Source of the DNA: Candidatus Latescibacterota bacterium
GTDB lineage: Bacteria; Latescibacterota; UBA2968; UBA8231
Direction: 5' to 3'
DNA length: 64,000 nucleotides
Assembly: GCA_965203175.1 (NCBI GenBank)
Contig: OZ241867.1
Location: 6,368,001-6,432,000, forward strand
The notes under the pieces: model-generated
The model's input: only the letters and a program-made list of their open reading frames with translations
What the model was told of the DNA's origin: nothing
The model's database searches: none
Shown here: piece after piece, positions 1 through 64,000 of the stretch
Layout of the letters: each line of letters opens with the position of its first letter
Position numbering within the stretch: the first letter of the stretch is position 1
Made by a program: the position numbers and the translations under genes

Positions 1-170
1 TCGCCGGACTGGCCCGCTTCTGGGCCGAGCGCGCGTACGGCGAGACCATGCTCGCCACGGCGAGCAAACGCCGCATGGTCCACCTCGAACAGCGCATGGC
101 CAATGACGGCCACCTCAAAGAACTAGCGGCGAAGGCGCGGGCCGAGATGCCCGAGCCATCGCGGGGATAG
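1..170 (+). CDS. 3' end of a gene truncated by the window edge (hypothetical; possibly phytanoyl-CoA dioxygenase-like)
   Basis: Open frame from position 3 (AGLARFWAERAYGETM...EPSRG) ends in TAG at 168-170, 7 nt before the next ATG. The family is a weak guess. Confidence 0.5.
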   Translation, partial: AGLARFWAERAYGETMLATASKRRMVHLEQRMANDGHLKELAAKARAEMPEPSRG

Positions 171-177
171 GAAAATC

Positions 178-1104
178 ATGAGCGACCACTACGAATTCAA
201 GATGGGGATGTACCTCGGCGAGCTGCAGCAGCCCTTCGAGCAATCGCTGGCCACGGCGCGCGACCTCGGCGCGCACTACGTCTGGTGCGGCACCCACTCC
301 AACAATCGCAGCCTCTACGAGCTTGCCGACGACGAGATAGACCAAGCCGCTGAACAGGTCGCCGCACACGGTCTCAAGTTTTTCCTGCTCGACGGCGCGG
401 GGTTGTTCAAGACAGTGCACCTCGCCGAGCTTGAGCCGGGCAAGATGCTCGAACACGCCCAGTTCAAGGAGCACTTCACCAAGCTGGAACGAGCGATGGA
501 GGTTTCAGCCCGCTTGGGGATCGGTGCAGTCGGCTGCAGTAGCTTCGCCTGGCCAGCCGAGTACACCGGCGGCAAGCCCACTTGGCCGATGCGCTGGGCG
601 ACGCGCGGCGGCATCATCTCCGATGGCGACATGGAAAAGCTCGTCGAGGCGTTCTCCATGTTCGCCGACATCGCCGAGAAACACAACGTCGATATCGCCT
701 TCCTGATGATGCAGTGGAACTACGGCAACACCAGCCGCAACTTCCGCCGCATCGTCGAAGCCGTAGGCTCGCGGCGCTTCAAGGCGCTCTGGTGTCCAGC
801 CGACAACTACAATTGCGGCGAAGTCGATAACGCCACCGCTGGCTTCGAAAACCTGCGCCCCTACCTGTACGGCGTCCACGCCAAGGACCTGCGCACCATA
901 AACGGTTCAAAGCTCGAATTCGAATACACGCCCATCGGCGAGGGCCACGTCGATTACCCGACGATCCTGCGCAACCTGCGCGACAACCACTGCGACGTCG
1001 TCCTGTCGATCGCCACTCACTTCCTACCGGCAAGCGGCTCACGGCTCGAAGCCATGCAGACGAACTACGCCAACATCCGCAGGCTGATTGGTGAGGTGGC
1101 GTAG
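178..1104 (+). CDS. Sugar phosphate isomerase/epimerase family (xylose isomerase-like TIM barrel)
   Basis: 308 aa with 'VHAKD' and 'PIGEGHVDYPTILRNL' motifs; upstream GGA RBS. Confidence 0.8.
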   Translation: MSDHYEFKMGMYLGELQQPFEQSLATARDLGAHYVWCGTHSNNRSLYELADDEIDQAAEQVAAHGLKFFLLDGAGLFKTVHLAELEPGKMLEHAQFKEHFTKLERAMEVSARLGIGAVGCSSFAWPAEYTGGKPTWPMRWATRGGIISDGDMEKLVEAFSMFADIAEKHNVDIAFLMMQWNYGNTSRNFRRIVEAVGSRRFKALWCPADNYNCGEVDNATAGFENLRPYLYGVHAKDLRTINGSKLEFEYTPIGEGHVDYPTILRNLRDNHCDVVLSIATHFLPASGSRLEAMQTNYANIRRLIGEVA

Positions 1105-1131
1105 CTTCTACTGCTCAACAGGAGAACATCC

Positions 1132-1875
1132 ATGACTAGCTCAGCACAGGGCGACAGCGTCGTCATTCTATTCCGAGGTGGACGCTTACCTCAGTGGCAT
1201 CAACTCGACGACGAGCAGCGGCTCGCCTACGAGCGCCAGCACGTGGACCTAATGCTGTCCGTCTCCGAGCACCACAGCCTGATCGGCATACACGGGTACC
1301 GCCTGCTGACATCCCGCAACAGTTGGGAGCGCTTCTGGACCATTGAATTTCCGAACCTAGCCGGTGCCGAGGCCTGGATGTCGGCGGAGGTGGAGCCTCC
1401 GTACGGACACTACGGCTTCTACGACTACTCCCTCGCCCGCCGCTGGCAACCAGAGAGCCTAGCTTGGCTACCCCGCAAGCCCGAGCCCTCCATAGCCCCC
1501 GACGCGGACCCACACGTAATCCCACCCCTGACCGTCGATCCCTCCTCAATCGTCGTACTCGCCTTCGGCGGCTGGCGTCGCGGCTCCGACCAAGTTGATC
1601 CGCAGACGCGCGGCGACGAGAATCGCCAGCAACGACTGCAGGAGGTGGCCCGAGAGCACGACCTCATCCACGGGGAAGTCTTCCGCCTCCTCGGGACCAA
1701 CACCGAAGGCGAATTCCTCGGGATCTTAGAGTTTCCCCAGCTAGCCGGTGCTGAAGCTTGGATCGAAGCCGAGAAGGCACCACCCGCCGGGTCCTATCAC
1801 AAACGCAACTACCACCTCGCCAGACGCTGGGCACCCGAATACTTCGTCACCTGGCCGCCGAAGACAGGCGACTGA
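1132..1875 (+). CDS. Hypothetical protein with an internally duplicated domain (possibly chlorite dismutase-like dimeric alpha-beta barrel)
   Basis: AGGAG RBS; two copies of EFPxLAGAEAWxxAExxPPxGxY...YxLARRW; 'WHQLDDEQRLAYERQH' resembles Cld/HemQ helices. Confidence 0.6.
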   Translation: MTSSAQGDSVVILFRGGRLPQWHQLDDEQRLAYERQHVDLMLSVSEHHSLIGIHGYRLLTSRNSWERFWTIEFPNLAGAEAWMSAEVEPPYGHYGFYDYSLARRWQPESLAWLPRKPEPSIAPDADPHVIPPLTVDPSSIVVLAFGGWRRGSDQVDPQTRGDENRQQRLQEVAREHDLIHGEVFRLLGTNTEGEFLGILEFPQLAGAEAWIEAEKAPPAGSYHKRNYHLARRWAPEYFVTWPPKTGD

Positions 1876-1881
1876 GGAAAC

Positions 1882-2769
1882 ATGACGCGACTCCAACTCC
1901 TCTGCACCGGCACGCCCGCCCCGCTAGCCCATCGCGGCGGCTCCAGCTATCTAGTCCAGACGGGGGACGAGACCCTAATCTTCGACTGCGGCTCAGGATC
2001 GGTGCGACGCATGCTCGAAGCCGGCCTCGCCTTGCCCTCAATCGACCACCTGTTCCTGACCCACCTGCACTACGACCACTGCGTTGATTTCGCCTACCTA
2101 GTGCTGACGCGTTGGGACCAAGGCGTCGGCCAGATCCCGGAACTGCGGGTGTACGGCCCAGCACCGACGGCACACATGTCGCACCAGTTGTTCTCCGCCG
2201 ATGGCGCCTTCGGCCCGGACTTGGCAGCCCGGACCGAGCACCCGGGCAGCCACTTCGTGTACGAGGCGCGCGGCGGCGTGATGCCCAGGGAAAGACCCAA
2301 CCCCCAAGTGCGCGAGGTCGGGCACGGAGACCGGATCGAGACTGACGGCTGGCAGGTCGATGTGGCCGAGGTGGTACACGTGCAGCCGCAGCTCACCTGC
2401 CTAGCCTACCGCCTGACCACACCCGACGGTACCATCGTGTTCGGCGGCGACACGGCACCAGTGGACCGCCTCACCGAGCTGGCGAGAGGCGCGGACGTGC
2501 TGCTGCACATGTGCCACTTCATCAACGGCGTAGTCACCGACGGACGCCTGACCAACAGCTGCTCCGGCCACCTTGATGCAGCGGCCACGGCGCGGGACGC
2601 CGGCGTGAAGACGCTGGTCCTCGTTCATCTGACGGAGCAGCTAGAGACACCCGGTGTGCAGGAGCGCGTGCTGCACGAAGTGGGAGAGGTGTTCGACGGG
2701 CAGGTGATCCTCAGTCAGGACCTGCTCGAAGTGCCCCTAGGGACCATCGGCACGGAACCGGTGCGATGA
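1882..2769 (+). CDS. MBL-fold metallo-hydrolase, RNase Z/ElaC/AtsA-like
   Basis: N-terminal LCTGTP, FDCG, THLHYDH, GDT and LVLVH motifs. Confidence 0.85.
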   Translation: MTRLQLLCTGTPAPLAHRGGSSYLVQTGDETLIFDCGSGSVRRMLEAGLALPSIDHLFLTHLHYDHCVDFAYLVLTRWDQGVGQIPELRVYGPAPTAHMSHQLFSADGAFGPDLAARTEHPGSHFVYEARGGVMPRERPNPQVREVGHGDRIETDGWQVDVAEVVHVQPQLTCLAYRLTTPDGTIVFGGDTAPVDRLTELARGADVLLHMCHFINGVVTDGRLTNSCSGHLDAAATARDAGVKTLVLVHLTEQLETPGVQERVLHEVGEVFDGQVILSQDLLEVPLGTIGTEPVR

Positions 2770-2794
2770 GCACCGAAAGCGATGAGCCCCTAGC

Positions 2795-4420
2795 GTGAGC
2801 CCGCGCCCACCAGCGCCCAACTACGGGATCATCTTCAACAACGACGGCGGCTATCTGAAGCACGCCGAGTTCCCGATGTCCGTCGAGGATCTGCTGGAGC
2901 GGATCTACGGGGCCCTAACGGGGACCCAAGTCGGTGCCCTGGCGTGGTGTGTGGGGGTCGAGGAGGCACACTGGCCCTCGGACCGGCTGCCGATGATCGG
3001 CGAGGCAGAGGGCCGCCGGTACTTATCCGTCCGCGACATGCGCCGGGCGGAAAGCCTGCGGGCGATGTTCGATGCCGGCGTCGACCTGTACGGCCAACTC
3101 GTACGCCGCGGCCACCAGATGGGGCTCGGCGTGTACGCCTCGGTGCGCATGAACGACAACCACTTCTGGTCCGATGCTGAGCGCCGAGTCAAGCCGCTGA
3201 GGCCCGAGGAGATGGCAGCGACGGAGCGACCCCATCTCACGGCGTTCCGCAAGCGCCACCCGGAGTGGGTGCTCGGCGAGGGGGCACCGGCTTGGGCGGC
3301 CACGTCGTGGAACATGGCGGTGCCAGAGATCCGCGAGTACACCCTGCAACGCATCGCCGAGGTCTGCGAGCTGGCGGACTGGGACGGCGTCGAGCTCGAC
3401 TGGCAGCGCCATGCCTTCCACCTGCCCGAAGAGGACGCCTACCGCCTGCGCTATACCCTCACCGATCTGCAGCGCGCCGTGCGCCGCCTCACCGACGCGA
3501 TCGCCCAGCGGCGCGGACGGCCCTTCCACGTGATCGTGCGCGTCGGTGCCTCCCGGGAGACGAACCGGCGCGTCGGCTACGACCTAGAGGCCTGGATCGA
3601 GGAGAATCTGTGCGACATCGTCGTCACGGGAGCGAACTCGGGGACCGATCCGGGCGTGGAGGTGGAGGCCTACGTGGAGATGATGCAAGGCAGCCAGGTG
3701 CGACTGTATCCCGGGTTCGACAGCCACGGCGAGTGGGGGCGCGGGCACCTGCTGCCCACCGAGCGGTGGCGGGAGGCTTGGTTCCGCGGCCTGGCCACCG
3801 GCTTCTACGAGCGCGGTGCCACTGGCGTGCATCTGTTCAACTGGCACAACCACGTGCACGCGGTCCGGCCGCTGCTGCAGAGCCTCGGCGCACCCGACAG
3901 CCTGCGGCGCACGACCAAAGTGTACGCCGCGGTCAAGCGCCACATCCGCGACCGGAGCGAGCTGCGCTATGGCGCCGAGCGGGACGACCGACTGCGCGGC
4001 GAGGTACCCGTCGATCTGCTGCGCACGCTGGTGGGGGGCGGTCCGCAGGTCCACATCGGCGTGTACGAAGATGTGTCGGAGGACGCGATGCTGGAACTGC
4101 AGGTCGATCTCGACCACCTGTCGCCCCGGGACCAGATCGCCGTGGAGCTCAATGGGCAGCGGCTGGGGGACCCGGTGCGCCGCAGTCCGGCGGCCGAGGA
4201 TTCGGCGAATCCGGCGGACGTGTCCGAGAACACGTGGCTCGTCTGGCCGCTGGTCCCGGCACAGGTCGGCAAGGGCGTCCACCTCGTCAGCATCGACCTG
4301 CGCGAACGCGACCCGCATCTGCGACCGCCGGTCGTGGTGCAGAACGTGGAGATCCACGTCAGCTATCGCAGCGGTGGGAACACGAGCGCCGAATCACCCA
4401 TGTCGTGTCAAGCACCGTAG
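2795..4420 (+). CDS. Putative glycoside hydrolase-like TIM-barrel protein (GHL10/DUF187-like)
   Basis: IIFNNDG, SVRMND, HPEW, DGVELDWQRH and GVHLFN motifs; beta-rich C-terminal domain. Confidence 0.6.
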   Translation: MSPRPPAPNYGIIFNNDGGYLKHAEFPMSVEDLLERIYGALTGTQVGALAWCVGVEEAHWPSDRLPMIGEAEGRRYLSVRDMRRAESLRAMFDAGVDLYGQLVRRGHQMGLGVYASVRMNDNHFWSDAERRVKPLRPEEMAATERPHLTAFRKRHPEWVLGEGAPAWAATSWNMAVPEIREYTLQRIAEVCELADWDGVELDWQRHAFHLPEEDAYRLRYTLTDLQRAVRRLTDAIAQRRGRPFHVIVRVGASRETNRRVGYDLEAWIEENLCDIVVTGANSGTDPGVEVEAYVEMMQGSQVRLYPGFDSHGEWGRGHLLPTERWREAWFRGLATGFYERGATGVHLFNWHNHVHAVRPLLQSLGAPDSLRRTTKVYAAVKRHIRDRSELRYGAERDDRLRGEVPVDLLRTLVGGGPQVHIGVYEDVSEDAMLELQVDLDHLSPRDQIAVELNGQRLGDPVRRSPAAEDSANPADVSENTWLVWPLVPAQVGKGVHLVSIDLRERDPHLRPPVVVQNVEIHVSYRSGGNTSAESPMSCQAP

Positions 4421-4422
4421 AG

Positions 4423-5307
4423 TTACCGGACGGGCTCCCTAGCCCCACTTTGGACGATGGCGTCTCTCACGATCCTGAATCCCTGGAGAATGTTGTATCC
4501 CGTACTCGGTACAGAGGCCGACCTCGCTGCGGAACGGGCGAACAGGGATGAACTGTTCCTGCTTCCTCCCCGGACGGCTCGGAGATCGCCCCGCCAAGGC
4601 CGGGCAGGACCGACGAAACCGTTGTGCACATATTCGCTTGGTCTGTTCAAGCACCACTCCCGGGCGTTCCCATACATGTCGAACAACCCCCAAGGGTTCG
4701 GTTTCTTCTGGCCAACCGGATGTGGGGGGGCCATTCCGTCAGCGGCCGAATTCGCGAAGACCCAGGCGTGCTCTCCAAGCTCGTCGTCCGAGTCACCGAA
4801 GTACCAGATCGTATCCGTACCTGCGCGACAGGCATACTCCCACTCCTCCTCCGTAGGGAGCCGGTACAGATCGGCATCAAGGGCCCGATTTAGTGTCGCG
4901 ACAAACCCGACCGCCCGGTCCCATGAGATGCAAACCGCCGGCGCATCTGGATCGTACGGAAGGGAATGGCCCCAAGGTGTGGTGCCCATCACCGAGACCC
5001 ACTGTTTCTGAGTTATCTCGTACTGACCCATATAGAAGCCGCTCGTCTGGAAGAGATGCGCGGGTTGCTCTCCTTCGACCTCTGTTTTGTGGGCACCAAG
5101 GACGAGCAGCCGCTTCGCTCTCTCCGGCGTCGTGCCGATCGCGTCACTACCAGATGGAATCCAGCGGAGGATGATGCGCTCACCGCCCGGGAGATAGGCA
5201 GCTATCTCCTCGCCGGGCGACGGCTGGACGACGGTTTGCGCCTGTAACGGCAGAATCGCGGAGATTGCGGCGATCAGCGTTGACCGGAGATACGCCAATA
5301 CTCGCAT
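4423..5307 (-). CDS. Formylglycine-generating enzyme (SUMF1/FGE-sulfatase) domain protein, secreted
   Basis: Signal peptide; YEITQKQW, RLPTEEEWEYACRAG, KPNPWGLFDMYGNAREW, RGGS and GFRIV motifs; catalytic Cys pair absent. Confidence 0.85.
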   Translation of the reverse strand: MRVLAYLRSTLIAAISAILPLQAQTVVQPSPGEEIAAYLPGGERIILRWIPSGSDAIGTTPERAKRLLVLGAHKTEVEGEQPAHLFQTSGFYMGQYEITQKQWVSVMGTTPWGHSLPYDPDAPAVCISWDRAVGFVATLNRALDADLYRLPTEEEWEYACRAGTDTIWYFGDSDDELGEHAWVFANSAADGMAPPHPVGQKKPNPWGLFDMYGNAREWCLNRPSEYVHNGFVGPARPWRGDLRAVRGGSRNSSSLFARSAARSASVPSTGYNILQGFRIVRDAIVQSGAREPVR

Positions 5308-5313
5308 AGGGCT

Positions 5314-7728
5314 TCATCGGGTCGGAATGACGAAATAGGGCGTCTGGATGCGCCAGTCCGGCCAGCGGGTGGCCTGCTCATCGCCGAAGAGGAACTCAAA
5401 GAACACCATCAGATCCCAAGCGGGATCAATGGAATCACCGGGAATCACCGCTCGATGCCCATCGCCGTCGGAGTGCATATCGACGCGGTCGAAGTCCAAG
5501 GCTTGATGGGCGATTCGGTGATAGCAGCGGACGGTGGATGGGGTTGGAGATTCGCACCGGATGCGAAGCTCTAGGTCGCGCCCCGCCGTAGCGCAGTCCG
5601 GAGGAGCGAAGGTCACCGTCAGCGGATCGAGATGGACGTCACCGCCGGGGAAAGGTCCAAAGTCGGCGGACGAAATCTCCGGCTGTTCCGCAATGAGCGC
5701 GTCAATAGCCGCCAAGTCGCGCTCGATCACAACCAAATCGTCCCGCCACTGACCTACGTGGCCCTTCTCGCGAAACCCAAAAACCAAATCGTCGCAGTAA
5801 GCATCCTCAGCCGCCGCAAACAAGGCCGCCCAATGGTCTTGTGCCTGGAGCAAGTGTTGTTGGACGGAGGACAGGCGACGGACCTCACCAGCCTGACGGT
5901 GAAAAGCGAGATGGACGGCTGCCAGTTGGCGGTAGGCATGGTACTCAGCCAAATGGGCGAACAAGGTGAAGTCGAGCAGCGTATGGCGCAGCTCCGGCTC
6001 CGTCGAATCTCCACCGAGGCCGGTTAGCAAGCCGCGCACCTGAGCGGCTAGCTGGCGCAGGTAATGGGCGACATGGGGCGGCGTCCATTTGCCGCAGAGC
6101 CGATTGCCCAACGCGTCTTCCACGTACTCGTCGATGCCGTAAAACCGAGTCGGGTCGCTGGGCTCGACCTGCGCGTCCTCCGCCAAGCTACGACCGGCGA
6201 AGCGCTCGGGCCAGAAGGTCCAAAGGCTAGCCGAATGCTGCAACACCACGGTGAGCAGAGGCAAAATCTGACCGCCGATGCTATAGAGGTCTTCCACGGA
6301 AGCGGCGGCAGTACCAAAGCGATGACTCAACTCCCGCTGCCAGACTTCAGAAGAAGCGTCCGGGTCGTAGCCCAAATGACCAAACAACAAGTAAAACATC
6401 CAGTGCCGCCGATGCTCCTCAGCGTGAGACCGAAAGGCAGGATCGGTGTTAGCTGACCACGGCGGCTGCTCGCCGCGGACCCCTTTGTTCGTCAGCGGTG
6501 CCATCACCTCAAAACCATCGCCGCCAAAGGTGCAGGAGCCAGCGAACCGCCGCACCCATTCGGGATCGGCCCACAGCAGCACGCGCTGGCTTCCCGCGCT
6601 CCACAGACGGTGGATCAGCGCAAAGGAGCGCGGCTTGCGCAGCAAATCCCAAGTGCCGTAGCGGCGGTAGTTTTTCTGGTCGAACTGCTGAATGGCCGGC
6701 ATGGGATAGGGCATGCCCAAATGTTCGCACCAGTGCTTGGTAGAAATCACCATGTCCGGAACGAGCTTCTGGGCGAGTTCGATAGTGTCGTCGGCAAGCC
6801 CCTTGGCGCGCAGGTCTAAGCGAATGGGACGACCGCATTCGGCAATGGCGCGAAACTGCGGCTCGTAGTACTCGGCTTGGCGATCCTCGGCAACGCCGGA
6901 CTCGTAGTTCATGCGAAACTGAACCCCGTCAATCTCTGGACATGAGGCGAGCAAGCGCGCGAGTCCAGCCGCATTGTATTGCGCTCGGATCTCAGGCGTA
7001 AGCCCCTCCACCATAGAATCCCCGTAGTCCTGAGCGTGCTGAGACCAGACTCCAAAGGTGAAGTGCAGACCGCGCTGACGAGTCCACTCGGCGATGCGAA
7101 TCAGCATGTCCAGACGCCGGGCACACTGTTCTGCGGTAAAACCGATGGGACGGACCTGGGGAAATTCGGGGACTTCCAACAGAAAGGGGTACGGTGGAGA
7201 CAAGTAAGCAATCTGGTGGCCGAAAGTGAGACTCAGATTGTTGTAGCGGCAGCGCGCCAGCCGCTCCAAGTACTCGTCCCAAAACTCCTCGTCGTAGAAC
7301 CAAGCCTCTTCGAGCCGACGGTTGCAGAGGAACAGTTGCATGCTGCGCCAAGCCAAGTGCGGCGATTGGATCGCAGGAGCGATTGCCGCGCAAACGTCAA
7401 CTCCTGGCGGGGCCAGTTCGACGGCGCGCGCCGCTTCGAACAATGCGTACATCAGGCCGCGTTCATCCCTGCCGCAAATGAGGAATCCGCCAGCAGCAAG
7501 ATGGTGGAGAACCAAAGATTCGGGTGCGTCGGGACAGCGCGCGCCAGCGCGAGCAAGGGCATCCTCCACGACCGACGACTGACCAGCTAGGCCGATGATG
7601 AAATCGGGATCTGGTCCGGGCGCGGCTGTGACCTCAACGGATTCCCCGCGCGTGCCGAGGGCGCGAGTCAACTCTTCCAACGCCCAGCGGGCGGCGCGGG
7701 GTAGCTCTGTGTCAACGACTAGATTCAT
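5314..7728 (-). CDS. Large hypothetical protein, probable glycoside hydrolase-like
   Basis: 804 aa; N-terminal 'PESLVL...GRDERGLMYAL' resembles the GH20/GH67 N-terminal domain, followed by a TIM-barrel-like region. Confidence 0.55.
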   Translation of the reverse strand: MNLVVDTELPRAARWALEELTRALGTRGESVEVTAAPGPDPDFIIGLAGQSSVVEDALARAGARCPDAPESLVLHHLAAGGFLICGRDERGLMYALFEAARAVELAPPGVDVCAAIAPAIQSPHLAWRSMQLFLCNRRLEEAWFYDEEFWDEYLERLARCRYNNLSLTFGHQIAYLSPPYPFLLEVPEFPQVRPIGFTAEQCARRLDMLIRIAEWTRQRGLHFTFGVWSQHAQDYGDSMVEGLTPEIRAQYNAAGLARLLASCPEIDGVQFRMNYESGVAEDRQAEYYEPQFRAIAECGRPIRLDLRAKGLADDTIELAQKLVPDMVISTKHWCEHLGMPYPMPAIQQFDQKNYRRYGTWDLLRKPRSFALIHRLWSAGSQRVLLWADPEWVRRFAGSCTFGGDGFEVMAPLTNKGVRGEQPPWSANTDPAFRSHAEEHRRHWMFYLLFGHLGYDPDASSEVWQRELSHRFGTAAASVEDLYSIGGQILPLLTVVLQHSASLWTFWPERFAGRSLAEDAQVEPSDPTRFYGIDEYVEDALGNRLCGKWTPPHVAHYLRQLAAQVRGLLTGLGGDSTEPELRHTLLDFTLFAHLAEYHAYRQLAAVHLAFHRQAGEVRRLSSVQQHLLQAQDHWAALFAAAEDAYCDDLVFGFREKGHVGQWRDDLVVIERDLAAIDALIAEQPEISSADFGPFPGGDVHLDPLTVTFAPPDCATAGRDLELRIRCESPTPSTVRCYHRIAHQALDFDRVDMHSDGDGHRAVIPGDSIDPAWDLMVFFEFLFGDEQATRWPDWRIQTPYFVIPTR

Positions 7729-7803
7729 ACGCTGGTCATTTCCGCTGGCCCGAGGTCCGTCTCAGCTCTTTCGCGGCCTCGTAATACAGCATCAAACGAC
7801 GCG

Positions 7804-8232
7804 CTAAGCGAGTGGATGGCGCCAGCGCAGGTCGGGAAAGCGGCTGAAGTCGCGGTCGGTAGTGATCCATTCGCTGCCTGACTCAATGGCTAGGGCGGCC
7901 AAATACGCATCCTGTACCAGATTCCCCTTGCACTGCACCTGCCGACAAAGCCGGGTAAATATCTCCCAATGGCGTGCGCCGGGCGCGATGGCTACGCGAT
8001 TGGGACGATCGCGGATTTGGTCTGCGAAAGTCAGCGCTGTGTCCAGCGGGCTGGGCGGATCGAAGATGCGGCTGTGAGTAGCGATGCGGAGAAAGCTAGA
8101 CAACACGAGGTCGGTCAGGCCATAGGCTTGGGGGCCGTGGATCAGTTCTTCCAACCAAGCCCGATAAGCTGGGTGATCGGGGATTTCCTCGCGGTGGGCG
8201 TAGAGCAGGACATTGACGTCAAGCAGGACCAC
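7804..8232 (-). CDS. vapC: Type II toxin VapC (PIN domain)
   Basis: LLDVNVLLYA, GNLVQDAYLAALA and TTDRDFSRF motifs; overlaps the upstream antitoxin gene. Confidence 0.92.
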   Translation of the reverse strand: MVLLDVNVLLYAHREEIPDHPAYRAWLEELIHGPQAYGLTDLVLSSFLRIATHSRIFDPPSPLDTALTFADQIRDRPNRVAIAPGARHWEIFTRLCRQVQCKGNLVQDAYLAALAIESGSEWITTDRDFSRFPDLRWRHPLA

Positions 8233-8470
8233 TATCCCGCTCCATCAGGTCGAGGAGGGACGAAGTATCGTCCAAATCGACGCCGGGCTGCACGCCTCGC
8301 CCTTTGAAGGTTTTCAAAGGGACGCGAGTCTGTGGCCGAGTAGCCTCCGTGCGCGCCAAGGCTTCGCGCAGCGCATCCTCGATCACCGCCTTGAGTGTGC
8401 GACCCGTCTGCGCAGCGTGTTGCTTGGCCTCTAACAGCAACTGGTCATCCAACTGAATCGTCGTTCTCAT
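8219..8470 (-). CDS. vapB: Type II antitoxin VapB (ribbon-helix-helix)
   Basis: MRTTIQLDDQLLLEAK...GVDLDD; true ATG at 8470 (the ORF track extends it too far). Confidence 0.88.
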   Translation of the reverse strand: MRTTIQLDDQLLLEAKQHAAQTGRTLKAVIEDALREALARTEATRPQTRVPLKTFKGRGVQPGVDLDDTSSLLDLMERDSGPA

Positions 8471-8477
8471 ACATAAA

Positions 8478-8506
8478 AGCATATGATATATACATAAATA
8501 TGGCAA
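8478..8506 (-). promoter_or_regulatory. sigma70-like promoter of vapBC, probably leaderless
   Basis: Minus strand TTGCCA-N17-TATGCT, 7 nt before the vapB ATG. Confidence 0.6.
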
Positions 8507-8543
8507 TTGCCCTTTTAAATTACCGGACGTTAGATTGCTCGTC

Positions 8544-10124
8544 ATGGCGGACTCTACGTACGACGGCATCATCCTTGGAACCGGCCACAACAGCCTGATC
8601 CTGCAGGCCTACCTGTGCCGAGCCGGCCTACGCGTCGTCAGCCTAGAGCGAAACGCCGTGCCCGGCGGCGGACTGCGCACCGAAGAGTGGCCAGTCGGCT
8701 CCGGATTCCTGCACAACACTCACTCGTTCTACCACCGAGGCGTGACCCGGATGCCGTGGTACGCCGAACTCGAACTCGAGCGGCACGGTGCCCACTATCT
8801 CGAGCCCGATCTGAACGTGGCCATGCTACTCCCGGAAGGACGCTCCCTGACTTGGTGGACGGACTTCGAGCGCACCGCCGACTCCTTCGCTCAGTTCAGC
8901 CGCCGAGACGCCGCTACCTTGCGCCGCTGGCGCGAAGCGTTCCTGCCCATCGTGACGAAGATTCTGGAACCCGAGGCGCAGGCACCCCCACTACCAGCCC
9001 CAGAGCGCCAGCGCCGCTTGGAAGCCACGACCGAGGGTCGCCTGCTACTAGAAACAAGCGCCTACTCCCCACGCGAGTTTGTGCTGCGCGAGTTCGAGAA
9101 CCCAGCGGTGCAGGCCGGCCTCCTGTTCTTCAATGGCCTGCGCGAAGTCGATCCGCGCACGCCCGGCTTCGGCCACCACATCCCAGCGCTGTTGGCCGCC
9201 CGCGGCAAGGCGCAAATGTGCATCGGCGGGTCGTCACGGCTGGCCAAAGCCCTCGTCTCCGCCGTCGCCGAAGCCGGGGGCGAAGTGCGCACCAACGTCG
9301 AGTTGACGCAGATCGCGGTGCAACCTGTCGCCAACGAGCCAAGCCGGGCCGCCGGAGTCGTCACGACCGCAGGCGAGCGAATCGACGCCCGCCATTTCAT
9401 CGCCTCGGGCCTCAACCCGCAGCAGACCTTCCTCGATCTGATTGATCCTGCGCACTTGCCAGCTTCCTGGCGCGACCAAGCCGCCGCGTTTCGCTACAAC
9501 CTGCTGGCACCCCTGTTCGGCCTCTACCTCAACCTCGACGAAGCCCCGCTCTACTCGGCGGCCGAGGCCAACCCCGAGTTGGACGACGCCTTCATGGTCC
9601 TCCTCGGCTTGCAGTCAGTGACCGACTTCGACGACATAGTACGGGCGCACGAGCAGGGCCAGTTGCCGCCGACGGTAATGTGGGGATCCTGTCCCAGCCG
9701 CTTCGACGCCACCCAAGCACCCGACAATGCCCATACCGCTTTCATGTGGGAAAAGGTGCCCTTCCGCCTGCGCGGCCGCGCCGATCATTGGGACGCAGAG
9801 GCCGCAGCCCACGGCCACCGCATGCTCGACGCTTGGGCCGATTTCGCACCGAACCTGCGGGATGTCGTGCGCGAGCACATGATCCGCCCGGCCCACCACA
9901 TTCCCAAGCGGCTGCCGAACATGCGCAACGGCGACCTACTAGTAGGCTCCCTCGGCCACGGCCAGGTCGGCTACAACCGGCCCTTCCCAGGCGCTGGCCA
10001 CTACCGGGGCTATCTAACAGGTCTATACCTGTGCGGTTCGTGCTGCCACCCGTCGGGGAACATCACTGGGCTGCCGGGTTACAATGCGTGGCAGGTGATC
10101 GCCGCGGATCTAGGGTTGAATTGA
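8544..10124 (+). CDS. Phytoene dehydrogenase-like FAD-dependent oxidoreductase (COG1233)
   Basis: Rossmann motif 'DGIILGTGHNSL...ERNAVPGGG'; C-terminal 'GLYLCGSCCHPSGNITGLPGYNA'. Confidence 0.85.
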   Translation: MADSTYDGIILGTGHNSLILQAYLCRAGLRVVSLERNAVPGGGLRTEEWPVGSGFLHNTHSFYHRGVTRMPWYAELELERHGAHYLEPDLNVAMLLPEGRSLTWWTDFERTADSFAQFSRRDAATLRRWREAFLPIVTKILEPEAQAPPLPAPERQRRLEATTEGRLLLETSAYSPREFVLREFENPAVQAGLLFFNGLREVDPRTPGFGHHIPALLAARGKAQMCIGGSSRLAKALVSAVAEAGGEVRTNVELTQIAVQPVANEPSRAAGVVTTAGERIDARHFIASGLNPQQTFLDLIDPAHLPASWRDQAAAFRYNLLAPLFGLYLNLDEAPLYSAAEANPELDDAFMVLLGLQSVTDFDDIVRAHEQGQLPPTVMWGSCPSRFDATQAPDNAHTAFMWEKVPFRLRGRADHWDAEAAAHGHRMLDAWADFAPNLRDVVREHMIRPAHHIPKRLPNMRNGDLLVGSLGHGQVGYNRPFPGAGHYRGYLTGLYLCGSCCHPSGNITGLPGYNAWQVIAADLGLN

Positions 10125-10152
10125 CGGGACCGGCGGTCTCCACCTGACTCTG

Positions 10153-10713
10153 CTAAAAACCGCAGGCCCTTAAAACCGGATGTTCCAAAACGGACGCGAC
10201 TTCCGTCCAAGCCTGTTGGCTATTCTCTCGCTCAAGGTCTGGGTAAAATCCGAAATCGAGATACACTTTGATGGCGGGAATCCGCCCGCTTGAAGTGCCG
10301 AGAAAACTGCGCTCGTGGAATCGCTTGAGGTATGCCATCGCCACGGACATCATCGGCTTGGCAAGCCCGCGTCCCTGATAGTCCGGGTAAATCGCGACCC
10401 AGTGAATCTGGCCCCAATCCTGGCCGTTTAAATCGGGCTGCCACCACGCCGTAATGGTCCCGATCTCTTCGCCAGCGTCGGTGGTCAAATAAAAACTTCG
10501 CTCCTCCAGCGCCCCAAAATCGCGTTTGAATTCGCGCGCAAAAAGCTGGTCGTCAACGTCGAAGTACGGTTCTGCCGCTCGCTGAATCCGCGTCCAGATA
10601 GCCCCTTCATGCGGCCGGTAATTCCGCATGGCAAACCCTTGGGGGATTGGAAATTGCGGAATATCTTCCATATGCTCGCGAATCATTCTGACACTGTAGT
10701 TTTTCATCGGCAC
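10153..10713 (-). CDS. GNAT family N-acetyltransferase
   Basis: Acetyl-CoA motifs 'VAIYPDYQGRGLAK' and 'AIKVYLDFGF'. Confidence 0.88.
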   Translation of the reverse strand: MPMKNYSVRMIREHMEDIPQFPIPQGFAMRNYRPHEGAIWTRIQRAAEPYFDVDDQLFAREFKRDFGALEERSFYLTTDAGEEIGTITAWWQPDLNGQDWGQIHWVAIYPDYQGRGLAKPMMSVAMAYLKRFHERSFLGTSSGRIPAIKVYLDFGFYPDLERENSQQAWTEVASVLEHPVLRACGF

Positions 10714-10786
10714 CTGCTACCTTTTTTTCATATTATAATCAGATCCTATCGCCAGCCGATATTCTTGCATTTCGAGGGAGGTGAAC

Positions 10787-11422
10787 ATGCAAGCGAATCT
10801 CGTGACGTTGATCCGAATATTCCTAGTGTTCCTAGTAATTGGGTTGTACAAAGTCAACACCATCGCCTGCGGTATAGCGGTTTTGCTGACCATCGCCACC
10901 CTCTACATGGACGCGCTCGACGGCATCATCGCCCGCCGCCTCGGCATCGAATCCGATCTAGGCGCAATGTTCGACATCGCTGGGGATCGCATCGTCGAGA
11001 ACGTCTTCTGGGTCTATTTTGCGTCGATCGGCATGGCCAGCGTCTGGGCTGCGGCCATCGTCGTCGCCCGCAGTTTTCTCATCGACTGGCTGCGGACGCT
11101 CGCCTTTATAGATGCAGGCCAAACTGCCTTCGGCATGCGCAGCCGCTGGGCAAAGGCACTCGTGAGCTCTCGCTTCAGTCGGGCGCTCTACGGCTTTACC
11201 AAGGCGGTCGTGTTTGTCTATCTGGGCGCTGTACTGCTGATTCAGTCCGGCCAAGCCGAGTACGGCTGGTCAATCGGAGTGTCCACAGAATTGCTGCTGC
11301 TGATCGGCCAAGCAATCGTCTGGCTGACAGTGGTGATGTGCCTGGTGCGAGGCGTCCCGGTAATATGGGACAGCCAGGATGTTCTGTTTCGCAAAATGTT
11401 TCCCGGCCTGCTACGAGATTAG
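10787..11422 (+). CDS. CDP-alcohol phosphatidyltransferase family protein
   Basis: DALDGIIARR...GAMFDIAGDR signature; hydrophobic; GGAGG RBS. Confidence 0.9.
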   Translation: MQANLVTLIRIFLVFLVIGLYKVNTIACGIAVLLTIATLYMDALDGIIARRLGIESDLGAMFDIAGDRIVENVFWVYFASIGMASVWAAAIVVARSFLIDWLRTLAFIDAGQTAFGMRSRWAKALVSSRFSRALYGFTKAVVFVYLGAVLLIQSGQAEYGWSIGVSTELLLLIGQAIVWLTVVMCLVRGVPVIWDSQDVLFRKMFPGLLRD

Positions 11423-11430
11423 CCAGTCCC

Positions 11431-12069
11431 GTGAAAGCCGCGCTATTCGATCTAGACGGCACGCTGCTGCCCGGCACCAGCGCCGAAAGGGAGTTCATCC
11501 GCTTCGCGCTGAAGACCGGCAAGCAGACCACTCCAGAGGCGGTTCGCACATTCCTGTCTTGGGCCGTCCGCATCCCTACCCGCGGCGTCCAGTCCAACAA
11601 GACCCACTTCGGCGGCGTCGAGATGGATCTACTCGCAGAAACGGCAGAAACCTTCTGTCAACAGCAACTAACTCACCGCATCCCAGATCAGGCCCAGCGC
11701 CTGATTGCCGCCCATCGCGCTGCTGGAGATTATCTCGGCATTGTGTCGGGAGCGCCGGAGGTCCTGATCGCACCCCTGAAGGATCTTCTCGATCTGGATT
11801 TTGTCGTTGGAACCACGCTAGCCTGCAAGCAGGGACGCTTGACGGGCGACTTGGACGGCCCGCGCGTATCCGGCTCTGAGAAGGTCCGCCAGTCGGAAGA
11901 AGTAGCGCGAGCATACGAATTCGACCTGCGCGAATCCACGGCCTACGGAAACGCCTTTGGCGACCGCTTCTTGCTAGCGGAGGTCGCCCATCCCGTCGTT
12001 GTCAACCCAGACCGCTGGCTAGCGCGTCTGGCCCGCAAGAAGGGCTGGCCGATCTGTACTTTCTCTTGA
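11431..12069 (+). CDS. HAD-IB family phosphatase (SerB-like)
   Basis: GTG start; FDLDGTL motif I, VSG motif II, YGNAFGD motif IV. Confidence 0.85.
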   Translation: MKAALFDLDGTLLPGTSAEREFIRFALKTGKQTTPEAVRTFLSWAVRIPTRGVQSNKTHFGGVEMDLLAETAETFCQQQLTHRIPDQAQRLIAAHRAAGDYLGIVSGAPEVLIAPLKDLLDLDFVVGTTLACKQGRLTGDLDGPRVSGSEKVRQSEEVARAYEFDLRESTAYGNAFGDRFLLAEVAHPVVVNPDRWLARLARKKGWPICTFS

Positions 12070-12104
12070 AAGACAACCTAAAACCTCGATTCCGAAGGAA
12101 TACT

Positions 12105-13007
12105 ATGGCAAACGCAAAAAGCCGATACGTCAACCCCTCCAGAGTCATGCTAGGAGAGTGCACCCGCAAGGAAATTCGCCAAGCGCTACAAAGCGGCAAC
12201 CTGCAAGCCGCCATCATCCCCATCGGCGCAACCGAACAGCACAACGAACACCTGAGCTTGGATCTGGATATTGTCCTGTCCACGTTTATCTCCCAGCAGG
12301 CCGCCTTGCAACTCTACCCACAGGTCACAGTTGCGCCGCCTTGTCCGGTGGGCTATTCCCCGTATCACATGGCGCGCAAGGGAACGCTGACATTGCGCAA
12401 GGAAACGCTGCGAGCCTATATCTTCGACGTAGTGGAGAGCCTGAAAACTCACGGCATTCGCACTATCCTCGTCGTAAACGGTCATGGCGGCAATCACGGC
12501 TTGTTGCAAGGTGTGCTGCCAGCGTGGCGACGAGACCTAGGTATCACGCTGGATGAGGATTCGTACTGGATGGGGCTTACAGACGAGGACCGGGAAACCA
12601 TTCTCCAAGGCTATCGAGATCTTAAAGCGGGCAAGCTGGACACGGTGGCGCGCCAAACCGCGCTAAACCACGCCTCAGAGGACGAGACATCCGTAATGTT
12701 GGCGGCCTGCCCACAACGAGTCCGCGCTTTCACAATGGAAGAGTATGACGCCGCTGGCTTGGACTACGCCCACAACCTATCACCTGAAGTCGAGGCGTAT
12801 CTCGAACCCTTTTCCAAGGAAGGCTGGCCGCAGGGCGGACCGAACCCAGAAAACCCGCGCGACCGCGCCCGTCAAGAAAACGCGTTACTTGCCAGCGTAG
12901 AAAAAGGAGAAGCACTCATCTCCATCCACACCCAATTCATCGCCGACAAGTTGCAGCAAATGATCGACGCCACAGACAAGGGGCATCCCTGGCCCGCGCC
13001 CGAATAA
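12105..13007 (+). CDS. Creatininase family protein
   Basis: PIGATEQH..HL..D.D, NGHGGN and HASEDETS motifs. Confidence 0.88.
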   Translation: MANAKSRYVNPSRVMLGECTRKEIRQALQSGNLQAAIIPIGATEQHNEHLSLDLDIVLSTFISQQAALQLYPQVTVAPPCPVGYSPYHMARKGTLTLRKETLRAYIFDVVESLKTHGIRTILVVNGHGGNHGLLQGVLPAWRRDLGITLDEDSYWMGLTDEDRETILQGYRDLKAGKLDTVARQTALNHASEDETSVMLAACPQRVRAFTMEEYDAAGLDYAHNLSPEVEAYLEPFSKEGWPQGGPNPENPRDRARQENALLASVEKGEALISIHTQFIADKLQQMIDATDKGHPWPAPE

Positions 13008-13011
13008 AAAC

Positions 13012-13815
13012 TTACGCCGAATTCGCAGAAGATTCGCCCGGCGGCAAGAGGGAAAACTCCACCTCGAGATGCGTCTCAGGCACGTGCAGATTGCTTTCGA
13101 TCAGAGACTGCCAAGCCCACAAAACCTGCCACCGACTGGCGCGCTGGTCGATAATCTGACGCCGCACCAGCCCAACCCGCCATACATCGCCAGCGGCCGG
13201 AGGCAGGCTCTGCGCGTCCGCCAACCTTTTCAACCCCTCCCAAGGGAAGGCCAGTTCCACGCTCCAGCCTTGGTCGATATCATCCCGTTTATTCAGGGTA
13301 CCCGCAACCTGCACTCCGACCTGTAATCCGGGAAAGCGCCAGTGCGAAAAAGCCCAGCGCATGGCGCGATAGTCGGAATTCGACCCTCCGCCCAAGACTT
13401 CGGGCCGATGCACCGCCAGATCAAACTCCGGCACGTCGTAGCGGCCACCGCGCTGATAGGCCTCCTTCCAGATGTGGAACATCTCTGAAGTCGCGCCCAG
13501 CGGATTGACGGCCAGTTCGTAATACGCTCCCCGACCGACGAGGAGCACCCCGACGTTGTTGTCCTGCCGGACTACCAGCGGATCCTCTTCCTCCGCACCG
13601 CACACATCGCGATCTTCCATCCAAAAGCCCACGTAAAAATTCTGGTCGTCCCACAGCATGGCCGCTCGGGTATCGAAAAGCGATCGCCGTCCGCTGTGAT
13701 CCCCAAAGCGCGGAGAGCGCGGTGCCCGAACCCAAGCTTCTTCCTGCAGGTGGCCGTCCACATCAATGGCGTCTTCGGTCCTATGACAAACGTAGCGCAC
13801 GGTCTTGTCACTCAT
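13012..13815 (-). CDS. Carbohydrate-binding family 9-like (DOMON-like) protein
   Basis: VDGHLQEEAW, AMLWDDQNFYVGF, YYELAVNPLG and WSVELAFPW motifs. Confidence 0.75.
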   Translation of the reverse strand: MSDKTVRYVCHRTEDAIDVDGHLQEEAWVRAPRSPRFGDHSGRRSLFDTRAAMLWDDQNFYVGFWMEDRDVCGAEEEDPLVVRQDNNVGVLLVGRGAYYELAVNPLGATSEMFHIWKEAYQRGGRYDVPEFDLAVHRPEVLGGGSNSDYRAMRWAFSHWRFPGLQVGVQVAGTLNKRDDIDQGWSVELAFPWEGLKRLADAQSLPPAAGDVWRVGLVRRQIIDQRASRWQVLWAWQSLIESNLHVPETHLEVEFSLLPPGESSANSA

Positions 13816-14636
13816 TCCGCACCCACCACCTTTTCGGAAAAATGTATCACACTGAAGCGATCCGGGATGTGCGAATCATAAGTCCCGTGGCTGGTCCAAG
13901 CCCACCCAGGACACACCCGCGTGCCGCCCTCCTCAATCCACTGGAAGCGCGAAAAATCCATCCGCCATATATCCCCTTCCCGAGCCGGCAGCGAGCGCCC
14001 GTCCGCCAAGTGCTTCAACCCCTGCCACGGAAAGGCGATTTCAGCGGTCCAACCCCGGTCGGTGTCGCTGGAATCATTGATGGTGCCGTCCACCTGTACC
14101 GCCCATTGCAACCCCGGCATGTCCCATTCGCGAAAGGCCCAGCGCCGCCCGCGCGGATGCCGATGTCCCGACGGCGGCCCTCCGAGGGTATCCACCAGCC
14201 GGGTACCCAGCAGATCGAATTCGGGCAGCTTGGCGTACCCAGCCTCGATGTAGGCGTCCTGCCACACGTAAAACCGCTCCATGATGGTGCCCAAGGCATT
14301 CAGCTCGAATTCGTAATAGCTATCCTCACCGGCTATGAAGACCTCCACGTCGTTTTCCTCGCAGATCATGGAATCGCGCGTGGTATAGGTCGCCCGCACA
14401 TCCGGGTCTTCCACCCAAAAGCCCACGTAGAGGTACTCGTCATCCCACATCACCGCGGCCCGAGTGTCGAAAAGGGCCGGTCGGCCCGGTTCCTCCAGAT
14501 CCTCGAAACGCGGCGATTTGGGCACCAATTGCCACGATTCCTCGTCGAGGTGCCCGTCCACCACAATCGGACTCTTCGCCCGATAGCTGGTATAGTGCTT
14601 CAAACCCTCTTCCGAATAGCCGTATTTACTCGTCAT
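13812..14636 (-). CDS. Carbohydrate-binding family 9-like (DOMON-like) protein
   Basis: VDGHLDEESW, WDDEYLYVGF, NDVEVFI and WTAEIAFPW motifs; paralog of the downstream gene. Confidence 0.8.
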   Translation of the reverse strand: MTSKYGYSEEGLKHYTSYRAKSPIVVDGHLDEESWQLVPKSPRFEDLEEPGRPALFDTRAAVMWDDEYLYVGFWVEDPDVRATYTTRDSMICEENDVEVFIAGEDSYYEFELNALGTIMERFYVWQDAYIEAGYAKLPEFDLLGTRLVDTLGGPPSGHRHPRGRRWAFREWDMPGLQWAVQVDGTINDSSDTDRGWTAEIAFPWQGLKHLADGRSLPAREGDIWRMDFSRFQWIEEGGTRVCPGWAWTSHGTYDSHIPDRFSVIHFSEKVVGAE

Positions 14637-14757
14637 GTACTGGGTCTCTCCGAATGGCCCAACTTGGGTGTCGAAATTGACCAAGAAAAACTATTCAGGT
14701 ATGCTTAGTACGCGATTTCGCTGTTGGAAGATACCCTACTAGTAGTCATGCGTCGGT

Positions 14758-14785
14758 ATTATAACACACCTCTCGAAAAGGGCAA
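14758..14785 (-). promoter_or_regulatory. Putative sigma70 promoter for the CBM9-like gene pair
   Basis: Minus strand TTGCCC-N16-TATAAT. Confidence 0.45.
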
Positions 14786-14833
14786 CCCATTTGAAATCAC
14801 TGGTTTACAGAATGATTCTTAACGAGGACTGAT

Positions 14834-15205
14834 ATGACCAACAAACTCAAAAATGCTTTCGACAAAATCTCAACTCTGAGCGAAAAAGAGCAGGACGCTA
14901 TCGCGGAAGCTCTCCTAGCGGTAGTAGATGATACTTGGGGGCCAGAGGACGATAAGGACGAAGCCGAATGGGACGCCCTAGTGGGATCAAAAAGATCTCA
15001 TGCTTGGTTGGACAAAATGGTAAAGCAAGTTCGGCAAGATATTCAAGAAGGAAGTCAGGAAGCCATCCGCAGCGGCATGAGCACGGCAGCGTGGTGTTCC
15101 TCCCCCACCTCAAAGTGCAGGGGTGCCTCACTGTGGTCAAGATATATCCGTATCTCCTCTGCCGAGTCTTTCAGAGCCTCCACAATCGTCTTGAGGAAGT
15201 CGTGA
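14834..15205 (+). CDS. Putative orphan antitoxin-like protein whose C-terminus runs into the convergent gene
   Basis: GAGGA RBS; 'LKNAFDKISTLSEKEQDAIAEALL...EWDAL' resembles small antitoxins found before ParE-like toxins; 151-bp overlap with the sigma gene. Confidence 0.5.
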   Translation: MTNKLKNAFDKISTLSEKEQDAIAEALLAVVDDTWGPEDDKDEAEWDALVGSKRSHAWLDKMVKQVRQDIQEGSQEAIRSGMSTAAWCSSPTSKCRGASLWSRYIRISSAESFRASTIVLRKS

Positions 15206-16398
15206 TTCAGGTCGACGCGGAATGACCCTCCATCCTCGATATTCGTCACATCAGCAGGGCAACTCACGGAATGTTCCCAGTCTGGGAAGTCGTCACCGTA
15301 CAGGTCGTCCGCATTTTCCTCGGTCCGACTGAACCCCTGATCCCGCGTCGTTCGCAGCGCTAGTCTCCCCTCTGTACTCGACACCCGCATCTGTACGCGG
15401 GACATGTACTCCCAGCCACTCTTCACCAGTTCGTGGCGCTCTCTGAGAAACGGCTCAATCTCCTCCACGCAGGCCATCAGACTCTCGCTGTGCACGACCG
15501 CCAAGATCGGACCGGGGATGCCGACGGCCTCTTGGTACTTGAGGTACGGTCCAGGAGTTGCCGGGAATGTCACCCTACGGCCGTCCGCAGTCTGCAACGT
15601 GGCCGATTCCTCTTCGAGAATCAGCGTCGCCGCGTCGGTATCCGGGATCATTTCAGGGTGCAATGAATCGAGAATCATCGGAGCCGGCAGCGACGCGAGC
15701 CCCTTACTCGACCAGTTGAGTAGCCGCGAGCCGTCTGTTGCGACGACTCTGCCACCAGCGTCGAGACAGACGCAGTGCATAATGGGCCGCTTGGGATCGT
15801 CGCTTGTGAAGCGAGCTACGTGCCGCAGTCCGGCTAGATCGTCCGCGCCGAGTTCAAATGTCTGTGCAGTGCTGGATTCCGCCATCGCCATGATCTCCTT
15901 TTGCAGGCGTTTCCGGGCCTTTTGCAGACGGCTTTTTACCACTCCGGTTTGGAGGTGCAGCAAGGTTGCTGTCTGCTGATATGAATAGCCCTTGAGGTAG
16001 TGGTGGACAATCACGTCTCGGTGGGAGTCACTCAATCGTCCGATCGCCTTCCGCACCAGCGCCCTGATCTCCTGCTTCTCCTGCTCGGGCGGTGCCGCCA
16101 AGTCGAGCTGATCCAGCAGATTGAGTTGCGTGATACGACGCCGCTGCCACATGCGCGCTTTGTTGTCCGCGATCGAGCACAGCCAGGCACCGAACCGCTC
16201 GGGAGCGCGCAACTTCGCTAAATGCTGGTACGCGGCAATGAACGCCTCCTGCAGCACATCCTCTGCCGCCTCTTGCGCACCCAGCCTGCGAGTGAGCCGC
16301 ACCAGCAGCCACGGCGTGTGTTCCTCAACGAGCAAACCAAACGCCGCAGAGTCGCCAGCAGCAGCCTTCTGCACGCAGCTTTCTCCATTCCGTTCCAT
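15055..16398 (-). CDS. ECF sigma-70 factor fused to a C-terminal DNA polymerase III beta-clamp (DnaN)-like module
   Basis: Region 2 (DVLQEAF...FGAWL) and region 4 (GYSYQQTA...VKSRLQKAR); C-terminal RPIMHCV, VATDGSRL, LNHDFL and VLMPLR match DnaN domain II/III motifs. Confidence 0.8.
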   Translation of the reverse strand: MERNGESCVQKAAAGDSAAFGLLVEEHTPWLLVRLTRRLGAQEAAEDVLQEAFIAAYQHLAKLRAPERFGAWLCSIADNKARMWQRRRITQLNLLDQLDLAAPPEQEKQEIRALVRKAIGRLSDSHRDVIVHHYLKGYSYQQTATLLHLQTGVVKSRLQKARKRLQKEIMAMAESSTAQTFELGADDLAGLRHVARFTSDDPKRPIMHCVCLDAGGRVVATDGSRLLNWSSKGLASLPAPMILDSLHPEMIPDTDAATLILEEESATLQTADGRRVTFPATPGPYLKYQEAVGIPGPILAVVHSESLMACVEEIEPFLRERHELVKSGWEYMSRVQMRVSSTEGRLALRTTRDQGFSRTEENADDLYGDDFPDWEHSVSCPADVTNIEDGGSFRVDLNHDFLKTIVEALKDSAEEIRIYLDHSEAPLHFEVGEEHHAAVLMPLRMAS

Positions 16399-16462
16399 GA
16401 TTACCTTATAGTTGCTTCCTAGGCGACAAAGGTATCCGCAAAAAGGAACCGTCGGGACAAAC

Positions 16463-16501
16463 TTGACAGGATTTTCACAACATGTACAGTAAATAGGTAC
16501 A
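16463..16501 (+). promoter_or_regulatory. yefM-yoeB promoter with TGTACA-type operator repeats
   Basis: TTGACA (16463) N16 TACAGT; TGTACA at 16483 and GGTACA at 16496 resemble the known YefM operator core. Confidence 0.7.
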
Positions 16502-16518
16502 TATCACAGGAGAATCAA

Positions 16519-16809
16519 ATGACCACCATTACGACCTATACCCAAGCCAGAGCCGCACTCGCATCGCTCTGCGACGAAGTCGCCTCCACCCGCGAGCCCG
16601 TGATCATACGGCGGCGCAATGCCGAAGACGTTGCGCTGGTTTCAGCCGACGAATTAGCCAGCCTCCTCGAGACCGCTCATCTCCTCAGATCGCCCCAAAA
16701 CGCCCAACGCCTTCTCACAGCGATCAACCGCGCACAGAGCCGGGAGTTGTCTCCTTCTTCCGTAGAAGAGTTGCGCCGGGAACTCGGTCTTGTCGAAGAA
16801 GAAAAGTAA
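16519..16809 (+). CDS. yefM: Antitoxin YefM/Phd family
   Basis: TYTQARAAL...PVIIRR...ETAHLLRSPQNAQRL; AGGAG RBS. Confidence 0.92.
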   Translation: MTTITTYTQARAALASLCDEVASTREPVIIRRRNAEDVALVSADELASLLETAHLLRSPQNAQRLLTAINRAQSRELSPSSVEELRRELGLVEEEK

Positions 16810-17092
16810 AAGAAAGGACGCCCCCACCGCTCGCGAATGGGTAGGAGTATTCCATCCTGAATTTGTTGAAGATTTGCGTTACTGGGTACAGACCAACCGC
16901 AAAATAGCGCTGCGCGCCTTTGATCTGATACAGGCCGTGCTCCGCGACCCATTCTCAGGTATCGGCAAACCAGAACCCCTCAAATACCTTCCATCCGGGA
17001 CTTGGTCGCGACGCCTTACAGAAGAGCATCGCCTAGTGTACATGGTAAGCGAAGGACGTATAGATTTCTTGCAGGCGCGCTACCATTATTGA
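16790..17092 (+). CDS. yoeB: Toxin YoeB/Txe family
   Basis: PFSGIGKPEPLK, WSRRLTEEHRLVY and C-terminal RYHY. Confidence 0.93.
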   Translation: MSKKKSKRKDAPTAREWVGVFHPEFVEDLRYWVQTNRKIALRAFDLIQAVLRDPFSGIGKPEPLKYLPSGTWSRRLTEEHRLVYMVSEGRIDFLQARYHY

Positions 17093-17120
17093 GCTTCGGG
17101 GAACCACCGGCTTTCGACGT

Positions 17121-18713
17121 TCAAGCGCCTGGAGAACTCGTAGTCAATCTCGACTGCGAATCGCCTTTCGCCACCCTCAGAAACAGCGACAAAACCATCG
17201 ACAGCGCTACAACCACCACACCGATCGTGAACACATCTCCCACGGCCTCGGCCAGCGCAGAGTGGAGCGTGTTCAGCAGTGCGTCCGCCATCTGAGTCTC
17301 CGCGAATTCAGCTCTCAGCACGTCCAAGGCGGCCGGATCGATAAGTACCCTCGGGTTGTCCTTGATGGCGTCCAACCGACCCGGGCCAAGTGCAGCCCTG
17401 ACTGTATCGGAAACAGCCTCTTCCACTCGCGCAGAGAATCTATGCGTCATCACAACGCCCAGCACGGCCAGTCCCAGCGTACCGCCCATCAGCCTGTAGA
17501 ACTGAAGCGCCGCAGTAGCAGTGCCCACGAGCCGGAACGGCACCGCGTTCTGAATGGCGAGGTTGAATGTGGCCAGTACGCCGCCAAGCCCAAGCGCCAT
17601 GATCACAACGCATCCCACGGCCATGGAGGAACTGGTATTCGCGTTCATGGTAGAGATGAGGTACATGCCTAGTGCCATCAATCCCGTACTAATCAGCGCC
17701 TGTCGTCGGAAGCGTCCGTCCCTTCTGGCGAGCATTTGCCCCGACACTATCGCGCCAAAGACGATACCAAGTATCAAAGGGGTAAGGAAACCGCCACTGC
17801 TAGTAGGCGAGGCACCCAAGACTCCCTGGAAGAAGAGCGGTAGAAAAACAATAGTTCCATACAGTCCAAAGCCAGCGAGAAACGCAACTGTCGTCGATAC
17901 GGCAACCACTCTGAACTTGTATATCTCGAAAGGCATAATAGGAGAAACCGCTTTCGACTCTACGATTGCGAATATCGCCGTCATAACCAAGCCGAATGCC
18001 AAGAAGCCGATAACCTGCGGCGTATCCCACGCATAGTAAACGCCTACTATGGACAATGCGAGCAGTATGGGTACTACGGAGAGTATCAGAGTTACCATGC
18101 CAAGATAGTCTAAACTTCGGTTCTGGACCTCGGGCCTGATCGGCGGAAAAGTCCGCATGATCAACAGTAGAATCGGAATCCCGATTGGAATATTGATGAA
18201 GAATATCCAGTTCCATGAAAGCACATCCGTAATGATACCTCCCAGAGTCGGTCCGATAACCGAAGCTACCCCGTACACGAGACTTATTAATCCTTGATAC
18301 CTGCCCCGAACTTCAGGCGGAAACAGATCGGCAGTTACCAAAAATCCGTACGCCATAATAGTCCCACCGCCAATCCCCTGTATAGCGCGAAAGGCGATGA
18401 GCTGATTCATGGTCTGACTCATGCCTGCCAGTATAGAGCCGCCGATGAAGACCACTATGCCTAGGACTAAGAAAACCTTGCGCCCGTACAAATCGGTTAG
18501 CCGCCCCACAATCGGGATCGACACCGTGGCCGCGACTAGGTATGCGGTCGCAGCCCACGTATAGCGGTCAAAGCCGCCGAGGTCTGCGATGATGACCGGC
18601 AGCGCAGTGGCGACGACGGTCTGACCCAGCGCAGCCATAAACATCGCCAGCATCACGCCCAACATCGTCAGCATCACCTGTTTTGCGGGAAGTTGTACGA
18701 AGTCTTTTTCCAT
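17121..18713 (-). CDS. MFS multidrug efflux transporter, DHA2 (EmrB/QacA) family
   Basis: QTVVATALP, GRLTDLYGRK, FRAIQGIGGG and WNWIFFINIPIG; about 14 TM segments. Confidence 0.92.
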   Translation of the reverse strand: MEKDFVQLPAKQVMLTMLGVMLAMFMAALGQTVVATALPVIIADLGGFDRYTWAATAYLVAATVSIPIVGRLTDLYGRKVFLVLGIVVFIGGSILAGMSQTMNQLIAFRAIQGIGGGTIMAYGFLVTADLFPPEVRGRYQGLISLVYGVASVIGPTLGGIITDVLSWNWIFFINIPIGIPILLLIMRTFPPIRPEVQNRSLDYLGMVTLILSVVPILLALSIVGVYYAWDTPQVIGFLAFGLVMTAIFAIVESKAVSPIMPFEIYKFRVVAVSTTVAFLAGFGLYGTIVFLPLFFQGVLGASPTSSGGFLTPLILGIVFGAIVSGQMLARRDGRFRRQALISTGLMALGMYLISTMNANTSSSMAVGCVVIMALGLGGVLATFNLAIQNAVPFRLVGTATAALQFYRLMGGTLGLAVLGVVMTHRFSARVEEAVSDTVRAALGPGRLDAIKDNPRVLIDPAALDVLRAEFAETQMADALLNTLHSALAEAVGDVFTIGVVVVALSMVLSLFLRVAKGDSQSRLTTSSPGA

Positions 18714-18840
18714 ACTTATGGATTGTCAATTATATAAAAATTCTCTATATCCATCAGACCCAGTCTCTACTTCTACCGCTAGGTGCCAACAGTAGAGCTG
18801 ATAGACTCTCGCGGAGAGCTAGGTCGAAAGGAGAACGGCG

Positions 18841-20616
18841 ATGCAGCGCTCCCTACTCATCTTGGTCAGCGGCCTCGTCGCCACTGCGTCGGCTCAGGCC
18901 GGCGGGCTGACCGACGTGCGGCTGACCCTGCTCGATGCCGAGGCCACGGGGTACGCCACCTTCCAGTCCCACAACCAGAAGGTGGTCGCCAACGCCCACG
19001 GTATCTTCACCACCCACATCCGATCGCGCAACGAAGCCTTCACAGCCCAGCAGTGGCACCTGTCCCGCAGCCGCGACGGCGGGGCCACCTTCGAGACCCT
19101 GTACGAGTCAGTGGATGCCACCAACGCCCCGGCGATGGAGACCGACGGCGATGGCAACCTCTACCTAGTGCGCTCCGACTTCAGCGACGGCAGCGCCAGC
19201 CTCTATCGCTTTCAAGCCAGCGACGGCTACGCGCACCCTGCCGTGGCCCGCATCCCGGGGGGCAGCGCCGGCAAGTACTGCATGAACCTCGACGAGGCGC
19301 GGAGCCGGCTCTACTACTTCACCTGGGGCCGTTCCCTCTTCGTCCTCGGTCTCGATGGTGCCGTCCTCGAACGCCAGGAGCTGACGGTGGACGGGGCCAA
19401 CGCGGTGCCCCAGTACCCCCTGTCCTTCCTCGACCCTTCCGGCGTGCTGCACTTCGCCTGGACCACGCAAAAGCACGGAGTCTATCTGTACTGGGACATC
19501 CACTACATGGCCTCCGACGACGGAGCGCTAAGCTGGCGGCGCATGGACGGCACGCCGCTGCCGATACCGCTGCCGACTGACGACAGCGGCCCCAGCGACC
19601 GCATCACCCTCGACGACGAGTTCGAGGTGCATTCCTGGCTGTCGAACCTGCTGGTGAAGGACGGCAAAGCGCACTTCGCCTATGCGGCCCTGACCCCCAC
19701 TTGGCGGCAACACTACGTGCGCTACGACCTAACCACAGCGGCGCGGGACATCGACCTGAACCCCATTTTCGAGGGGGAGGAGGTCCGCCTCGCCAGCCTG
19801 GATGGCTTCTTCGCCAGCCGCGCCGATCTGCCGGAGGCCCCCCTCTACTACGTGTCGAGTGCCGGGGGACGCTTGGGATGCCTAGCCAGCGATGACAACG
19901 GCGAGACCTGGTACGACTACGCTCTGTCCGAGGAGAGCTTCAATCCCTACTCCATCGGCGGGTCCCGCGAGCTGACCGCCGACGGCGCGATCGTCGGCAC
20001 CTTCACCGACTTCCGGGTGACGGAGGGCCGCGACCTCTCTCAGGTCCACTTCTTCCGCATCCAAGCTGGCCTGTCGCGGGCTCGGCTCGAGATCGAGAAA
20101 GGCACCGACGGTCGCCTGGTCCTGCGCTTCCACGAGGTGCGGGGCCGACCCGAGGCGGTGCGCTTCCGCGCCGCATCCGGCCAGTGGGGGAAGTGGCAGT
20201 CCTTCGCCGAGGTCATGGAGGCGGACCCCGGCGAGTTCCCGACCCATTTCCAGTTGCGCAGTCACCTCGGGGTCGAGTCGTCGATCTTCGCGGTGGAATT
20301 CGCCACCGCCATAGGAGAGATCGCCGCGGTCTCCGCAGAGTTCGACCTAGCGCAAAACGCTCCCAACCCCTTCAACGCCCGGACCACCATTGGCTTTAGC
20401 CTACCGGAGTCCGCCGCCTGCCATCTGTCCATCTTCGACCTGCGCGGGCGTCGGGTGCGGGATCTGTTAGCCCAGGCAAGCTTGCCTCCGGGACGGCACC
20501 AAGTGGCCTGGAACGGAACGAACGACGCCGGCAGCAAGGTGGCCTCCGGCGTCTATTTTTACCGGCTGCGCGCCGGCTCAGAAAGCCGCATCCGGCGGCT
20601 CGTGCTGGCGAAGTAA
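18841..20616 (+). CDS. Secreted BNR/Asp-box repeat protein with C-terminal FlgD-Ig (T9SS type A-like) domain
   Basis: Signal peptide; SRDGGATF, SDDGALSW and SDDNGETW Asp-boxes; tail 'LAQNAPNPFNARTTIGFSLP...VASGVYFYRL'. Confidence 0.8.
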   Translation: MQRSLLILVSGLVATASAQAGGLTDVRLTLLDAEATGYATFQSHNQKVVANAHGIFTTHIRSRNEAFTAQQWHLSRSRDGGATFETLYESVDATNAPAMETDGDGNLYLVRSDFSDGSASLYRFQASDGYAHPAVARIPGGSAGKYCMNLDEARSRLYYFTWGRSLFVLGLDGAVLERQELTVDGANAVPQYPLSFLDPSGVLHFAWTTQKHGVYLYWDIHYMASDDGALSWRRMDGTPLPIPLPTDDSGPSDRITLDDEFEVHSWLSNLLVKDGKAHFAYAALTPTWRQHYVRYDLTTAARDIDLNPIFEGEEVRLASLDGFFASRADLPEAPLYYVSSAGGRLGCLASDDNGETWYDYALSEESFNPYSIGGSRELTADGAIVGTFTDFRVTEGRDLSQVHFFRIQAGLSRARLEIEKGTDGRLVLRFHEVRGRPEAVRFRAASGQWGKWQSFAEVMEADPGEFPTHFQLRSHLGVESSIFAVEFATAIGEIAAVSAEFDLAQNAPNPFNARTTIGFSLPESAACHLSIFDLRGRRVRDLLAQASLPPGRHQVAWNGTNDAGSKVASGVYFYRLRAGSESRIRRLVLAK

Positions 20617-20619
20617 CAC

Positions 20620-21897
20620 CTACACGAACTTCGGCCCGCCGCAGCCGTCGTTGACCACGTGGCTGCGCACTGGAATCGCCGCTTGGTCGGGAATGACTAA
20701 TTCGAGCGGCGAATCATTCTCAATGACAGTGCCAGCCCCCACGCGCACCCCAGCCCCCAATTTAATCGCTCCGGGCCGCGCAGTCCGCGCTATAATCGTA
20801 CCGATAGATACCGACACGCCGATCCGGCAATCTGGGCCAATCGCGACGATGCCGTTGATTTCGGTGTTGGCTCCAATCGCCGTGCGGTCGCCCGCCTGCA
20901 CGGGACCGAAAATCCCGGCATCCGTGCCAATAAACACGTAATCGCCAATGATGGGATGGCGTTGCTGCACCTTGCCGCTGAGGCCGCCCAAAGTACACGG
21001 GTAAATGTGGCACCCGCTGCCGATAATACCCGTCTGTCCAGTAGTTATGCCGCGATGGGGATGGTCGAGGAAGTTGGCATCGCCGATCTGCGTTTCGGGA
21101 TGGATATCCGCCTGATAGTAGCGTCCCCCCAACTCGGAAATGGCCCGTGGCAGCAAGGGCACCGGTCGCCGCGTCAGTTCGGATTCGCCGGCCACCGAGC
21201 CGGAGCGCGTTAGGGCGTGGGCAATGTCGTGGTAGAACAGCACCCGCCACCCTGGATAGGTGCTCATCACGAGCTGCATCTGATAGTCGAAAATGAAGTC
21301 GCACTCCAGCTCACTGAGGAAACGGCGATAGTGGTCGAAGTCGCGGCGGCGAATGGTCTCGTCCAAGGCGGCCCGGAAGTCGATCTTGAGTAGCTGGTCG
21401 TGCGTCAACCCACAATTGTCGAGCAAATAGGCGTCCCAAACGGCCGGATCCCTAAGCGCGGCAAAGCGGTTCCAGTGAGCGCGGACCTTGTAGTCGGGCA
21501 ATTCCCACAGCAAGCAGATGGTGTTCATCAGGGCCTTCTCTTCAACGCCTTCGCTCTCGCCGGCCGCTAGGAGCGACTGCGCGATCATCGCGTAGAGCTG
21601 GTCGGCGATCTCGCCGATGGCCTCGTCGAGCGACGGGTTTTGGTGCCCCGGCCCCAGGGCATTGTGCGAGCCAGGAGCGACGCATTCGAGCAAGTTGCCC
21701 AACACCGTCTCCAGCAGGTCGCGATTGACAAACCCGCGCCCAGAACGCTGCGAGAGAATGTCCCGATCAACCGCGTCGATGCGCAGCGCGGCGACCTCCT
21801 CTGCGGTGTAGATTGGCACCAACCGCTTCAGCAGCCGCTCTAGCAATGCCCACTTGCGGCGCTGATACGAAGTGTCAAAAAGCGTGGAATTGTTCAT
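20620..21897 (-). CDS. Serine O-acetyltransferase-like hexapeptide-repeat protein with long N-terminal extension
   Basis: DIHPETQIG..FLDH and TLGG....RHPIIGD CysE-like motifs; extended left-handed beta-helix. Confidence 0.7.
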   Translation of the reverse strand: MNNSTLFDTSYQRRKWALLERLLKRLVPIYTAEEVAALRIDAVDRDILSQRSGRGFVNRDLLETVLGNLLECVAPGSHNALGPGHQNPSLDEAIGEIADQLYAMIAQSLLAAGESEGVEEKALMNTICLLWELPDYKVRAHWNRFAALRDPAVWDAYLLDNCGLTHDQLLKIDFRAALDETIRRRDFDHYRRFLSELECDFIFDYQMQLVMSTYPGWRVLFYHDIAHALTRSGSVAGESELTRRPVPLLPRAISELGGRYYQADIHPETQIGDANFLDHPHRGITTGQTGIIGSGCHIYPCTLGGLSGKVQQRHPIIGDYVFIGTDAGIFGPVQAGDRTAIGANTEINGIVAIGPDCRIGVSVSIGTIIARTARPGAIKLGAGVRVGAGTVIENDSPLELVIPDQAAIPVRSHVVNDGCGGPKFV

Positions 21898-21952
21898 CGT
21901 TTGCTCCCCATTCTGCCTCCTTATAACTTTTACCGAAACTTACAGAACACGC

Positions 21953-21970
21953 GCCGGGTTGCAACCCGGC
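21953..21970. promoter_or_regulatory. Perfect 18-bp palindrome between divergent genes
   Basis: GCCGGGTTGCAACCCGGC is its own reverse complement; function unknown. Confidence 0.45.
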
Positions 21971-21991
21971 TTCACTCTTACGGGAGAAACC

Positions 21992-22777
21992 ATGCACCCA
22001 TTTGAATCGCTAGTAGTCTGCGAAGACGCAGTCGGCATCCACTGGTTTGGCCAAAGCACGTTTGGCCTCAAGGACGCGCAGGGAACCATCGTCCAAGTCG
22101 ATCCCTACTACCCCCACGAGCGGCCGGCCGACCGCTTCATCCACGCCCGCCCCCCGCTACACGAAGCATCGCTGCACACGGATTTCGTACTCCTGACCCA
22201 CGACCACGGCGACCACACCTGCACAGAGTCCATTGCGCGCATTGCCGCGGCCTATCCAGAAGTACAAATTGTCGGCCCGGCAGAAAGCATCCAGCGCGTC
22301 CGCGACGCGGGCATTACGGCCGCAGCAACGACGGTTGCCGCTGGTGACGCAGCCAGCCTAGGCATCATGACGGCCCACGCGGTGTACGCCAAGCCCCCAG
22401 AGGGCCTGCCCAGCGACGACATCGCCCCGCCCGATGTAACCCACCTCGGCTACGTGGTGGAGGCCGGCGGCGTGCGCGTGTACATCTCTGGCGACCCGGT
22501 CAACACGTTCGCCGAGCACGAAGCATTGCTCGCGCCCATCCGCGACCTCGCGCCCGACATCGGGCTGCTGACCAATCACCCCAGCGAAGGAGAATTCCCC
22601 TTCTTTGCCGGCTCGGCCAAGATGGCCTCGGCGCTCGGCCTCAAGGCCGCCGTACCGGCCCATTACGCCTGCTTTGTCGCCCGCAACTACGATCCCCAAG
22701 AATGGGCAGCTACGCTCGTCGAAGTCGAGCCGATAATTATTCCGTACAATCAATCCACCGTCTATTCGCCCCGCTAG
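21992..22777 (+). CDS. MBL-fold metallo-hydrolase (UlaG-like)
   Basis: WFGQS, DPY, THDHGDH, YISGD and PAHY motifs; GGGAG RBS. Confidence 0.85.
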   Translation: MHPFESLVVCEDAVGIHWFGQSTFGLKDAQGTIVQVDPYYPHERPADRFIHARPPLHEASLHTDFVLLTHDHGDHTCTESIARIAAAYPEVQIVGPAESIQRVRDAGITAAATTVAAGDAASLGIMTAHAVYAKPPEGLPSDDIAPPDVTHLGYVVEAGGVRVYISGDPVNTFAEHEALLAPIRDLAPDIGLLTNHPSEGEFPFFAGSAKMASALGLKAAVPAHYACFVARNYDPQEWAATLVEVEPIIIPYNQSTVYSPR

Positions 22778-22794
22778 CGCCCATAACAGACGTG

Positions 22795-22824
22795 TTGATT
22801 TTCTCATCTTTGTTTGTTTATAAT
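22795..22824 (+). promoter_or_regulatory. Putative sigma70 promoter of the surface-protein cluster
   Basis: TTGATT-N18-TATAAT in an AT-rich intergenic stretch. Confidence 0.5.
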
Positions 22825-22893
22825 TATGAACATCGCCTAACGCGCCAAGGATTTCCACCTAGGCGTTCACTTCAAACGCAAGGAGTATCAAGT

Positions 22894-23841
22894 ATGCGGC
22901 GATTCACAATCGCAGGCGTTTTTAGCCTCGCCCTCGTGGGGATGGCGAATGCCCAATTTTTCGATCCCCCCGCCCTAGCGGATCGCAACGGCAGTCAGGG
23001 GTTTTGGTTTTACATGCTCGAAGTCCCCGATCCCGGTGCTATCACCATTGACGGACATAGTGACGACTGGGCTTGGTTCGACCCTGAGTACACTTTGACC
23101 ATGGACGAGTGGCGCGACGAAGCCGACCGACCGGCTCCCGACCGCGATGACCTGTTCATCACCACCTTCATGGGTTGGAAAGGCGGCGACGACAACCGCT
23201 GGTACTGCTTCTTGGAAGCGGTTGACGATGTGCTGGCGCACGCCGGCACGAACGTCGCACGCTGGGATGGCGACATGCTGCAGGTCGGCCTCGATCCGCA
23301 GGATCACGGGCGCGAGCGCAGCCCGGCCTCGGGCTACACCATGGAGTGGCTGATGGCACCGGGTGACCTCAGCCCGCCGACCAACGTCGCTTTCCGCTAC
23401 ACCGAGCAAGAGGCGTGGGCCGAGTACGGCGAATCGCCGTGGATCGAAATGGTCGTGCGCGTTGATCCACCCGAAGCCTGGGCGGCCGACCTGTGGGCCG
23501 AGGGCGGCACCACGTACTACGAGTGGAGCGTCAAGGTCCTCGCCTTCCAAGAGGACGCTGGTCCGTCGGCGAGCGAGGTGTGGCAGCTAGACGCAGTGGC
23601 CGGCGAAGACGGCTCGGGCCTGCCTTTCGCCATGTGGTACGAAGACGGCGAAGGCCCGGATTCGAGCTTCTCGCCCAACGAAGACGGCACCCCGGGCGGC
23701 CGCAACGACTGGACCACCCGCGGCCCCGAGGCCTCGTCTCGGCAGTACTACTCCATTGCCAAGCTGTTGCGCATCGGCGAGTACTCCAGCCCCACTGCAG
23801 TCGAGTCATCGACTTGGGGCAAGATCAAGGACTCGTTCTAA
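22894..23841 (+). CDS. Secreted acidic protein (DOMON/CBM9-like) with C-terminal 'TAVESSTWGKIK' motif
   Basis: AAGGAG RBS; signal peptide MRRFTIAG...ANA; 'ITIDGHSDDW'; conserved-looking tail. Confidence 0.7.
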   Translation: MRRFTIAGVFSLALVGMANAQFFDPPALADRNGSQGFWFYMLEVPDPGAITIDGHSDDWAWFDPEYTLTMDEWRDEADRPAPDRDDLFITTFMGWKGGDDNRWYCFLEAVDDVLAHAGTNVARWDGDMLQVGLDPQDHGRERSPASGYTMEWLMAPGDLSPPTNVAFRYTEQEAWAEYGESPWIEMVVRVDPPEAWAADLWAEGGTTYYEWSVKVLAFQEDAGPSASEVWQLDAVAGEDGSGLPFAMWYEDGEGPDSSFSPNEDGTPGGRNDWTTRGPEASSRQYYSIAKLLRIGEYSSPTAVESSTWGKIKDSF

Positions 23842-23847
23842 ACACAA

Positions 23848-23898
23848 GGCGACCAACCGGTCGTTAATCGTAGGGGCGACCGACCGGTCGCCCCTACG
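23848..23898. repeat. GTAG-type REP-like hairpin plus a degenerate partial copy (possible terminator or mRNA stabiliser)
   Basis: GTAGGGGCGACCG-AC-CGGTCGCCCCTAC at 23870-23897; partial GGCGACCAACCGGTCG at 23848. Confidence 0.75.
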
Positions 23899-23918
23899 TC
23901 ATTTTTAGGGGTTGCACT

Positions 23919-24629
23919 GTGCACAAACTCTGGGCTTGGTCCTTATTGTTGATCCTGCTGGCGGGGGCTTGCGGCCGCTACTTTCACACGCCGCTCCAGC
24001 CCGCTAACCTCCAAGCCGAGGGCATGACCGTCAACGACGACGGGTCCATCACCTACGCCCTCGACCGCCTGTCGATTGAGCTCAAGCCCATGACGGACGC
24101 GGAATTAAACCGCCTCGCCCCGGGACCAGATCTGGCCAACAACCCCTATACCTTTGGCGAGTGGACCGCTCCGGGCGACGAGTGGACACCGCCGCGATTT
24201 ACCGTCTTTCGGCTCAGGGTCAACAACTATCAATTTCCCAAGGTCAAGCTCGACCCGCTTAACGCGCATATTACCACGGCCAATACCCGGCAGTACGCGG
24301 CGCTGAGCTACGCCCAGTTATACCAGTATTTTCGCTCGTATTGGATGGGCCGCACCGGCCAAGGGCGCAAGACCTTCCAAGCCCGCACCGACGCGCTCAA
24401 GCGGACGCTGTACAGCGGGGCCATGGTCTTCAGTGGCAGCGAAGAACAGGGATTTTTGGTTTTTCCCGTCCTCGACGACGATGTCCGCACGATCCAGGTG
24501 CACATCGAAAACATCGTCTTGCGCTTCGACTATGCCGATTCCCCCATAGAGGCGATTGACCTGAGCTTCTCCTTCCAGCGCGACACCCTGCAAGGGCATG
24601 ATCCCTCGACCGCAGCGCGGATCAACTGA
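23919..24629 (+). CDS. Lipoprotein of unknown function
   Basis: Lipobox LAGAC; TGATG overlap with the next gene. Confidence 0.75.
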   Translation: MHKLWAWSLLLILLAGACGRYFHTPLQPANLQAEGMTVNDDGSITYALDRLSIELKPMTDAELNRLAPGPDLANNPYTFGEWTAPGDEWTPPRFTVFRLRVNNYQFPKVKLDPLNAHITTANTRQYAALSYAQLYQYFRSYWMGRTGQGRKTFQARTDALKRTLYSGAMVFSGSEEQGFLVFPVLDDDVRTIQVHIENIVLRFDYADSPIEAIDLSFSFQRDTLQGHDPSTAARIN

Positions 24630-26617
24630 TGACTGCCCGCGCGCCCAGATTCCTCATCGGCGCCGTCCTAGTAGTCCTCGGGGGGCTAGCGCCGAGCGAT
24701 GCGCAAGTCGAGGTATGGCGTATCGGTAAGGGAGGGCTTACGTGGGTCTCGCAGGCCGAGACGCAAATCGGCGCACTAGACGTCGGCGGTGCCCTGCAAC
24801 CCTTAGAGCTTCAAGCCGGGGAAAACCTCATCGAGTTGCTTCGCGCTTCGGGCCAACGCTTTCTCAACGGCCAACCCCGCGACTTCACCCTCGGCGGCCA
24901 GCCACGAGCGTGGTCCAACGACGGCTTCTTCAACCAAGTCTCCGGCCCCCTCGACCTGATTGACGGCGATCCCGCGACCTCATCGTCGGGCGTGTTCAAG
25001 ACCGCACAAAGCCAAGCCGGGGCAAAGTTCTTCTGGGACTTGGGCGCGCCCTTCCCAGTCAACCGCATTCGTTTCTTTCCCACTCCCGGCGATGACGCCT
25101 TTGTCAAAGCCTTTGAACTACTGATCAACGACGGCGAAAACTTCAACAACATCAACCGGCCGCAATACGAGACCTTGCGGCGGATAGAAGTCAACCGCGA
25201 ATCCACCGTAGACATTGAATTTGCGCCCTTGCAGGGTCGCTTCCTCCAGCTACTCGTACTGTCGAAAACAGTGTTCAACATCGCGGAGTTTGAAATCTAC
25301 GGGCAGGGCTTTGTACCAGTCGCCAGCTACGAGTCGGCGCTGCACTCCTTTGGCGGTCCGGTCAACTACGGCCGCTTGCGCGTGCATACTACGCAACTCG
25401 GAACGACCGGAGATGCGACCGCAGCCATCCAAATGCGGACCGGAGCCGACGACAGCCCGCTGGCGTACTTTCGCCGCAATCGCGACACCGGTCGCCAAGA
25501 GGAAGTAAGCGCTGCCGAGTACAACACCAACTTGCCGCGGCGCACCCTGTACCGCCAAGACCCAGACACCGGCGAACTGTTAGAAGAGCTGGACCGGGCC
25601 GACTATCTCAACCTGCCGATCGAGGAGCAAGGGCCGGTGCGCGATTTCGTCAAGGGCGACATCCGCGACGACGTGAACAACTGGAGTGCGTGGTCGCCGA
25701 GCACGAACATCACCGGCACCGGCACAATCGAAGTACCCATAGGGCTGCCCAGCCCGAGGGAATTCATGCAGTTCCGCATCTTCTTCGACGGCGACGCGGA
25801 AAACGCCGTGCGCATCGACACCTTTCAGGTCGAGTTTTCGCCCGGACTGGTCAGCGAGGCCGTCGGCGAGGTGGCTCTCGCCACTGATCCCTTTCCCGCC
25901 AGCGGCCTGCTCGAAGTCGCAGGGGGCATCGACACGACCTTTACCTACGACATCCGCACTGAGTTCGCAGAGGGCGTAGCCGGGTATCACGGCATCCGCA
26001 TCAAGGCGTTTCCGCCGCCGGTATTCGAGAGCCTGCAAATGGGCGATCCCCTCGCGGCCGTAGCAGATTTTGAATGGGAGGCAACCGACAGCGGCTTCGA
26101 CCTGTTCTTCGCGCCCGTCGCCGCCGACAACAACCAGCCCCTGCGGATCACCTTCCGTCTGCGGCTGCTGGCGCACAACACGCCGATCAACGCCTTTCTC
26201 CTCGGCGCGGGAAGCGTCCCGCCGCATCCCATCGCCCCGGGCAATGCCAGCGAATTAGTCGGCACAAACGCGACCAACGCCTTTGTAATTCAAGCACAGC
26301 CCGAGTTACAAGTAGCGCTTTCAACGGCCATCATCTCGCCCAATGGGGACGGACTCAACGATGCCGTCGCCATTGACCTCGTGTTGTCCCAATTCGTCGC
26401 AGACACCTCAGTAGCGGTCGAGGTATTCGACCTCAGCGGACGCCGCGTGCGCCAGCTAGTCTCCCAACCGCGATCGGCTGGCTTTTACTCCGAAAGCTGG
26501 GACGGCCGCGACGAACAGGGCAGCCTAGTGCCACCGGGCCTGTACCTGTGCCGCGTCGGCGTGGAGGCCGACTTCGACGTATTTGCCGCCGTAGAGCCGA
26601 TAGGGGTGGCCTATTGA
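24629..26617 (+). CDS. Secreted protein, discoidin-like domain plus C-terminal PNGDG/FlgD-Ig domain (paralog 1)
   Basis: Signal peptide; DLGAPFPVNRIRFFP, EFEIYG, NWSAWS, ISPNGDGLND and WDGRDEQGSLVPPGLY. Confidence 0.75.
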   Translation: MTARAPRFLIGAVLVVLGGLAPSDAQVEVWRIGKGGLTWVSQAETQIGALDVGGALQPLELQAGENLIELLRASGQRFLNGQPRDFTLGGQPRAWSNDGFFNQVSGPLDLIDGDPATSSSGVFKTAQSQAGAKFFWDLGAPFPVNRIRFFPTPGDDAFVKAFELLINDGENFNNINRPQYETLRRIEVNRESTVDIEFAPLQGRFLQLLVLSKTVFNIAEFEIYGQGFVPVASYESALHSFGGPVNYGRLRVHTTQLGTTGDATAAIQMRTGADDSPLAYFRRNRDTGRQEEVSAAEYNTNLPRRTLYRQDPDTGELLEELDRADYLNLPIEEQGPVRDFVKGDIRDDVNNWSAWSPSTNITGTGTIEVPIGLPSPREFMQFRIFFDGDAENAVRIDTFQVEFSPGLVSEAVGEVALATDPFPASGLLEVAGGIDTTFTYDIRTEFAEGVAGYHGIRIKAFPPPVFESLQMGDPLAAVADFEWEATDSGFDLFFAPVAADNNQPLRITFRLRLLAHNTPINAFLLGAGSVPPHPIAPGNASELVGTNATNAFVIQAQPELQVALSTAIISPNGDGLNDAVAIDLVLSQFVADTSVAVEVFDLSGRRVRQLVSQPRSAGFYSESWDGRDEQGSLVPPGLYLCRVGVEADFDVFAAVEPIGVAY

Positions 26618-26631
26618 CCGCTGCGAGCAAC

Positions 26632-28671
26632 ATGCGATGGCTGGTGCTGCTTCTCGCCATCAGCGGCCCACTGGCAGCGCAGATGCCCTCGGCTTGGGTC
26701 GTAGGGGGCACGAGCGGCGAGCCTTGGGCTGCAGCCGCAGAGCGCTGGATTGCCCTCGACGACTCCGCGCGCGTTGGGGCGATTCAGCCAAGGGCCATTC
26801 CCCGAGGCCACACAGTTACGCGCCAACTAGTGCGCACGGGCATTGCCACGACCCAGCGCAACCTCTTTGGCTATCGCTGGAGCTTGCACAAGGGACCGCG
26901 CCAAATCGAGGCCGACACCTTGGAGGTTGGATGGCACCCGCGCCTGTGGCTCTGGGGCGGGACCAATGCCTCCGCCCCAGAGGTCATGCGCGGGCTCGTC
27001 GATGGCGACGAACTAACCGCGGCCTTTGCCCACCGGGCGCGAGCCGATGGCCGCCCCAACAGCGTGCAGTTCATCACGCTCGACTTGGGCGTACCCGTGC
27101 CCGTTGATAGCATCGTGTTCTTTCCGCCGCAAACCGGGCTGACCAGCGACAACCAGCGCCAGCGCGAACTGTTCGCCCGCGCCTATGAAGTCAGCCGGAC
27201 GAATGTGCCGGTCGAATGGCTGATCTTTGAGGACGAGACCACGTCAACCGGATCGTCGGGGTACCACCCCCTCGACGAGATTCTCGCCAGCACCTTTGCC
27301 AACAACATTAGCGTCGTCTCCCTCGCAACAGACCTGCGCTTTACCCGCTTTCTCCGCTTCAAGTTTGGCGAGGTTTCCACCACGACCTTGCTGGCCGAAA
27401 TCGAAATCTTTGGCCGCGGCTACCCCCAAGAGGCCCGCTACATCTCCGCGCCCCATTCCTTCGGCCAAGCCGTGAGCTTGGGACGGGTCACCTGGAAATT
27501 CACCCGCTATCGCCTATTGCCTTCGGGCGCGATCACAGCCGACCCCACCGCACCGGTACAGCTGAACTTGCAAACCCGCGCTGGCTTTGACGACAATCCT
27601 AAGACGTTTTTCATCTTCGACGACCTTGGCCGGCTGGTGGAAGTAGATGAGAAGACGTATTTCGACTCGCCGCGAGTGGTAGAACGGTTTTCCGAGGGCA
27701 TCGCCGGCTTCCGCGCCAAGCGAGGCGACGACATAGAAAACTGGAACAACTGGTCGGTCAATTACCAAGCGTCGGGGGACGAAATCCGCTCCTCGGACGG
27801 GGCCGAGTTCCTCCAGTTTCGCTTTACCATCACCACCGAAGACCCGCTGGCCTTTGGCGTGCTCGACAGCTTGGCTTTTGAGGTCTCGCCGCTGTTGGCC
27901 GACCGCGCGCTGGCGGAAATTGCCCTCGACGGACGCGCTGGTGTGGACGGTGCCGTCGAGGTCCCACTCGGCGTGGCTCAGCGCTTTGCCTATCACATTC
28001 GCACGGAGACTGGCGCAACCGACCGCGCGGGGTTCGACGGTATCGAGTTAGAAGTTCCTCCGGGCACTCGCTTCCTCGATCTGACCATCGACGACCAACC
28101 AGCAACCGAGGGCGAGGATTTTTCCCTAGCTACCGACGACAGGCGGTTGCGCTTGACCTTCCCCACCCCGTTCCAAGAAGACAAGGCGTTTCGCGTGCGC
28201 TTCCAAAGCGCGGTCTTCCAGCCATCGGTCTTTTTGGCCAGCCGCCTATTTAACACCTCGGCGGCTAGCTTGCCGCAGTCCATTGAGGCTGGGGACGCCC
28301 ACGCCGACGTGGCCAGCAACAGCATCCAAGTCGTCTCCAGCGACGAAGCCTTGGGCATTCTCGGAGCAATTGGACTGTCTTCACCCGTGGTCACGCCCAA
28401 CGGCGATGGGACCAACGAGCAAGTCGCCATTGGCTTCGATTTATTCGGCGTCGCTGGAGGCGCGTTGCAGGTGGAGGCGCGCGACCTGAGTGGCCGTCGC
28501 TACGCCGCGATCCTGGACGCTCAGGCCGCAGCCGGGCCGTACGCGCTACAGTGGGATGCGCGGGACGAGCAAGGGAAACTCGTGCCCCCAGGGCTGTATC
28601 TAATCCGCGTCACAGTCGAGGTCGATCGCGGCACGTTCGCCCGCGTGGCAGCGGTCGGGGTCGCGTACTGA
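26632..28671 (+). CDS. Secreted protein, discoidin-like domain plus C-terminal PNGDG/FlgD-Ig domain (paralog 2)
   Basis: Signal peptide from MRWLVLL; DLGVPVPVDSIVFFP, EIEIFG, NWNNWS, VTPNGDGTNE and VPPGLY. Confidence 0.75.
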   Translation: MRWLVLLLAISGPLAAQMPSAWVVGGTSGEPWAAAAERWIALDDSARVGAIQPRAIPRGHTVTRQLVRTGIATTQRNLFGYRWSLHKGPRQIEADTLEVGWHPRLWLWGGTNASAPEVMRGLVDGDELTAAFAHRARADGRPNSVQFITLDLGVPVPVDSIVFFPPQTGLTSDNQRQRELFARAYEVSRTNVPVEWLIFEDETTSTGSSGYHPLDEILASTFANNISVVSLATDLRFTRFLRFKFGEVSTTTLLAEIEIFGRGYPQEARYISAPHSFGQAVSLGRVTWKFTRYRLLPSGAITADPTAPVQLNLQTRAGFDDNPKTFFIFDDLGRLVEVDEKTYFDSPRVVERFSEGIAGFRAKRGDDIENWNNWSVNYQASGDEIRSSDGAEFLQFRFTITTEDPLAFGVLDSLAFEVSPLLADRALAEIALDGRAGVDGAVEVPLGVAQRFAYHIRTETGATDRAGFDGIELEVPPGTRFLDLTIDDQPATEGEDFSLATDDRRLRLTFPTPFQEDKAFRVRFQSAVFQPSVFLASRLFNTSAASLPQSIEAGDAHADVASNSIQVVSSDEALGILGAIGLSSPVVTPNGDGTNEQVAIGFDLFGVAGGALQVEARDLSGRRYAAILDAQAAAGPYALQWDARDEQGKLVPPGLYLIRVTVEVDRGTFARVAAVGVAY

Positions 28672-28681
28672 TGGAGGCACT

Positions 28682-31039
28682 ATGAAAACTCTACAACTAG
28701 CGATTGCTTCCCTCTTGCTCGCAGGCGCGGCGAGCGGCCAAAACCTGAGCTTTACCGGGTCCGACTTCGCTTCTTGGGCCCATCCGCAGGGGCTAGTGGA
28801 GGTTCTACCGCAGGGCATTAAAGTGAAGCGCTTTGCGCAGCGGTTCAACGCAGTAGCCAACGCCCGCGAATTTTCCGGCAAGCCCATCGGCGAATACGGA
28901 AAGCGCTTTGCGCGCACGCCGTCCAACCAGCAGCAGGCCGACCTAGCCGGCGACCAAGACCCCAACACGTGGTGGAAGCCCGACCCGGATACCCCAGTGC
29001 AGTTGTGGTGGCTAGAGCTTGACTTGGGGCGCTCCGTGGTCGCTGACAAGGTGCGCGTCCGCTTTCCCAACCGCGAAGGGGCCAAGCCCTTCAACTTTTT
29101 TTCGGTGTACGTCAGCCCGGGCATTCCGGTTTTCGGCGGCCGGGCCAAACGCATCGTCTATCGCCGGTTGGGTAGGCCGATCAACAACAACACCGAATCC
29201 CTAGTCGAGTTCGACCTCAAGACAACTGGCCTCGCCTCGGCCACGGGCGAGCACCTGAGCGCGGACGAGGTCCTCGACTTCGACATCATACGCTTCGTGC
29301 GCTTTGAAGCAGCCGGTGCAACGCCCGATGCCGCGCTCGCCGAAATAGAGGTGGACGGCATTGGCTTCAACCTCGCCTCCATGGTACAGGTCGAGGACCG
29401 CACCGAGCACTGGGGAGGCCGGACGTGGACGTCCAAGCACCGCGACTGCCCAGGGTGCGGCAAGGGTAGCGGGGCCGAGGCCCTCATCGACCAAGACTTG
29501 GGATTTCGCGGGTGGAATATCGAAGCCTCAGACAAGGGCAACTGGCGCGATTCAGGTGCCTGGTCCGTCATCGATTTCGGCAACGTCTTTCGCGTCGATC
29601 GCCTCATTTGGCTGCCGATTGTGTCGGGCCGCGGCCCGTTCCTCTACGGTTTCCAGCGCGACAAGCAAGGCAGTTGGCCCCGTTTCGAATTCTTAGTCTC
29701 CGACGGCACCCCCAGCAACAGTGCCGATCCAGTCGTCGAAGGCCCCTTCCACTACGAGTTGCTGTCGTCCGTGTCCAACTCCGGTCGCTATTTATTCGAT
29801 TTCCAGTTCGAGCCGCGCGCGCTGCGGCTGCTGTTGTGGCGCATAACGCGACCGCCGCAGCACAACCGCGCCTCCCAACTCTTCGTCTTCCACAGCGAGG
29901 GCTATCCCGTGCAAGTCGAACTGGAGTCCGAGGATATTTCCCTCGGCGGCGCTCGCAGCATGCGCTTCGTCGAATGGGACTCCGACCTGCCGCCCGGAAC
30001 GCGCATCGAAGTGGAAACCCAAACCGGCAATGGCTTCCAGACCCTCAAGCGCTACTTCCTCGTCAACGGCAAAGAAGTAACCAAACAAGCCTACGAGTCT
30101 GCCAAGTCCCGCAACCGCGGCGACATCGTCGAGGAACATGTGCGCGATGATACCTGGAGCTCGTATAGCCAACCCCACCGGTTCTCAGGGCAGGCTTTCC
30201 TCTCGCCGTCGCCGCGAAAGTGGCTGCGGGCGCGGGTGCGGCTCATCAGCGACGATCCAACGGTCTTTCCCACCCTGCGATCGCTCACGTTTGTGGCCAA
30301 TGCGCCGGTCATCACAGCCGGGCTGACGGGCCGCGTCTTTCCCCGCGAAGCCGTCATGGATTCCCTGCAGGCGTTTCGCTACACCATCGCGCCGGTGGGC
30401 TTCAGCAGCCGAGACGCTGGGTTCGACCGCGCGCTCATCCTACTCCCGCCCGGCAGCGGCCGCGATGCCGCATTCATCAGCGCCTCCGTGGGGAGAGACG
30501 AGGTTGCAGCCACCGGCCTATTGCAGGGGGATTCGCTCTTAGTGGAACTGCCACCGCCGCTGGTCCGGCGGGATTCGGTCGCCATCGCCTTTTCCGCGCG
30601 CCTGTCCCACAGCCCCACGGTCTTCAACGCGTTCGTCTCCAACTCGGCCGCAGAAGATAATCTCCAAGGCGTCGTGCCCGCCGAGTTCGGCGCCGATATA
30701 GTCTTCGTGCCCGAGGCAGTCGCCGGCGGCTCGTTGATCCGCAACGTCGAGTACACCCGCTCGATATCCCCCAACGGCGATGGCACCAACGACCAATGCG
30801 AACTGAATTTCACCGTCGTCAAGACCGAACAAGCACCGCGAGTACAGGTTTTTACCCTAGACGGCCGGCCCATAGTCGAGCTCGCAAGTCAAGGTGCACC
30901 GGGGCGGCGCGTCCACTATGTCTGGGACGGACGGAGCGCCGACCGCGCGGTGCCGCCCGGTATCTACGTCCTGCGCATTGCCATAGAAGCAGATGCCCGC
31001 GCCGACCGCGTTTACAGGCTTGTACATGTCGTTTATTAA
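28682..31039 (+). CDS. Secreted protein, two discoidin-like domains plus C-terminal PNGDG/FlgD-Ig domain (paralog 3)
   Basis: GGAGG RBS; signal peptide; LELDLGR, IDFGN, ISPNGDGTND and VPPGIY. Confidence 0.75.
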   Translation: MKTLQLAIASLLLAGAASGQNLSFTGSDFASWAHPQGLVEVLPQGIKVKRFAQRFNAVANAREFSGKPIGEYGKRFARTPSNQQQADLAGDQDPNTWWKPDPDTPVQLWWLELDLGRSVVADKVRVRFPNREGAKPFNFFSVYVSPGIPVFGGRAKRIVYRRLGRPINNNTESLVEFDLKTTGLASATGEHLSADEVLDFDIIRFVRFEAAGATPDAALAEIEVDGIGFNLASMVQVEDRTEHWGGRTWTSKHRDCPGCGKGSGAEALIDQDLGFRGWNIEASDKGNWRDSGAWSVIDFGNVFRVDRLIWLPIVSGRGPFLYGFQRDKQGSWPRFEFLVSDGTPSNSADPVVEGPFHYELLSSVSNSGRYLFDFQFEPRALRLLLWRITRPPQHNRASQLFVFHSEGYPVQVELESEDISLGGARSMRFVEWDSDLPPGTRIEVETQTGNGFQTLKRYFLVNGKEVTKQAYESAKSRNRGDIVEEHVRDDTWSSYSQPHRFSGQAFLSPSPRKWLRARVRLISDDPTVFPTLRSLTFVANAPVITAGLTGRVFPREAVMDSLQAFRYTIAPVGFSSRDAGFDRALILLPPGSGRDAAFISASVGRDEVAATGLLQGDSLLVELPPPLVRRDSVAIAFSARLSHSPTVFNAFVSNSAAEDNLQGVVPAEFGADIVFVPEAVAGGSLIRNVEYTRSISPNGDGTNDQCELNFTVVKTEQAPRVQVFTLDGRPIVELASQGAPGRRVHYVWDGRSADRAVPPGIYVLRIAIEADARADRVYRLVHVVY

Positions 31040-31052
31040 GAGGGAGCACACT

Positions 31053-33698
31053 GTGAGACGTCAAATCTTCACATTGTTAATTTGTCCATTCGCATGGATG
31101 GTGCCGCAAGAGGCAAGCGCCCAACGCGCCACCGGGTACGACAACCCCTATTACACTACGGGGACAGAAGTCTCTCCGGCGACCCTCGTGCCCTCGGTGC
31201 GCAAGTGGTATCTGCCGCAGCGGCTGTACTCGCTGTACGACTGGCGGCAAGAGCAGTACTCCAACTACGCCCGCGACCACTACGAGCGCTACACCGAGGT
31301 CTTCTTGGAAGGCTCGCCGTTCTACGACGTGTACGGCAATTACATCACGCAGGGCTGGCTAGTGTACGACTGGACCGAAGACTACCCAGAAGACAACGGC
31401 AGCATCATCACCAAAAATCCGCGCTTTCGTTCGTGGTTCAACAACCTGCTCGTGTCGTCGAGCCAGTCCGGGCAGTTCTACTCGGCCCTGATGGTGGGCG
31501 ACGGCATCCGCACGACCCTGACCCCTCTGACATTTTCCAAGCCGCGCTTCGACGGCATTCAGTGGGATCTTACAACCGACAAGTACGCCCTGACCATGCT
31601 GACGTCGAGGGTCAGCAACACCGGAGAAATTTCCTCTAGCGAAGTCGGCGGTGGCGTCCAAGCCAATACCTTCACCGCTCTGATGGCGGCCAGAGGGCGG
31701 GTACAGGTCGGTGATTTTGCCGCCCTCGGCGCGACCTTTGTCAATGCGGCTCATCGCAACTCCAACCTGCCGTTTGGCGACAACTCGCTCAGTGGCCTGC
31801 TCAGCGGCCCGATGAACGCGGACTTTGTCCGCTCCATCGTCGTGCGCATCTCCGACGATTCGCCCGAAGACGGCGAGGGCGGCGCGCTGCTGTCGCGCTG
31901 GCGCATCTTCATCGATGGAGTCGAGCACACTGGAGACATCGTCCCCGTGGTCGAGGGCGGCATTCGCCGCGGCGGCGCGATTGTGGCCAGCGGCACGGAT
32001 GTCATCACCCTGACCTACAACATCGAAGACTTTTCCCCGAGTACAGAAGACGCCATCGACGATTTTCGCGAGATCGAGCGCATTGAGATCGGCCTTGTGC
32101 TGGCCAACGACTACAAGGTCGAAGTGACCTCTAACAAGCAGACCAACAACCTCGGCACGCCCGTATTCCTGCCGGTGCTGCGCGCGGCCGGCAACGTCAA
32201 GGACGGCTCGAATCAGGCATTTCACCGGTTCAGCTACGGCCTGCCGACCGGGACCCGCATGTTGGGCTTCGACCTCGCCGTTGCCGATCTGCAGGGCTTT
32301 GACTTCCGGGGCGAGTTCGTCCGCAACTTTCAGTACCGCCGCTTTCCCAACGAGAACGTGGCCAAGGACCAGACACTGGCCACCAACAAAGCCCAAGCCC
32401 TGTACGCAACCGCGCAGAAACGCAACTATCCCTATACGTTTTTCGCCGAGGTTTTCAGCATCGACGCGGATTACTCCACCCGCGCCTTTATGCCCAACGC
32501 CGAGGGAAACGTGTATTACGATAACGAGCAGCGGCACCTGTACGAATTCGTCGATGACAACGACGATCAGGACGAGTTGCCGGACTGGACGCGGCGCACG
32601 TTCGGCAGCCGCGTCAACACTCGGCAGGGGCAACAGTTGCTGACCGACGCCGCAGTCTTCCCAGGCATTGACGAGGACAACGACGACATCTCGGATTTCA
32701 ACCGCAACTTCAACACCCAGCCCGACTACGAGGAGCCATTCTTGCGTTTTGATGTGGACCCGCCGGAGTTTTTGTTCGGCATGGACATGAACAGCAACGG
32801 CGTCATCGACCGCTTCGAAGACGACGGGGAAGCCGATTACCCCTACAAGCTGGGCCGCCAGGGATTCAACACCTATGCCGCCGTCGAAATCCTGCCTCGT
32901 ACGACCGTCATGGTCGGCTATCTCGACCAGCAACTGCTAGACACAGCCCGAGAAAACCAAGCCGCTTACCTACTGCTGACCGCTAAAAAGGAATTTCCCG
33001 AAAAGGACTTCAGCGCGTGGCTGATTGCCAATCCGCGCCGGGTCAAAGACGACATTCCCGACGACGTGCTGTTGTGGCGCGACCTGCCCGGCACGCGCGG
33101 CCGCTCGGTCTTTACCCGCGACCTCCTGCCCGCGCGCAACGCCTTCGTCAACACCACGTACCTCGAAGTACACTACGACCGCTTTCTGCCCTTGACGGCC
33201 AAGATCAAACACGAATTCTATCAGCAATTAGGCGATCAGGAAGACGAGTTGCGCGACCAGCGCTTCTTGGGCATCGTCACCAAAGGCGAATACTCTACCC
33301 ACATTCGCAACTGGATCTTGGTGCCCAAGTGGAAACAGCTTTACAACAGCCGGGTGCCGGCGCAGCGCAGTGCGCTCAAAATCCGCGAGCTAACGGAAAT
33401 TTTCTCGCTACAAGCCGTGCGCAGCATCAACCGCAACATGCGCTTCATCGTCGGAGCCGAGTACGAGCTGTTCAACAACCTCCGCCCCGAACCAGACCCC
33501 CTGCCCTCGGGTTACCTCCTCGACGGCACGACGTGGGTGCTCGCCAGCCAAGTCGCCAACGACTCCGCGTACCTAGGCTACGCCCTGACGACAAACGTCG
33601 GCGTGCGTTGGATTCGCAACAACCTCGACGGGTCGCCGGCTTCGTCCGAACTGTTGTCCTTCATCACGGTGTACGCGGGCTTGGGCACGGACCGCTAG
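31053..33698 (+). CDS. Large secreted, probable outer-membrane protein with Asp-rich Ca-binding-like loops
   Basis: GTG start after AGGGAG; signal peptide; DDNDDQD, DEDNDD and DMNSNG motifs; amphipathic beta-strand pattern near the C-terminus. Confidence 0.65.
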   Translation: MRRQIFTLLICPFAWMVPQEASAQRATGYDNPYYTTGTEVSPATLVPSVRKWYLPQRLYSLYDWRQEQYSNYARDHYERYTEVFLEGSPFYDVYGNYITQGWLVYDWTEDYPEDNGSIITKNPRFRSWFNNLLVSSSQSGQFYSALMVGDGIRTTLTPLTFSKPRFDGIQWDLTTDKYALTMLTSRVSNTGEISSSEVGGGVQANTFTALMAARGRVQVGDFAALGATFVNAAHRNSNLPFGDNSLSGLLSGPMNADFVRSIVVRISDDSPEDGEGGALLSRWRIFIDGVEHTGDIVPVVEGGIRRGGAIVASGTDVITLTYNIEDFSPSTEDAIDDFREIERIEIGLVLANDYKVEVTSNKQTNNLGTPVFLPVLRAAGNVKDGSNQAFHRFSYGLPTGTRMLGFDLAVADLQGFDFRGEFVRNFQYRRFPNENVAKDQTLATNKAQALYATAQKRNYPYTFFAEVFSIDADYSTRAFMPNAEGNVYYDNEQRHLYEFVDDNDDQDELPDWTRRTFGSRVNTRQGQQLLTDAAVFPGIDEDNDDISDFNRNFNTQPDYEEPFLRFDVDPPEFLFGMDMNSNGVIDRFEDDGEADYPYKLGRQGFNTYAAVEILPRTTVMVGYLDQQLLDTARENQAAYLLLTAKKEFPEKDFSAWLIANPRRVKDDIPDDVLLWRDLPGTRGRSVFTRDLLPARNAFVNTTYLEVHYDRFLPLTAKIKHEFYQQLGDQEDELRDQRFLGIVTKGEYSTHIRNWILVPKWKQLYNSRVPAQRSALKIRELTEIFSLQAVRSINRNMRFIVGAEYELFNNLRPEPDPLPSGYLLDGTTWVLASQVANDSAYLGYALTTNVGVRWIRNNLDGSPASSELLSFITVYAGLGTDR

Positions 33699-33699
33699 C

Positions 33700-35058
33700 C
33701 TATTCAAACGCTTTCTCCAACGCCGCTGGAAACACCTGTATTTGACCTGCATACGCTTCGCGCAACTCGGCCAATAGCGCATCCATGGCCTCGGTTTCAG
33801 CCCGTTGCCGCAGGGCCGCGCGAATGCTCTCCCGCACAAAAGCAAAATCCACCACCTGGCCATCGGTGCGGGTAAACTGGTCGAGGTGCTGGTCGTAAAA
33901 GGCCCGCACGGCTGCGTCGTCAATTTCCCCGACCCGTTCGGCCTCGGCTTGGTAGAGCCGCTTGACCAACAGGGCGTCTCGTTCCCGTTCGACGCTGGCG
34001 CGGATATCCGCATCGTCGGCGATTCCCAGCTTTCGGGCTTCCGCCACCATGATCTGCTTGCCAGCGAGGTTATCCACGGCCTTGTACAGGCGCGCACTGT
34101 CGAGTTCGGCCGGATGCGGCGCACGACCCTGTTCGACTAAGGCGAGGTACTCCTGCGCTATGAACTGGCCGCCGCGCCAAGTAAGCAGCGGCGCGTCCCC
34201 TCCACCCCACTGCGTCGATTGCCGCGGAAGGGCGAGCAACTCGGCAAAAACCCCCGCGTCCAGCGCCAACTGATACCGCTGGCGCAGGGTGCCGACGTAG
34301 CGCTCCATATCATCGGCCCGGCTCTGCACGAGGGCCTGTTTCTCCACCCACTCGCGAGCCGTAGCAAAATCGACGGGGCGCCGCTCTCCAAGCCTGAAGA
34401 CGTGGTAGCCGCTCACAGTCTGCACGGGATCGGGATACACGCTGCCGATGGGCATGGTGCTAAGCGGCACCTTCAGCCCCTCGTACACCTCGCCGATCTT
34501 AAACCAGCCGACCCAACCGCCGGGGCCAAAGCGCTGCTGAATATTCTGGAGCGAATAAGGTCTGATCAGCGACTCAAAAGGCACCCCTTCTTCAAGCAGT
34601 TCGAGGACCAGACGAGCCTCTTCCTCGGTCGCGCAGACGATGTGCTGGCTGAGCACTTCCACGTCGTACTGCTGTTGGGCAAAAAACGCCCGCAGATCCG
34701 CGTCCGAAAACGAATACGACGCCTGCACAGCTTCCTGCTCGTAGAGCTTGTTCATCAGCGCCCTGCGCTCGCTCTTGGCCACGGCCTGAGCGATAGCCGA
34801 ATCGCGGTCGTACCCGCGCCGCAGGGCCTCGGCAATGAGCAACTCCCGCGCGATGACGCCGTCGAGCAGTTCCTGCTTACCCTGCTGATCCAGCTCCTCA
34901 ACGTGGCTATAGCCGGTCTCCCGCAGCTTTTGCGCTGTTTTCTCGAACTCCTCTACTGACATGCTCTTTTCGCCGATGCGCAGAACCGTCTCTTCCGCGC
35001 ACCAAGCCGCGCTGCCCAAGACGAGGAGCGCGAAAGTGCTAACTAGCGAGTATTTCAA
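33700..35058 (-). CDS. Parvulin-type peptidyl-prolyl isomerase (SurA/PrsA-like chaperone)
   Basis: Signal peptide; SurA-like helical regions; HIVCATEEEA, GGWVGW and PVQTVSGYHVF. Confidence 0.8.
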   Translation of the reverse strand: MKYSLVSTFALLVLGSAAWCAEETVLRIGEKSMSVEEFEKTAQKLRETGYSHVEELDQQGKQELLDGVIARELLIAEALRRGYDRDSAIAQAVAKSERRALMNKLYEQEAVQASYSFSDADLRAFFAQQQYDVEVLSQHIVCATEEEARLVLELLEEGVPFESLIRPYSLQNIQQRFGPGGWVGWFKIGEVYEGLKVPLSTMPIGSVYPDPVQTVSGYHVFRLGERRPVDFATAREWVEKQALVQSRADDMERYVGTLRQRYQLALDAGVFAELLALPRQSTQWGGGDAPLLTWRGGQFIAQEYLALVEQGRAPHPAELDSARLYKAVDNLAGKQIMVAEARKLGIADDADIRASVERERDALLVKRLYQAEAERVGEIDDAAVRAFYDQHLDQFTRTDGQVVDFAFVRESIRAALRQRAETEAMDALLAELREAYAGQIQVFPAALEKAFE

Positions 35059-36738
35059 CTATTCCCTTTCTTCGCTTGTTTCCCGAATCACAATGCTCTG
35101 ATCGGCCTCCACATCCAGTAGCGTCTGCACCACGCCGCTAGGCCAATGAACTTGCAGCGTATCTACCTGCGCGTGGTTGCCCAAGCCAAGTATCAAACGC
35201 ACATCGTTGGAACCCATATAGCCGTAGCTCCGGCGGATCTCCCGCGTCTGCACCAAGTCGCCGGCCACGGCGCGGACGCGCGCGCCCAAGCCATCCCGAT
35301 TGCTCGCGGTTCCAACGGCCTCAATCATTAGATAGTGATTTGCATTGCCGCCATCGTTGCGCAGCAAGGTGCAATGCGGAGCGGCCGAATCCGAGACGAA
35401 TATATCCACGTCCCCGTCGTTGTCGCAGTCGCCAAACACCGCGCCGTGACTGACGCGCTCGACCAGCATCCCCGGCCCGCTGTGCTCGGTTACCTCGGCG
35501 AATGAACCGTCGCCCCGGTTGCGGAAGAGTTGGTTGCGCTGCGGATACGTGGTGGCTGGGTCGTATTCTTCCACGTTCTCGTCGAGGTGTCCATTGCTGA
35601 CGAACACATCGAGGAACCCGTCGTTGTCGAAATCGAAAAAGGCGGACGTCATGCCGAGATACGGCACACTCGGCACACCTAAGTTGGCCGCAAACGTGAC
35701 ATCCGTGAAGAACCCATCGCCGTCGTTGTGGTAGAGCGTGTTGGGCAGCCACTGGAAGGTCGCCACAATAATGTCGAGGAACCCGTCGTTGTTGTAGTCG
35801 CCCCAATCGGCCCCCATAGCCGACTCGGCCAACCCTTCCTCGTTGTACGCCACCCCGGCCTCAGCGCCATTTTCGCTAAACGTTCCGTCCCCATTGTTGA
35901 GGAAGAGAAAATTGGGCCGCTTGTCGTTGGCGACGAACAAATCGGCGTCCCCATCGTTGTCGAAATCGCCGAACACCGCGGCGAGTTGGCGACCCGAATC
36001 GTCGGCGAGACCAACTTCTGTGGTCACATCGGCAAAGCGGCTACCCTCGTCGTTGCGGTAGAGCACGCCTGCCTGCCCAGGGTACGTATTGGGGCCGCAG
36101 TAAATGCGCACTGTGCCGGCGAAGCACTCCTCGTTGTGATCCGGGTCGAACTCCATGTAATTGGCCGCGTACAAATCCAAATCGCCATCGCGGTCGTAAT
36201 CGACAAAAGCCGCGTGCGTGCCCCACCCTAAATCCCCGACCGCAGTTGCAACCGTGACGTCGGCGAAAACGCCGCCACTTTCGTTCCGGTACAATACATT
36301 CGGCCCGTAATTGGTCACGTACAAATCCGCATCGCCGTCGTTGTCGTAGTCGCCGACGGCCGCGCCCATGCCAAAGCCAGCGTCGCCCGTGCCAGCCGCG
36401 GCCGTGACGTCGGCAAAGGTTCCGTCTCGTTGATTGCGATAGTGCGCGTTGGGGCTGGTCGGGCCGCGATAACCGGGCATGGGCGCACCATTGACAATGT
36501 ACAGGTCGAGCCACCCATCGCCGTCGTCGTCGAAAAAGGCCGCACCCGAGCCGACAGCTTCCACCATGAACTTGTGACCGCTGGCCCCGTTGACATAGCG
36601 AAAATCCAGGCCCGCTTCCTCGGTAATCTCCACAAATGCGGCCCCAATACTGAGGCCGGAAAGCGGCGAAACCGGCTCGGCTGTGGCTAACGCGGCGAAC
36701 ACAACGCTCACCCACAGCGGTAAGATCCTCAGCATCAT
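35059..36738 (-). CDS. CRTAC1-family protein (FG-GAP repeats plus ASPIC/UnbV domain)
   Basis: Repeated DxDNDGxxDLxVxN; C-terminal SNRDGLGARV...GLG...VHWPSG; true start at MMLRIL. Confidence 0.9.
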   Translation of the reverse strand: MMLRILPLWVSVVFAALATAEPVSPLSGLSIGAAFVEITEEAGLDFRYVNGASGHKFMVEAVGSGAAFFDDDGDGWLDLYIVNGAPMPGYRGPTSPNAHYRNQRDGTFADVTAAAGTGDAGFGMGAAVGDYDNDGDADLYVTNYGPNVLYRNESGGVFADVTVATAVGDLGWGTHAAFVDYDRDGDLDLYAANYMEFDPDHNEECFAGTVRIYCGPNTYPGQAGVLYRNDEGSRFADVTTEVGLADDSGRQLAAVFGDFDNDGDADLFVANDKRPNFLFLNNGDGTFSENGAEAGVAYNEEGLAESAMGADWGDYNNDGFLDIIVATFQWLPNTLYHNDGDGFFTDVTFAANLGVPSVPYLGMTSAFFDFDNDGFLDVFVSNGHLDENVEEYDPATTYPQRNQLFRNRGDGSFAEVTEHSGPGMLVERVSHGAVFGDCDNDGDVDIFVSDSAAPHCTLLRNDGGNANHYLMIEAVGTASNRDGLGARVRAVAGDLVQTREIRRSYGYMGSNDVRLILGLGNHAQVDTLQVHWPSGVVQTLLDVEADQSIVIRETSEERE

Positions 36739-37922
36739 CGGCCCATCTGCGCGGCGATTTGCTCGGCGGCCACGAGGTTGCGGCGGAGCTTGGGGTGGTT
36801 GGGCTGATAGCGCAGGCCGCGGCGGAAGGAGGCAATGGCGCGCTCGTACTCTTTGCGCAACATCTGGACATTGCCCAATCCCAAGTGCGCGAGGGCGTAC
36901 GTGGAATCGGCCCGCAATGCACGGCGAAACCGCTGCTCGGCTGCGGCCATTTCCCCCCAGCGGAAGTGGATGTTGCCGAGATTGTGGTGCGCGGGTGCAA
37001 ACGCAGGATCGCGGTCGAGTGCCTGGAGGTAGCGGATGCGCGCTTCTCGGTATTGGCCGCGCTGCCCGTACACAACAGCCAAGTCGTGGTACGCGCCAGC
37101 GTCGTCGGGGTGCGTCGCCAAGGTGTTTTTCAGTATGGCGATCCGCTCTTCGTCGTCGTCGAGCCGCTTGTACAGCGCGAGCTGGCGTCGCCCCTCTTCC
37201 TTCTGCCCGGAGCGCAGCAAGGCATTGCCGAGGTTGAAGCGGGCCTGGGCAAACAGCGAATCCAGCCACACGGCGCGGCTAAATTCGGCCACCGCCGCCT
37301 CGTAGTCGCGCCGGAGATAATGGCTGCGCCCCAAGCCATTGCGGAATTGAGCCGAGGTCGTATCTGCGGCTACGGCACGGCTAAAGGCTTGCTCAGCAGC
37401 CGCGTAGTCGTTTTGCTTGATATGAGCTTCGCCGAGGTTGAACCACGCCTCCCCGTACTTGGGCACGGCGGCAATGGCGCGCTGATACGCGGCAATCGCG
37501 GCTGGGTAGCGCCCCTCGCGGGCGTGCAGCAACCCCAGCACCATGTGCGCTTGGGCGCGGTCGGGCTGCTCCCGCACCGTCTGTTCGAGCAAGGCCAAGG
37601 CATCGTCGTAGCGGTCGAGGCGCGTCAGCAGGATCGCCAACTCGGTCCGCGTCTTGGCGTGGCTCGGCGCTAGGGCAATGGCCTGCTCGTACGCGCGGAC
37701 GGCGGCGGGCAGGGCCTCGTTTTTCGCCTGGGCCTCGGCCAACTTGCGGTAGAGCACTGCCGATTTTGCGTTCTGGTCAACGGCGCGCTCGTAGTGGGCG
37801 GCGGCTTCTCCGTAGTGGCCAGCGCGCATCGAGCGGTCGCCCTGTACTTCGTGTGCCGGGTCGGGTGCTTCCGCACAGCCGACAATCGCCAGCAGGAGCA
37901 GAGGGGGTCTGTACCAAGACAT
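36735..37922 (-). CDS. Tetratricopeptide-repeat lipoprotein
   Basis: Lipobox IVGC after MSWYRPP; many TPRs (AWFNLG, ARFNLG, AHHNLG). Confidence 0.85.
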   Translation of the reverse strand: MSWYRPPLLLLAIVGCAEAPDPAHEVQGDRSMRAGHYGEAAAHYERAVDQNAKSAVLYRKLAEAQAKNEALPAAVRAYEQAIALAPSHAKTRTELAILLTRLDRYDDALALLEQTVREQPDRAQAHMVLGLLHAREGRYPAAIAAYQRAIAAVPKYGEAWFNLGEAHIKQNDYAAAEQAFSRAVAADTTSAQFRNGLGRSHYLRRDYEAAVAEFSRAVWLDSLFAQARFNLGNALLRSGQKEEGRRQLALYKRLDDDEERIAILKNTLATHPDDAGAYHDLAVVYGQRGQYREARIRYLQALDRDPAFAPAHHNLGNIHFRWGEMAAAEQRFRRALRADSTYALAHLGLGNVQMLRKEYERAIASFRRGLRYQPNHPKLRRNLVAAEQIAAQMGR

Positions 37923-37929
37923 ATTAAAA

Positions 37930-37958
37930 AGTATAGACCGAGCTAGTACTACCGACAA
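37930..37958 (-). promoter_or_regulatory. sigma70-like promoter of the TPR/ASPIC/PPIase operon, probably leaderless
   Basis: Minus strand TTGTCG-N17-TATACT, 7 nt before the ATG at 37922. Confidence 0.55.
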
Positions 37959-37974
37959 ACTCACAGGACCATCC

Positions 37975-39264
37975 ATGGAACGAAGAGCCTTCTTCAAGGG
38001 AATCGCCGCAGCCGCAGCCGCAGCCCCGCTCCTTCCCGATGTAGCCGCAGGGCTTGCCGAGCGGCTCGGTACCCTCGGCCAAGATGTAGCCTCCGCCAGC
38101 AACGAGCGTGCGCTATGGCAGCGGGTGCGCCGAGAATTTCGCCTACACCCTGGCCTAGTGCATCTCAACTGCGGCAGTATTGGTGCGACGCCCCGCGTGG
38201 TAACCGACGCCCTGACCGCGTACCTCGCCGAGTTGGAGGGCAATCCGCTGGCCAATACCTGGGGCGGCCTCGGCAACGAAATGGAAACAGTTCGAGCCAA
38301 GGGAGCAGAGTTCATCGGAGCCGAACTAGACGAAATCGCGCTGACGCGCAACACGACCGAGGGCATGAACCACGTAGCCAGCGGCCTCGACCTCCAGCCG
38401 GGCGACGAAGTGCTGACGACCAATCACGAGCACGGCGGCGGCATGGTCTGCTGGCAGCACTTGGCGCGCACTCGCGGCGTGGTAGTTCGCTGCATCAAAA
38501 TGCCCAATCCCGTGCGCGATGCCGCCCAGATCCTGCAACTAGTAGAAGATCACCTGACGCCGCGCACCCGCGTGTGCAGCTTCTGCCACATCGACACCAT
38601 CACCGGGCTGCAAATGCCACTAACTGCCATCGCCGCCCTCACCCGCCCTCGCGACATCCTGCTGGTCTGCGACGGAGCACAGGCCCCGGGCATGCTCAAC
38701 GTCGACGTCAAAGCACTCGGCGTAGACACCTATGCCTCCAGCAGCCACAAGTGGATGCTTGCTCCCAAGGGCACGGGACTGCTCTACATCCGCAAGGACG
38801 TACAAGATCGCGTCCGGCCCGTGTTCACATATTCCGGTTACAACGTCTACTCCGCCTCATCCGGCACCCGCAACGTGCCACAAATCGTCGCGCACGGAGT
38901 GGCGATGGAATTCCACAACACCATCGGCCGCCCACGCATCGAAGCGCGCTGCCGCCAGCTCTGCAGCTACGCGCGCCAACGCTTGGCAGAAATCCCCCAA
39001 CTCACACCGATCACCCCGTCCCAGCGCGAGCTCTCCTCGGGCATCGTCAGCTTCTCGCTCACCAACGGCAGCCACAGCGAAGTCGTCTCCGCACTGCAAA
39101 AGCGCGACATCTTCCTCAAACCAGCGCAGGGCACGTACGCCTATGTAGAGGACGCTGGCGTGCCAAAGGAAAACTACAACGCCATCCGCATCTCCACGCA
39201 CATCTTCAACGACGAGACCGACATCGACCGCGCCATCGAGGCGTTGCAGCAAGTTCTCGGCTAG
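37975..39264 (+). CDS. Class V PLP-dependent aminotransferase (CefD/cysteine desulfurase-like) with Tat signal
   Basis: ERRAFFK twin-arginine motif; RNTTEG, DGAQ, SSHKW and RISTHIFN. Confidence 0.88.
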   Translation: MERRAFFKGIAAAAAAAPLLPDVAAGLAERLGTLGQDVASASNERALWQRVRREFRLHPGLVHLNCGSIGATPRVVTDALTAYLAELEGNPLANTWGGLGNEMETVRAKGAEFIGAELDEIALTRNTTEGMNHVASGLDLQPGDEVLTTNHEHGGGMVCWQHLARTRGVVVRCIKMPNPVRDAAQILQLVEDHLTPRTRVCSFCHIDTITGLQMPLTAIAALTRPRDILLVCDGAQAPGMLNVDVKALGVDTYASSSHKWMLAPKGTGLLYIRKDVQDRVRPVFTYSGYNVYSASSGTRNVPQIVAHGVAMEFHNTIGRPRIEARCRQLCSYARQRLAEIPQLTPITPSQRELSSGIVSFSLTNGSHSEVVSALQKRDIFLKPAQGTYAYVEDAGVPKENYNAIRISTHIFNDETDIDRAIEALQQVLG

Positions 39265-39307
39265 TACGAGACGCCCGCGATTCCCGTAGGGGTCGTTCTC
39301 GCCACCG

Positions 39308-39335
39308 TGAACGAAATCGCGGCCTCATCCGTATA
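39308..39335 (+). promoter_or_regulatory. SigW-type ECF promoter upstream of the ECF sigma gene
   Basis: TGAACG-N16-CGTATA resembles the TGAAAC-N16-CGTA consensus; likely autoregulatory. Confidence 0.55.
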
Positions 39336-39388
39336 AATAGGTGTAAACAGTCTCAGGGCCGCAGGCTAAAACTCGTCTGGATTCTCCT

Positions 39389-39916
39389 ATGGGATGGAGC
39401 GACGAAGCATTGATGGGAAATCTCCGCCGTGGAGATATGCAGGCGTTTGACGAACTCTACACGCGCCATCGCCAGCCCCTTTTCAATTTTATCTTGCGGC
39501 TCTTGCAGGACGCGGCCTTGGCAGAAGATGTGTTTCAGGAGACGTACATGCGCGTATTGGAAAACGCCGACCGCTTCAATCCTCGGGGCAAATTTTCAAC
39601 CTATCTCTATACCATAGCCCACAACCTGTGCATGGACGAACTGCGCCGCCAAAGCACAAACATTCCAGTCGAGCAAATGGTCGAGCCGCCAGTTCGCGAC
39701 CCCCAAGACCATTTGCTCAAGCGGGAAGACGAAGCCGCCGCCCACCAACTGCTCGCGGCCCTGCAACCCCACTTGCGCGCCGTCGTCGTCCTCCGCGTCC
39801 TGCACGATTACTCGCAGGAAGAGACCGCAAAAATTGTCGGGGTACCCGTCGGAACCGTCAAAAGCCGCTTACACCATGCCCTAAAACAACTGCGCCAAAT
39901 GGCACCGAACCCATGA
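39389..39916 (+). CDS. ECF RNA polymerase sigma factor
   Basis: AEDVFQETY, FSTYLYTIAHN and GVPVGTVKSRLH. Confidence 0.92.
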   Translation: MGWSDEALMGNLRRGDMQAFDELYTRHRQPLFNFILRLLQDAALAEDVFQETYMRVLENADRFNPRGKFSTYLYTIAHNLCMDELRRQSTNIPVEQMVEPPVRDPQDHLLKREDEAAAHQLLAALQPHLRAVVVLRVLHDYSQEETAKIVGVPVGTVKSRLHHALKQLRQMAPNP

Positions 39917-40263
39917 ACCAAGACCACCGCACCATCCAAGAGATTCAAGCGCTGTTGGGCTCTGCACCCGAAGTGCAGGTGCCGCCTAGGCTGGACGAAG
40001 AAGTGCGGTCTAAAGCCGTGAGTTGGGCCCAAAAAAGGCAGGCCGAGAAAAAGCATCTCCACATCCCCCTTTACGGTAAAATCGCCCTGGGACTAGTCGC
40101 CTTGGAATTGTGCGCCCTGCTCTACGCCGTAGGCCCAAGGCTCGACATCGACCAGATCATACAGGCCTCCGTCATCGGCTTAGTCGGCTTGAACATAGCC
40201 GCGCTATTGACGAGCCCGATCATTCTCTTGCACCGCCAAAGAAGGGAGCTATCCCATGAATGA
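39913..40263 (+). CDS. Small membrane protein, putative anti-sigma factor
   Basis: ATGA overlap with the sigma gene; short soluble N-terminus plus two hydrophobic helices. Confidence 0.6.
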   Translation: MNQDHRTIQEIQALLGSAPEVQVPPRLDEEVRSKAVSWAQKRQAEKKHLHIPLYGKIALGLVALELCALLYAVGPRLDIDQIIQASVIGLVGLNIAALLTSPIILLHRQRRELSHE

Positions 40264-41167
40264 ACGCCTGAAAGACACTCTGCACCAATGGCTACCCAAG
40301 CTGACCATCTTGAGCGTGCTGGTTCTTCTCACATCTTCTCTGATCAACGAATACTACGTGGATCCAAGATACGACGCCGCTGCAAAAGAAGATCTCGACA
40401 AACGGCACCAGCACCTTCAGGAATACAAGGATAAAAAGGAGGCAAAGGCAGTCGCGCTTAAAGCCGCCTTAGAGCGGATCGTGGGCCTCATAGATACGCT
40501 CGACGGCAACAAGCAAACCCAAGAGACTCTGAGTAAAGCAGTGGCCCAAGAAGAAGTCATCGGCGAGGTGTGGGTGACCAATGCCCAGGGCCTCATTGTG
40601 TATTACGGCCGGCATATCCCCCCGGTGCGCAATGTCGCAGATTTTCCCCTTGGGTCCCTGGCTAAGATATTGAACATGGTCCCCGAAGATGTGATTTCAC
40701 CCATACAGCGGACCGCCATCCTATTGCCTACGATAATCGGGGGGCATTGGTCTAGGGTCTCGCCTACATTTTCCTCTTTAACTGTCGGCATCGACAAAAT
40801 CCCAAAGCACCTAATCATTTCAACGGAAGAACCCTTTACAATATACGGCGGTGAGCCTGTAGAAATGAACCGCGTCAAGGATGGCTTAATCGCCGCGACG
40901 GTCTCGCGGCAGCAGTATAACCCCCCGCTTCAGGAGAGAAGCGAGGAAAGCGAAAAGCTCAGTCTTTTGCGCAATACGACCGGAATTGCGGCCCTAGCCG
41001 GCTTCATCCTCTTCTGGCTCTTCATCCCTGCGTGGATGGCCTTGGACGCCCACAAAAGACGAGAAAAAACCGCAGTTTGGGGCATCTTCGGCCTCTTGGG
41101 CAATATGATAGCCTTGATCGTCTATTTGCTCGTGCGCGAAAACGGGCAGTCGTCTGGAAATTCCTAG
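40256..41167 (+). CDS. Membrane protein with periplasmic domain and C-terminal PLDc_N/YxlE-like hairpin
   Basis: N-terminal TM helix; C-terminal 'WMALDAHKRR...WGIFGLLGNMIALIVYLLVR'. Confidence 0.6.
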   Translation: MNERLKDTLHQWLPKLTILSVLVLLTSSLINEYYVDPRYDAAAKEDLDKRHQHLQEYKDKKEAKAVALKAALERIVGLIDTLDGNKQTQETLSKAVAQEEVIGEVWVTNAQGLIVYYGRHIPPVRNVADFPLGSLAKILNMVPEDVISPIQRTAILLPTIIGGHWSRVSPTFSSLTVGIDKIPKHLIISTEEPFTIYGGEPVEMNRVKDGLIAATVSRQQYNPPLQERSEESEKLSLLRNTTGIAALAGFILFWLFIPAWMALDAHKRREKTAVWGIFGLLGNMIALIVYLLVRENGQSSGNS

Positions 41168-41214
41168 CGAGCCAACGCGGCAGTCACCGGGAATCTTCAG
41201 ACGGCTGCTACGCC

Positions 41215-42213
41215 TCAGCGCCGATTGCCTCCTTCGGGTCCGATCTCGCCCGTACCCACCCCAACGCCCGTGAGCACTTCGCTGTAGCCGGGATAGGTAA
41301 CGGCGTATTGGAATCCCTCGTTGGTACCCGCTGCGCCAAAGCGGCCCTGCTTGTCGAGCGCCACGAAATTGAGGTGCAATTCCTCGACCGGACGCGGGTC
41401 GAGCGCGACGATGCGGCGGATGGTCTCGACGCAGGCTTCCTCCGGGTGTAGCCCTTGGCGCATGTACTCGACGACGAGGAAGGTCGCGCAGTAGCGCATG
41501 ACATTCTCGCCCAGACCAGTAGCCCCAGCCGCACCCACGCCCCCATCAACGTATAGGCCGCTGCCAATGATCGGCGAATCCCCGACGCGGCCCGGCAGTT
41601 TGTAGCCCCAGCCGCTGGTAGAGCAGCCGCCAGCGATCCGCCCCTCACCGTCGAGTCCAAGCAGAGCGATAGTATCGTGATTGTCAGCCGCGTCCTGCTT
41701 TTCCCGCCATTCCTCCCACGCCTTGTGCCTTTCTTCCGTAAGCAAATCGACGCTGGCAAAACCCTGCTCCAGGGCGAACTGCCGCGCGCCTTCGCCGACG
41801 AGCATGACGTGCTTGGTCTCGTCCATCACCCGGCGCGCCACCGAGATCGGGTGCAGGATTCCCTCGATAGCGGCGACGCTGCCAGCGCGCTGGCCCTCGC
41901 CGTCCATGATACAAGCGTCGAGCTGCACCACGCCTTGGGCGTTGGGTATGCCCCCCAACCCCACGGATGCATTGGAGGCGTCGGCCTCGGCAACGTGGAT
42001 GCCGCGCTCGACGGCGTCGAGGACCGAGCCACCCTGTTCGGCGATCCGCAGCGATTGTTCGTTGGCGGCTTTGCCAAAGGCCCAAGTGGAGACGAAGAGA
42101 GGGCGATCCGTGCTCATGGGGATATCCTTTTCTGCGCGCGCCGTCCCGGCGAGGGCGAGACCGCCAGCGGCGAACGCGGTCTCGCGCATGAAGCGTCGAC
42201 GACTCAGCGGCAT
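41215..42213 (-). CDS. N(4)-(beta-N-acetylglucosaminyl)-L-asparaginase / asparaginase-2 family, Tat-exported
   Basis: SRRRFM Tat motif; SVGLGG, LDACIMDG, HDT autocleavage site, GRVGDSP and TGLGE. Confidence 0.9.
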   Translation of the reverse strand: MPLSRRRFMRETAFAAGGLALAGTARAEKDIPMSTDRPLFVSTWAFGKAANEQSLRIAEQGGSVLDAVERGIHVAEADASNASVGLGGIPNAQGVVQLDACIMDGEGQRAGSVAAIEGILHPISVARRVMDETKHVMLVGEGARQFALEQGFASVDLLTEERHKAWEEWREKQDAADNHDTIALLGLDGEGRIAGGCSTSGWGYKLPGRVGDSPIIGSGLYVDGGVGAAGATGLGENVMRYCATFLVVEYMRQGLHPEEACVETIRRIVALDPRPVEELHLNFVALDKQGRFGAAGTNEGFQYAVTYPGYSEVLTGVGVGTGEIGPEGGNRR

Positions 42214-42216
42214 GGC

Positions 42217-42702
42217 TTAATCCTCGTCGCCATTGTGATGTTCGCCACCGTCATCCGTGTCCTTATGTTCGCCATCGTCATCCGTGTCCTTATAGGCAAT
42301 GGCGGCGATCTCGACGCGAAAGTCAAAGACGATCTGCGCTCCACCAGTGCAAGCCCGCGCTGGAAACTGCTCTTTAAAGTACGAGGCGTACGCCTTGTTC
42401 ATCTCGTGATAATCTTCAATGTCCGAGAGCCAGACAGTGACGTTGACGAGATCGTCGTACGCATACCCGTGCTCTTCAAGTATCCGCCCGATGTTTTTCA
42501 TGGTCTGATGAGTCTCGGCCGCGACTGACTCCTTGACGTCGGCACCGTCGGCCGTGCGGGCGATCTGGCCACTGATGAAGAGGAGACCGCCGGCTTGGCG
42601 GGCCGGGCTAAAAGGCAGGGTCTTGAGCGGTACGGCCTCTTGGGCAAAGGCTGGCGAAACGGCGAGCGCACACGCGAGCGCGGTGCGGATACAGCTTTTC
42701 AT
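42217..42702 (-). CDS. Rid (YjgF/YER057c/UK114) family protein with signal peptide and acidic His-rich tail
   Basis: PFSPA, FISGQI, MNKAY, FPARAC and VEIAAIA; N-terminal ...PAFA signal. Confidence 0.85.
   Translation of the reverse strand: MKSCIRTALACALAVSPAFAQEAVPLKTLPFSPARQAGGLLFISGQIARTADGADVKESVAAETHQTMKNIGRILEEHGYAYDDLVNVTVWLSDIEDYHEMNKAYASYFKEQFPARACTGGAQIVFDFRVEIAAIAYKDTDDDGEHKDTDDGGEHHNGDED
42239..42292. repeat. 27-bp tandem repeat (2 copies) in the Rid gene tail
   Basis: TGTTCGCCA(C/T)CGTCATCCGTGTCCTTA twice, one mismatch. Confidence 0.85.
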
Positions 42703-42835
42703 AAGGTATCTCCTGGTTCGAGTTGAAGCCTGTTAATAAGCTCAAAAGGCCCTACGGCGACAACCGGCGCTGGGTCGCCGATGCGGGCCAGTGTTCTTTT
42801 TATTTTGTTGAAATAACGCTGTTACTGTATTTTTA

Positions 42836-42864
42836 TTGACAAAGGGATAATCTGCGCTTATTTT
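42836..42864 (+). promoter_or_regulatory. Putative sigma70 promoter at the start of the R-M island
   Basis: TTGACA-N17-TATTTT with an AT-rich upstream element. Confidence 0.55.
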
Positions 42865-42916
42865 TGGTGCTGCACAGAATTTCACCGTTATCACCCCTAT
42901 CAAGGGGATTTCAATT

Positions 42917-43120
42917 ATGACTGAATCGACCTCCCTCGACCACGGCGAGCGCATCGGCCGCCTCGAAGGTATCATCGAACAAATTAACGAGCGTCTCAAC
43001 GGCATAACCCGTCGCCTCGACAGCCTAGAAATCAACCACCGCCGAGACTTTCGCTGGCTCATCGGCCTTCAGTTGGCTACGTGGGCTACCATCGTCGGAC
43101 TGAGATTATTTGGCGGATAG
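42917..43120 (+). CDS. Small coiled-coil protein with C-terminal membrane anchor (DUF1640/CCDC90-like)
   Basis: Heptad pattern RIGRLEG..INERL..RLDSLE, then hydrophobic FRWLIGLQLATWATIVGL. Confidence 0.65.
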   Translation: MTESTSLDHGERIGRLEGIIEQINERLNGITRRLDSLEINHRRDFRWLIGLQLATWATIVGLRLFGG

Positions 43121-43153
43121 CCGCCACATCATTTGAAACCTGTCGATTTCAAG

Positions 43154-43723
43154 ATGAAGACGCTTAAAGAGATCGCCCATGTCCAGATGGGCCTCGCCTT
43201 TCGTTCCCGCATTGAGCCGGAAGTGGATGGGACTGTTGCAGTCATTCAGATGCGCGACCTGACCGAGGATAATAAACTGAGCCATCGCAATCTGATCACT
43301 ATTAAAATGGATAGCCTTAGCGACCGCCATTTGGTAAAACGCAGAGATTTGATTTTTCGCTCTAGAAGGCAGACCACTACGGCGGCAATCATTGATACGA
43401 AAATTGGTCCGGCGGTTGTCGCGGCTCCGCTGTTGAGAATCCGGGTTACGAGCAAGCATGTTCTCCCGGAGTACCTGTGCTGGTTCGTCAACCAGCCGTC
43501 AGCCCAAGCGTTTTTGCACAGTAGAGCTACTGGAACGGCGATGACGGTGATCGGCAAATCCGCTCTCGATGATTTGCAAGTGCCCCTACCTCCTCTCGAA
43601 ACTCAGAAGCAAATCGTCGCCTTGGCCGATTTATCGAATAAGGAGCAGAAGCTGATGAGGGAGCTGGCGGCGAAGAAGGAAAAACTAGTCAACGGGATTC
43701 AGATGCGATTGGCAACCAAATAG
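43154..43723 (+). CDS. Half-size type I restriction specificity subunit (single TRD)
   Basis: MKTLKEIA..MG, DLIFRSR, PEYLCWF and VPLPPLETQKQI; directly upstream of hsdM. Confidence 0.8.
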   Translation: MKTLKEIAHVQMGLAFRSRIEPEVDGTVAVIQMRDLTEDNKLSHRNLITIKMDSLSDRHLVKRRDLIFRSRRQTTTAAIIDTKIGPAVVAAPLLRIRVTSKHVLPEYLCWFVNQPSAQAFLHSRATGTAMTVIGKSALDDLQVPLPPLETQKQIVALADLSNKEQKLMRELAAKKEKLVNGIQMRLATK

Positions 43724-43735
43724 GAGCAGCGAGAT

Positions 43736-45400
43736 ATGAGCGATCAGATCCAACAGAAAGATATCAACAGCGCCGCTTGGGCAGCCTGCGACACCTTTCG
43801 CGGGGTGATGGATGCGGCGGGATACAAAGACTATATCCTCGTGATGCTATTCCTCAAATACATCTCCGATGTCTGGAAAGACCACTACGAGGAATATCAA
43901 GAAAGATACGGCGACAACGATGAGCGCATCCGGCGCAGGCTGAAAAACGAGCGCTTTGTCCTGCCAGAGGGCAGCAGCTTTTACGACCTCTATGAACGGC
44001 GCTCGGAAGCCAATGTTGGTGAGCTCATCAATATCGCGCTGGAGGCGATTGAAACGGAGAACAAAGAGAAGCTGGAAGATGTTTTCCGCAATATAGACTT
44101 CAACAGCGAGGCCAATCTCGGCAAAACCAGAGATCGCAATCGCCGCCTGAAAATGCTGCTGGAAGATTTCAACAAGCCCGAATTGAACATGAGCCCCAGC
44201 CGAGTTTCGGAAGACGTCATCGGCAATACCTATATATATCTGATCGAGCGTTTCGCCTCTGACGCCGGAAAAAAAGCCGGCGAATTCTACACGCCGCACA
44301 AAGTGTCCGAACTGGTGGCGAAACTGTGCTCTCCCAAGCCAGGTGCCCGCATCTGCGACCCCGCCTGCGGTTCCGCCGGACTGCTGATTGAGGCGGCCCG
44401 GCTAGTGGGCGGTAAGGACTACTCCCTGTACGGCATGGAGGTGAACGGCAGCACCTGGGCACTGGCGCGGATGAACATGTTTTTGCACGGTGCCGACTCC
44501 GCCCGCATCGAATGGTGCAATACCCTTACCTCCCCGACACTGGTGGAAAACAACCAACTGATAAAGTTCAATAACGTGGTCGCCAATCCGCCGTTTTCGC
44601 TCGACAAGTGGGGTGCAGAAGATGCCGACGCGGACCCGTACAACCGCTTTTGGCGCGGGGTGCCGCCCAAATCCAAGGGCGATTACGCTTTCATCAGTCA
44701 CATGATAGAAGCGGCTTTGGAAAAAGAGGGGAGGGTCGCGGTGGTGGCTCCGCACGGCGTTTTGTTTCGGGGCGCTGCTGAAGGGCGCATTCGCAAACAA
44801 TTGATTGAAGAAAACCTGCTCGACGCCGTCATCGGCTTGCCCGGCAATCTGTTCCCTACGACCTCAATACCGGTGGCCATTTTGGTCTTTGACCGCTCGC
44901 GTGAGCAAGGGGGCGTGAATGGGCACCGCAAAGACGTTCTGTTTGTCGATGCAAGCCGCGAATATCAAGCGGGCAAGAATCAAAACACCTTGCTGGACGA
45001 GCACCTCGAAAAGATCACCGCTGCTTATGAAAAACGTGAAGATGTGGATAAATACGCCCACCTCGCCACCTTTGAAGAAATCGTGGAAAACGACTTCAAC
45101 CTGAATATTCCGCGCTATGTGGACACCTTTGAGGAAGAAGAGGAGATTGATATTGACGCGGTGGGTAGGGAGATCGATCAATTGGAAAAGGAATTGAGTG
45201 TGGTGCGTGGAGCGATGGGGAAGTTGTTGAAGGGGATCGACCGCGAGGGTGGGCTTGATCGGTTATTCCAATCTTGGACGGATGAGGGCGATGCAGACGA
45301 ACAGCGGGAGACGCTTGAGCATCTCATTAAGGCGCTGGATGAAAACCGGCCGGCCGACCGCAAGCTCTTTCCAAAGGAACAGAAGGGGAAGAGTTGGTGA
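43736..45400 (+). CDS. hsdM: Type I R-M methyltransferase HsdM with antitoxin-like C-terminal extension
   Basis: GEFYTP, DPACGSAG, ANPPF, PHGVLFRG and NLNIPRYV; about 50 extra residues after the usual C-terminus. Confidence 0.93.
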   Translation: MSDQIQQKDINSAAWAACDTFRGVMDAAGYKDYILVMLFLKYISDVWKDHYEEYQERYGDNDERIRRRLKNERFVLPEGSSFYDLYERRSEANVGELINIALEAIETENKEKLEDVFRNIDFNSEANLGKTRDRNRRLKMLLEDFNKPELNMSPSRVSEDVIGNTYIYLIERFASDAGKKAGEFYTPHKVSELVAKLCSPKPGARICDPACGSAGLLIEAARLVGGKDYSLYGMEVNGSTWALARMNMFLHGADSARIEWCNTLTSPTLVENNQLIKFNNVVANPPFSLDKWGAEDADADPYNRFWRGVPPKSKGDYAFISHMIEAALEKEGRVAVVAPHGVLFRGAAEGRIRKQLIEENLLDAVIGLPGNLFPTTSIPVAILVFDRSREQGGVNGHRKDVLFVDASREYQAGKNQNTLLDEHLEKITAAYEKREDVDKYAHLATFEEIVENDFNLNIPRYVDTFEEEEEIDIDAVGREIDQLEKELSVVRGAMGKLLKGIDREGGLDRLFQSWTDEGDADEQRETLEHLIKALDENRPADRKLFPKEQKGKSW

Positions 45401-45846
45401 GCCAGATCGTACTGCTCGATAGCGGCCCCCTCGGTCTGGTAACCAGTCCAAGCGGCTCGGGAGAGGCTGCGGAATGTAGGGACTGGTTTCAGCAAGTGGA
45501 AGCTGGAGACTCGATGGTAATGGTGCCAGAGATCGCCGACTACGAGGTTCGGCGCGAGTTGCTTCGGGCGGGCAAAATTAGAGGCATTGAGCGGCTTGAC
45601 GCACTTATCGCTCAGGTCAATTACTTGCCTATTACGACCAATGCCATGCGCCGAGCCGCAGCCTACTGGGCCGATGCTCGTCAGCAGGGTCGGCCAACGG
45701 CAGCCGATCCGGCCCTTGACGGCGATGTAATATTGGCGGCGCAAGCGGCAACGCTGAACTGGACGGATGTGGTTGTGGCGACGACGAACGTAAGGCATCT
45801 ATCTCGTTTCGTTCAGGCAGAGATATGGTTCGACATTGCTGGATGA
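45397..45846 (+). CDS. PIN-domain nuclease/toxin
   Basis: VLLDSGPLG, PEIADYEVRRELLR, LDGDVILAAQA and ATTNVRHL; GTGA overlap with hsdM. Confidence 0.85.
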   Translation: MSQIVLLDSGPLGLVTSPSGSGEAAECRDWFQQVEAGDSMVMVPEIADYEVRRELLRAGKIRGIERLDALIAQVNYLPITTNAMRRAAAYWADARQQGRPTAADPALDGDVILAAQAATLNWTDVVVATTNVRHLSRFVQAEIWFDIAG

Positions 45847-45916
45847 GGCCGTAAAGCAGGCCACGGGAAGACGGCCCGTAACACTTCCTCGAACGAAGCC
45901 AAGGTCGCATAAAAAC

Positions 45917-46309
45917 ATGAGACGACGAGAAGCCCGCCTCATTTTGGGTGTGGGTGAGGACGCTACCACAGAAACGATAAAGTCAGCGTTTCGCCGCTAT
46001 GCCCTCAAGCACCACCCCGATCGCAATCCGGACAACCCGGTTGCCGAAGAGGCATTTAAGGAGGGTGCTCATGCCTATCGCTTGCTGACGGGACAGGAGG
46101 GGACCGATCTGGATGAATTGTTAGAGCAATTTGAGGATATAGAGCAGTCCTTCGACAAAATGAAGCAGTCCTTTGACGAATTTGGAAAAAGTATGTCAGA
46201 AGGACTCGACCGGATCGAAACCAAGATGTCCCGCATGTTTAAGTGGACCATCTTCTTGATGATTTTCACGACCCTATCGTTGGTTCTTCTCATTCTGTTC
46301 GGTTTCTGA
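45917..46309 (+). CDS. J-domain protein with coiled coil and C-terminal membrane anchor
   Basis: ILGV...IKSAFRRYALKHHPDRNP...AEEAFK (HPD motif); hydrophobic tail. Confidence 0.8.
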   Translation: MRRREARLILGVGEDATTETIKSAFRRYALKHHPDRNPDNPVAEEAFKEGAHAYRLLTGQEGTDLDELLEQFEDIEQSFDKMKQSFDEFGKSMSEGLDRIETKMSRMFKWTIFLMIFTTLSLVLLILFGF

Positions 46310-46336
46310 TTTTGCTGGTGGCTGAGCTATTTCCCG

Positions 46337-46572
46337 TGGATCGCTCCGTTATTCACATCCAATATATTGGAGAGAAAGTGCTGCTCCCACAGAGAGAATT
46401 CGAACGACTGGTGGAACTGGCACAGCAATATGAAGAGATTATCGTGCGAAGACAGGAAGATGATGTGCCAATATGGGATATTATGCGCTTGGTGGAACAA
46501 AGTGGCGCATTTGGCTTCTAGAAAGAGGAAGAGGAAGACATTTACTCCTCCGAGGACGGAGAGCCGGTGTGA
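46337..46572 (+). pseudogene. Degraded antitoxin-like gene with internal stop codon
   Basis: ...MRLVEQSGAFGF-TAG(46519)-KEEEEDIYSSEDGEPV-TGA; the frame continues coherently past the TAG; 5' boundary uncertain. Confidence 0.55.
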
Positions 46573-46584
46573 CGCGCCCAACGC

Positions 46585-46629
46585 GAATACGCAAAAACCT
46601 ATTGGCAGGCATACAAGGATTCCCAGTGA
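46585..46629 (+). pseudogene. C-terminal remnant of a RelE-like 'addiction module killer' toxin
   Basis: EYAKTYWQAYKDSQ-TGA overlaps the ATG of the antidote gene (TGATG). Confidence 0.45.
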
Positions 46630-46955
46630 TGAGAAAAATGAGAAAATACCACGATTACCTGATGGAAGAACTATCTGACCGTGAGAAGGCCATCTCCTAC
46701 CTTCAAACGGCATTGGAAGAATACCGAATAGACGGGCACAGTATAGCTCTTTATCTCGCATTGAATCAGGCTGTTGAAGCACAGGGCGGCGTTCAAGAAT
46801 TCGCGCTGAGAACCCACAGCGATCCACAGGCCGTTTCGGATGCCTTGTTGAGCAAGAATGAGACGCAGATTACTAGAGTAATAGCAAGACTGTCAGAGGA
46901 GGATTGCGAGAGCAGCGATTCGGAAATTCCGAAGTGTTCAAAGGGAAGGTCGTAG
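46629..46955 (+). CDS. Putative addiction-module antidote protein (HI1420-like)
   Basis: YHDYLMEELSD...YLQTALEE...ALNQAVEAQGGV; divergent C-terminus. Confidence 0.7.
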   Translation: MRKMRKYHDYLMEELSDREKAISYLQTALEEYRIDGHSIALYLALNQAVEAQGGVQEFALRTHSDPQAVSDALLSKNETQITRVIARLSEEDCESSDSEIPKCSKGRS

Positions 46956-47380
46956 AGTGACTTTGAGTAGCAAAACGGCGAAAAATGAGACGTTGCCGAA
47001 AGGGTGGCGAAGAGTGAAATTGGGGGAATTGTGTGAAAAAACCTTGGGAGGAGGCACTCCTTCAACTGCAAATACTGACTATTGGAAAGGCCATATTCCA
47101 TGGATGACTAGTGCTGATATTGTGAATGCAAAAACTATAAAACCGAGAAAATATATTACTGATAAGGCGATGGCTAATTCAGCTACAAATCTGATTCCAA
47201 AAAATAATATTATAGTCGTAACGCGAGTTGGACTAGGTAAGGCCGTCAAAAATGAAATGGATATTTGTATCAGCCAAGATTCTCAGGGTTTAATATTGAA
47301 GCAATCTGTCATACCAGACTTTTTGATTCATTCACTAATTGAAAAAATAAAAGTTTTCAAATTGACAAGCCAAGGTTCTA

Positions 47381-48610
47381 GGTCGTAGCTTGTGATTATC
47401 TCAGTCCAACCGGACAAAGTCGCATGAGTTCCAGAGAGGAATAGAGATGATCGGCGATGCCGGCGGCCATCGCCGGACTCCTGTGTTGCCATCGGCCTTC
47501 TTGCGTCGGCTGTCGCAAGGACCGATGCGGATGATGAAAATTGTAGCGCACCGCACCAATCCAACTGAGGGCATCATGCCGATCCGTCCGACGCGAAAAG
47601 TGCAGGGTTTTGCGCCCCTTTCGTGCGTTGCGCATCCGATCGGTCAGGTTGAACCGCTCAATGGCGCTGGTGTTGGCTTTCGTCCAGCCCAAATCGGCTA
47701 CGACTTGGGCCAATTTGCCCTTGCCAAAGATCGGTCGGACTTCCATCTGTTGGATCCGCCCCCCTTGCCGATGTTTGACAATCTGGGCATACACCAGCGC
47801 TTGGGGGATCCGCACCACCGGGGCCGGGGGTCGGCCGCGGGGGCCTCGACGCGGCACGGGATAGGCCCGACCAAAGGTAGCTACAATCGCTTCGCGATAG
47901 GTCGGTTCGCCATCGGTAAACAGCGCCGGCAGCCCCGCCTTGGCAGCCAGCCGCTCGGCCGCGTCGGCCACCACTTGGTGAATCGTGCGGGTCGTACGGC
48001 GTCCAGGCACCAGCGATACCAGCAGTTTGCTCTGCGGATCCAAGCTGTTGGCATCCCAATAATCCCCCCGTTCACTCGGATCGTCCATCGGCGTCATGTG
48101 CCGTTGTTTTTTGGCCACATACGACCATTTCTCATCAAACTGGAGGGCCGCTGGATGCACGTTACGAACCAGCCGATCATGCAGTTGATAGCTGATCCGG
48201 CCCCCCACGCGCAGCAGACGACCAACCGCATCCTTGGATACCCCCACCAAGCGCGCCGTGGCATTCAAGCCACAGGCACTATCCAGATGCTCCATCACCG
48301 ACACGGCTTGCGCCTCGCTGATCTTGCAGTTAAACAACGCCGTGCCTTTGCGCTCGCTAAATTCCTCGCCGCAGCACCGACAGCGCAGATAGCGAATCCG
48401 ATCCGCCCCATAGATCTTGCGCACCCGCAGGTTGGCTTGGCCGCGTTGGCCGTAGGTCTTGCATTGGGTATTGAGACAGCACAAATTCTCCAACGCTGGT
48501 CTTGGCTCTTGCATCTTTATCCCTCCTTGCTTGGCGGTTTGGAGAGATAAATAAAGAGCACAAGGCCAGCACTAGACCTAACTGGTCTGAGATAATCTCA
48601 CGTTACGACC
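47381..48610 (-). mobile_element. IS1-family insertion sequence, 1230 bp
   Basis: 28-bp imperfect terminal inverted repeats GGTCGTA..GATTATCTCAG (47381-47408 and 48583-48610); 8-bp target duplication AGGTTCTA (47373-47380 and 48611-48618). Confidence 0.92.
47396..48514 (-). CDS. IS1-family DDE transposase (single ORF)
   Basis: Zinc ribbon (CLNTQC..CRCC), HTH, FDEKW, TDG and SAIERFN; AAGGAGG RBS. Confidence 0.88.
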   Translation of the reverse strand: MQEPRPALENLCCLNTQCKTYGQRGQANLRVRKIYGADRIRYLRCRCCGEEFSERKGTALFNCKISEAQAVSVMEHLDSACGLNATARLVGVSKDAVGRLLRVGGRISYQLHDRLVRNVHPAALQFDEKWSYVAKKQRHMTPMDDPSERGDYWDANSLDPQSKLLVSLVPGRRTTRTIHQVVADAAERLAAKAGLPALFTDGEPTYREAIVATFGRAYPVPRRGPRGRPPAPVVRIPQALVYAQIVKHRQGGRIQQMEVRPIFGKGKLAQVVADLGWTKANTSAIERFNLTDRMRNARKGRKTLHFSRRTDRHDALSWIGAVRYNFHHPHRSLRQPTQEGRWQHRSPAMAAGIADHLYSSLELMRLCPVGLR

Positions 48611-49442
48611 AGGTTCTACTATTCAGGGGATAACAAAAAAACGACTCCTTGATATTGAAATCCCCCTACCACCGCTCTATCAGCAAAAAGCCATCGCCTC
48701 CCTATTGGAAACATGGGACACGGCGATTGAGAAAACCGAAGCACTGATCGCGGCGAAGGAGAAGCAATTTAAGTGGTTGCTGAAAACTCTTATCAGCGAT
48801 CAGCAAGATAATCCTGAATGGCGAAAAGTGAAGTTGGGTGAGTTTGGAACCTTCTACAAAGGGAAAGGAATCACAAAAGCCGACTTGGTTGAGGACGGCA
48901 TCCCGTGCCTACGTTACGCCGAAATCTACACGAAATACGATGGTATAGTTAATGAGTTGACCTCCTCCGTCAGTCCAGATGCAGCTACTAAGGCTGCTCC
49001 GATTCAGTCTGGCGACATCATCTTCGCTGCTTCCGGGGAAACGACTGCCGAAATCGGGAAGACCATCGCCTTCGTTGGCCACTACCCGGCTGTTGCTGGC
49101 GGTGATACCGTAATTTTTCGTGATCACGGGCAGGAACCAGCCTATTTGGCATACGTGCTCAATTCCTCAGATGCAGCAAGGCAAAAGGCCCGTCTCGGCA
49201 AAGGTCAATCTGTCGTCCATATTCATGTCCCGGAGCTTTTTCAGGTTGAGGTGTCTCTTCCTCCTCTACATGAACAACGCAAAATCGTCAAAATTTTGGC
49301 CACTTGGAACACGGCGATTGAGAAAACCAAAGCCCTATCCGAGCAATACCACACTCAAAAACGCGGATTGATGCAGAAGTTGCTGACGGGGAAATGGAAG
49401 ATCCAAATATGACTGACTTATTTTTCATAAGGAGATTGAAAC

Positions 49443-50627
49443 ATGGTTTATGAGATTGATAAAGATAAAGATGGTATGCCGACGTGTGGTTTTGCTGCTG
49501 AATCTGCAAGAGCAGGTAGCAAGGTTAAAATGATTTATAGGGATTTTATAACTCCGTTGAATCGACCTCTGTTTTATGAAACACTTGAAAGTTTAGGAAG
49601 TAGTTATTTACCAGACGGTATGTCACCTGGATGTATTGAAACTATGATTGGAGTTGTTAGAAGAGATGGAAGTGCAACTGTTTATATAAATGAAGATATT
49701 GAAATCACAATGAAAATGCGGGCGGCTAATTCAATAAAGAAAGGTCAAGGAGTTAGAAAATCTGATATTGCAGATATAAAAGAATTGAGTACAAACATTG
49801 TAATCCCTGACGATTGTGGATTCTTTTTTATTTTTCATGTTGGATGGATGCGCTGTTGTTATTACGATTTTAGTACAAGCATTCCTGATATTGTTTTGGA
49901 AAAAAGTAAACTACCTGAATCTATACGTGTGAGAAGTTACCACATCCCTGAAATACTGGGCAGATGTTACCGATCAGTTTTCTTTCGCGAACGTCTTTAT
50001 CATACAGATCACGAGTGGGATCTGATGTTTAAAAACGGATGGTTTCCCTTTTTTGGATTAAATGAAGATCATTTGAAAAAACTTAAAAATTTTTGGCAGC
50101 AAGAATGGGAAACAGACGACATTGTATCCGATGTAGCCAAAGATTTGAAAAGGAGATTGCCAAAACTGCTTGAAAGCTGGGAAGAATATGAGGGAATAGC
50201 TGAATATCATTCAGAAGACTTGAAAGATGCAGTTGAAGATTTTATGAGAGATGATCATAGAAGGTGTGGGCGAAATTTATATATAAAAATCGAAGGCATC
50301 ATGCGTTCTGACTACATGACTTCAAAGTATCGTGAAACCATCTTACAAGAAGAAGAAATTGAATCTCCGAATACGGATAAATTGAGGAAGTTTGTGACGA
50401 CTATTGACGACGTAAGCGGCTTATTATTACCAGACAGATTCAAAGAGTATTTGAAGAAAGTTTATTTTTCTCAAACTAATATCAGAAATGAAAACGCTAG
50501 ACCTGCAAGAAATTCTACTGCACATGGGTATGCGGGGAACTGGACAGAAGAAACATCGGTTGTTGCCTTTTTGATTGTTGAACAGATTATGCGATATATT
50601 ATGGAAAGACAATGGGAATTAGAATAA
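49443..50627 (+). CDS. AT-rich hypothetical protein with C-terminal HEPN-like RxxxxH motif
   Basis: AGGAG RBS; 'KIEGIMR' followed by 'RNSTAHG'; markedly AT-rich DNA. Confidence 0.65.
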   Translation: MVYEIDKDKDGMPTCGFAAESARAGSKVKMIYRDFITPLNRPLFYETLESLGSSYLPDGMSPGCIETMIGVVRRDGSATVYINEDIEITMKMRAANSIKKGQGVRKSDIADIKELSTNIVIPDDCGFFFIFHVGWMRCCYYDFSTSIPDIVLEKSKLPESIRVRSYHIPEILGRCYRSVFFRERLYHTDHEWDLMFKNGWFPFFGLNEDHLKKLKNFWQQEWETDDIVSDVAKDLKRRLPKLLESWEEYEGIAEYHSEDLKDAVEDFMRDDHRRCGRNLYIKIEGIMRSDYMTSKYRETILQEEEIESPNTDKLRKFVTTIDDVSGLLLPDRFKEYLKKVYFSQTNIRNENARPARNSTAHGYAGNWTEETSVVAFLIVEQIMRYIMERQWELE

Positions 50628-50674
50628 TCTCTGTCCACCTGCGAATAAATTCTCAATACAGAAGAGCTTTACAA

Positions 50675-50717
50675 TTTACTCAATATACTGAGTAAAATTA
50701 CTCAAAGAATTGAGCAA
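50675..50717. promoter_or_regulatory. Two tandem inverted repeats (operator-like) at the start of the AAA gene
   Basis: TTTACTCA-N6-TGAGTAAA and TTACTCA-N6-TGAGCAA with 22-bp periodicity. Confidence 0.65.
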
Positions 50718-51924
50718 AATGGCCTTCATCAGACCCCAAGCGTCCGAGCTAGCCCGGCGCTTAAAAGAACCCCGACGGTTCATTCAAGTCGTCTCGGGAG
50801 CAAGGCAGGTCGGCAAAACAACCCTTGCCCTGCAAGTTGCCGAGCGGAGCAAACTACCCTATCACGTTGCCAGTGCCGACGAGCCAACCCTGCGCGGTGC
50901 CGGGTGGATTGAATCGCAATGGGAAGAGGCCCGGCTACTGGCCGACAGCGCCAAAAGAAAAGGGGCCTTGCTCGTATTGGATGAGGTACACAAAGTTCCG
51001 CATTGGGCTGAAACGGTCAAGCATCTCTGGGATGAAGACACCCGCAAGAAAACATTGGTAAAAACCGTATTGCTCGGCTCCGCCCCGCTCCTAATCGGCA
51101 GGGGACTGACTGAAAGCCTTGCCGGCCGCTTTGAAATCCTGCACATGCCGCACTGGAGCTTTCCCGAGATGCGGACGGCCTTCGGATGGGATCTGCAACA
51201 ATATCTCTTTTACGGTGCCTATCCGGGTGCCGCGCCTTTGATAAAACAGCCGTTCCGCTGGTCGCGCTATATCCTAGACTCGCTCATCGAAACGACCGTA
51301 GCCCGCGACGTGCTCCTGCTCTCCCGCGTTGACAAACCGGCATTGCTCCGGCGGCTGTTTGAACTAGGCTGCGCCTATTCGGGGCAAATCCTTTCCTACA
51401 CAAAAATGACGGGCCAGCTTCAGGATGCAGGAAATACGACGACGCTTGCCCACTACCTCGACCTGCTCGCGGGTGCTGGCGTGCTCACCGGCTTGCCTAA
51501 ATACGCCGGCGACACCGCGCGGCGGCAGAGATCAAGTCCCAAGTTTCAAGTCTTCAACACTGCGCTGCTAACCGCTCAGTCCGGCATGACTCAGGCGGAG
51601 GCATTTGCCGACCGCGAGTTTTGGGGCCGCTTAACCGAATCCGCAGTAGGCGCACACCTGCTCAACGCATCCGTCGGCGGAGAGTGTGAACTCTTTTATT
51701 GGCGGGAGCGCAACCGCGAAGTGGATTTTGTCGTGAAAAGAGGAAGGAAACTGCTGGCCATAGAAGTAAAAAGCGGACGCACCACCATTTCACTTCCCGG
51801 CATGGAAGCGTTCGCCAACTCCTTCAAACCAGACCGCCTGCTAATAGTCGGCACCGGCGGAATCTCTCTCGAACGATTTCTCTCAAAGCCCGTAGGATAT
51901 TGGATAGATCAGTCAGACCAATAA
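50710..51924 (+). CDS. AAA_14 ATPase with DUF4143 / PD-(D/E)XK C-terminus (COG1373)
   Basis: GARQVGKT, LVLDEVH, ESLAGR and EVDFV...IEVK; alternative ATG start at 50719. Confidence 0.88.
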   Translation: MSKMAFIRPQASELARRLKEPRRFIQVVSGARQVGKTTLALQVAERSKLPYHVASADEPTLRGAGWIESQWEEARLLADSAKRKGALLVLDEVHKVPHWAETVKHLWDEDTRKKTLVKTVLLGSAPLLIGRGLTESLAGRFEILHMPHWSFPEMRTAFGWDLQQYLFYGAYPGAAPLIKQPFRWSRYILDSLIETTVARDVLLLSRVDKPALLRRLFELGCAYSGQILSYTKMTGQLQDAGNTTTLAHYLDLLAGAGVLTGLPKYAGDTARRQRSSPKFQVFNTALLTAQSGMTQAEAFADREFWGRLTESAVGAHLLNASVGGECELFYWRERNREVDFVVKRGRKLLAIEVKSGRTTISLPGMEAFANSFKPDRLLIVGTGGISLERFLSKPVGYWIDQSDQ

Positions 51925-51973
51925 CCCATCTGTCCCATCTGCGTCCATCTGCGGATAAAATAGGAACAAAACC

Positions 51974-54900
51974 ATGCCCACCTTCCTCTTCAGCGAAAAA
52001 CACCTCTCCCAGATCCCCGCTCTACAACAACTAATCAACCTAGGCTACCAATATCTCCCCCCCACCCAAGCAATGACTGAGCGCGGCAGTCGCGCCTCCA
52101 ACGTCCTACTAGAAAACATCCTGCGCGACCAACTCAAAAAAACAAACCGCATCCGCTACAAAGGCGACGAATACCTATTCAGCGAGGAGAACATCCAGTC
52201 CGCCATCCAGAAACTCAAAACCGTCCAATACGACGGCCTGCAAAAAACAAACGAAGCAATCTACGACCTAATAACTCTTGGCACGGCACTTGAACAAACC
52301 ATCGAAGGCGATTCCAAAAGTTTCACCCTGAACTACATCGACTGGAAAAACCCCGCCAACAACGCATTCCACGCCGTAGCAGAATTCTCCGTTGAACGCG
52401 CCCGCAGCACAGAGACCGCAAGACCCGACATCGTCCTGTTCGTAAACGGCATCCCCCTTGTCGTGATCGAGTGCAAGTCCCCCGATACAGACGTAGAACA
52501 AGCGGTCTCTCAAATGATCCGCAACCAAGGAGACGAATACATCCCACGACTTTTCATATACGCACAATTTCTACTGGCCGTGAACAAAAACGAGGCCAAA
52601 TACGCAACAGTGGGCACTTCAAAAGAGTTCTGGAGCGTTTGGGACGAGTTGGAGGATGCTGAGCGCGACGTAAACGCCTGCATCAATAAAGCGCTTTCCA
52701 ATGACGACAAAGATGCCCTATTCTCCGGTGAATTCGCCTCGGCGCGGTCGCACTTTGATGCACTTGAGCGCAGCGGCGACCGACTGGTCACGGAACAGGA
52801 TCGCTGTCTTTACAGCTTGTGCCGACCCGACCGCCTGTTGGAGCTAATCTTCGGTTTTATAGTCTTTGAATCTGGCAGCAAAAAAATTGCCCGCTACCAG
52901 CAGTTCTTTCTGGTTCGTACCGCCATAAAGCGCATCAAGCAAAAAGACAACGAAGGTCGCCGCATGGGCGGTATCGTCTGGCACACGCAGGGTTCCGGGA
53001 AGTCCATCACTATGGTCATGCTGGTCCGCGCCTTGTCTTTAGACCCAGGGCTGGCCAGTCCGCGCATGATTCTGGTTACAGACCGCAAAGACTTGGACAA
53101 ACAACTGGGCAATACCTTCGCGGCCTGCAATCTGGACAAGGAGCGGGCAACATCCGGGCGCAATCTAATCAGACACATCAAAAACAGAGTCGGCATCATC
53201 ACCACGCTGATCAATAAGTTCGACAAGGCGCTTTCCGCTGAGAAATATGTAGATGATTCCGCCGATATTATCGTCCTCGTTGACGAAAGCCACCGCACCA
53301 ACTTCGGCTCCCTAGCAGCACGCATGAGACAAATGCTGCCCAATGCCTGCTTTATCGGCTTCACGGGAACGCCGCTGCTCAAACAAGAAAAGAACAGCTT
53401 TGCCCGATTCGGTAGTTTGATTGAACCCCATTATTCCGTCCGGCGAGCAATCGCGGACAAGGCGGTAGTCCCCTTGCTGTACGAAGGACGGCACGTGGAG
53501 ATGGAACAGAATCAGGCCGCCATTGACCTCTGGTTCGCTCGCCACACCGAAGACTTGGCAGACGAACAAAAAGCAGACCTAAAGCGAAAATACGCACGCG
53601 CCCGAGAGTTGAGTAAGACCGATCAAGTCGTCTATATGTGCGCGTTTGATATTAGCAGACACTTCCAGACCTCTTGGCAGAATACGGGATTTAAGGCCCA
53701 GCTTGTAGCGGACAGCAAGGCGACCGCGCTCAAGTATCGCGAATCGCTCAATGAAATAGGCGCAGTCTCATCAGAGGTCGTCATCTCCCCGCCGGATACG
53801 CGGGAGGGACATGAGGAAGTAGGCGCGGAGACGACAAATGAGGTGAACAAGTTCTGGGAAAAAATGATGGCCCGTTACGGCTCTGAAGATCAATACACCA
53901 AGCAAATCATCGCCCAGTTTAAGAACTCGGACAAACCGGAAGTTCTAATCGTCGTGGACAAACTCATCACGGGTTTTGATGCGCCTCGCAATACCGTGCT
54001 CTATCTGTGCCGCAAATTGCGCGAACACACGCTGCTCCAGGCGATTGCCCGCGTAAACCGCCTGCACGAGGGCAAGGAATTCGGCTATATCATCGACTAT
54101 GCCAATGTGTTGGGTGAACTGGACAAGGCGCTACACACGTATGACGCGCTCTCGGGCTTTGACGGCGACGACCTCGCGGATTTCCTGACCTCCATCCACG
54201 AAGAAGTGTCCAAGCTGCCGCAGCGCTACTCAGACCTGTGGGGCATCTTTAAGGAAATCAAAAACTCTCGCGATGAAGAACGCTACGAAGTGCTACTATC
54301 TGACGACGCAGTGCGGAATGAGTTTTACGAACGCCTCACTGAATACAGCAAGACCCTTGCCATCGCCCTTTCAGCCGAGCAGTTCATCATGCAAAGCGAC
54401 GAGGCGCAACTAAATCGCTACAAAAACGATCTCAAGCGTTTCCAGAAACTGAGATCAGCAGTCCAACTGCGCTACGCCGAAACCATTGATTACCGCGACT
54501 ACGAACCCCGGATTAAAAAACTGCTGAGCACGCATATTCAGGCCAACGAGGTCACTCGCTTAAACGATCCCGTGAATATGTTTGACGATAAGACCTTCTC
54601 TATGATCAAAGAGCAGCGCGGCGTCTATCAAGCCAAGACTACGGCGGCAAGAGCCGATATTATCGCCCATTCGGCCAAGCGCACAATCACTGAAAACATG
54701 GGCAAAGACCCAGCTTTCTACGAGAAATTCTCAAAGCTCATTCAAGACGCCATTGACGGTTTCAAGAATCAGCGGATATCAGACCTTGAGTATTTGCAAA
54801 AAGTGAGTGCCATCCGCGATGAGGTCGCCAACACCCAACGCGACGATGTCCCCGACTCCATCCGCGATAACGAGGAGGCCAGCGCGTATTTTGGGGCGAT

Positions 54901-55165
54901 CAAACCTTGTCTGACTGAGGTGGGTGAAAACCAAGTTGACTACGTCGCCGCAGAAACGGCGCTTGCCGTCAAAGGCGCGCTAGAAAAAAATTGGAAGGTG
55001 GACTTTTGGAACGATAGCGACGCACAAAACGCCGCAAAAAACGAGATGGATGATTTCTTTTACGACGTGGTAAAAGACGTGCATGGCATTGATTTATCGT
55101 CGGCACAGATGGACGAAATGATCAGCCAAACAATGAAGATCGCTAAATCCTGGAGACGCTCTTAA
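51974..55165 (+). CDS. hsdR: Type I restriction endonuclease subunit R
   Basis: RPDIVLFVNGIPL..IECK, WHTQGSGKS, DESHR, FTGTP, TGFDAP and QAIARVNR. Confidence 0.95.
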   Translation: MPTFLFSEKHLSQIPALQQLINLGYQYLPPTQAMTERGSRASNVLLENILRDQLKKTNRIRYKGDEYLFSEENIQSAIQKLKTVQYDGLQKTNEAIYDLITLGTALEQTIEGDSKSFTLNYIDWKNPANNAFHAVAEFSVERARSTETARPDIVLFVNGIPLVVIECKSPDTDVEQAVSQMIRNQGDEYIPRLFIYAQFLLAVNKNEAKYATVGTSKEFWSVWDELEDAERDVNACINKALSNDDKDALFSGEFASARSHFDALERSGDRLVTEQDRCLYSLCRPDRLLELIFGFIVFESGSKKIARYQQFFLVRTAIKRIKQKDNEGRRMGGIVWHTQGSGKSITMVMLVRALSLDPGLASPRMILVTDRKDLDKQLGNTFAACNLDKERATSGRNLIRHIKNRVGIITTLINKFDKALSAEKYVDDSADIIVLVDESHRTNFGSLAARMRQMLPNACFIGFTGTPLLKQEKNSFARFGSLIEPHYSVRRAIADKAVVPLLYEGRHVEMEQNQAAIDLWFARHTEDLADEQKADLKRKYARARELSKTDQVVYMCAFDISRHFQTSWQNTGFKAQLVADSKATALKYRESLNEIGAVSSEVVISPPDTREGHEEVGAETTNEVNKFWEKMMARYGSEDQYTKQIIAQFKNSDKPEVLIVVDKLITGFDAPRNTVLYLCRKLREHTLLQAIARVNRLHEGKEFGYIIDYANVLGELDKALHTYDALSGFDGDDLADFLTSIHEEVSKLPQRYSDLWGIFKEIKNSRDEERYEVLLSDDAVRNEFYERLTEYSKTLAIALSAEQFIMQSDEAQLNRYKNDLKRFQKLRSAVQLRYAETIDYRDYEPRIKKLLSTHIQANEVTRLNDPVNMFDDKTFSMIKEQRGVYQAKTTAARADIIAHSAKRTITENMGKDPAFYEKFSKLIQDAIDGFKNQRISDLEYLQKVSAIRDEVANTQRDDVPDSIRDNEEASAYFGAIKPCLTEVGENQVDYVAAETALAVKGALEKNWKVDFWNDSDAQNAAKNEMDDFFYDVVKDVHGIDLSSAQMDEMISQTMKIAKSWRRS

Positions 55166-55875
55166 TGCCAGAGGCGAACCGCACCCTCACCTATGCCGGC
55201 GAGTCCATTCCCTTTCACCTGAGCTACTCGAAAAGAAAGACGCTTGAGATCGCCGTTCACCCCGACGGCTCGGTAGTTGTAAAAGCCCCACTGGGAGAAG
55301 ATGAAACCTTTGTCGAAGATTTCATTAACAAGCGTGCGCGCTGGATAAAACGCCAGATTCGCTATTTCGCACAGCTTGGACCGCGCACCCCCGAGCGGCA
55401 GTTTGTCGGCGGCGAAAGCCATCTTTACCTCGGCAAACAGTATCGGCTGAAGATAAGGCCGTCTGACACAGACGAGGTTTTGTTAAAGCGCGACTTCTTC
55501 CACATACAAGCGGTTGACGACAAGCCAGAGCACATAGCGATGTTGCTTGAAGCATGGTACTGGAGCGAGGCGGAAGTTTATTTTGCTCAAGTATTTGCAG
55601 AATGCTGGCAGCTCTTTAAAAAAAAGGGCGTGGACAAGCCTGCACTTAAAATCCGCAAGATGAAAACGCTCTGGGGAAGTTTCAGCGTCAAACGCGGCAT
55701 AACATTGAATCTGGAACTTATAAAAGCACCCAGAGAATGTATTGAATACGTCGTTATCCACGAGCTATGCCACTTATTCCATCTCAATCACGGCCCGGAG
55801 TTTTACAACTTGCTTGAGCAATTTCTTCCCGACTGGATGAAACGAAAACATCGCTTGGAAACGGTACTGTCGTAG
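55165..55875 (+). CDS. M48/YgjP (DUF45) family zinc-dependent protein
   Basis: MKTLWGS, YVVIHELCH..HLNH; common companion gene downstream of hsdR. Confidence 0.88.
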   Translation: MPEANRTLTYAGESIPFHLSYSKRKTLEIAVHPDGSVVVKAPLGEDETFVEDFINKRARWIKRQIRYFAQLGPRTPERQFVGGESHLYLGKQYRLKIRPSDTDEVLLKRDFFHIQAVDDKPEHIAMLLEAWYWSEAEVYFAQVFAECWQLFKKKGVDKPALKIRKMKTLWGSFSVKRGITLNLELIKAPRECIEYVVIHELCHLFHLNHGPEFYNLLEQFLPDWMKRKHRLETVLS

Positions 55876-55934
55876 AGGTTCTAACAACCGTTCGCCGTCG
55901 ACCCAAGTTGTCCTATTTGTCGAACCGCTAATCC

Positions 55935-57164
55935 CTACCCCGTTCTGATCTCGTCCAGTGCCGCGACCATGCGGTCGATTTCGCCAAAGTTATTGTAGAT
56001 ATGGGTGGAAACCCGCTGGGTGTAGCCCGGCTCGGCCTCGCCCCAAACCGGGGTCGTGATCCGGTATCTATCATAGAGGAGCTGTCCGGGATTGTCGGCA
56101 CCAAAGCCTTTGAGCCGAAACGTGGAAATCGAATTGGCGAGATCCGGATGCGGCGAGGAAAGCGGTTCGACCCAGCCGGTTTCAGCCATGCGCTGGCGCA
56201 GATAGCCGGCTAACTGCCGCCCACGGGCGGCGATTCGCTCCTTGCCGATCTCATTTTGCAGGGCCACCGCTTCGGCCACTGCGCCGAAACAGGACAGATC
56301 GCGCGTGCCGATATTCGTTAGCTGCCACATAAAAGGCTGTCCATTAATACAGAGCGCCCCTGTATCATTGCGCTTGGGCCCGCCTTTATCATAGCCATGA
56401 CTAACGGCGATGTGGTGCAGCTTGTCCTGTACTTGCGGCTGGGCGTATAAAAATCCCGTGCCCTTGGGCGCGCAGAGCCACTTGTGACAATTGCCGCCGT
56501 AAAAATCGCAGCCGTAGTAGGTCAAATCCAGCGGGATCTGTCCAGGGGCATGTGCCCCGTCTACGGCGATCATCGCGCCGTGGGCGTGTGCCAACTCGGC
56601 CAGCTCTTTGATCGGAGTAATGAGCCCAGAGGGCGACGTCACGTGACTGACCAATAACAGCCGCGTCCGCGCGGTCAGTCCCCGGCGGAAAGACTCCGCG
56701 ATTTGCTCGGGCTCTGCGGGCGGAATAGCGATCGGTGCTCGCCGCACCACAACGCCATAGCGGCGCTCGGCGTGGTACAGGCAGTTGTCGATGGCACCGT
56801 ATTCTTGGTCGGAAGCCAGAATCTCGTCGCCGGGCTGCCAATCGAGGCCGAGGACGACTTGGTTGATGGCGATGGTGACATTGGTCGTGAAAGCCAAGTC
56901 GGCAGGTGCGGCGTTGAGAAAGGTCCCTAGGTCGCGTCGCGCTTGGTTCATGCGCTTAAACAGTCGGGCGCGGTTGCGCGTCGGATTGCCCTCCAACTCT
57001 TCCAAGCCCCTGACTAAAGCGTCGAAAACCGAGCGGTGCAACACGCCCCAAGAACCAGTGTTGAGATAGGACTCGTCAGACGCCTGCATAAATCCAGCGG
57101 CAATATCCCGCCAGTAGGCTTCTTCTTTATTGGTGGTCGGCCAAGCTTTTTTTGAATCGGACAA
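55935..57164 (-). CDS. Class V PLP-dependent aminotransferase (isopenicillin N epimerase-like)
   Basis: YLNTGSWG, DGAH, GNCHKWLCAPKG and RVSTHIYN. Confidence 0.87.
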   Translation of the reverse strand: MSDSKKAWPTTNKEEAYWRDIAAGFMQASDESYLNTGSWGVLHRSVFDALVRGLEELEGNPTRNRARLFKRMNQARRDLGTFLNAAPADLAFTTNVTIAINQVVLGLDWQPGDEILASDQEYGAIDNCLYHAERRYGVVVRRAPIAIPPAEPEQIAESFRRGLTARTRLLLVSHVTSPSGLITPIKELAELAHAHGAMIAVDGAHAPGQIPLDLTYYGCDFYGGNCHKWLCAPKGTGFLYAQPQVQDKLHHIAVSHGYDKGGPKRNDTGALCINGQPFMWQLTNIGTRDLSCFGAVAEAVALQNEIGKERIAARGRQLAGYLRQRMAETGWVEPLSSPHPDLANSISTFRLKGFGADNPGQLLYDRYRITTPVWGEAEPGYTQRVSTHIYNNFGEIDRMVAALDEIRTG

Positions 57165-57340
57165 GGGCTGCTCCCAGTGTTAAACATTCATGGCAGATTT
57201 TTGCATCGCGGCTGTATGTCCTATTATATTTCACCGCGACCGCGCACGGCGACCGTCGCGCCGGCCCAATAAAGCTACACTGTGTGCGGGCGGTCCAGCT
57301 TCGCGTGCAGGATCCTTCCTACGACCAACCGCTACTACAC

Positions 57341-58381
57341 ATGCCGCCAGCTTTAGCCACCGACACTACCCCGCTGTTGGCCACCGTCGGCCTGACCAAA
57401 CACTTCGCCATCCGCAAAAGCCGCTGGGGGCGAACCACCGGCCAAGTGCGGGCCGTCGACGACGTGTCGCTAGCCGTCCACAAGGGCGAAACCCTCGGCA
57501 TCGTCGGCGAAAGCGGGTGTGGTAAAACCACCCTCGGACGCTTGATCCTGCGCTTGATCGAACCCACCGCCGGCCAAGTGCATTTCGCCGGTGTCGACAT
57601 CAGTCGCCTCTCCGGTGCGCCCATGCGCGCTATTCGCCGCCAAATGCAGGTAATCTTCCAAGATCCCTACAGCTCGCTAAACCCACGACTGACAGTACAC
57701 AAGATCATCGCCCAAGGCATCACGACCCATCATCTCGCACGCGGTAAAGAGGTCGCTGCCCGAGTGGCGCAATTGCTGGAGATGGTCGGCTTGCCCGCTG
57801 GGGCTGCCCGTCGATACCCGCACGAATTCTCCGGTGGTCAGCGCCAGCGCATCGGCATCGCTCGCGCCCTAGCGGTCGAGCCGCGCTTTATCGTCGCCGA
57901 CGAACCAGTCTCTGCTCTCGACGTCTCGGTCCAAGCCCAGATCGTCAACCTGCTGCAGGACATCCAAGCCGACATGGGGTTGACCTATATGTTTATCGCC
58001 CACGATCTCAGCGTCGTGCGCCACATTGCCGACCGGGTCGCCGTAATGTATCTGGGCAAGATCGTCGAATTGGCCCCCAAAGAAGCGCTCTACGACGCGC
58101 CCTTACATCCCTATACCCAAGCCCTGCTTGCGGCGGTGCCCGTCCCCAATCCCCAAAAGCAGCGGGCGAGAGTCCTCCTCGACAGTGACGCGCCCGATCC
58201 GACCGCGACCCCCACTGGCTGTCCGTTTCACCCCCGTTGCGCCGAGCGCCAAGCACAATGCGAAACGACCACTCCGCAACTAACCACTATCGGCGCTGGA
58301 CGCCAAGTCGCCTGTTTGCTGCGCCAGCCTAGTGCTCCAGTGCCGACCGCCAATCCACCAGCAAAGGAAAAACAACATTAA
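57341..58381 (+). CDS. oppF: Oligopeptide/dipeptide ABC transporter ATP-binding protein
   Basis: GESGCGKT, FSGGQRQR, DEPVSALDVS, HPYT and GCPFHPRC. Confidence 0.9.
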   Translation: MPPALATDTTPLLATVGLTKHFAIRKSRWGRTTGQVRAVDDVSLAVHKGETLGIVGESGCGKTTLGRLILRLIEPTAGQVHFAGVDISRLSGAPMRAIRRQMQVIFQDPYSSLNPRLTVHKIIAQGITTHHLARGKEVAARVAQLLEMVGLPAGAARRYPHEFSGGQRQRIGIARALAVEPRFIVADEPVSALDVSVQAQIVNLLQDIQADMGLTYMFIAHDLSVVRHIADRVAVMYLGKIVELAPKEALYDAPLHPYTQALLAAVPVPNPQKQRARVLLDSDAPDPTATPTGCPFHPRCAERQAQCETTTPQLTTIGAGRQVACLLRQPSAPVPTANPPAKEKQH

Positions 58382-60068
58382 AACCTCCATTCCGCTATTG
58401 ATCGCTATTCTCGCGCTTTTCATTCGCTCCGGCAGCGCCCAAGAAAAGACCATCCTTGGCTTCGACTTGCCGCCCGACGCGCTACCCTATGACCAGCAGG
58501 TGTACCGCATCCCCTGCAGCAATACCGCCAATTCGATCACCTTCGACTTTTCTGTCAGCGTCTATCAGCCCTATTGCGGGGCCGATCTCTTCAACGATCC
58601 GTTGATCACTTTCGACAAGGCACAAAATCCCCAACCCGGTGCCGCCGAAAGTTGGTCGGTCGCCGCCGACGGAGTAACGTGGACCTTTGTTTTACGCGAG
58701 GGCCTAATGTGGAGCGACGGCACCCCTGTCACCGCCCACGACTACGTCGCCACCTTCCGCCTCAGCGCCAGCCCCGATCACGCTTGGGATTTCGCCTGGT
58801 ACTACACCTTCGTCGACAAGGGTGGGATCAAAAACTGGGACGAGGTCATCGCCGGAAATCTACCCGTCGAAGCATTGGGGGTCCGCGCCGTGGACGACCG
58901 CACCCTTGAGATTGTGACCAAGGGCGTGTTTCCGCCGCTGCCCAAGATCATGAAATACGCCTTTACGCTACAGAAGAAGGCCCTAGAGACGCACGGCCCC
59001 TACTACAACAACGACCCGGCCACCTCGGTCTCGTCCGGCCCCTTTATGCTGGAGTCTTTCGATCACGGTTTCAAAGTGGTTTTCAAGGCCAATCCACACT
59101 ACAGAGGCTACCGGCCGCCGAGGTTGGCGCGGATAGAGGGAATCTATCTGTCGCCAGCGACCTATTTTATCGCCTATCTCAACAACGAAATTGACACCTT
59201 AAACTTCAACGCCTTGTCGCCAGCTGATTTCGCCACCATCCAGCGCGACCCCGAGCTGCAGGCCAACTACCTGCGCCCCGGTTTGATCGGCACCGACTAT
59301 GTCTTCTTCGACGCGCATAGCCCTCCCTTCGACGACATCCATGTGCGCAAGGCCTTCGCCCACGCCATCGATCGCGAGGCCATCGTCAAGGGCGTCTACG
59401 GCGAGATCAAGGCCACGCCTGCCCATTCCATGCTCATGCCTGGCTTTCCCTCCGCTGATGTCGAGGGTCAACTTGCCCACTACCAGCGCTTCGACTGTGG
59501 CCTAGCGAAGGAACACCTAGCCCAAGCCGGCTTTCCCAACGGAGCCAGCTTCCCACCGCAGGTGATGTGGTTGCGCAACGAAAATCCCGGTATTGCCTCA
59601 GTCTATCAAGCGGCCGCTGCCTCGATCTCGCAGTGTTTGGGCGTCTCGATCCAAGTCTCGAATAAAGACAACAAAGTCTTTATGGACGCCCTACACGAGC
59701 GACCCACTGGCATTGCACTGGGGGCTGTCGCCTATAGCATCGACTTTGCCGACCCCATCAACCTGCTTGGCATCTGGGTCAGCAGCGGTCGCCACTCTTG
59801 GCGCAACCAACGCTTCGATGCCATCCTAGATGAGGCCAGCAACTTAATGGGCGACCCCCAGCGCCGCGACCAGCTCTTCCGCGACGCCGAGCGGATCCTC
59901 GTCGACGATGTCGGCGGAGCCTTTATCGCCCACCGCTGGGCCGGCGACCTGTTCCGGCCCACGGTGCGCGGTGCCAGCATCCGCGAGCCGGGGCCTGAGG
60001 GCACCTACGGCAAACACTCCGGCAACGACTGGCTGTGGGGCGATCTATACATTGGCGCAGCGCAATAA
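58377..60068 (+). CDS. oppA: Peptide ABC transporter substrate-binding protein
   Basis: SBP_bac_5 signature AESWSV..DG.TWTF.LR.G..WSDG.PVTAHD; start codon uncertain (ATT after AGGA). Confidence 0.85.
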   Translation: MKTSIPLLIAILALFIRSGSAQEKTILGFDLPPDALPYDQQVYRIPCSNTANSITFDFSVSVYQPYCGADLFNDPLITFDKAQNPQPGAAESWSVAADGVTWTFVLREGLMWSDGTPVTAHDYVATFRLSASPDHAWDFAWYYTFVDKGGIKNWDEVIAGNLPVEALGVRAVDDRTLEIVTKGVFPPLPKIMKYAFTLQKKALETHGPYYNNDPATSVSSGPFMLESFDHGFKVVFKANPHYRGYRPPRLARIEGIYLSPATYFIAYLNNEIDTLNFNALSPADFATIQRDPELQANYLRPGLIGTDYVFFDAHSPPFDDIHVRKAFAHAIDREAIVKGVYGEIKATPAHSMLMPGFPSADVEGQLAHYQRFDCGLAKEHLAQAGFPNGASFPPQVMWLRNENPGIASVYQAAAASISQCLGVSIQVSNKDNKVFMDALHERPTGIALGAVAYSIDFADPINLLGIWVSSGRHSWRNQRFDAILDEASNLMGDPQRRDQLFRDAERILVDDVGGAFIAHRWAGDLFRPTVRGASIREPGPEGTYGKHSGNDWLWGDLYIGAAQ

Positions 60069-60112
60069 TGACCGGCGACCACTGCCAAAGAGCGCACCCC
60101 AGGCCGTAGGCG

Positions 60113-61078
60113 ATGCTTTTCTATCTGGCCCGCCGCCTGATCGCCCTAGCCTTTGTGCTGCTGGCAGTGTCGATGATCGTTTTCGCCTTGATGCACTCGG
60201 TGCCAGGCGGCCCCTTCGACACCCAACAGGCTAAGCTGCCCAAGGCTGCACGCGAGAATATTGAGCGCAAATATGGCCTCGACAAACCCGTCTGGCAGCA
60301 ATACCTCAACTACATGAGCCACGCGGTTCGCTTCGACTTCGGCATCCCCTATCAGCAGCCACAGACCACAGTCGCCGCACTAATAGGCAAGACCTGGATT
60401 GTCACTGTGCAAGTCGGCGTGATGACAATCCTCGTGGCCTTTAGCTGTGGGATAGCCGCCGGCATGTTGGCTGCCTACCACCAGAACAGTTGGCTTGACA
60501 ATATTGTGACCTTTGGCGCCATGCTCGGCGTCACCGTGCCCAATTTCGTAGTGGCGATGTGGTTTATCTTGTTTTTCGGGGTGGCACGGCAGTGGCTGCC
60601 CACCGGCGGCTGGAGCAATTCCGGCGCCTGCCTCTATGGCAACATGCTGTGCTCGGACTGGATTCTGCCGGTTTTGGCCTACGCAATGGCACCGATGGCG
60701 ATCATTGCTCGCTACACCCGTGCCAGCATCGTCGATGTCATTGGCGAGGACTACGTGCGCACCGCTCGGGCCAAGGGCCTGAGTGAAGCCAAGGTCATGC
60801 GGCGCCACGTGCTGCGCAACGCGCAGATCCCGATGGTCACTGCGCTGGGCACCGAAATACCCAATCTCATCACCGGCAGCATCTTCATCGAGAGCATCTT
60901 CCGCATCAATGGCCTCGGTAAGTTCTTCGTCACCAGCACCCTCAACCGCGACTACCCGATGATCATGGCTACCTTCTTGCTGGTGGCGCTATTGTGGGGC
61001 ATCACCTATATGCTGACTGATATCGCCTATACCCTCATCGACCCGCGCGTCAAACTCGGCGACAAAAAAGAGGCCTGA
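60113..61078 (+). CDS. oppB: Peptide ABC transporter permease
   Basis: PGGPF, YGLDKP and the EAA loop DYVRTARAKGLSE. Confidence 0.92.
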   Translation: MLFYLARRLIALAFVLLAVSMIVFALMHSVPGGPFDTQQAKLPKAARENIERKYGLDKPVWQQYLNYMSHAVRFDFGIPYQQPQTTVAALIGKTWIVTVQVGVMTILVAFSCGIAAGMLAAYHQNSWLDNIVTFGAMLGVTVPNFVVAMWFILFFGVARQWLPTGGWSNSGACLYGNMLCSDWILPVLAYAMAPMAIIARYTRASIVDVIGEDYVRTARAKGLSEAKVMRRHVLRNAQIPMVTALGTEIPNLITGSIFIESIFRINGLGKFFVTSTLNRDYPMIMATFLLVALLWGITYMLTDIAYTLIDPRVKLGDKKEA

Positions 61079-61965
61079 TGACCGAATCCCTCGCCGGTGA
61101 AATCGGCAGCGTCCACCGCTCCTTTTGGGCCGACGCCCGACGGCGTTTTGTGCGCAACCGCCTCGCCGTCACCGGACTGGCCATTGTCTCTGGAATTTCT
61201 TTTTTGGCGATCTTCGCCGATTTTCTCGCGCCCTTCCCCTACGACCACGCCTATTTCGACAAGGTTTTGCTCGCGCCTTTGCAACACCCGGATCACCTGC
61301 TGGGCACCGACGAGGTTGGACGCGACTATCTCAGCCGCCTAATCTACGGTGCCCGCACCTCGCTAATCGTTAGTCTGCTAGTTCAGGCCCTCGCCGTGTT
61401 GATCGGGGTGCCGGTCGGTGCCCTCGCTGGCTATTTCGGCGGGCGGGTCGATTTTGTCGTCACCCGCATTATCGACGTGATGACCGCCTTTCCCAGCTTG
61501 CTTTTTGCCATCCTCATCATCTCGGTCCTCGAAGGCGGCTTGACGACCATTATCATCGCCTTGAGCATCACCGGCTGGATCGGCATCGCCCGGCTGACGC
61601 GGGCACAATTTTTGGCCCTGCGCGAGCAAGAATACGCCCTAGCGGCAAGGGCGCTGGGTGTGCCGACGCGCAAAATCATCTTCCGCGACTTACTGCTCAA
61701 CGCGCTGACCCCGATCTTGGTCGCCGTCAGTTTCGGCATTCCAAGCACCATCTTCGCCGAAGCGGGTTTGAGCTTTATCGGTCTGGGGATCAACGACCCG
61801 ATGGCCAGTTGGGGCAAGATGGTCGGCGTTTCCAACGCCTATGTCCGCATCTACTGGCACCTAGCGCTATTCCCGACCATCGCCATCGCCCTGACCATGC
61901 TGGGCTTTTCATTTCTAGGCGACGGTCTGCGCGATGCGCTGGACCCCAAATACGATCGTCCATAG
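61078..61965 (+). CDS. oppC: Peptide ABC transporter permease
   Basis: HLLGTDEVGRD, EYALAARALG and GDGLRDALDP. Confidence 0.92.
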   Translation: MTESLAGEIGSVHRSFWADARRRFVRNRLAVTGLAIVSGISFLAIFADFLAPFPYDHAYFDKVLLAPLQHPDHLLGTDEVGRDYLSRLIYGARTSLIVSLLVQALAVLIGVPVGALAGYFGGRVDFVVTRIIDVMTAFPSLLFAILIISVLEGGLTTIIIALSITGWIGIARLTRAQFLALREQEYALAARALGVPTRKIIFRDLLLNALTPILVAVSFGIPSTIFAEAGLSFIGLGINDPMASWGKMVGVSNAYVRIYWHLALFPTIAIALTMLGFSFLGDGLRDALDPKYDRP

Positions 61966-62016
61966 AGGTGATTTTCTCAATCTCACCGCTATCACTGTTC
62001 TCAGCGCATTACAGCC

Positions 62017-62961
62017 TCAATACCCCTTGCGCTTGTCGATCACGCTCACCAACGCCTCCCCCGCCAAGTAGCGCCGCAAATTATCGCAAAACAACGCCAC
62101 GCAACGACTATCGCGGTTGGGCGATCCCCCAGCCGTATGCGGCGTAATCAGCACATTGTCCATCCGCCACAGCGGGTGATCCTCGGGCAGGGGTTCCTGC
62201 GGCACCACATCCAATCCCGCCCCGCCGATCTGCCCTTCGGCAAGCGCCGCTAGCAGGGCCTGCTCATCGACGATCCGTCCCCGCGTGACATTGATCAACA
62301 GCGCGTGGCTCCGCATCCGCGCAAACGCCTCTTGGTCGAACAACCCCTCAGTCTCCGCAGTCAGCGGCGCGCAGACCGCCACCACGTCGGATTGTTCCAA
62401 CAGCGCGTGAAACTGATCCATCCCCCAGCAGGCTTCTACTGCTTCCGGCACTTCAACCTCTTCTGGATCCACTGCGATAATTCGCATCCCAAACGCGCTC
62501 GCCCGCTGCGCCAACTCCCTCCCCGTCCCCCCCAATCCCACAATGCCCATCGTCTGCTCAACCAATTCCCACGACGCAGCGCGAATCGGCCAGCGCCGCT
62601 CCCAGTCCGGATAGCGCACGGCCGTGTGAATCCCCCGCGTCAGCCCGAGCAACAACGCCATCGCATGTTCGGCCAGATGCACTCCCACCCATCCCTTGGC
62701 GCTGCACAACACCACATCGCTCTCGACCAGTTCGGGATGCAGCACTCCATCTACCCCCGCTCCCCAACTCTGCATCCACTTGAGCTTTTGCCGCCGCGCG
62801 AACATCTCCCGGCTGATGTGCCCGCAGACGACCTCGATCTCCGGCATAACTTCCAAGGCCGCCGCATCCGAATCTACGCACACCACTTCCACTTCTTCGG
62901 CTACCTGCCGAATCTCCTCTATCAACTCCTCAGCTAAATCCATCTGCATCAAGACTTTCAT
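62017..62961 (-). CDS. D-2-hydroxyacid dehydrogenase family protein
   Basis: GIVGLGGTG, INVTRG, LDV..EPLP and TPHTAG; ATG at 62961 after a GGAAGGAG RBS. Confidence 0.9.
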   Translation of the reverse strand: MKVLMQMDLAEELIEEIRQVAEEVEVVCVDSDAAALEVMPEIEVVCGHISREMFARRQKLKWMQSWGAGVDGVLHPELVESDVVLCSAKGWVGVHLAEHAMALLLGLTRGIHTAVRYPDWERRWPIRAASWELVEQTMGIVGLGGTGRELAQRASAFGMRIIAVDPEEVEVPEAVEACWGMDQFHALLEQSDVVAVCAPLTAETEGLFDQEAFARMRSHALLINVTRGRIVDEQALLAALAEGQIGGAGLDVVPQEPLPEDHPLWRMDNVLITPHTAGGSPNRDSRCVALFCDNLRRYLAGEALVSVIDKRKGY

Positions 62962-63048
62962 ATTCCTCTCCTTCCCTTGCGATTGTCTGTCCTCGGTGGT
63001 AGACCCTATTATTTGTTTTTCCAATTCCATCAACCACGGAAGCAGGTC

Positions 63049-64000
63049 ATGCAAAATCACATCGTCAAGACCCACCCAGACGGTACTGTCCTCCCGCGCG
63101 AAGAGCAATTGGCTTGGAAGCTAGCCCAGCTCGCCGCCCACAACCAAACGGCCGACGCAGAAGTCGTCGAGATGATCGGCAATCGCGTCATCGACAATGC
63201 CGCAGTCGCCCTAGCCGCTATCAACCGGCCACCAGTGCGCAACGCCCGCCTCCTCGCCCTCGGCTATCCCCATCCCCACAACAGCGGCGCTCGCCTCTTT
63301 GGCGTGGCCAACGACCGCAGCTTCCACTGCGAATGGGCTGCCCTCGCCAACGGCGTGGCTGTGCGCGAACTCGACATGCACGACACTTACCTCGCGGCCG
63401 ACTACTCGCATCCCGGCGACAACATCCCCGGCTTGCTCGCCGCCGCCCAGCAAACGGGGGCCGACGGTCATGCGCTGACCTTGGGCATACTCACGGCCTA
63501 CGAAGTGCAGATGGCGCTGGTAACGGGTATCTGTCTGCACGAGCATAAGATCGACCACGTCGCCCACCTCGCCCCGGCCGTGGCCGCCGGACTCGGAACC
63601 ATGCTGCAGATGCCAGCCGAGCAAATCTACCAAGCCATCAATCAGAGCCTGCACCTAGCCTGCGCCACCCGCCAGTCGCGCAAAGGGGACATCACCTCGT
63701 GGAAGGCCTACGCCCCAGCCCAAGCCAACAAGATCGCCATCGAGGCCGTGGGCCGGGTGCGCCTCGGCGAACGGGCACCGTCGCCCATCTACGAGGGCCG
63801 CGACGCCGTCATCGCCTGGATGCTGTCCGGGCCAGACGCCGAATACCGCATCCCCCTACCCGATCCCGGCGAGAACATGCGCGCCATCCTGCGCTCCTAC
63901 ACCAAGGAACACTCCGCCGAGTACCAAGCCCAAGCCCTGATCGACCTCGGCTTCCGGCTCCACGCCCATCGTATAGACTTAAACCAAGTAGAAGACGTAG
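63049..64000 (+). CDS. prpD: MmgE/PrpD family 2-methylcitrate dehydratase (truncated by the window end)
   Basis: MQNHIVKTH...RVIDNAAV...RELDMHDTYLAADYSHPGDNIP...KIDHVAHL...SWKAYAP; absent from the ORF track because there is no stop codon in the window. Confidence 0.85.
   Translation, partial: MQNHIVKTHPDGTVLPREEQLAWKLAQLAAHNQTADAEVVEMIGNRVIDNAAVALAAINRPPVRNARLLALGYPHPHNSGARLFGVANDRSFHCEWAALANGVAVRELDMHDTYLAADYSHPGDNIPGLLAAAQQTGADGHALTLGILTAYEVQMALVTGICLHEHKIDHVAHLAPAVAAGLGTMLQMPAEQIYQAINQSLHLACATRQSRKGDITSWKAYAPAQANKIAIEAVGRVRLGERAPSPIYEGRDAVIAWMLSGPDAEYRIPLPDPGENMRAILRSYTKEHSAEYQAQALIDLGFRLHAHRIDLNQVEDV

Follow-up and report, generated by a model that had tools for sequence, protein, structure and literature searches.

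ECF sigma factors are among the main signalling devices of bacteria and, to our knowledge, few of the extension types that they can carry are understood. In the classification of Casas-Pastor 2021, fused C-terminal extensions constitute the second most common mode of ECF control and typically accompany the lack of an anti-sigma factor, with 19 ECF groups being concerned. In ECF41, a SnoaL-like extension was reported to contact a motif in the linker of the sigma factor. Physical coupling of transcription to a sliding clamp is so far known from the phages T4 and Mu. The T4 clamp gp45 was described to encircle DNA and to tether RNA polymerase via gp55 and gp33, and MuC of phage Mu was reported to need clamp-binding motifs as well as the host clamp for transcription activation, a strategy that its authors suggested to be widespread. 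Here, we describe a gene family, conserved in a sponge-associated lineage of uncultured Latescibacterota, in which the extension of an ECF sigma factor recruits a fold that is otherwise dedicated to DNA replication.

The gene under study is located on the minus strand at positions 15055..16398 (including the stop codon) of the window, the whole 64,000-nt stretch of DNA that was analysed. A genome search showed that it is present as a single copy in the 6.58-Mb genome, and the open reading frame and its translation specify a protein of 447 aa, P0001. Sigma region 2 occupies residues 23-88 (16135..16332, minus strand; Pfam PF04542 Sigma70_r2, 4.8e-13), scoring 49.1 bits against a cut-off of 24, and sigma region 4.2 occupies residues 114-165 (15904..16059, minus strand; PF08281 Sigma70_r4_2, 3.5e-11), scoring 43 bits against a cut-off of 25.7. 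In addition, the NCBIfam model TIGR02937 for sigma70-ECF reached 86.5 bits at a cut-off of 42.9. Regions 1.1 and 3 are absent from P0001, as Pfam reported only r2, r4_2, r4, Phage_antitermQ and Sigma70_ECF at E≤10. With regions 2 and 4 above the curated cut-offs and a compact core of ~170 aa (residues ~20-170), P0001 is an ECF (group 4) sigma-70 factor, which continues in frame into a C-terminal extension of 272 aa, well over the 50 aa by which extensions are recognised.

The nature of this extension was not apparent from simple searches. Residues 176-447 alone gave no match in Pfam or in a single-sequence PDB search, and P0001 matched no Pfam clamp family even at E≤10, with the thresholds of DNA_pol3_beta_1, DNA_pol3_beta_2, DNA_pol3_beta_3 and TIGR00663 not being reached. 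Of the HMMER matches anticipated in the original prediction, those to Sigma70_r2 and Sigma70_r4_2 were thus recovered for P0001 and those to the Pfam DNA_pol3_beta domains were not. Since both types of search remained blank for residues 176-447, profile and structure methods were needed. Among 44 family members scanned, 10 did reach PF02768 at E≤0.01, and Sigma70_r2 was present in 28. Furthermore, the PHROG profile phrog_947, 'DNA polymerase processivity factor', matched the module at 8.3e-11. When a profile of the family was compared with the PDB, 66 chains were matched at E≤1, the best at 6.5e-19; among the best 60 of these 66, the top 55 were bacterial beta clamps and the last 5 were PCNA-type chains with E values of 0.12-0.22. 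The profile aligned to residues 123-270 and 311-366 of the E. coli beta clamp.

The structural comparison led to the same result. In a Foldseek search with a model of the module, the top matches were all beta clamps (best 5.1e-14). VIA-align superimposed residues 178-446 of the model onto residues 124/125-366 of E. coli beta over ~230 residues, with Z scores of 20-24 and an rmsd of 2.3-3.0 Å (best figures: Z 24.1, 2.3 Å, 231 residues), and no PCNA chain was among the best 50 VIA-align matches listed. The homology of residues 178-446 to sliding clamps is therefore well above chance, although the identity to clamps is only 12-18% (~15%) in most matches. The module model indeed has the clamp fold of DnaN domains II and III, as had been predicted from the sequence. 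Domain I is absent: the structural matches begin at about residue 124 of E. coli beta, and residues 1-175 of P0001 are the sigma factor. A full-chain model of P0001 made with a deeper alignment had a pLDDT of 88.9 and a pTM of 0.70. Together, the Pfam and NCBIfam matches of the sigma part and the profile and structure matches of the module verified the claimed architecture, in which sigma2, linker, sigma4 and a clamp fold follow each other in one chain.

The host also possesses a canonical dnaN gene at C1:1235577-1236728, which is part of a dnaA-dnaN-recF locus ∼5.1 Mb away from the fusion gene and is the sole TIGR00663 match in the genome. Pairwise BLAST of the module against this DnaN yielded a 39-residue match with an E value of 0.002; the two are too divergent to tell the source of the module. 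In a protein atlas, the nearest module clusters were annotated as 'putative DNA polymerase III subunit beta' (244-245 aa) with a score of 0.84, which is below the 0.9 level and serves as a lead only.

The first clamp-like domain, equivalent to DnaN domain II, comprises residues 178 to ~295 (15514..15867, minus strand) as delimited by the profile alignment, the VIA ranges and DSSP. R204 and T221-D-G-S-R-L226 are located in this domain, from which the second channel helix is missing. The second, equivalent to DnaN domain III according to the profile and VIA-align, comprises residues ~296-446 (15061..15513, minus strand). Its first half is divergent and has residues conserved in the family, namely H322, Y331, position 333 (P across the family, S in P0001), G355 and W374, while its C-terminal end carries N398..F401 and then M441-P-L-R-M445. 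The five clamp motifs on which the original prediction was based are all found in the P0001 translation and in the order claimed: SDDPKRPIMHCV at residues 199-210, VATDGSRL at 219-226, GPYLKYQ at 283-289, VDLNHDFL at 395-402 and VLMPLR at 439-444.

The equivalents of E. coli beta R152, T172-L177, Y244, N320 and M362-L366 are retained in the module, and those of R152, D173-G174, Y244, N320 and M362-P363, which we take to line the peptide-binding cleft of DnaN, rank within the top 24 module positions by conservation. H175 of E. coli beta is replaced by Ser, as it also is in the host's own DnaN, and P242 and V247 correspond to L286 and A291 in P0001. Strong conservation was also observed at the equivalent of the DnaN dimer interface (I314-E-P316, L318, H322). 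W374 is invariant, and the pocket residues, H322, Y331 and G355 are conserved despite an overall identity within the family of 26-37%.

On the channel side, the first domain has lost its second channel helix, there being a family-wide deletion opposite residues 197-207 of E. coli beta, and the residues found there, 245-256, are confidently modelled (pLDDT 90-94). DSSP of the models showed three of the four expected channel helices. DNA-facing channels of clamps are basic, whereas the four channel-facing segments have net charges of 0, -4, -4 and -1 in P0001 and mean charges of +0.3, -2.3, -2.5 and -0.6 in the family. When residues 176-447 were modelled as a homotrimer, using an alignment of 62 rows, the scores were 0.08 and 0.07, the mark being 0.42; this result bears on ring formation neither way.

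The fusion is not unique to this assembly. The same architecture was found across four families, with the full fusion being present as one open frame in 65 of 168 Latescibacterota genomes, all of one class. These 65 are among the 132 genomes of families f1-f4, and none of the 36 genomes of families f5-f14 has the fusion; the counts include related genomes and are not independent observations. The full matches listed are uninterrupted frames of 422-510 aa, apart from one internal TAG in the genome G060, and the family alignment holds 34 full-length relatives. Contigs from three studies span the junction at about position 15873 of the window, with no indel within the open reading frame. The uninterrupted frame in 65 of 168 genomes and the junction-spanning contigs together exclude an assembly artefact. 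The host organism was detected in sequencing runs labelled as sponge or marine metagenome. Contigs from the RNA-library run X15, 90-95% alike, cover 15060-15273, 15660-15809, 15867-16334 and 16305-16417 and do not reach beyond 16427; these contigs may derive from DNA carry-over and cannot show a transcription start. Five other RNA-library runs had small shares and were left aside.

The family is small, as a protein search returned 73 representative matches at E≤1e-3 among 1.84 billion proteins. Twenty-seven of these have 403-494 aa, with the module starting near residue 150-210, and are fusions by length, with the exception of one 400-aa DnaN-like match. Several matches of 266-290 aa resembled free two-domain modules. 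A scan of metagenome contigs with an alignment of five such short forms identified 6 loci. In four of them, an open frame of 461-529 aa encodes the full fusion of sigma and module; the other two, identical in sequence, have the equivalents of sigma residues 9-123 and module residues 214-445 in different frames with ∼90 codons missing. As the 6 loci thus represent four full fusions and two degraded copies, the idea of a free-standing two-domain module was dropped. A scan of viral contigs with the module produced two pattern matches, neither of which is a relative.

A further family feature is located between the two sigma regions. Directly after the end of region 2 (WQRRR), P0001 has the motif Q91-L-N-L-L95 (16114..16128, minus strand), which is of the type Q-hydrophobic-x-hydrophobic. 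Of 48 sigma-bearing members of the family, 42 have the strict form of this linker motif and all have the loose form, as compared to 1 and 8, respectively, of 78 plain ECF sigma controls; four Latescibacterota ECF paralogues with other extensions all lacked it. By these sequence counts, the linker motif is specific to the fusion family. In P0001, QLNLL is followed by QLDLA, and both are close to the published clamp-binding consensus QL[SD]LF. QLDLA, however, is restricted to close relatives of P0001, and in the wider family the linker motif agrees with the consensus at just two positions, Q and the fourth. In the better AlphaFold model, sigma2 runs on into a long helix that includes the linker motif, at only moderate confidence (pLDDT blocks 65 and 59); the model does not show the motif as an extended peptide lying in the clamp cleft.

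Upstream of the gene, an ECF-type promoter-like element, GGATAC-N16-GCAAC, is located at 16411..16437 on the minus strand and ends 12 nt before the ATG. The element is conserved upstream of the fusion gene in 14 loci from four families. In the window, GGATAC-N15/16-GCAAC has one match where 0.01 is expected, and in the host genome it occurs at two sites versus none in the control. In five further, more divergent genomes, the element was present at the fusion gene in every case, and no other site was above the control level. The second site in the host genome is a copy of ∼80 nt that starts exactly at GGATAC and lies upstream of a gene for a secreted DUF5916/CBM9 protein. Within the host genus, 10 genomes with the fusion have this class of site and no genome without the fusion does, and in the 3 further genomes inspected it is located ∼235 nt upstream of the orthologous DUF5916/CBM9 gene. 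These two similar promoters, within one genus, suggest that the sigma factor may direct transcription of its own gene and of the DUF5916/CBM9 gene. The sole candidate target besides the fusion gene is an envelope protein gene and not a replication or repair gene. The relaxed motif GGATACN{15,16}GCRWC showed no enrichment, and with 26 sites versus 27 in the control it is uninformative on the regulon. A third class of sites that recurs in the genus, GGATACTTTTC.ACGGCCTTGAGCATC, is present irrespective of whether a genome has the fusion and had only short open reading frames nearby in the one genome inspected; it is probably unrelated and was not retained as a regulon member.

Two paralogous CBM9-like genes, a tentative assignment, are located downstream on the same strand as the sigma gene (13012..14684; individually 13812-14684 and 13012-13815). 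The first of them matches CBM9_1 at 3.5e-07 and shares homology (2e-08) with the DUF5916 protein encoded after the second promoter copy, namely with its N-terminal domain. In a genome of the same genus the pair starts ∼30 nt after the sigma gene, and no terminator-like site was found in 14500-16700. The downstream CBM9-like genes may therefore be co-transcribed or functionally linked with the sigma gene. In a comparison of 15 loci, none of the genuine neighbour families was shared more widely than within a single genus or family, and beyond that level only overlapping shadow reading frames recur. The recurrent neighbours are PhyH, UMPH-1, ABC ATPases and other ECF sigma factors, and the neighbourhoods are metabolic and variable. 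A conserved clamp-loader gene was not present near any of these loci, nor was a conserved anti-sigma gene beside the fusion, although a divergent, unconserved anti-sigma gene could escape such a comparison. PADLOC defence models matched neither the whole of P0001 nor the module.

We propose, with a probability of roughly one half, that P0001 is an autoregulated ECF sigma factor that is controlled in cis by its clamp-derived C-terminal extension. It is probable that the clamp-derived domains regulate the sigma factor from within the same chain. In this proposal, the separate anti-sigma factor would have been replaced by a fused extension built from beta clamp domains II and III, which would no longer be a processivity ring and would instead serve as a protein- or peptide-binding regulatory domain, having kept the residues that line the cleft and acquired a surface of strong conservation in place of the DnaN dimer interface. 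The module would contact the amphipathic Q-hydrophobic-x-hydrophobic segment of the linker and thereby hold the sigma core in a controlled conformation. A cytoplasmic ligand, most plausibly a peptide resembling a clamp-binding motif, would shift this contact and so set the amount of sigma factor able to bind core RNA polymerase. From GGATAC-N15/16-GCAAC promoters, the active sigma factor would then drive transcription of the fusion gene itself and, within the host genus, of the gene for the secreted DUF5916/CBM9 envelope protein. The suggestion in the original prediction that the protein senses clamp-targeting peptides is compatible with the retained pocket residues and would be a sub-case of control by the cis-acting extension. 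The retained pocket and the conserved former dimer interface suit other readings, such as oligomerisation or the binding of replisome proteins, equally well.

Some of these readings place the module within clamp biology proper, as a DNA ring or by docking to the clamp, its loader or proteins with clamp-binding motifs, with promoters being coupled to replication or DNA damage; taken as a whole, we consider this doubtful. Conceivably, DNA could be encircled by a trimeric ring of two-domain modules joined head to tail, as in PCNA or gp45, or by a closed oligomer of another kind. Such a ring would tether up to three sigma/RNA polymerase units and turn promoter search into one-dimensional scanning, resembling a covalent combination of gp45 and gp55. 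The protomers of trimeric clamps have two clamp domains, which is the layout of P0001, and the fold agreement with domains II and III as well as the exposure of both ring-edge surfaces in the monomer, including the conserved dimer-interface equivalent, would fit such an assembly, for which T4 gp45 provides the precedent. However, the lost channel helix and the neutral to acidic channel-facing segments give no support to the original prediction of a sigma factor tethered to a ring on DNA, even if they do not refute a ring. As, moreover, the module is nearer in sequence to beta clamps than to PCNA and no clamp-loader gene is conserved nearby, we regard a self-assembled ring as unlikely. Alternatively, the module or the linker could dock onto the DnaN ring, the clamp-loader delta subunit or proteins with clamp-binding motifs, which would tie the promoters to replication or replication stress and make P0001 a cellular counterpart of MuC and T4 late transcription. 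This would make use of the retained pocket and of the linker motifs near QL[SD]LF in the way that MuC depends on the clamp and, as domain I is missing, pairing of the domain III edge of the module with domain I of a DnaN chain is conceivable. We nevertheless judge such docking to be as unlikely as a ring, given that the wider family conserves only two positions of the linker motif, that QLDLA is limited to close relatives, that the candidate target belongs to the envelope and that the fusion gene is unlinked to dnaN.

Two other explanations concern what the module would bind, if anything. As a decoy of the DnaN pocket, it could intercept agents directed against the clamp, be they phage proteins, toxins or natural products, and thereby switch on a protective regulon, which would be a form of the sensor for clamp-targeting peptides suggested in the original prediction. 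The pocket is kept in a module with otherwise little identity to clamps, and the host comes from sponge and marine settings, which are rich in natural products and phages. On the other hand, neither the PADLOC search nor the scan of viral contigs pointed to defence, the neighbourhoods are metabolic and variable, and the pocket is only modestly unlike that of the host DnaN at the few alignable motifs, the two proteins being too divergent to judge mimicry; a decoy therefore seems very unlikely to us. The clamp-derived domains might also be a stabilising or dimerising scaffold without ligand or switching, with the sigma factor regulated at the level of transcription only. This would agree with the conserved promoter of the fusion gene and with the fact that no ligand or partner has been identified, but the conservation of the pocket residues, of the invariant W374 and of H322, Y331 and G355, together with the co-occurrence of linker motif and module, speaks for a specific interaction and not for bulk scaffolding. 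We accordingly consider a purely structural role to be very unlikely.

If the module is a peptide-sensing regulator, as cis control by the extension would allow, the clamp cleft would have been reused as a signalling receptor, and P0001 would represent a compact one-component switch for which a short peptide motif could be the input. If ring formation or replisome docking should turn out to be true, P0001 would be the first cellular sigma factor that is physically coupled to clamp biology, and the principle of clamp-activated transcription in T4 and Mu would then also be used by a chromosomally encoded regulator in a lineage of bacteria. As the promoter is defined and there is a candidate target, these hypotheses are directly testable in vitro. 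The pairing of an ECF sigma factor with a sliding clamp was not found described in the literature searched, although fused ECF extensions as such are already known. In agreement with the original prediction, full-text literature searches and the main text of two ECF classification papers revealed no characterised sigma-clamp fusion; Supplementary Text S2 and Table S2 of Casas-Pastor 2021, which list the extension of every group, could hold one. The main text of both classification papers makes no mention of the clamp, DnaN, polymerase III or the host phylum, and searches for Latescibacteria and sigma factors returned nothing relevant.

When compared with described ECF factors, P0001 resembles ECF41 (SnoaL-like), ECF42 (TPR) and ECF238 (Cys-rich) in that a sigma2-sigma4 core is directly followed by an extension of more than 50 aa. 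It also shares with extension-bearing ECFs the lack of a conserved anti-sigma neighbour and the autoregulatory type of promoter and, as described for ECF41 and ECF238, its family has a group-specific motif in the sigma2-sigma4 linker. Unlike the extensions of the known groups, as presented in the main text of the classification, that of P0001 is a two-domain sliding-clamp fold of ∼270 aa. This module has the same fold as DnaN domains II and III and is homologous to them at the profile level (6.5e-19). It differs from DnaN in that domain I is missing, that it stands behind a sigma factor, that one channel helix is lost and that the first half of its domain III is remodelled with invariant residues of its own, the gene being located outside dnaA-dnaN-recF. 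Two domains per chain would also fit a clamp of the PCNA or gp45 type; in the profile search, PCNA chains were matched only at E values of 0.12-0.22.

Like the T4 system of gp55, gp33 and gp45, P0001 joins a promoter-specificity factor to a clamp-fold protein. The T4 clamp was described as a separate trimeric ring that is loaded by a clamp loader and is bound by gp55 via a short clamp-binding motif, whereas the clamp-like domains of P0001 are covalently fused and of the beta type rather than the gp45 type, and any ring that they might form is hypothetical. In contrast to gp55, the C-terminus of P0001 is the last strand of the clamp fold (M441-P-L-R-M445) and not a terminal clamp-binding motif; only the internal linker motif resembles QL[SD]LF. 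It is through this resemblance of QLNLL and QLDLA that P0001 can be likened to Mor and MuC of phage Mu, as a transcription factor tied to the peptide-binding system of the clamp. MuC, as reported, acts together with sigma70 as a small activator that binds DNA and relies on the clamp of the host, whereas in P0001 it is the sigma factor itself that carries the clamp-derived module.

Window positions 15055-16398 (minus strand) comprised a single open frame of 447 codons, as judged from the ORF list and the translation, and a search of the host genome returned one copy of the fusion. Pfam matched Sigma70_r2 at residues 23-88 (4.8e-13) and Sigma70_r4_2 at residues 114-165 (3.5e-11), which bore out the sigma half of the original prediction; region 3 and region 1.1 had no Pfam match in the fusion protein. 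The NCBIfam model TIGR02937 (sigma70-ECF), which has a cut-off of 42.9, scored the protein at 86.5 bits. The five clamp motifs that had been read in the remainder of the protein were all located, at residues 199-210, 219-226, 283-289, 395-402 and 439-444. The suggested search for DNA_pol3_beta domains succeeded only at the level of the family: residues 176-447 alone had no Pfam match at E<=10, whereas 10 of 44 family members individually reached DNA_pol3_beta_3 at E<=0.01. A phmmer search of PDB with the same residues found none, and in PHROGs the module matched phrog_947, 'DNA polymerase processivity factor' (8.3e-11). When a 16-row profile of the module was compared with PDB, 66 chains were matched at E<=1; among the best 60 of these, bacterial beta clamps filled the top 55 places (best 6.5e-19), followed by five PCNA-type chains (E 0.12-0.22). 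The profile aligned with E. coli beta 123-270 and 311-366. AlphaFold2 modelled the module with a pLDDT of about 90 from 34 relatives, and the whole fusion chain with a pLDDT of 88.9 and a pTM of 0.70 from 62 relatives. As had been anticipated, the top Foldseek matches of the model were beta clamps without exception (from 5.1e-14), and VIA-align superposed model residues 178-446 on E. coli beta 124/125-366, that is, domains II and III (Z 20-24, rmsd 2.3-3.0 Å, about 230 residues). By profile and model comparison, the C-terminal part of the fusion protein is a clamp fold.

The sigma-module fusion is genuine rather than artefactual. Its junction, near 15873, was bridged by Logan contigs of three studies, one contig ran gapless across 15000-16500, and the only indels reported, at 16403 and 16418, lay outside the ORF. 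The host genome is one contig of 6.58 Mb. A word-index search yielded 54 clusters, mostly of 440-470 aa with sigma domains, with identity down to 52% and several located on megabase contigs. In an exhaustive comparison of the module with 1.84 billion representatives, 73 proteins were found at E<=1e-3 and 46 at <=1e-10; 27 of the 73 measured 403-494 aa, and in these the module began at around residue 150-210. Homologues of the same architecture, as judged by a full-length match of the 16-row module profile (E<=1.7e-56), were present in 65 of 168 Latescibacterota genomes, so that the fusion is not unique to this assembly. By family, these were 29 of 75 genomes plus the host in f1, 2 of 3 in f2, 18 of 22 in f3 and 15 of 31 in f4; f5-f14 had none in 36 genomes. 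The profile also matched domain II of canonical DnaN (about 1e-10) in most genomes of the phylum, and the host's canonical dnaN encodes 387 aa between dnaA and recF. Within the host genus, 20 of 30 genomes carried the full fusion, and one a truncated remnant. Decayed copies were seen as well: G131:C1:2563690-2563878 and G108:C1:5377352-5377594 retain just the first 60-80 module residues, genome G137 (locus L134) keeps a promoter-like site without a sigma gene behind it, and L156/L157, one metagenome sequence on two contigs, lacks about 90 codons and has a frame change. Some lineages can therefore do without the gene.

In the family, the WQRRR that closes region 2 is followed immediately by a Q-hydrophobic-x-hydrophobic motif, which in the fusion protein reads QLNLL and then QLDLA. 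Q[LMIV]x[LFWMI], the strict form of the motif, occurred in 42 of 48 sigma-bearing family members and a loose pattern in all 48, as compared to 1 and 8, respectively, of 78 plain ECF sigmas. None of four ECF paralogues from Latescibacterota whose extensions are of another kind (pentapeptide repeats, TPR in two, and one short) had the motif. In the better AlphaFold2 model the motif lies on helix H66-100, with a pLDDT of about 60-65. QLNLL and QLDLA are close to the clamp-binding consensus QL[SD]LF given in PMC12867686; family-wide, just the Q and the fourth position are kept.

Equivalences with E. coli beta were counted from the printed profile-PDB alignment: R152 corresponds to R204 of the fusion protein, T172-D-G-H-R-L177 to T221-D-G-S-R-L226, F241-P-D-Y244 to Y285-L-K-Y288, N320..Y323 to N398..F401 and M362-P-M-R-L366 to M441-P-L-R-M445. 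Across 62 sequence-weighted family members, 24 module positions were at least 80% conserved, including R204, A220, D222, G223, Y288, N398, M441 and P442, the DnaN equivalents of which line the peptide-binding cleft. A further set of conserved residues is paired with nothing in the clamp alignment: L318, H322, Y331, P (position 333), G355 and W374, the last of them invariant. All fall within the N-terminal half of module domain two. This half (profile positions 145-212) aligned to no PDB clamp, and its equivalent in DnaN borders the dimer interface.

Upstream regions of 14 loci shared GGATAC, a spacer of 15 or 16 nt and GC[AG][AT]C, with a GACAC...TCGTC variant at two loci; this arrangement is the layout of an ECF promoter. 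In the window the promoter-like element occupies 16411-16437 (minus strand), 12 nt before the ATG, with 0.01 chance matches expected. The pattern GGATACYTYN{12,13}GCAWC had two sites in the host genome versus none in a reversed control: the sigma gene's own, and one 34 kb off, beyond the window. The latter is a copy of ~80 nt that starts exactly at GGATAC and extends through sigma-gene codon 11, with ATG changed to TTG. It lies upstream of a 779-codon frame matching DUF5916 (3.3e-27) and CBM9_1 (4.5e-06), the true start of which is likely internal and followed by a hydrophobic signal-like stretch. Sites of this class were found in ten fusion-bearing and no fusion-less genomes of the genus, and in all three further genomes inspected the distance to the orthologous gene downstream was about 235 nt. 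The first CBM9-like gene 3′ of the sigma gene is homologous to the N-terminal domain of the DUF5916/CBM9 protein (2e-08), and in one same-genus genome CBM9-like genes follow about 30 nt behind the sigma gene. Five more divergent genomes all had the sigma gene's own promoter, with no other site above control level, and a relaxed pattern was not enriched. A separate 27-nt site, GGATACTTTTC.ACGGCCTTGAGCATC, occurred once per genome in ten genomes of the genus, with or without the fusion (L130, L136, L141 and others); since only short ORFs lay downstream in L130, the one genome inspected, it is probably not a promoter. The DUF5916/CBM9 gene is adjoined by a gene for a 310-aa ECF sigma with pentapeptide repeats (L117:3057-3986, plus strand; C1 about 6347056-6347985, outside the window), and ECF sigmas with unusual extensions seem to be numerous in the host genome.

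The sigma gene is flanked upstream by an MFS transporter and a divergent pair of YefM/Phd antitoxin (16519-16809, plus strand, 1.7e-18) and YoeB toxin (16790-17092, plus strand, 2.2e-33); the start of this pair and the promoter-like element are about 80 nt apart. Downstream, a 123-codon antisense ORF without a Pfam match (14834-15205, plus strand) overlaps the last 151 nt of the sigma gene and occupies a 370-nt gap, which in another genome of the genus is no more than about 30 nt wide; in a contig from run X2, 439 different letters follow immediately past the stop codon. Two adjacent paralogous CBM9-like genes come next (13012-13815 and 13812-14684, minus strand, 4-nt overlap), with no obvious signal peptide and just 13812-14684 reaching Pfam CBM9_1. 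Further off, the 591-aa product of 18841-20616 (plus strand) matches BNR_4, FlgD_ig and, weakly, the type IX secretion sorting domain Por_Secre_tail, as would fit an envelope of the FCB group. In genome G106, the fusion gene lies between TPR-fused ECF sigmas of 634 aa (L105:4629-6533, minus strand) and 567 aa (L105:8462-10165, plus strand). When 15 loci representing four families were compared, no neighbour recurred past one genus or family; apparently recurrent families proved to be shadow frames of the sigma gene itself, and PhyH dioxygenases, UMPH-1 nucleotidases, ABC ATPases and other ECF sigmas recurred locally. This fits the rule, stated in PMC7826278, that ECFs bearing C-terminal extensions generally have no anti-sigma partners.

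We give a probability of about one half to the reading that the fusion protein is an ECF sigma with its own regulator as a new kind of C-terminal extension. The clamp-like module would act on the sigma core via the linker motif, as argued from four points: this family-specific motif and the module occur together, residues of the cleft are retained, a new conserved surface is present and a partner gene is absent. Conceivably, the module could instead form a DNA-encircling ring, or the fusion could dock on the replisome, and the T4 gp45-gp55 and Mu MuC-clamp systems show that clamps are able to drive transcription. We regard both as unlikely. The first module domain lacks the second channel helix in both models, where the stretch is confidently modelled and the family has a deletion relative to E. 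coli beta 197-207, and four channel-facing segments have net charges of 0, -4, -4 and -1 (family means +0.31, -2.3, -2.53 and -0.61). The lost helix, the acidic segments and the envelope-type candidate target count weakly against a role that encircles DNA or is linked to replication. That the module is a decoy sensor, or an inert scaffold, strikes us as improbable in either case.

No mention of a clamp-type ECF extension was found in the literature searched or in the main text of both ECF classification papers. An extension-regulated ECF sigma would follow a control logic that is already known, using a domain without precedent for it. The fusion is testable, as its family is well defined and both a promoter and a candidate target are available. 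One comparison is ECF41, in which, according to PMC8999054, a SnoaL-like extension acts on the sigma core through a linker motif; the fusion protein carries a clamp-derived extension together with a linker motif specific to its own family.

Follow-up and report, generated by a model that had tools for sequence, protein, structure and literature searches.

The window analysed here, a 64,000-nucleotide stretch of contig OZ241867.1 from an uncultured, sponge-type Candidatus Latescibacterota bacterium, contains a chromosomal type I restriction-modification operon in which the hsdM frame continues into a short tail and then overlaps the gene of a VapC-like PIN protein. The features of the locus are listed below in window coordinates.

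43133..43723, + strand: half-size hsdS, 196 aa, with one target-recognition domain (Methylase_S, 3.1e-12)
43736..45238, + strand: HsdM proper, residues 1-501 (PF12161, 3.3e-28; PF02384, 5.8e-101; TIGR00497, 4.4e-82)
45239..45400, + strand: in-frame antitoxin-type tail, residues 502-554 (DREGGL...RKLFPKEQKGKSW), with its stop codon, assigned from homologues and invariant residues
45381..45393, + strand: purine-rich stretch AGAAGGGGAAGAG within the final codons of the tail, 3-15 nt 5' of the PIN start codon
45397..45846, + strand: VapC-like PIN gene, a putative toxin, 149 aa from GTG, with an alternative TTG at 45394 (PF01850, 2.4e-5)
45836..46309, + strand: J-domain protein with a hydrophobic C-terminus (PF00226, 3.8e-16)
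46957..47388, + strand: 5' part of a full-length hsdS interrupted by an insertion sequence (Methylase_S, 2.9e-12)
47396..48514, - strand: IS1-family transposase gene splitting this hsdS (PF03400, 1.3e-6)
48705..49412, + strand: 3' part of the split hsdS (Methylase_S, 2.4e-10)
50710..51924, + strand: AAA_14/DUF4143 ATPase, cargo in the hsdS-hsdR interval (PF13173, 1.2e-22; PF13635, 8.9e-29)
51974..55165, + strand: hsdR, 1063 aa, fully open (HSDR_N, SWI2_SNF2, T1R_D3-like and T1RH-like_C domains)

The context is thus that of a type I operon, with a half-size hsdS upstream, an IS-split hsdS downstream, and hsdR. The half-size hsdS lies 12 nt 5' of hsdM, and the pairing of the two genes is conserved in the relatives examined, with an hsdS identity of 84-93% in five loci of the same genus and 70% in family f2. 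The hsdR protein is 93-96% identical to its relatives over the full length. In this genome the IS insertion into the downstream full-length hsdS leaves the state of restriction itself uncertain. The interval between hsdM and this hsdS is a cargo slot of shuffled toxin-antitoxin modules, and the fusion sits at its left edge. The J-domain gene occurs at fused, native and truncated loci alike; it is neighbouring cargo and lies outside the pair. Family f2, a sister family, has the pair in this operon as well, there with a native HsdM and a stand-alone antitoxin of 169 aa.

Positions 43736-45400 of the + strand form a single open frame of 554 aa, consisting of HsdM residues 1-501 and a tail of 53 residues. 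The HsdM part scores above the curated cut-offs of PF12161 (99.4 bits against 24.5), PF02384 (338.3 against 20.4) and TIGR00497 (276.4 against 242.75), with HsdM_N at residues 11-145, N6_Mtase at 158-469 and the TIGR00497 hsdM match at 106-485. Read from the translation, the AdoMet-binding motif 'DPACGSAG' and the catalytic 'VVANPPFS' (NPPF) are both intact, and alignment A3 shows no variation at N284, P285, P286 and F287. In the structure model the C-terminal helix of HsdM covers residues 473-503. A sequence-only reading of this DNA had claimed that HsdM reaches its typical end and then reads on, and the orthologues agree: 14 of 27 stop at '...GIRR' or '...GIKRA', 2-3 codons past the junction residue I501. 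The junction itself, which that reading wished to see confirmed in reads, is no assembly error, because it was found in eight species genomes and in contigs from two other DNA runs (X3 record 10, with 0 differences over 45209-45400; X4 record 18, over 45143-45264).

No Pfam or NCBIfam family was found on the tail, even at E 10 or E 1. Of 108 candidates for small homologues of the tail, 73 proteins of 29-93 aa matched at E <= 0.01, with 1e-25 as the lowest value; 74 further candidates gave 53 longer homologues. Judged by these matches, the resemblance to stand-alone small proteins encoded upstream of this PIN subfamily, suggested earlier, is far above chance. Small proteins encoded immediately 5' of this PIN family share a conserved C-terminal part to which the tail is homologous, and the tail keeps all 13 family-invariant residues (EQRET, L, L, R and RKLFP). 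The neighbours of the matches fit the same claim, with homologues placed directly 5' of PIN relatives. For example, in 61 related genomes each of the 13 full-length PIN relatives found is preceded by an ORF of the tail type whose end lies at the start of PIN, eight of them with EQRET and five of a diverged type ending '...NRSGHRKLF', and the same arrangement is seen in genome G104. Two partial PIN fragments were also met in relatives (L014 and L015).

In the relatives, the domains preceding the tail are FitA-like RHH, HTH_17 or AF2212-like antitoxin domains; the N-termini onto which it is grafted include RHH and HTH domains, HigA-like fragments, N-terminal pieces of HsdM and hsdS 5' ends. Two proteins of 320-331 aa with the tail at their end (P0100 and P0104) were considered as DNA glycosylase Tag, which was unsupported by Pfam and by the PDB sequence search. 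At the present locus the N-terminal part is HsdM, and the N-terminal DNA-binding domain of the VapB type is absent, RHH and HTH being found in relatives only. A separate VapB-type protein is absent as well; the antitoxin segment is continuous with HsdM in one ORF in eight genomes.

The TGA stop of hsdM (45398-45400) overlaps the GTG start of the PIN gene (45397-45399) as GTGA. The PIN family has 2122 representatives at E <= 1e-3. D8 and E50 do not vary, D108 and D110 occur in at least 90% of 70 sequences, and T129, N131 and H134 are conserved. The acidic quartet is non-canonical, since the conserved T129, N131 and H134 stand in for the usual fourth acidic residue. All eight checked residues, namely these seven and W144, are kept in 6/6 of the PINs that follow a fusion. 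The structure model has a pLDDT of 96.2, and its top 10 structural matches (E 1e-5, TM 0.64-0.83) are VapC toxins except for an uncharacterised PIN-domain protein of an archaeon. When the PIN sequence was compared with the PDB only noise was obtained, with E above 1. The sole family match in Pfam and NCBIfam is PF01850, the fold is that of VapC, and homology to PrrC or RloC was not found. With an open frame, 8/8 checked residues, a VapC fold and the GTGA overlap, the earlier claim of an intact PIN gene overlapping the tail stop is sustained, and by sequence and model the protein is an intact, VapC-type putative toxin.

A model of the tail-PIN complex was computed, as the sequence-only reading had suggested. 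It scored an ipSAE of 0.68 (median of three runs), while the best of three controls scored 0.00. Among 80 solved complexes 58 attained the ipSAE mark, as did 2 among 110 mismatched pairs, figures that are only approximate here since self-made alignments were used. At least 82% of the contacts agree among the three runs, and the partner pLDDT is at least 70. On the PIN side, the modelled interface comprises residues 8-10, 50-51, 110, 129-131 and 133-134, that is, the active site. On the tail side, it comprises residues 13-53 of the tail piece, which are HsdM residues 506-546. When HsdM was modelled without PIN, the body was confident, the linker after helix 473-503 was flexible, blocks from residue 501 averaged 30-60 in pLDDT, and residues 537-554 were below 50. 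The tail is therefore predicted by the model to be a C-terminal antitoxin segment that binds and blocks the PIN active site. Part of the complex score may reflect likeness, because VapBC complexes have been solved and the fold is shared. No PDB chain has sequence similarity, despite the shared VapBC fold.

With regard to expression, the purine-rich stretch at 45381..45393 is likely, from its sequence and position, to be a ribosome-binding site for coupled translation of PIN. A weak consensus scan gave no terminator-like or promoter-like site on the + strand between hsdM and PIN, and the counts of this promoter and terminator scan were not above those of shuffles. Two contigs from RNA libraries of related strains map to the region (X15 over 45067-45282 with 23 differences, and X16 over 45456-45632), where DNA carry-over is possible; they are too short and too divergent to serve as evidence of co-transcription.

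In 132 genomes of the class we found 27 orthologous hsdM loci, of which 8 have the full fusion, 14 the native end, and 5 truncated or ambiguous extensions. The eight full fusions are spread over three genera (g1, g3 and g19), which rules out the fusion being a one-off deletion product, one of the outcomes that the sequence-only reading had named as fatal to its proposal. Clustering at 90% identity gave seven fusion clusters of 554-567 aa, one of which has 254 members. The search was also extended beyond the lineage. Among genome contigs, 554 HsdM relatives were confirmed from 600 matched stretches, and in the best 80 of them, which cover many phyla, no match runs past residue 519 of 554. Among metagenome contigs, the tail was found once in the best 80 of 444 HsdM relatives, in a truncated 'DEDDA-RIKA' form (L139). 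Independent HsdM::tail fusions outside this lineage were thus not found among the best 80 relatives in each collection. Apparent long HsdM fusions in L174, L179 and L189 were rejected as stop read-through, seen in L179 and L189 from separate genes of 519-520 aa and 290 aa and probable in L174. Three HsdM proteins end in 'IDRGEGLGQ...' (G022, G023 and G009), an ending that may be left over from the start of the tail or may have nothing to do with it; nucleotide comparison is ambiguous on this point.

In comparisons with G104, the tail has a dN/dS of 0.08-0.13 at dS 0.74-1.17, the HsdM body 0.06-0.08 and PIN 0.24-0.32; over all pairs the PIN values are 0.16-0.42. On these rates the fused tail, and PIN where it is kept, are under purifying selection. 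PIN is kept in 6/8 fusions. In the other two (G013 and G099) it is deleted and its start changed to GTAG, the tail is retained, and no PIN of this family was found anywhere in the two genomes; the tail is thus able to outlast its partner. In G013 the tail has an L-to-P change inside the invariant RKLFP motif. The tail end and PIN were lost together in G021, G012, L139 and X3 (joint 45294->45905), and a population variant in run X4 has an internal deletion of PIN (joint 45421->45817), which shows that the toxin can be dispensed with. None of the loci and contigs examined has a full-length PIN that lacks a tail. The sequences thus show a decay pattern that fits a toxin-antitoxin pair.

We consider it probable that the two elements are a VapBC-type pair in a chromosomal type I operon, with the antitoxin expressed as a C-terminal extension of HsdM. 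The antitoxin would have shed its own N-terminal domain and start codon to become an extension of 53 residues. Probably a deletion in the hsdM-hsdS cargo slot joined codon 501 of hsdM to the toxin-binding part of a once-separate antitoxin. An opportunistic fusion of this kind is favoured because the slot shuffles toxin-antitoxin cargo, the tail occurs on many N-termini, and PIN is lost in 2/8 fusions. The half-size hsdS, hsdM::tail and PIN would form one transcription unit, and ribosomes ending the tail would re-initiate at the overlapping GTG, so that PIN would be made only behind HsdM::tail. The tail, flexible alone, would fold round the PIN domain and block its acidic active site, and PIN, which we presume to be toxic, would therefore be held inert and tied to HsdM. 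Neutralisation in the cell would need an ongoing supply of HsdM::tail. The pair would then depend on hsdM expression, and loss or silencing of hsdM would be penalised, which would stabilise the locus. We infer that this stabilising effect is most likely the main one; it is plausible that the pair makes the locus addictive, as earlier suggested. A tail on an enzyme of 57 kDa cannot bind its own promoter, nor would it presumably undergo fast degradation. Classical toxin-antitoxin dynamics may for this reason not apply, and the pair could be merely disarmed.

There is a small chance that the antitoxin acts as a free peptide, produced by internal initiation (e.g. at M494, ATG 45215) or by proteolytic clipping from HsdM, and that the fusion is only a shared frame. 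On some contigs gene callers gave products of 61-118 aa starting inside the HsdM C-terminus (P0002, P0003 and P0082), but these may be contig-end fragments. A GGAG precedes ATG 45215, but at a distance of just 2 nt, and M494 is conserved also in tail-less orthologues, which marks it as an HsdM residue and no dedicated start. The modelled flexibility of the linker after the C-terminal helix also speaks for this reading.

A similarly doubtful extension of the favoured pair is that PIN is a sentinel of the enzyme. It would be freed once HsdM is inhibited or degraded or its synthesis ends, as might follow from phage anti-restriction proteins, from host shut-off or from locus loss, leading to abortive infection or to killing of cells that lose the system; two tails per M2S complex would be enough for one PIN dimer. 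In a stricter form resembling PrrC, which we consider less likely, the two HsdM tails would keep PIN docked on the complex of the methyltransferase or the restriction enzyme. Binding or distortion of this complex by a phage anti-restriction protein of the Ocr, ArdA or Stp type, or the destruction of HsdM, would free PIN for RNA cleavage and abortive infection. A nuclease gene within a type I locus, uniquely tied to HsdM covalently through its inhibitor, points this way, and so does the purifying selection on the fusion through dS of about 0.7-1.2 over three genera. Restriction-system guardians also exist: according to the excerpt of PMC12707154, the anticodon nuclease PrrC is kept latent by EcoprrI, and PARIS (AriAB) is likewise a guardian of a restriction system. 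The excerpt of Matelska et al. 2017 (PMC5499597) adds that PIN-like genes are transcriptionally coupled to the type I HsdM, HsdS and HsdR genes, some of them lacking a recognisable antitoxin. On the other hand, no trigger or release mechanism is apparent in the sequence, PIN is without homology to PrrC and is gone from two of the eight fusions, and the f2 operon manages with a separate antitoxin and a native HsdM. Moreover, the presence of the tail on many unrelated or junk N-termini fits the idea that any upstream ORF will do better than that of a dedicated sensor.

Finally, it is improbable that the deletion, by fusing the tail to an enzyme that is stable and always being made, neutralised PIN permanently and left a functionless, decaying relic: the PIN deletion with the GTAG start in G013 and G099, the PIN-internal deletion in run X4 and the combined loss of tail end and PIN in G021, G012 and L139 would suit it, but the retained PINs are under purifying selection (0.16-0.42 over all pairs) with 8/8 checked residues in 6/6 copies, the tail has a dN/dS of about 0.1 at high divergence, and the fusion persists over three genera.

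When compared with VapBC (F-plasmid and Shigella; 9h6a, 3tnd) and FitAB (2bsq), the favoured pair shares the VapC fold (TM 0.7-0.8) with its conserved acidic residues, an antitoxin gene upstream whose stop overlaps the toxin start, and a C-terminal antitoxin segment over the active site, here as predicted by the model. DNA-binding domains of the RHH or HTH type, present in relatives of the tail, are a further likeness to VapB and FitA. The differences are that the antitoxin here has neither a DNA-binding domain nor a start codon and extends a DNA methyltransferase of 501 residues, that no sequence similarity to any solved chain is detectable, and that the fourth acidic position is taken by the conserved N131/H134.

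With PrrC the locus would have in common a nuclease gene inside a type I locus, PIN lying between hsdM and hsdS, and by analogy an RNA target, which is presumed here. The idea that might be shared with PrrC and PARIS is that of a second-line suicide response linked to the restriction enzyme. However, PIN is unrelated to PrrC and AriB, and the link predicted here is a covalent inhibitor peptide on HsdM, whereas PrrC is in a non-covalent complex with the whole enzyme. Compared with PrrC-EcoprrI, the association is one that sequence and model imply through the covalent tail. If PIN does act as a sentinel, the locus would be the first in which a type II toxin-antitoxin pair is covalently coupled to a restriction-modification enzyme, and this would account for PIN genes of type I operons that seem to have no antitoxin.

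The excerpt of PMC5499597 describes arrangements of PIN and type I genes as poorly conserved among close species, and it states that direct interaction between toxin-antitoxin and restriction systems was undemonstrated. Its section 17 gives operons with no fusion, although its Supplementary Figure S7 may show related ones; at our locus, the 'missing' antitoxin would lie inside hsdM. According to the excerpt of Ernits et al. 2023 (PMC10440598), toxin-neutralising modules recombine with various partner domains. In contrast to the antitoxins in that excerpt, the module at this locus is joined to a housekeeping-type defence enzyme and not to a regulator. No description of an HsdM-antitoxin fusion was found in a full-text literature search. 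Toxin-antitoxin and restriction-modification systems are often neighbours, and here the link is written into a single polypeptide and selected in several species. The question is then posed whether an antitoxin on a defence enzyme is a locus stabiliser only, or whether it lets the toxin report the state of the enzyme. For annotation, the locus also suggests a caution, as the antitoxin of a PIN gene listed with 'no antitoxin' may be concealed in an extension of the gene before it.

The hsdM gene of the window belongs to a type I restriction-modification locus with the following features:

43133-43723: half-size hsdS of the type I restriction-modification locus, directly upstream of hsdM
43736-45400: hsdM ORF, 554 residues
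45836-46309: small J-domain protein with a hydrophobic C-terminus, cargo of the slot (the stretch between hsdM and hsdS)
46243-46521: 92 aa ORF without family match, upstream of the 160 aa ORF
46473-46955: 160 aa ORF, similar to the one paired with a HigB-like toxin gene in the related genomes G002 and G090
46957-47388 and 48705-49412: full-length hsdS in two pieces, split by an IS1-family transposase gene
47396-48514, minus strand: the IS1-family transposase gene that interrupts the full-length hsdS
49443-50627: 394 aa ORF, flanked by hsdS and the gene of the AAA_14/DUF4143 ATPase
between the split hsdS and hsdR: AAA_14/DUF4143 ATPase gene
51974-55165: hsdR of the type I locus

In HsdM, the HsdM_N domain covers residues 11-145 and N6_Mtase residues 158-469, and the TIGR00497 hsdM model extends up to residue 485. 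Residues 502-554 (DREGGLDRLFQSWTDEGDADEQRETLEHLIKALDENRPADRKLFPKEQKGKSW, the tail) were matched by no model of Pfam or NCBIfam. The tail stop TGA (45398-45400) overlaps the start GTG (45397-45399) of the PIN gene as GTGA, as the sequence-only reading had noted. This ORF of 149 residues runs to 45846, with TTG at 45394 as an alternative start, and a purine-rich stretch within the final tail codons (45381-45393) is its putative ribosome-binding site. The half-size hsdS may be the working specificity subunit.

Of 132 genomes of the same class searched with the 554 aa protein, 34 had matches at E <= 1e-100. Orthologues of hsdM (85-100% identity) account for 27 of the matched places, and the other places are paralogues (40-64%). 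The native C-terminus '...GIRR*' or '...GIKRA*' lies 2-3 codons past I501 in 14/27 orthologues, those of every one of the 11 sister-family genomes and of 3 genomes in the same genus as the window; the earlier claim that HsdM reaches its typical end and then reads on therefore holds, and the tail is extra. The full 53-residue tail is present in 8 of the 27 (G000, G029, G020, G011, G013 and G002 in genus g1, G099 in g19, G104 in g3), and thus the fusion is not a one-off. Two orthologues break off after 'DEGDA/DEDDA' and read into the J-domain gene, and three end in 'IDRGEGLGQI(D/N)RI(S/P)TL*' ahead of a BrnT/BrnA-like pair, an ending that is ambiguous as a tail remnant. All C-terminal variants split right after GGG ATC, the codons of residues 500-501, which places the left boundary of the variable slot there. 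Among public proteins the fusion is carried by 7 clusters (90% identity, lengths of 554-567 aa), of which one has 254 member sequences, and its junction is covered by contigs of 2 further DNA runs; sponge, coral and marine metagenomes predominate among the runs that contain the window stretch. The gene order asparaginase, RidA-like gene, half-size hsdS, hsdM is shared by the window with G029, G020, G011, G002 and G023, and the conserved half-size hsdS adjoins hsdM in 6/6 relatives' loci compared over full length. The HsdM family occurs in many phyla (67-98% identity), and 0 of the best 80 relatives in genome_contigs match past residue 519. In a metagenome scan (best 80 of 444 HsdM relatives), any tail was found only in contig L139, in truncated form. 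Since no full tail occurs among the best HsdM relatives elsewhere, the fusion seems to have arisen once, in a single family of the class.

With the tail alone as query, 73 proteins of 29-93 aa were found at E <= 0.01 (from 108 candidates), together with 53 longer proteins (from 74 candidates). An invariant core, EQRET-x3-L-x3-L-x3-R-x3-RKLFP, is shared by 79 sequences and kept entirely in the window tail, and the sequences upstream of it are completely different among homologues. They include ordinary antitoxin heads (FitA-like RHH in P0097, HTH_17 in P0114, AF2212-like in P0113), a HigA-like antidote fragment (PF21716, 7 clusters), an unknown domain of ~110 aa (P0084, P0088), degenerate HsdM N-terminal fragments (P0083, P0086) and the first 16 HsdS residues (P0004, P0006, P0007). 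The PIN protein had 15 matches at E <= 1e-10 in 61 related genomes, 13 full-length and 2 partial fragments. Among the full-length matches, a tail-type ORF ends at the PIN start in 13/13 cases, 8 with EQRET and 5 diverged ('...NRSGHRKLF' / '...NRLSYRSRF'), which confirms the tail-PIN partnership. The resemblance to small proteins encoded upstream of this PIN subfamily, noted earlier, is borne out by the 73 small homologues and these 13 loci. Judged from these comparisons, the tail represents that part of the PIN family's antitoxin which would bind the toxin. Two public proteins of 320-331 aa and unknown family (P0100, P0104) also end in the tail, so HsdM is not the sole sizeable protein carrying it.

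The PIN family is large: it counts 2122 representatives at a cut-off of E <= 1e-3, and still 1242 when E <= 1e-10 is required. In an alignment of 70 members, D8, E50 and W144 are invariant, and conservation is 90% or more at D108, D110, T129, N131 and H134; all eight are kept in 6/6 post-fusion PINs, which agrees with the description of the gene as intact. A sequence search against solved chains found none similar. The best structural matches of the PIN model (pLDDT 96.2) are VapC toxins and FitB (E ~1e-5, TM 0.64-0.83), and the protein looks like a working VapC-type toxin in this prediction.

For a model of the complex, PIN was paired with the C-terminal 61 residues of the fusion, using alignments of 70 and 78 rows respectively. 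The tail-PIN ipSAE was 0.60, 0.68 and 0.69 in three runs, against 0.00 in each of 3 controls; the ipSAE mark is reached by 58/80 solved complexes and 2/110 mismatched pairs, a calibration that is only rough with custom alignments. The runs share at least 82% of contacts, with partner pLDDT of at least 70, and HsdM 506-546 contacts PIN 8-10, 50-51, 110, 129-131 and 133-134, the active-site cluster. Part of the score may be likeness, because VapBC complexes of the same fold are already solved. The model, with ipSAE of at least 0.60 in all three runs, supports binding of the tail to PIN as a prediction. When the fusion was modelled without PIN, the HsdM body was confident, with a long C-terminal helix at 473-503; blocks from residue 501 on averaged 30-60, and residues 537-554 were below pLDDT 50, a pattern expected if the segment acquires its fold on the partner protein.

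We consider it fairly probable that the antitoxin is tethered, in that PIN would be co-translated behind HsdM::tail, its neutraliser, and the pair would piggy-back on hsdM expression and penalise loss of hsdM. A free antitoxin peptide, produced by an internal start or by clipping, is unlikely: orthologues that lack the tail conserve M494 as well, and GGAG lies only 2 nt from that start. A guard, in which PIN is held on HsdM and released on a trigger, is likewise unlikely. PrrC and PARIS are presented as guardians in PMC12707154. Nothing in the sequence here reveals the trigger required, and the tail is grafted promiscuously onto any upstream ORF, which suggests that HsdM merely happened to be the nearest host. 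Section 17 of PMC5499597 describes PIN genes linked to type I subunits, in some cases lacking an antitoxin, and states that direct interaction of toxin-antitoxin with restriction systems had not been shown. Our full-text literature search, with most matches judged by title or abstract, found no HsdM-antitoxin fusion described.

Selection was evaluated by the Nei-Gojobori method for G104 against seven other fused genes. The dN/dS was 0.08-0.13 for the tail (dS 0.74-1.17), 0.06-0.08 for the HsdM body and 0.24-0.32 for PIN; for close pairs the tail values are noisy, up to 0.66, being based on 2-7 changes. By these rates the fusion is judged old and under selection. In 6/8 fusions PIN follows in intact form, its start overlapping the stop as GTGA. 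In G013 and G099 the overlap is GTAG and PIN is deleted after ~15 or 3 codons, with no PIN family member elsewhere at E <= 0.001 (genomes 94% and 93% complete); the G013 tail also has an L-to-P change within RKLFP. The distal tail and PIN are jointly lost in G021, G012 and L139, and a contig of sequencing run X3 has the same joint (45294->45905, mid-tail onto the J-domain gene, PIN deleted). Run X4 has a PIN-internal deletion of 395 nt (joint 45421->45817); both joints exist as population variants in other samples. No full-length PIN without the tail was seen among the examined loci. That the tail occurs without PIN and never the reverse fits the prediction for a toxin-antitoxin pair, and the absence of PIN from some fusions means that it is dispensable. 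A disarmed relic without present function would fit these losses; it does not fit with selection acting on both PIN and tail, and is quite improbable.

The content of the hsdM-hsdS slot differs in nearly every genome and comprises tail-PIN pairs, J-domain proteins and toxin-antitoxin-like modules, which from their translations we take to be RhuM-like, HigB/HigA-like and BrnT/BrnA-like. HsdM of G054, from the sister family, ends natively, and that of G023 has the ambiguous 'DRGEGLGQ' extension; both genomes have a separate tail protein of 156-169 aa and PIN (63-68% identity) directly before hsdS. G104 has hsdM::tail followed by PIN and then hsdS, with overlaps at both junctions. If everything between hsdM codon 501 and the beginning of the toxin-binding segment in a separate antitoxin of this kind were deleted, the fused form would be the exact result. 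In G002 (contig L020), 54 nt of the hsdS 5' end are duplicated (94%, 7316-7369 / 8277-8330), and the copy stands at the head of an orphan tail ORF of 88 aa; this second tail (158 nt) is 87% identical to the fused copy (8059-8216 / 11027-11184) and has no PIN behind it. This suggests that cassettes move when repeated hsdS 5' ends recombine, and the duplicate would illustrate the kind of recombination behind the fusion. In loci L039, L044, L045 and L047, the native hsdM stop lies within a tandem motif, CGCAGAT(G/A)A, of ~3 copies. These repeats may be the recombination boundary of the slot, cargo variants starting right after codon 501; in some relatives the native stop is followed by an ORF that is presumably GxxExxY-like. 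In the window, no toxin gene precedes the 160 aa ORF, and the 394 aa ORF, with no family match and a sub-threshold PoNi_C hit (E 0.005), is another operon passenger. The J-domain protein recurs in the slot of fused, native and truncated loci alike.
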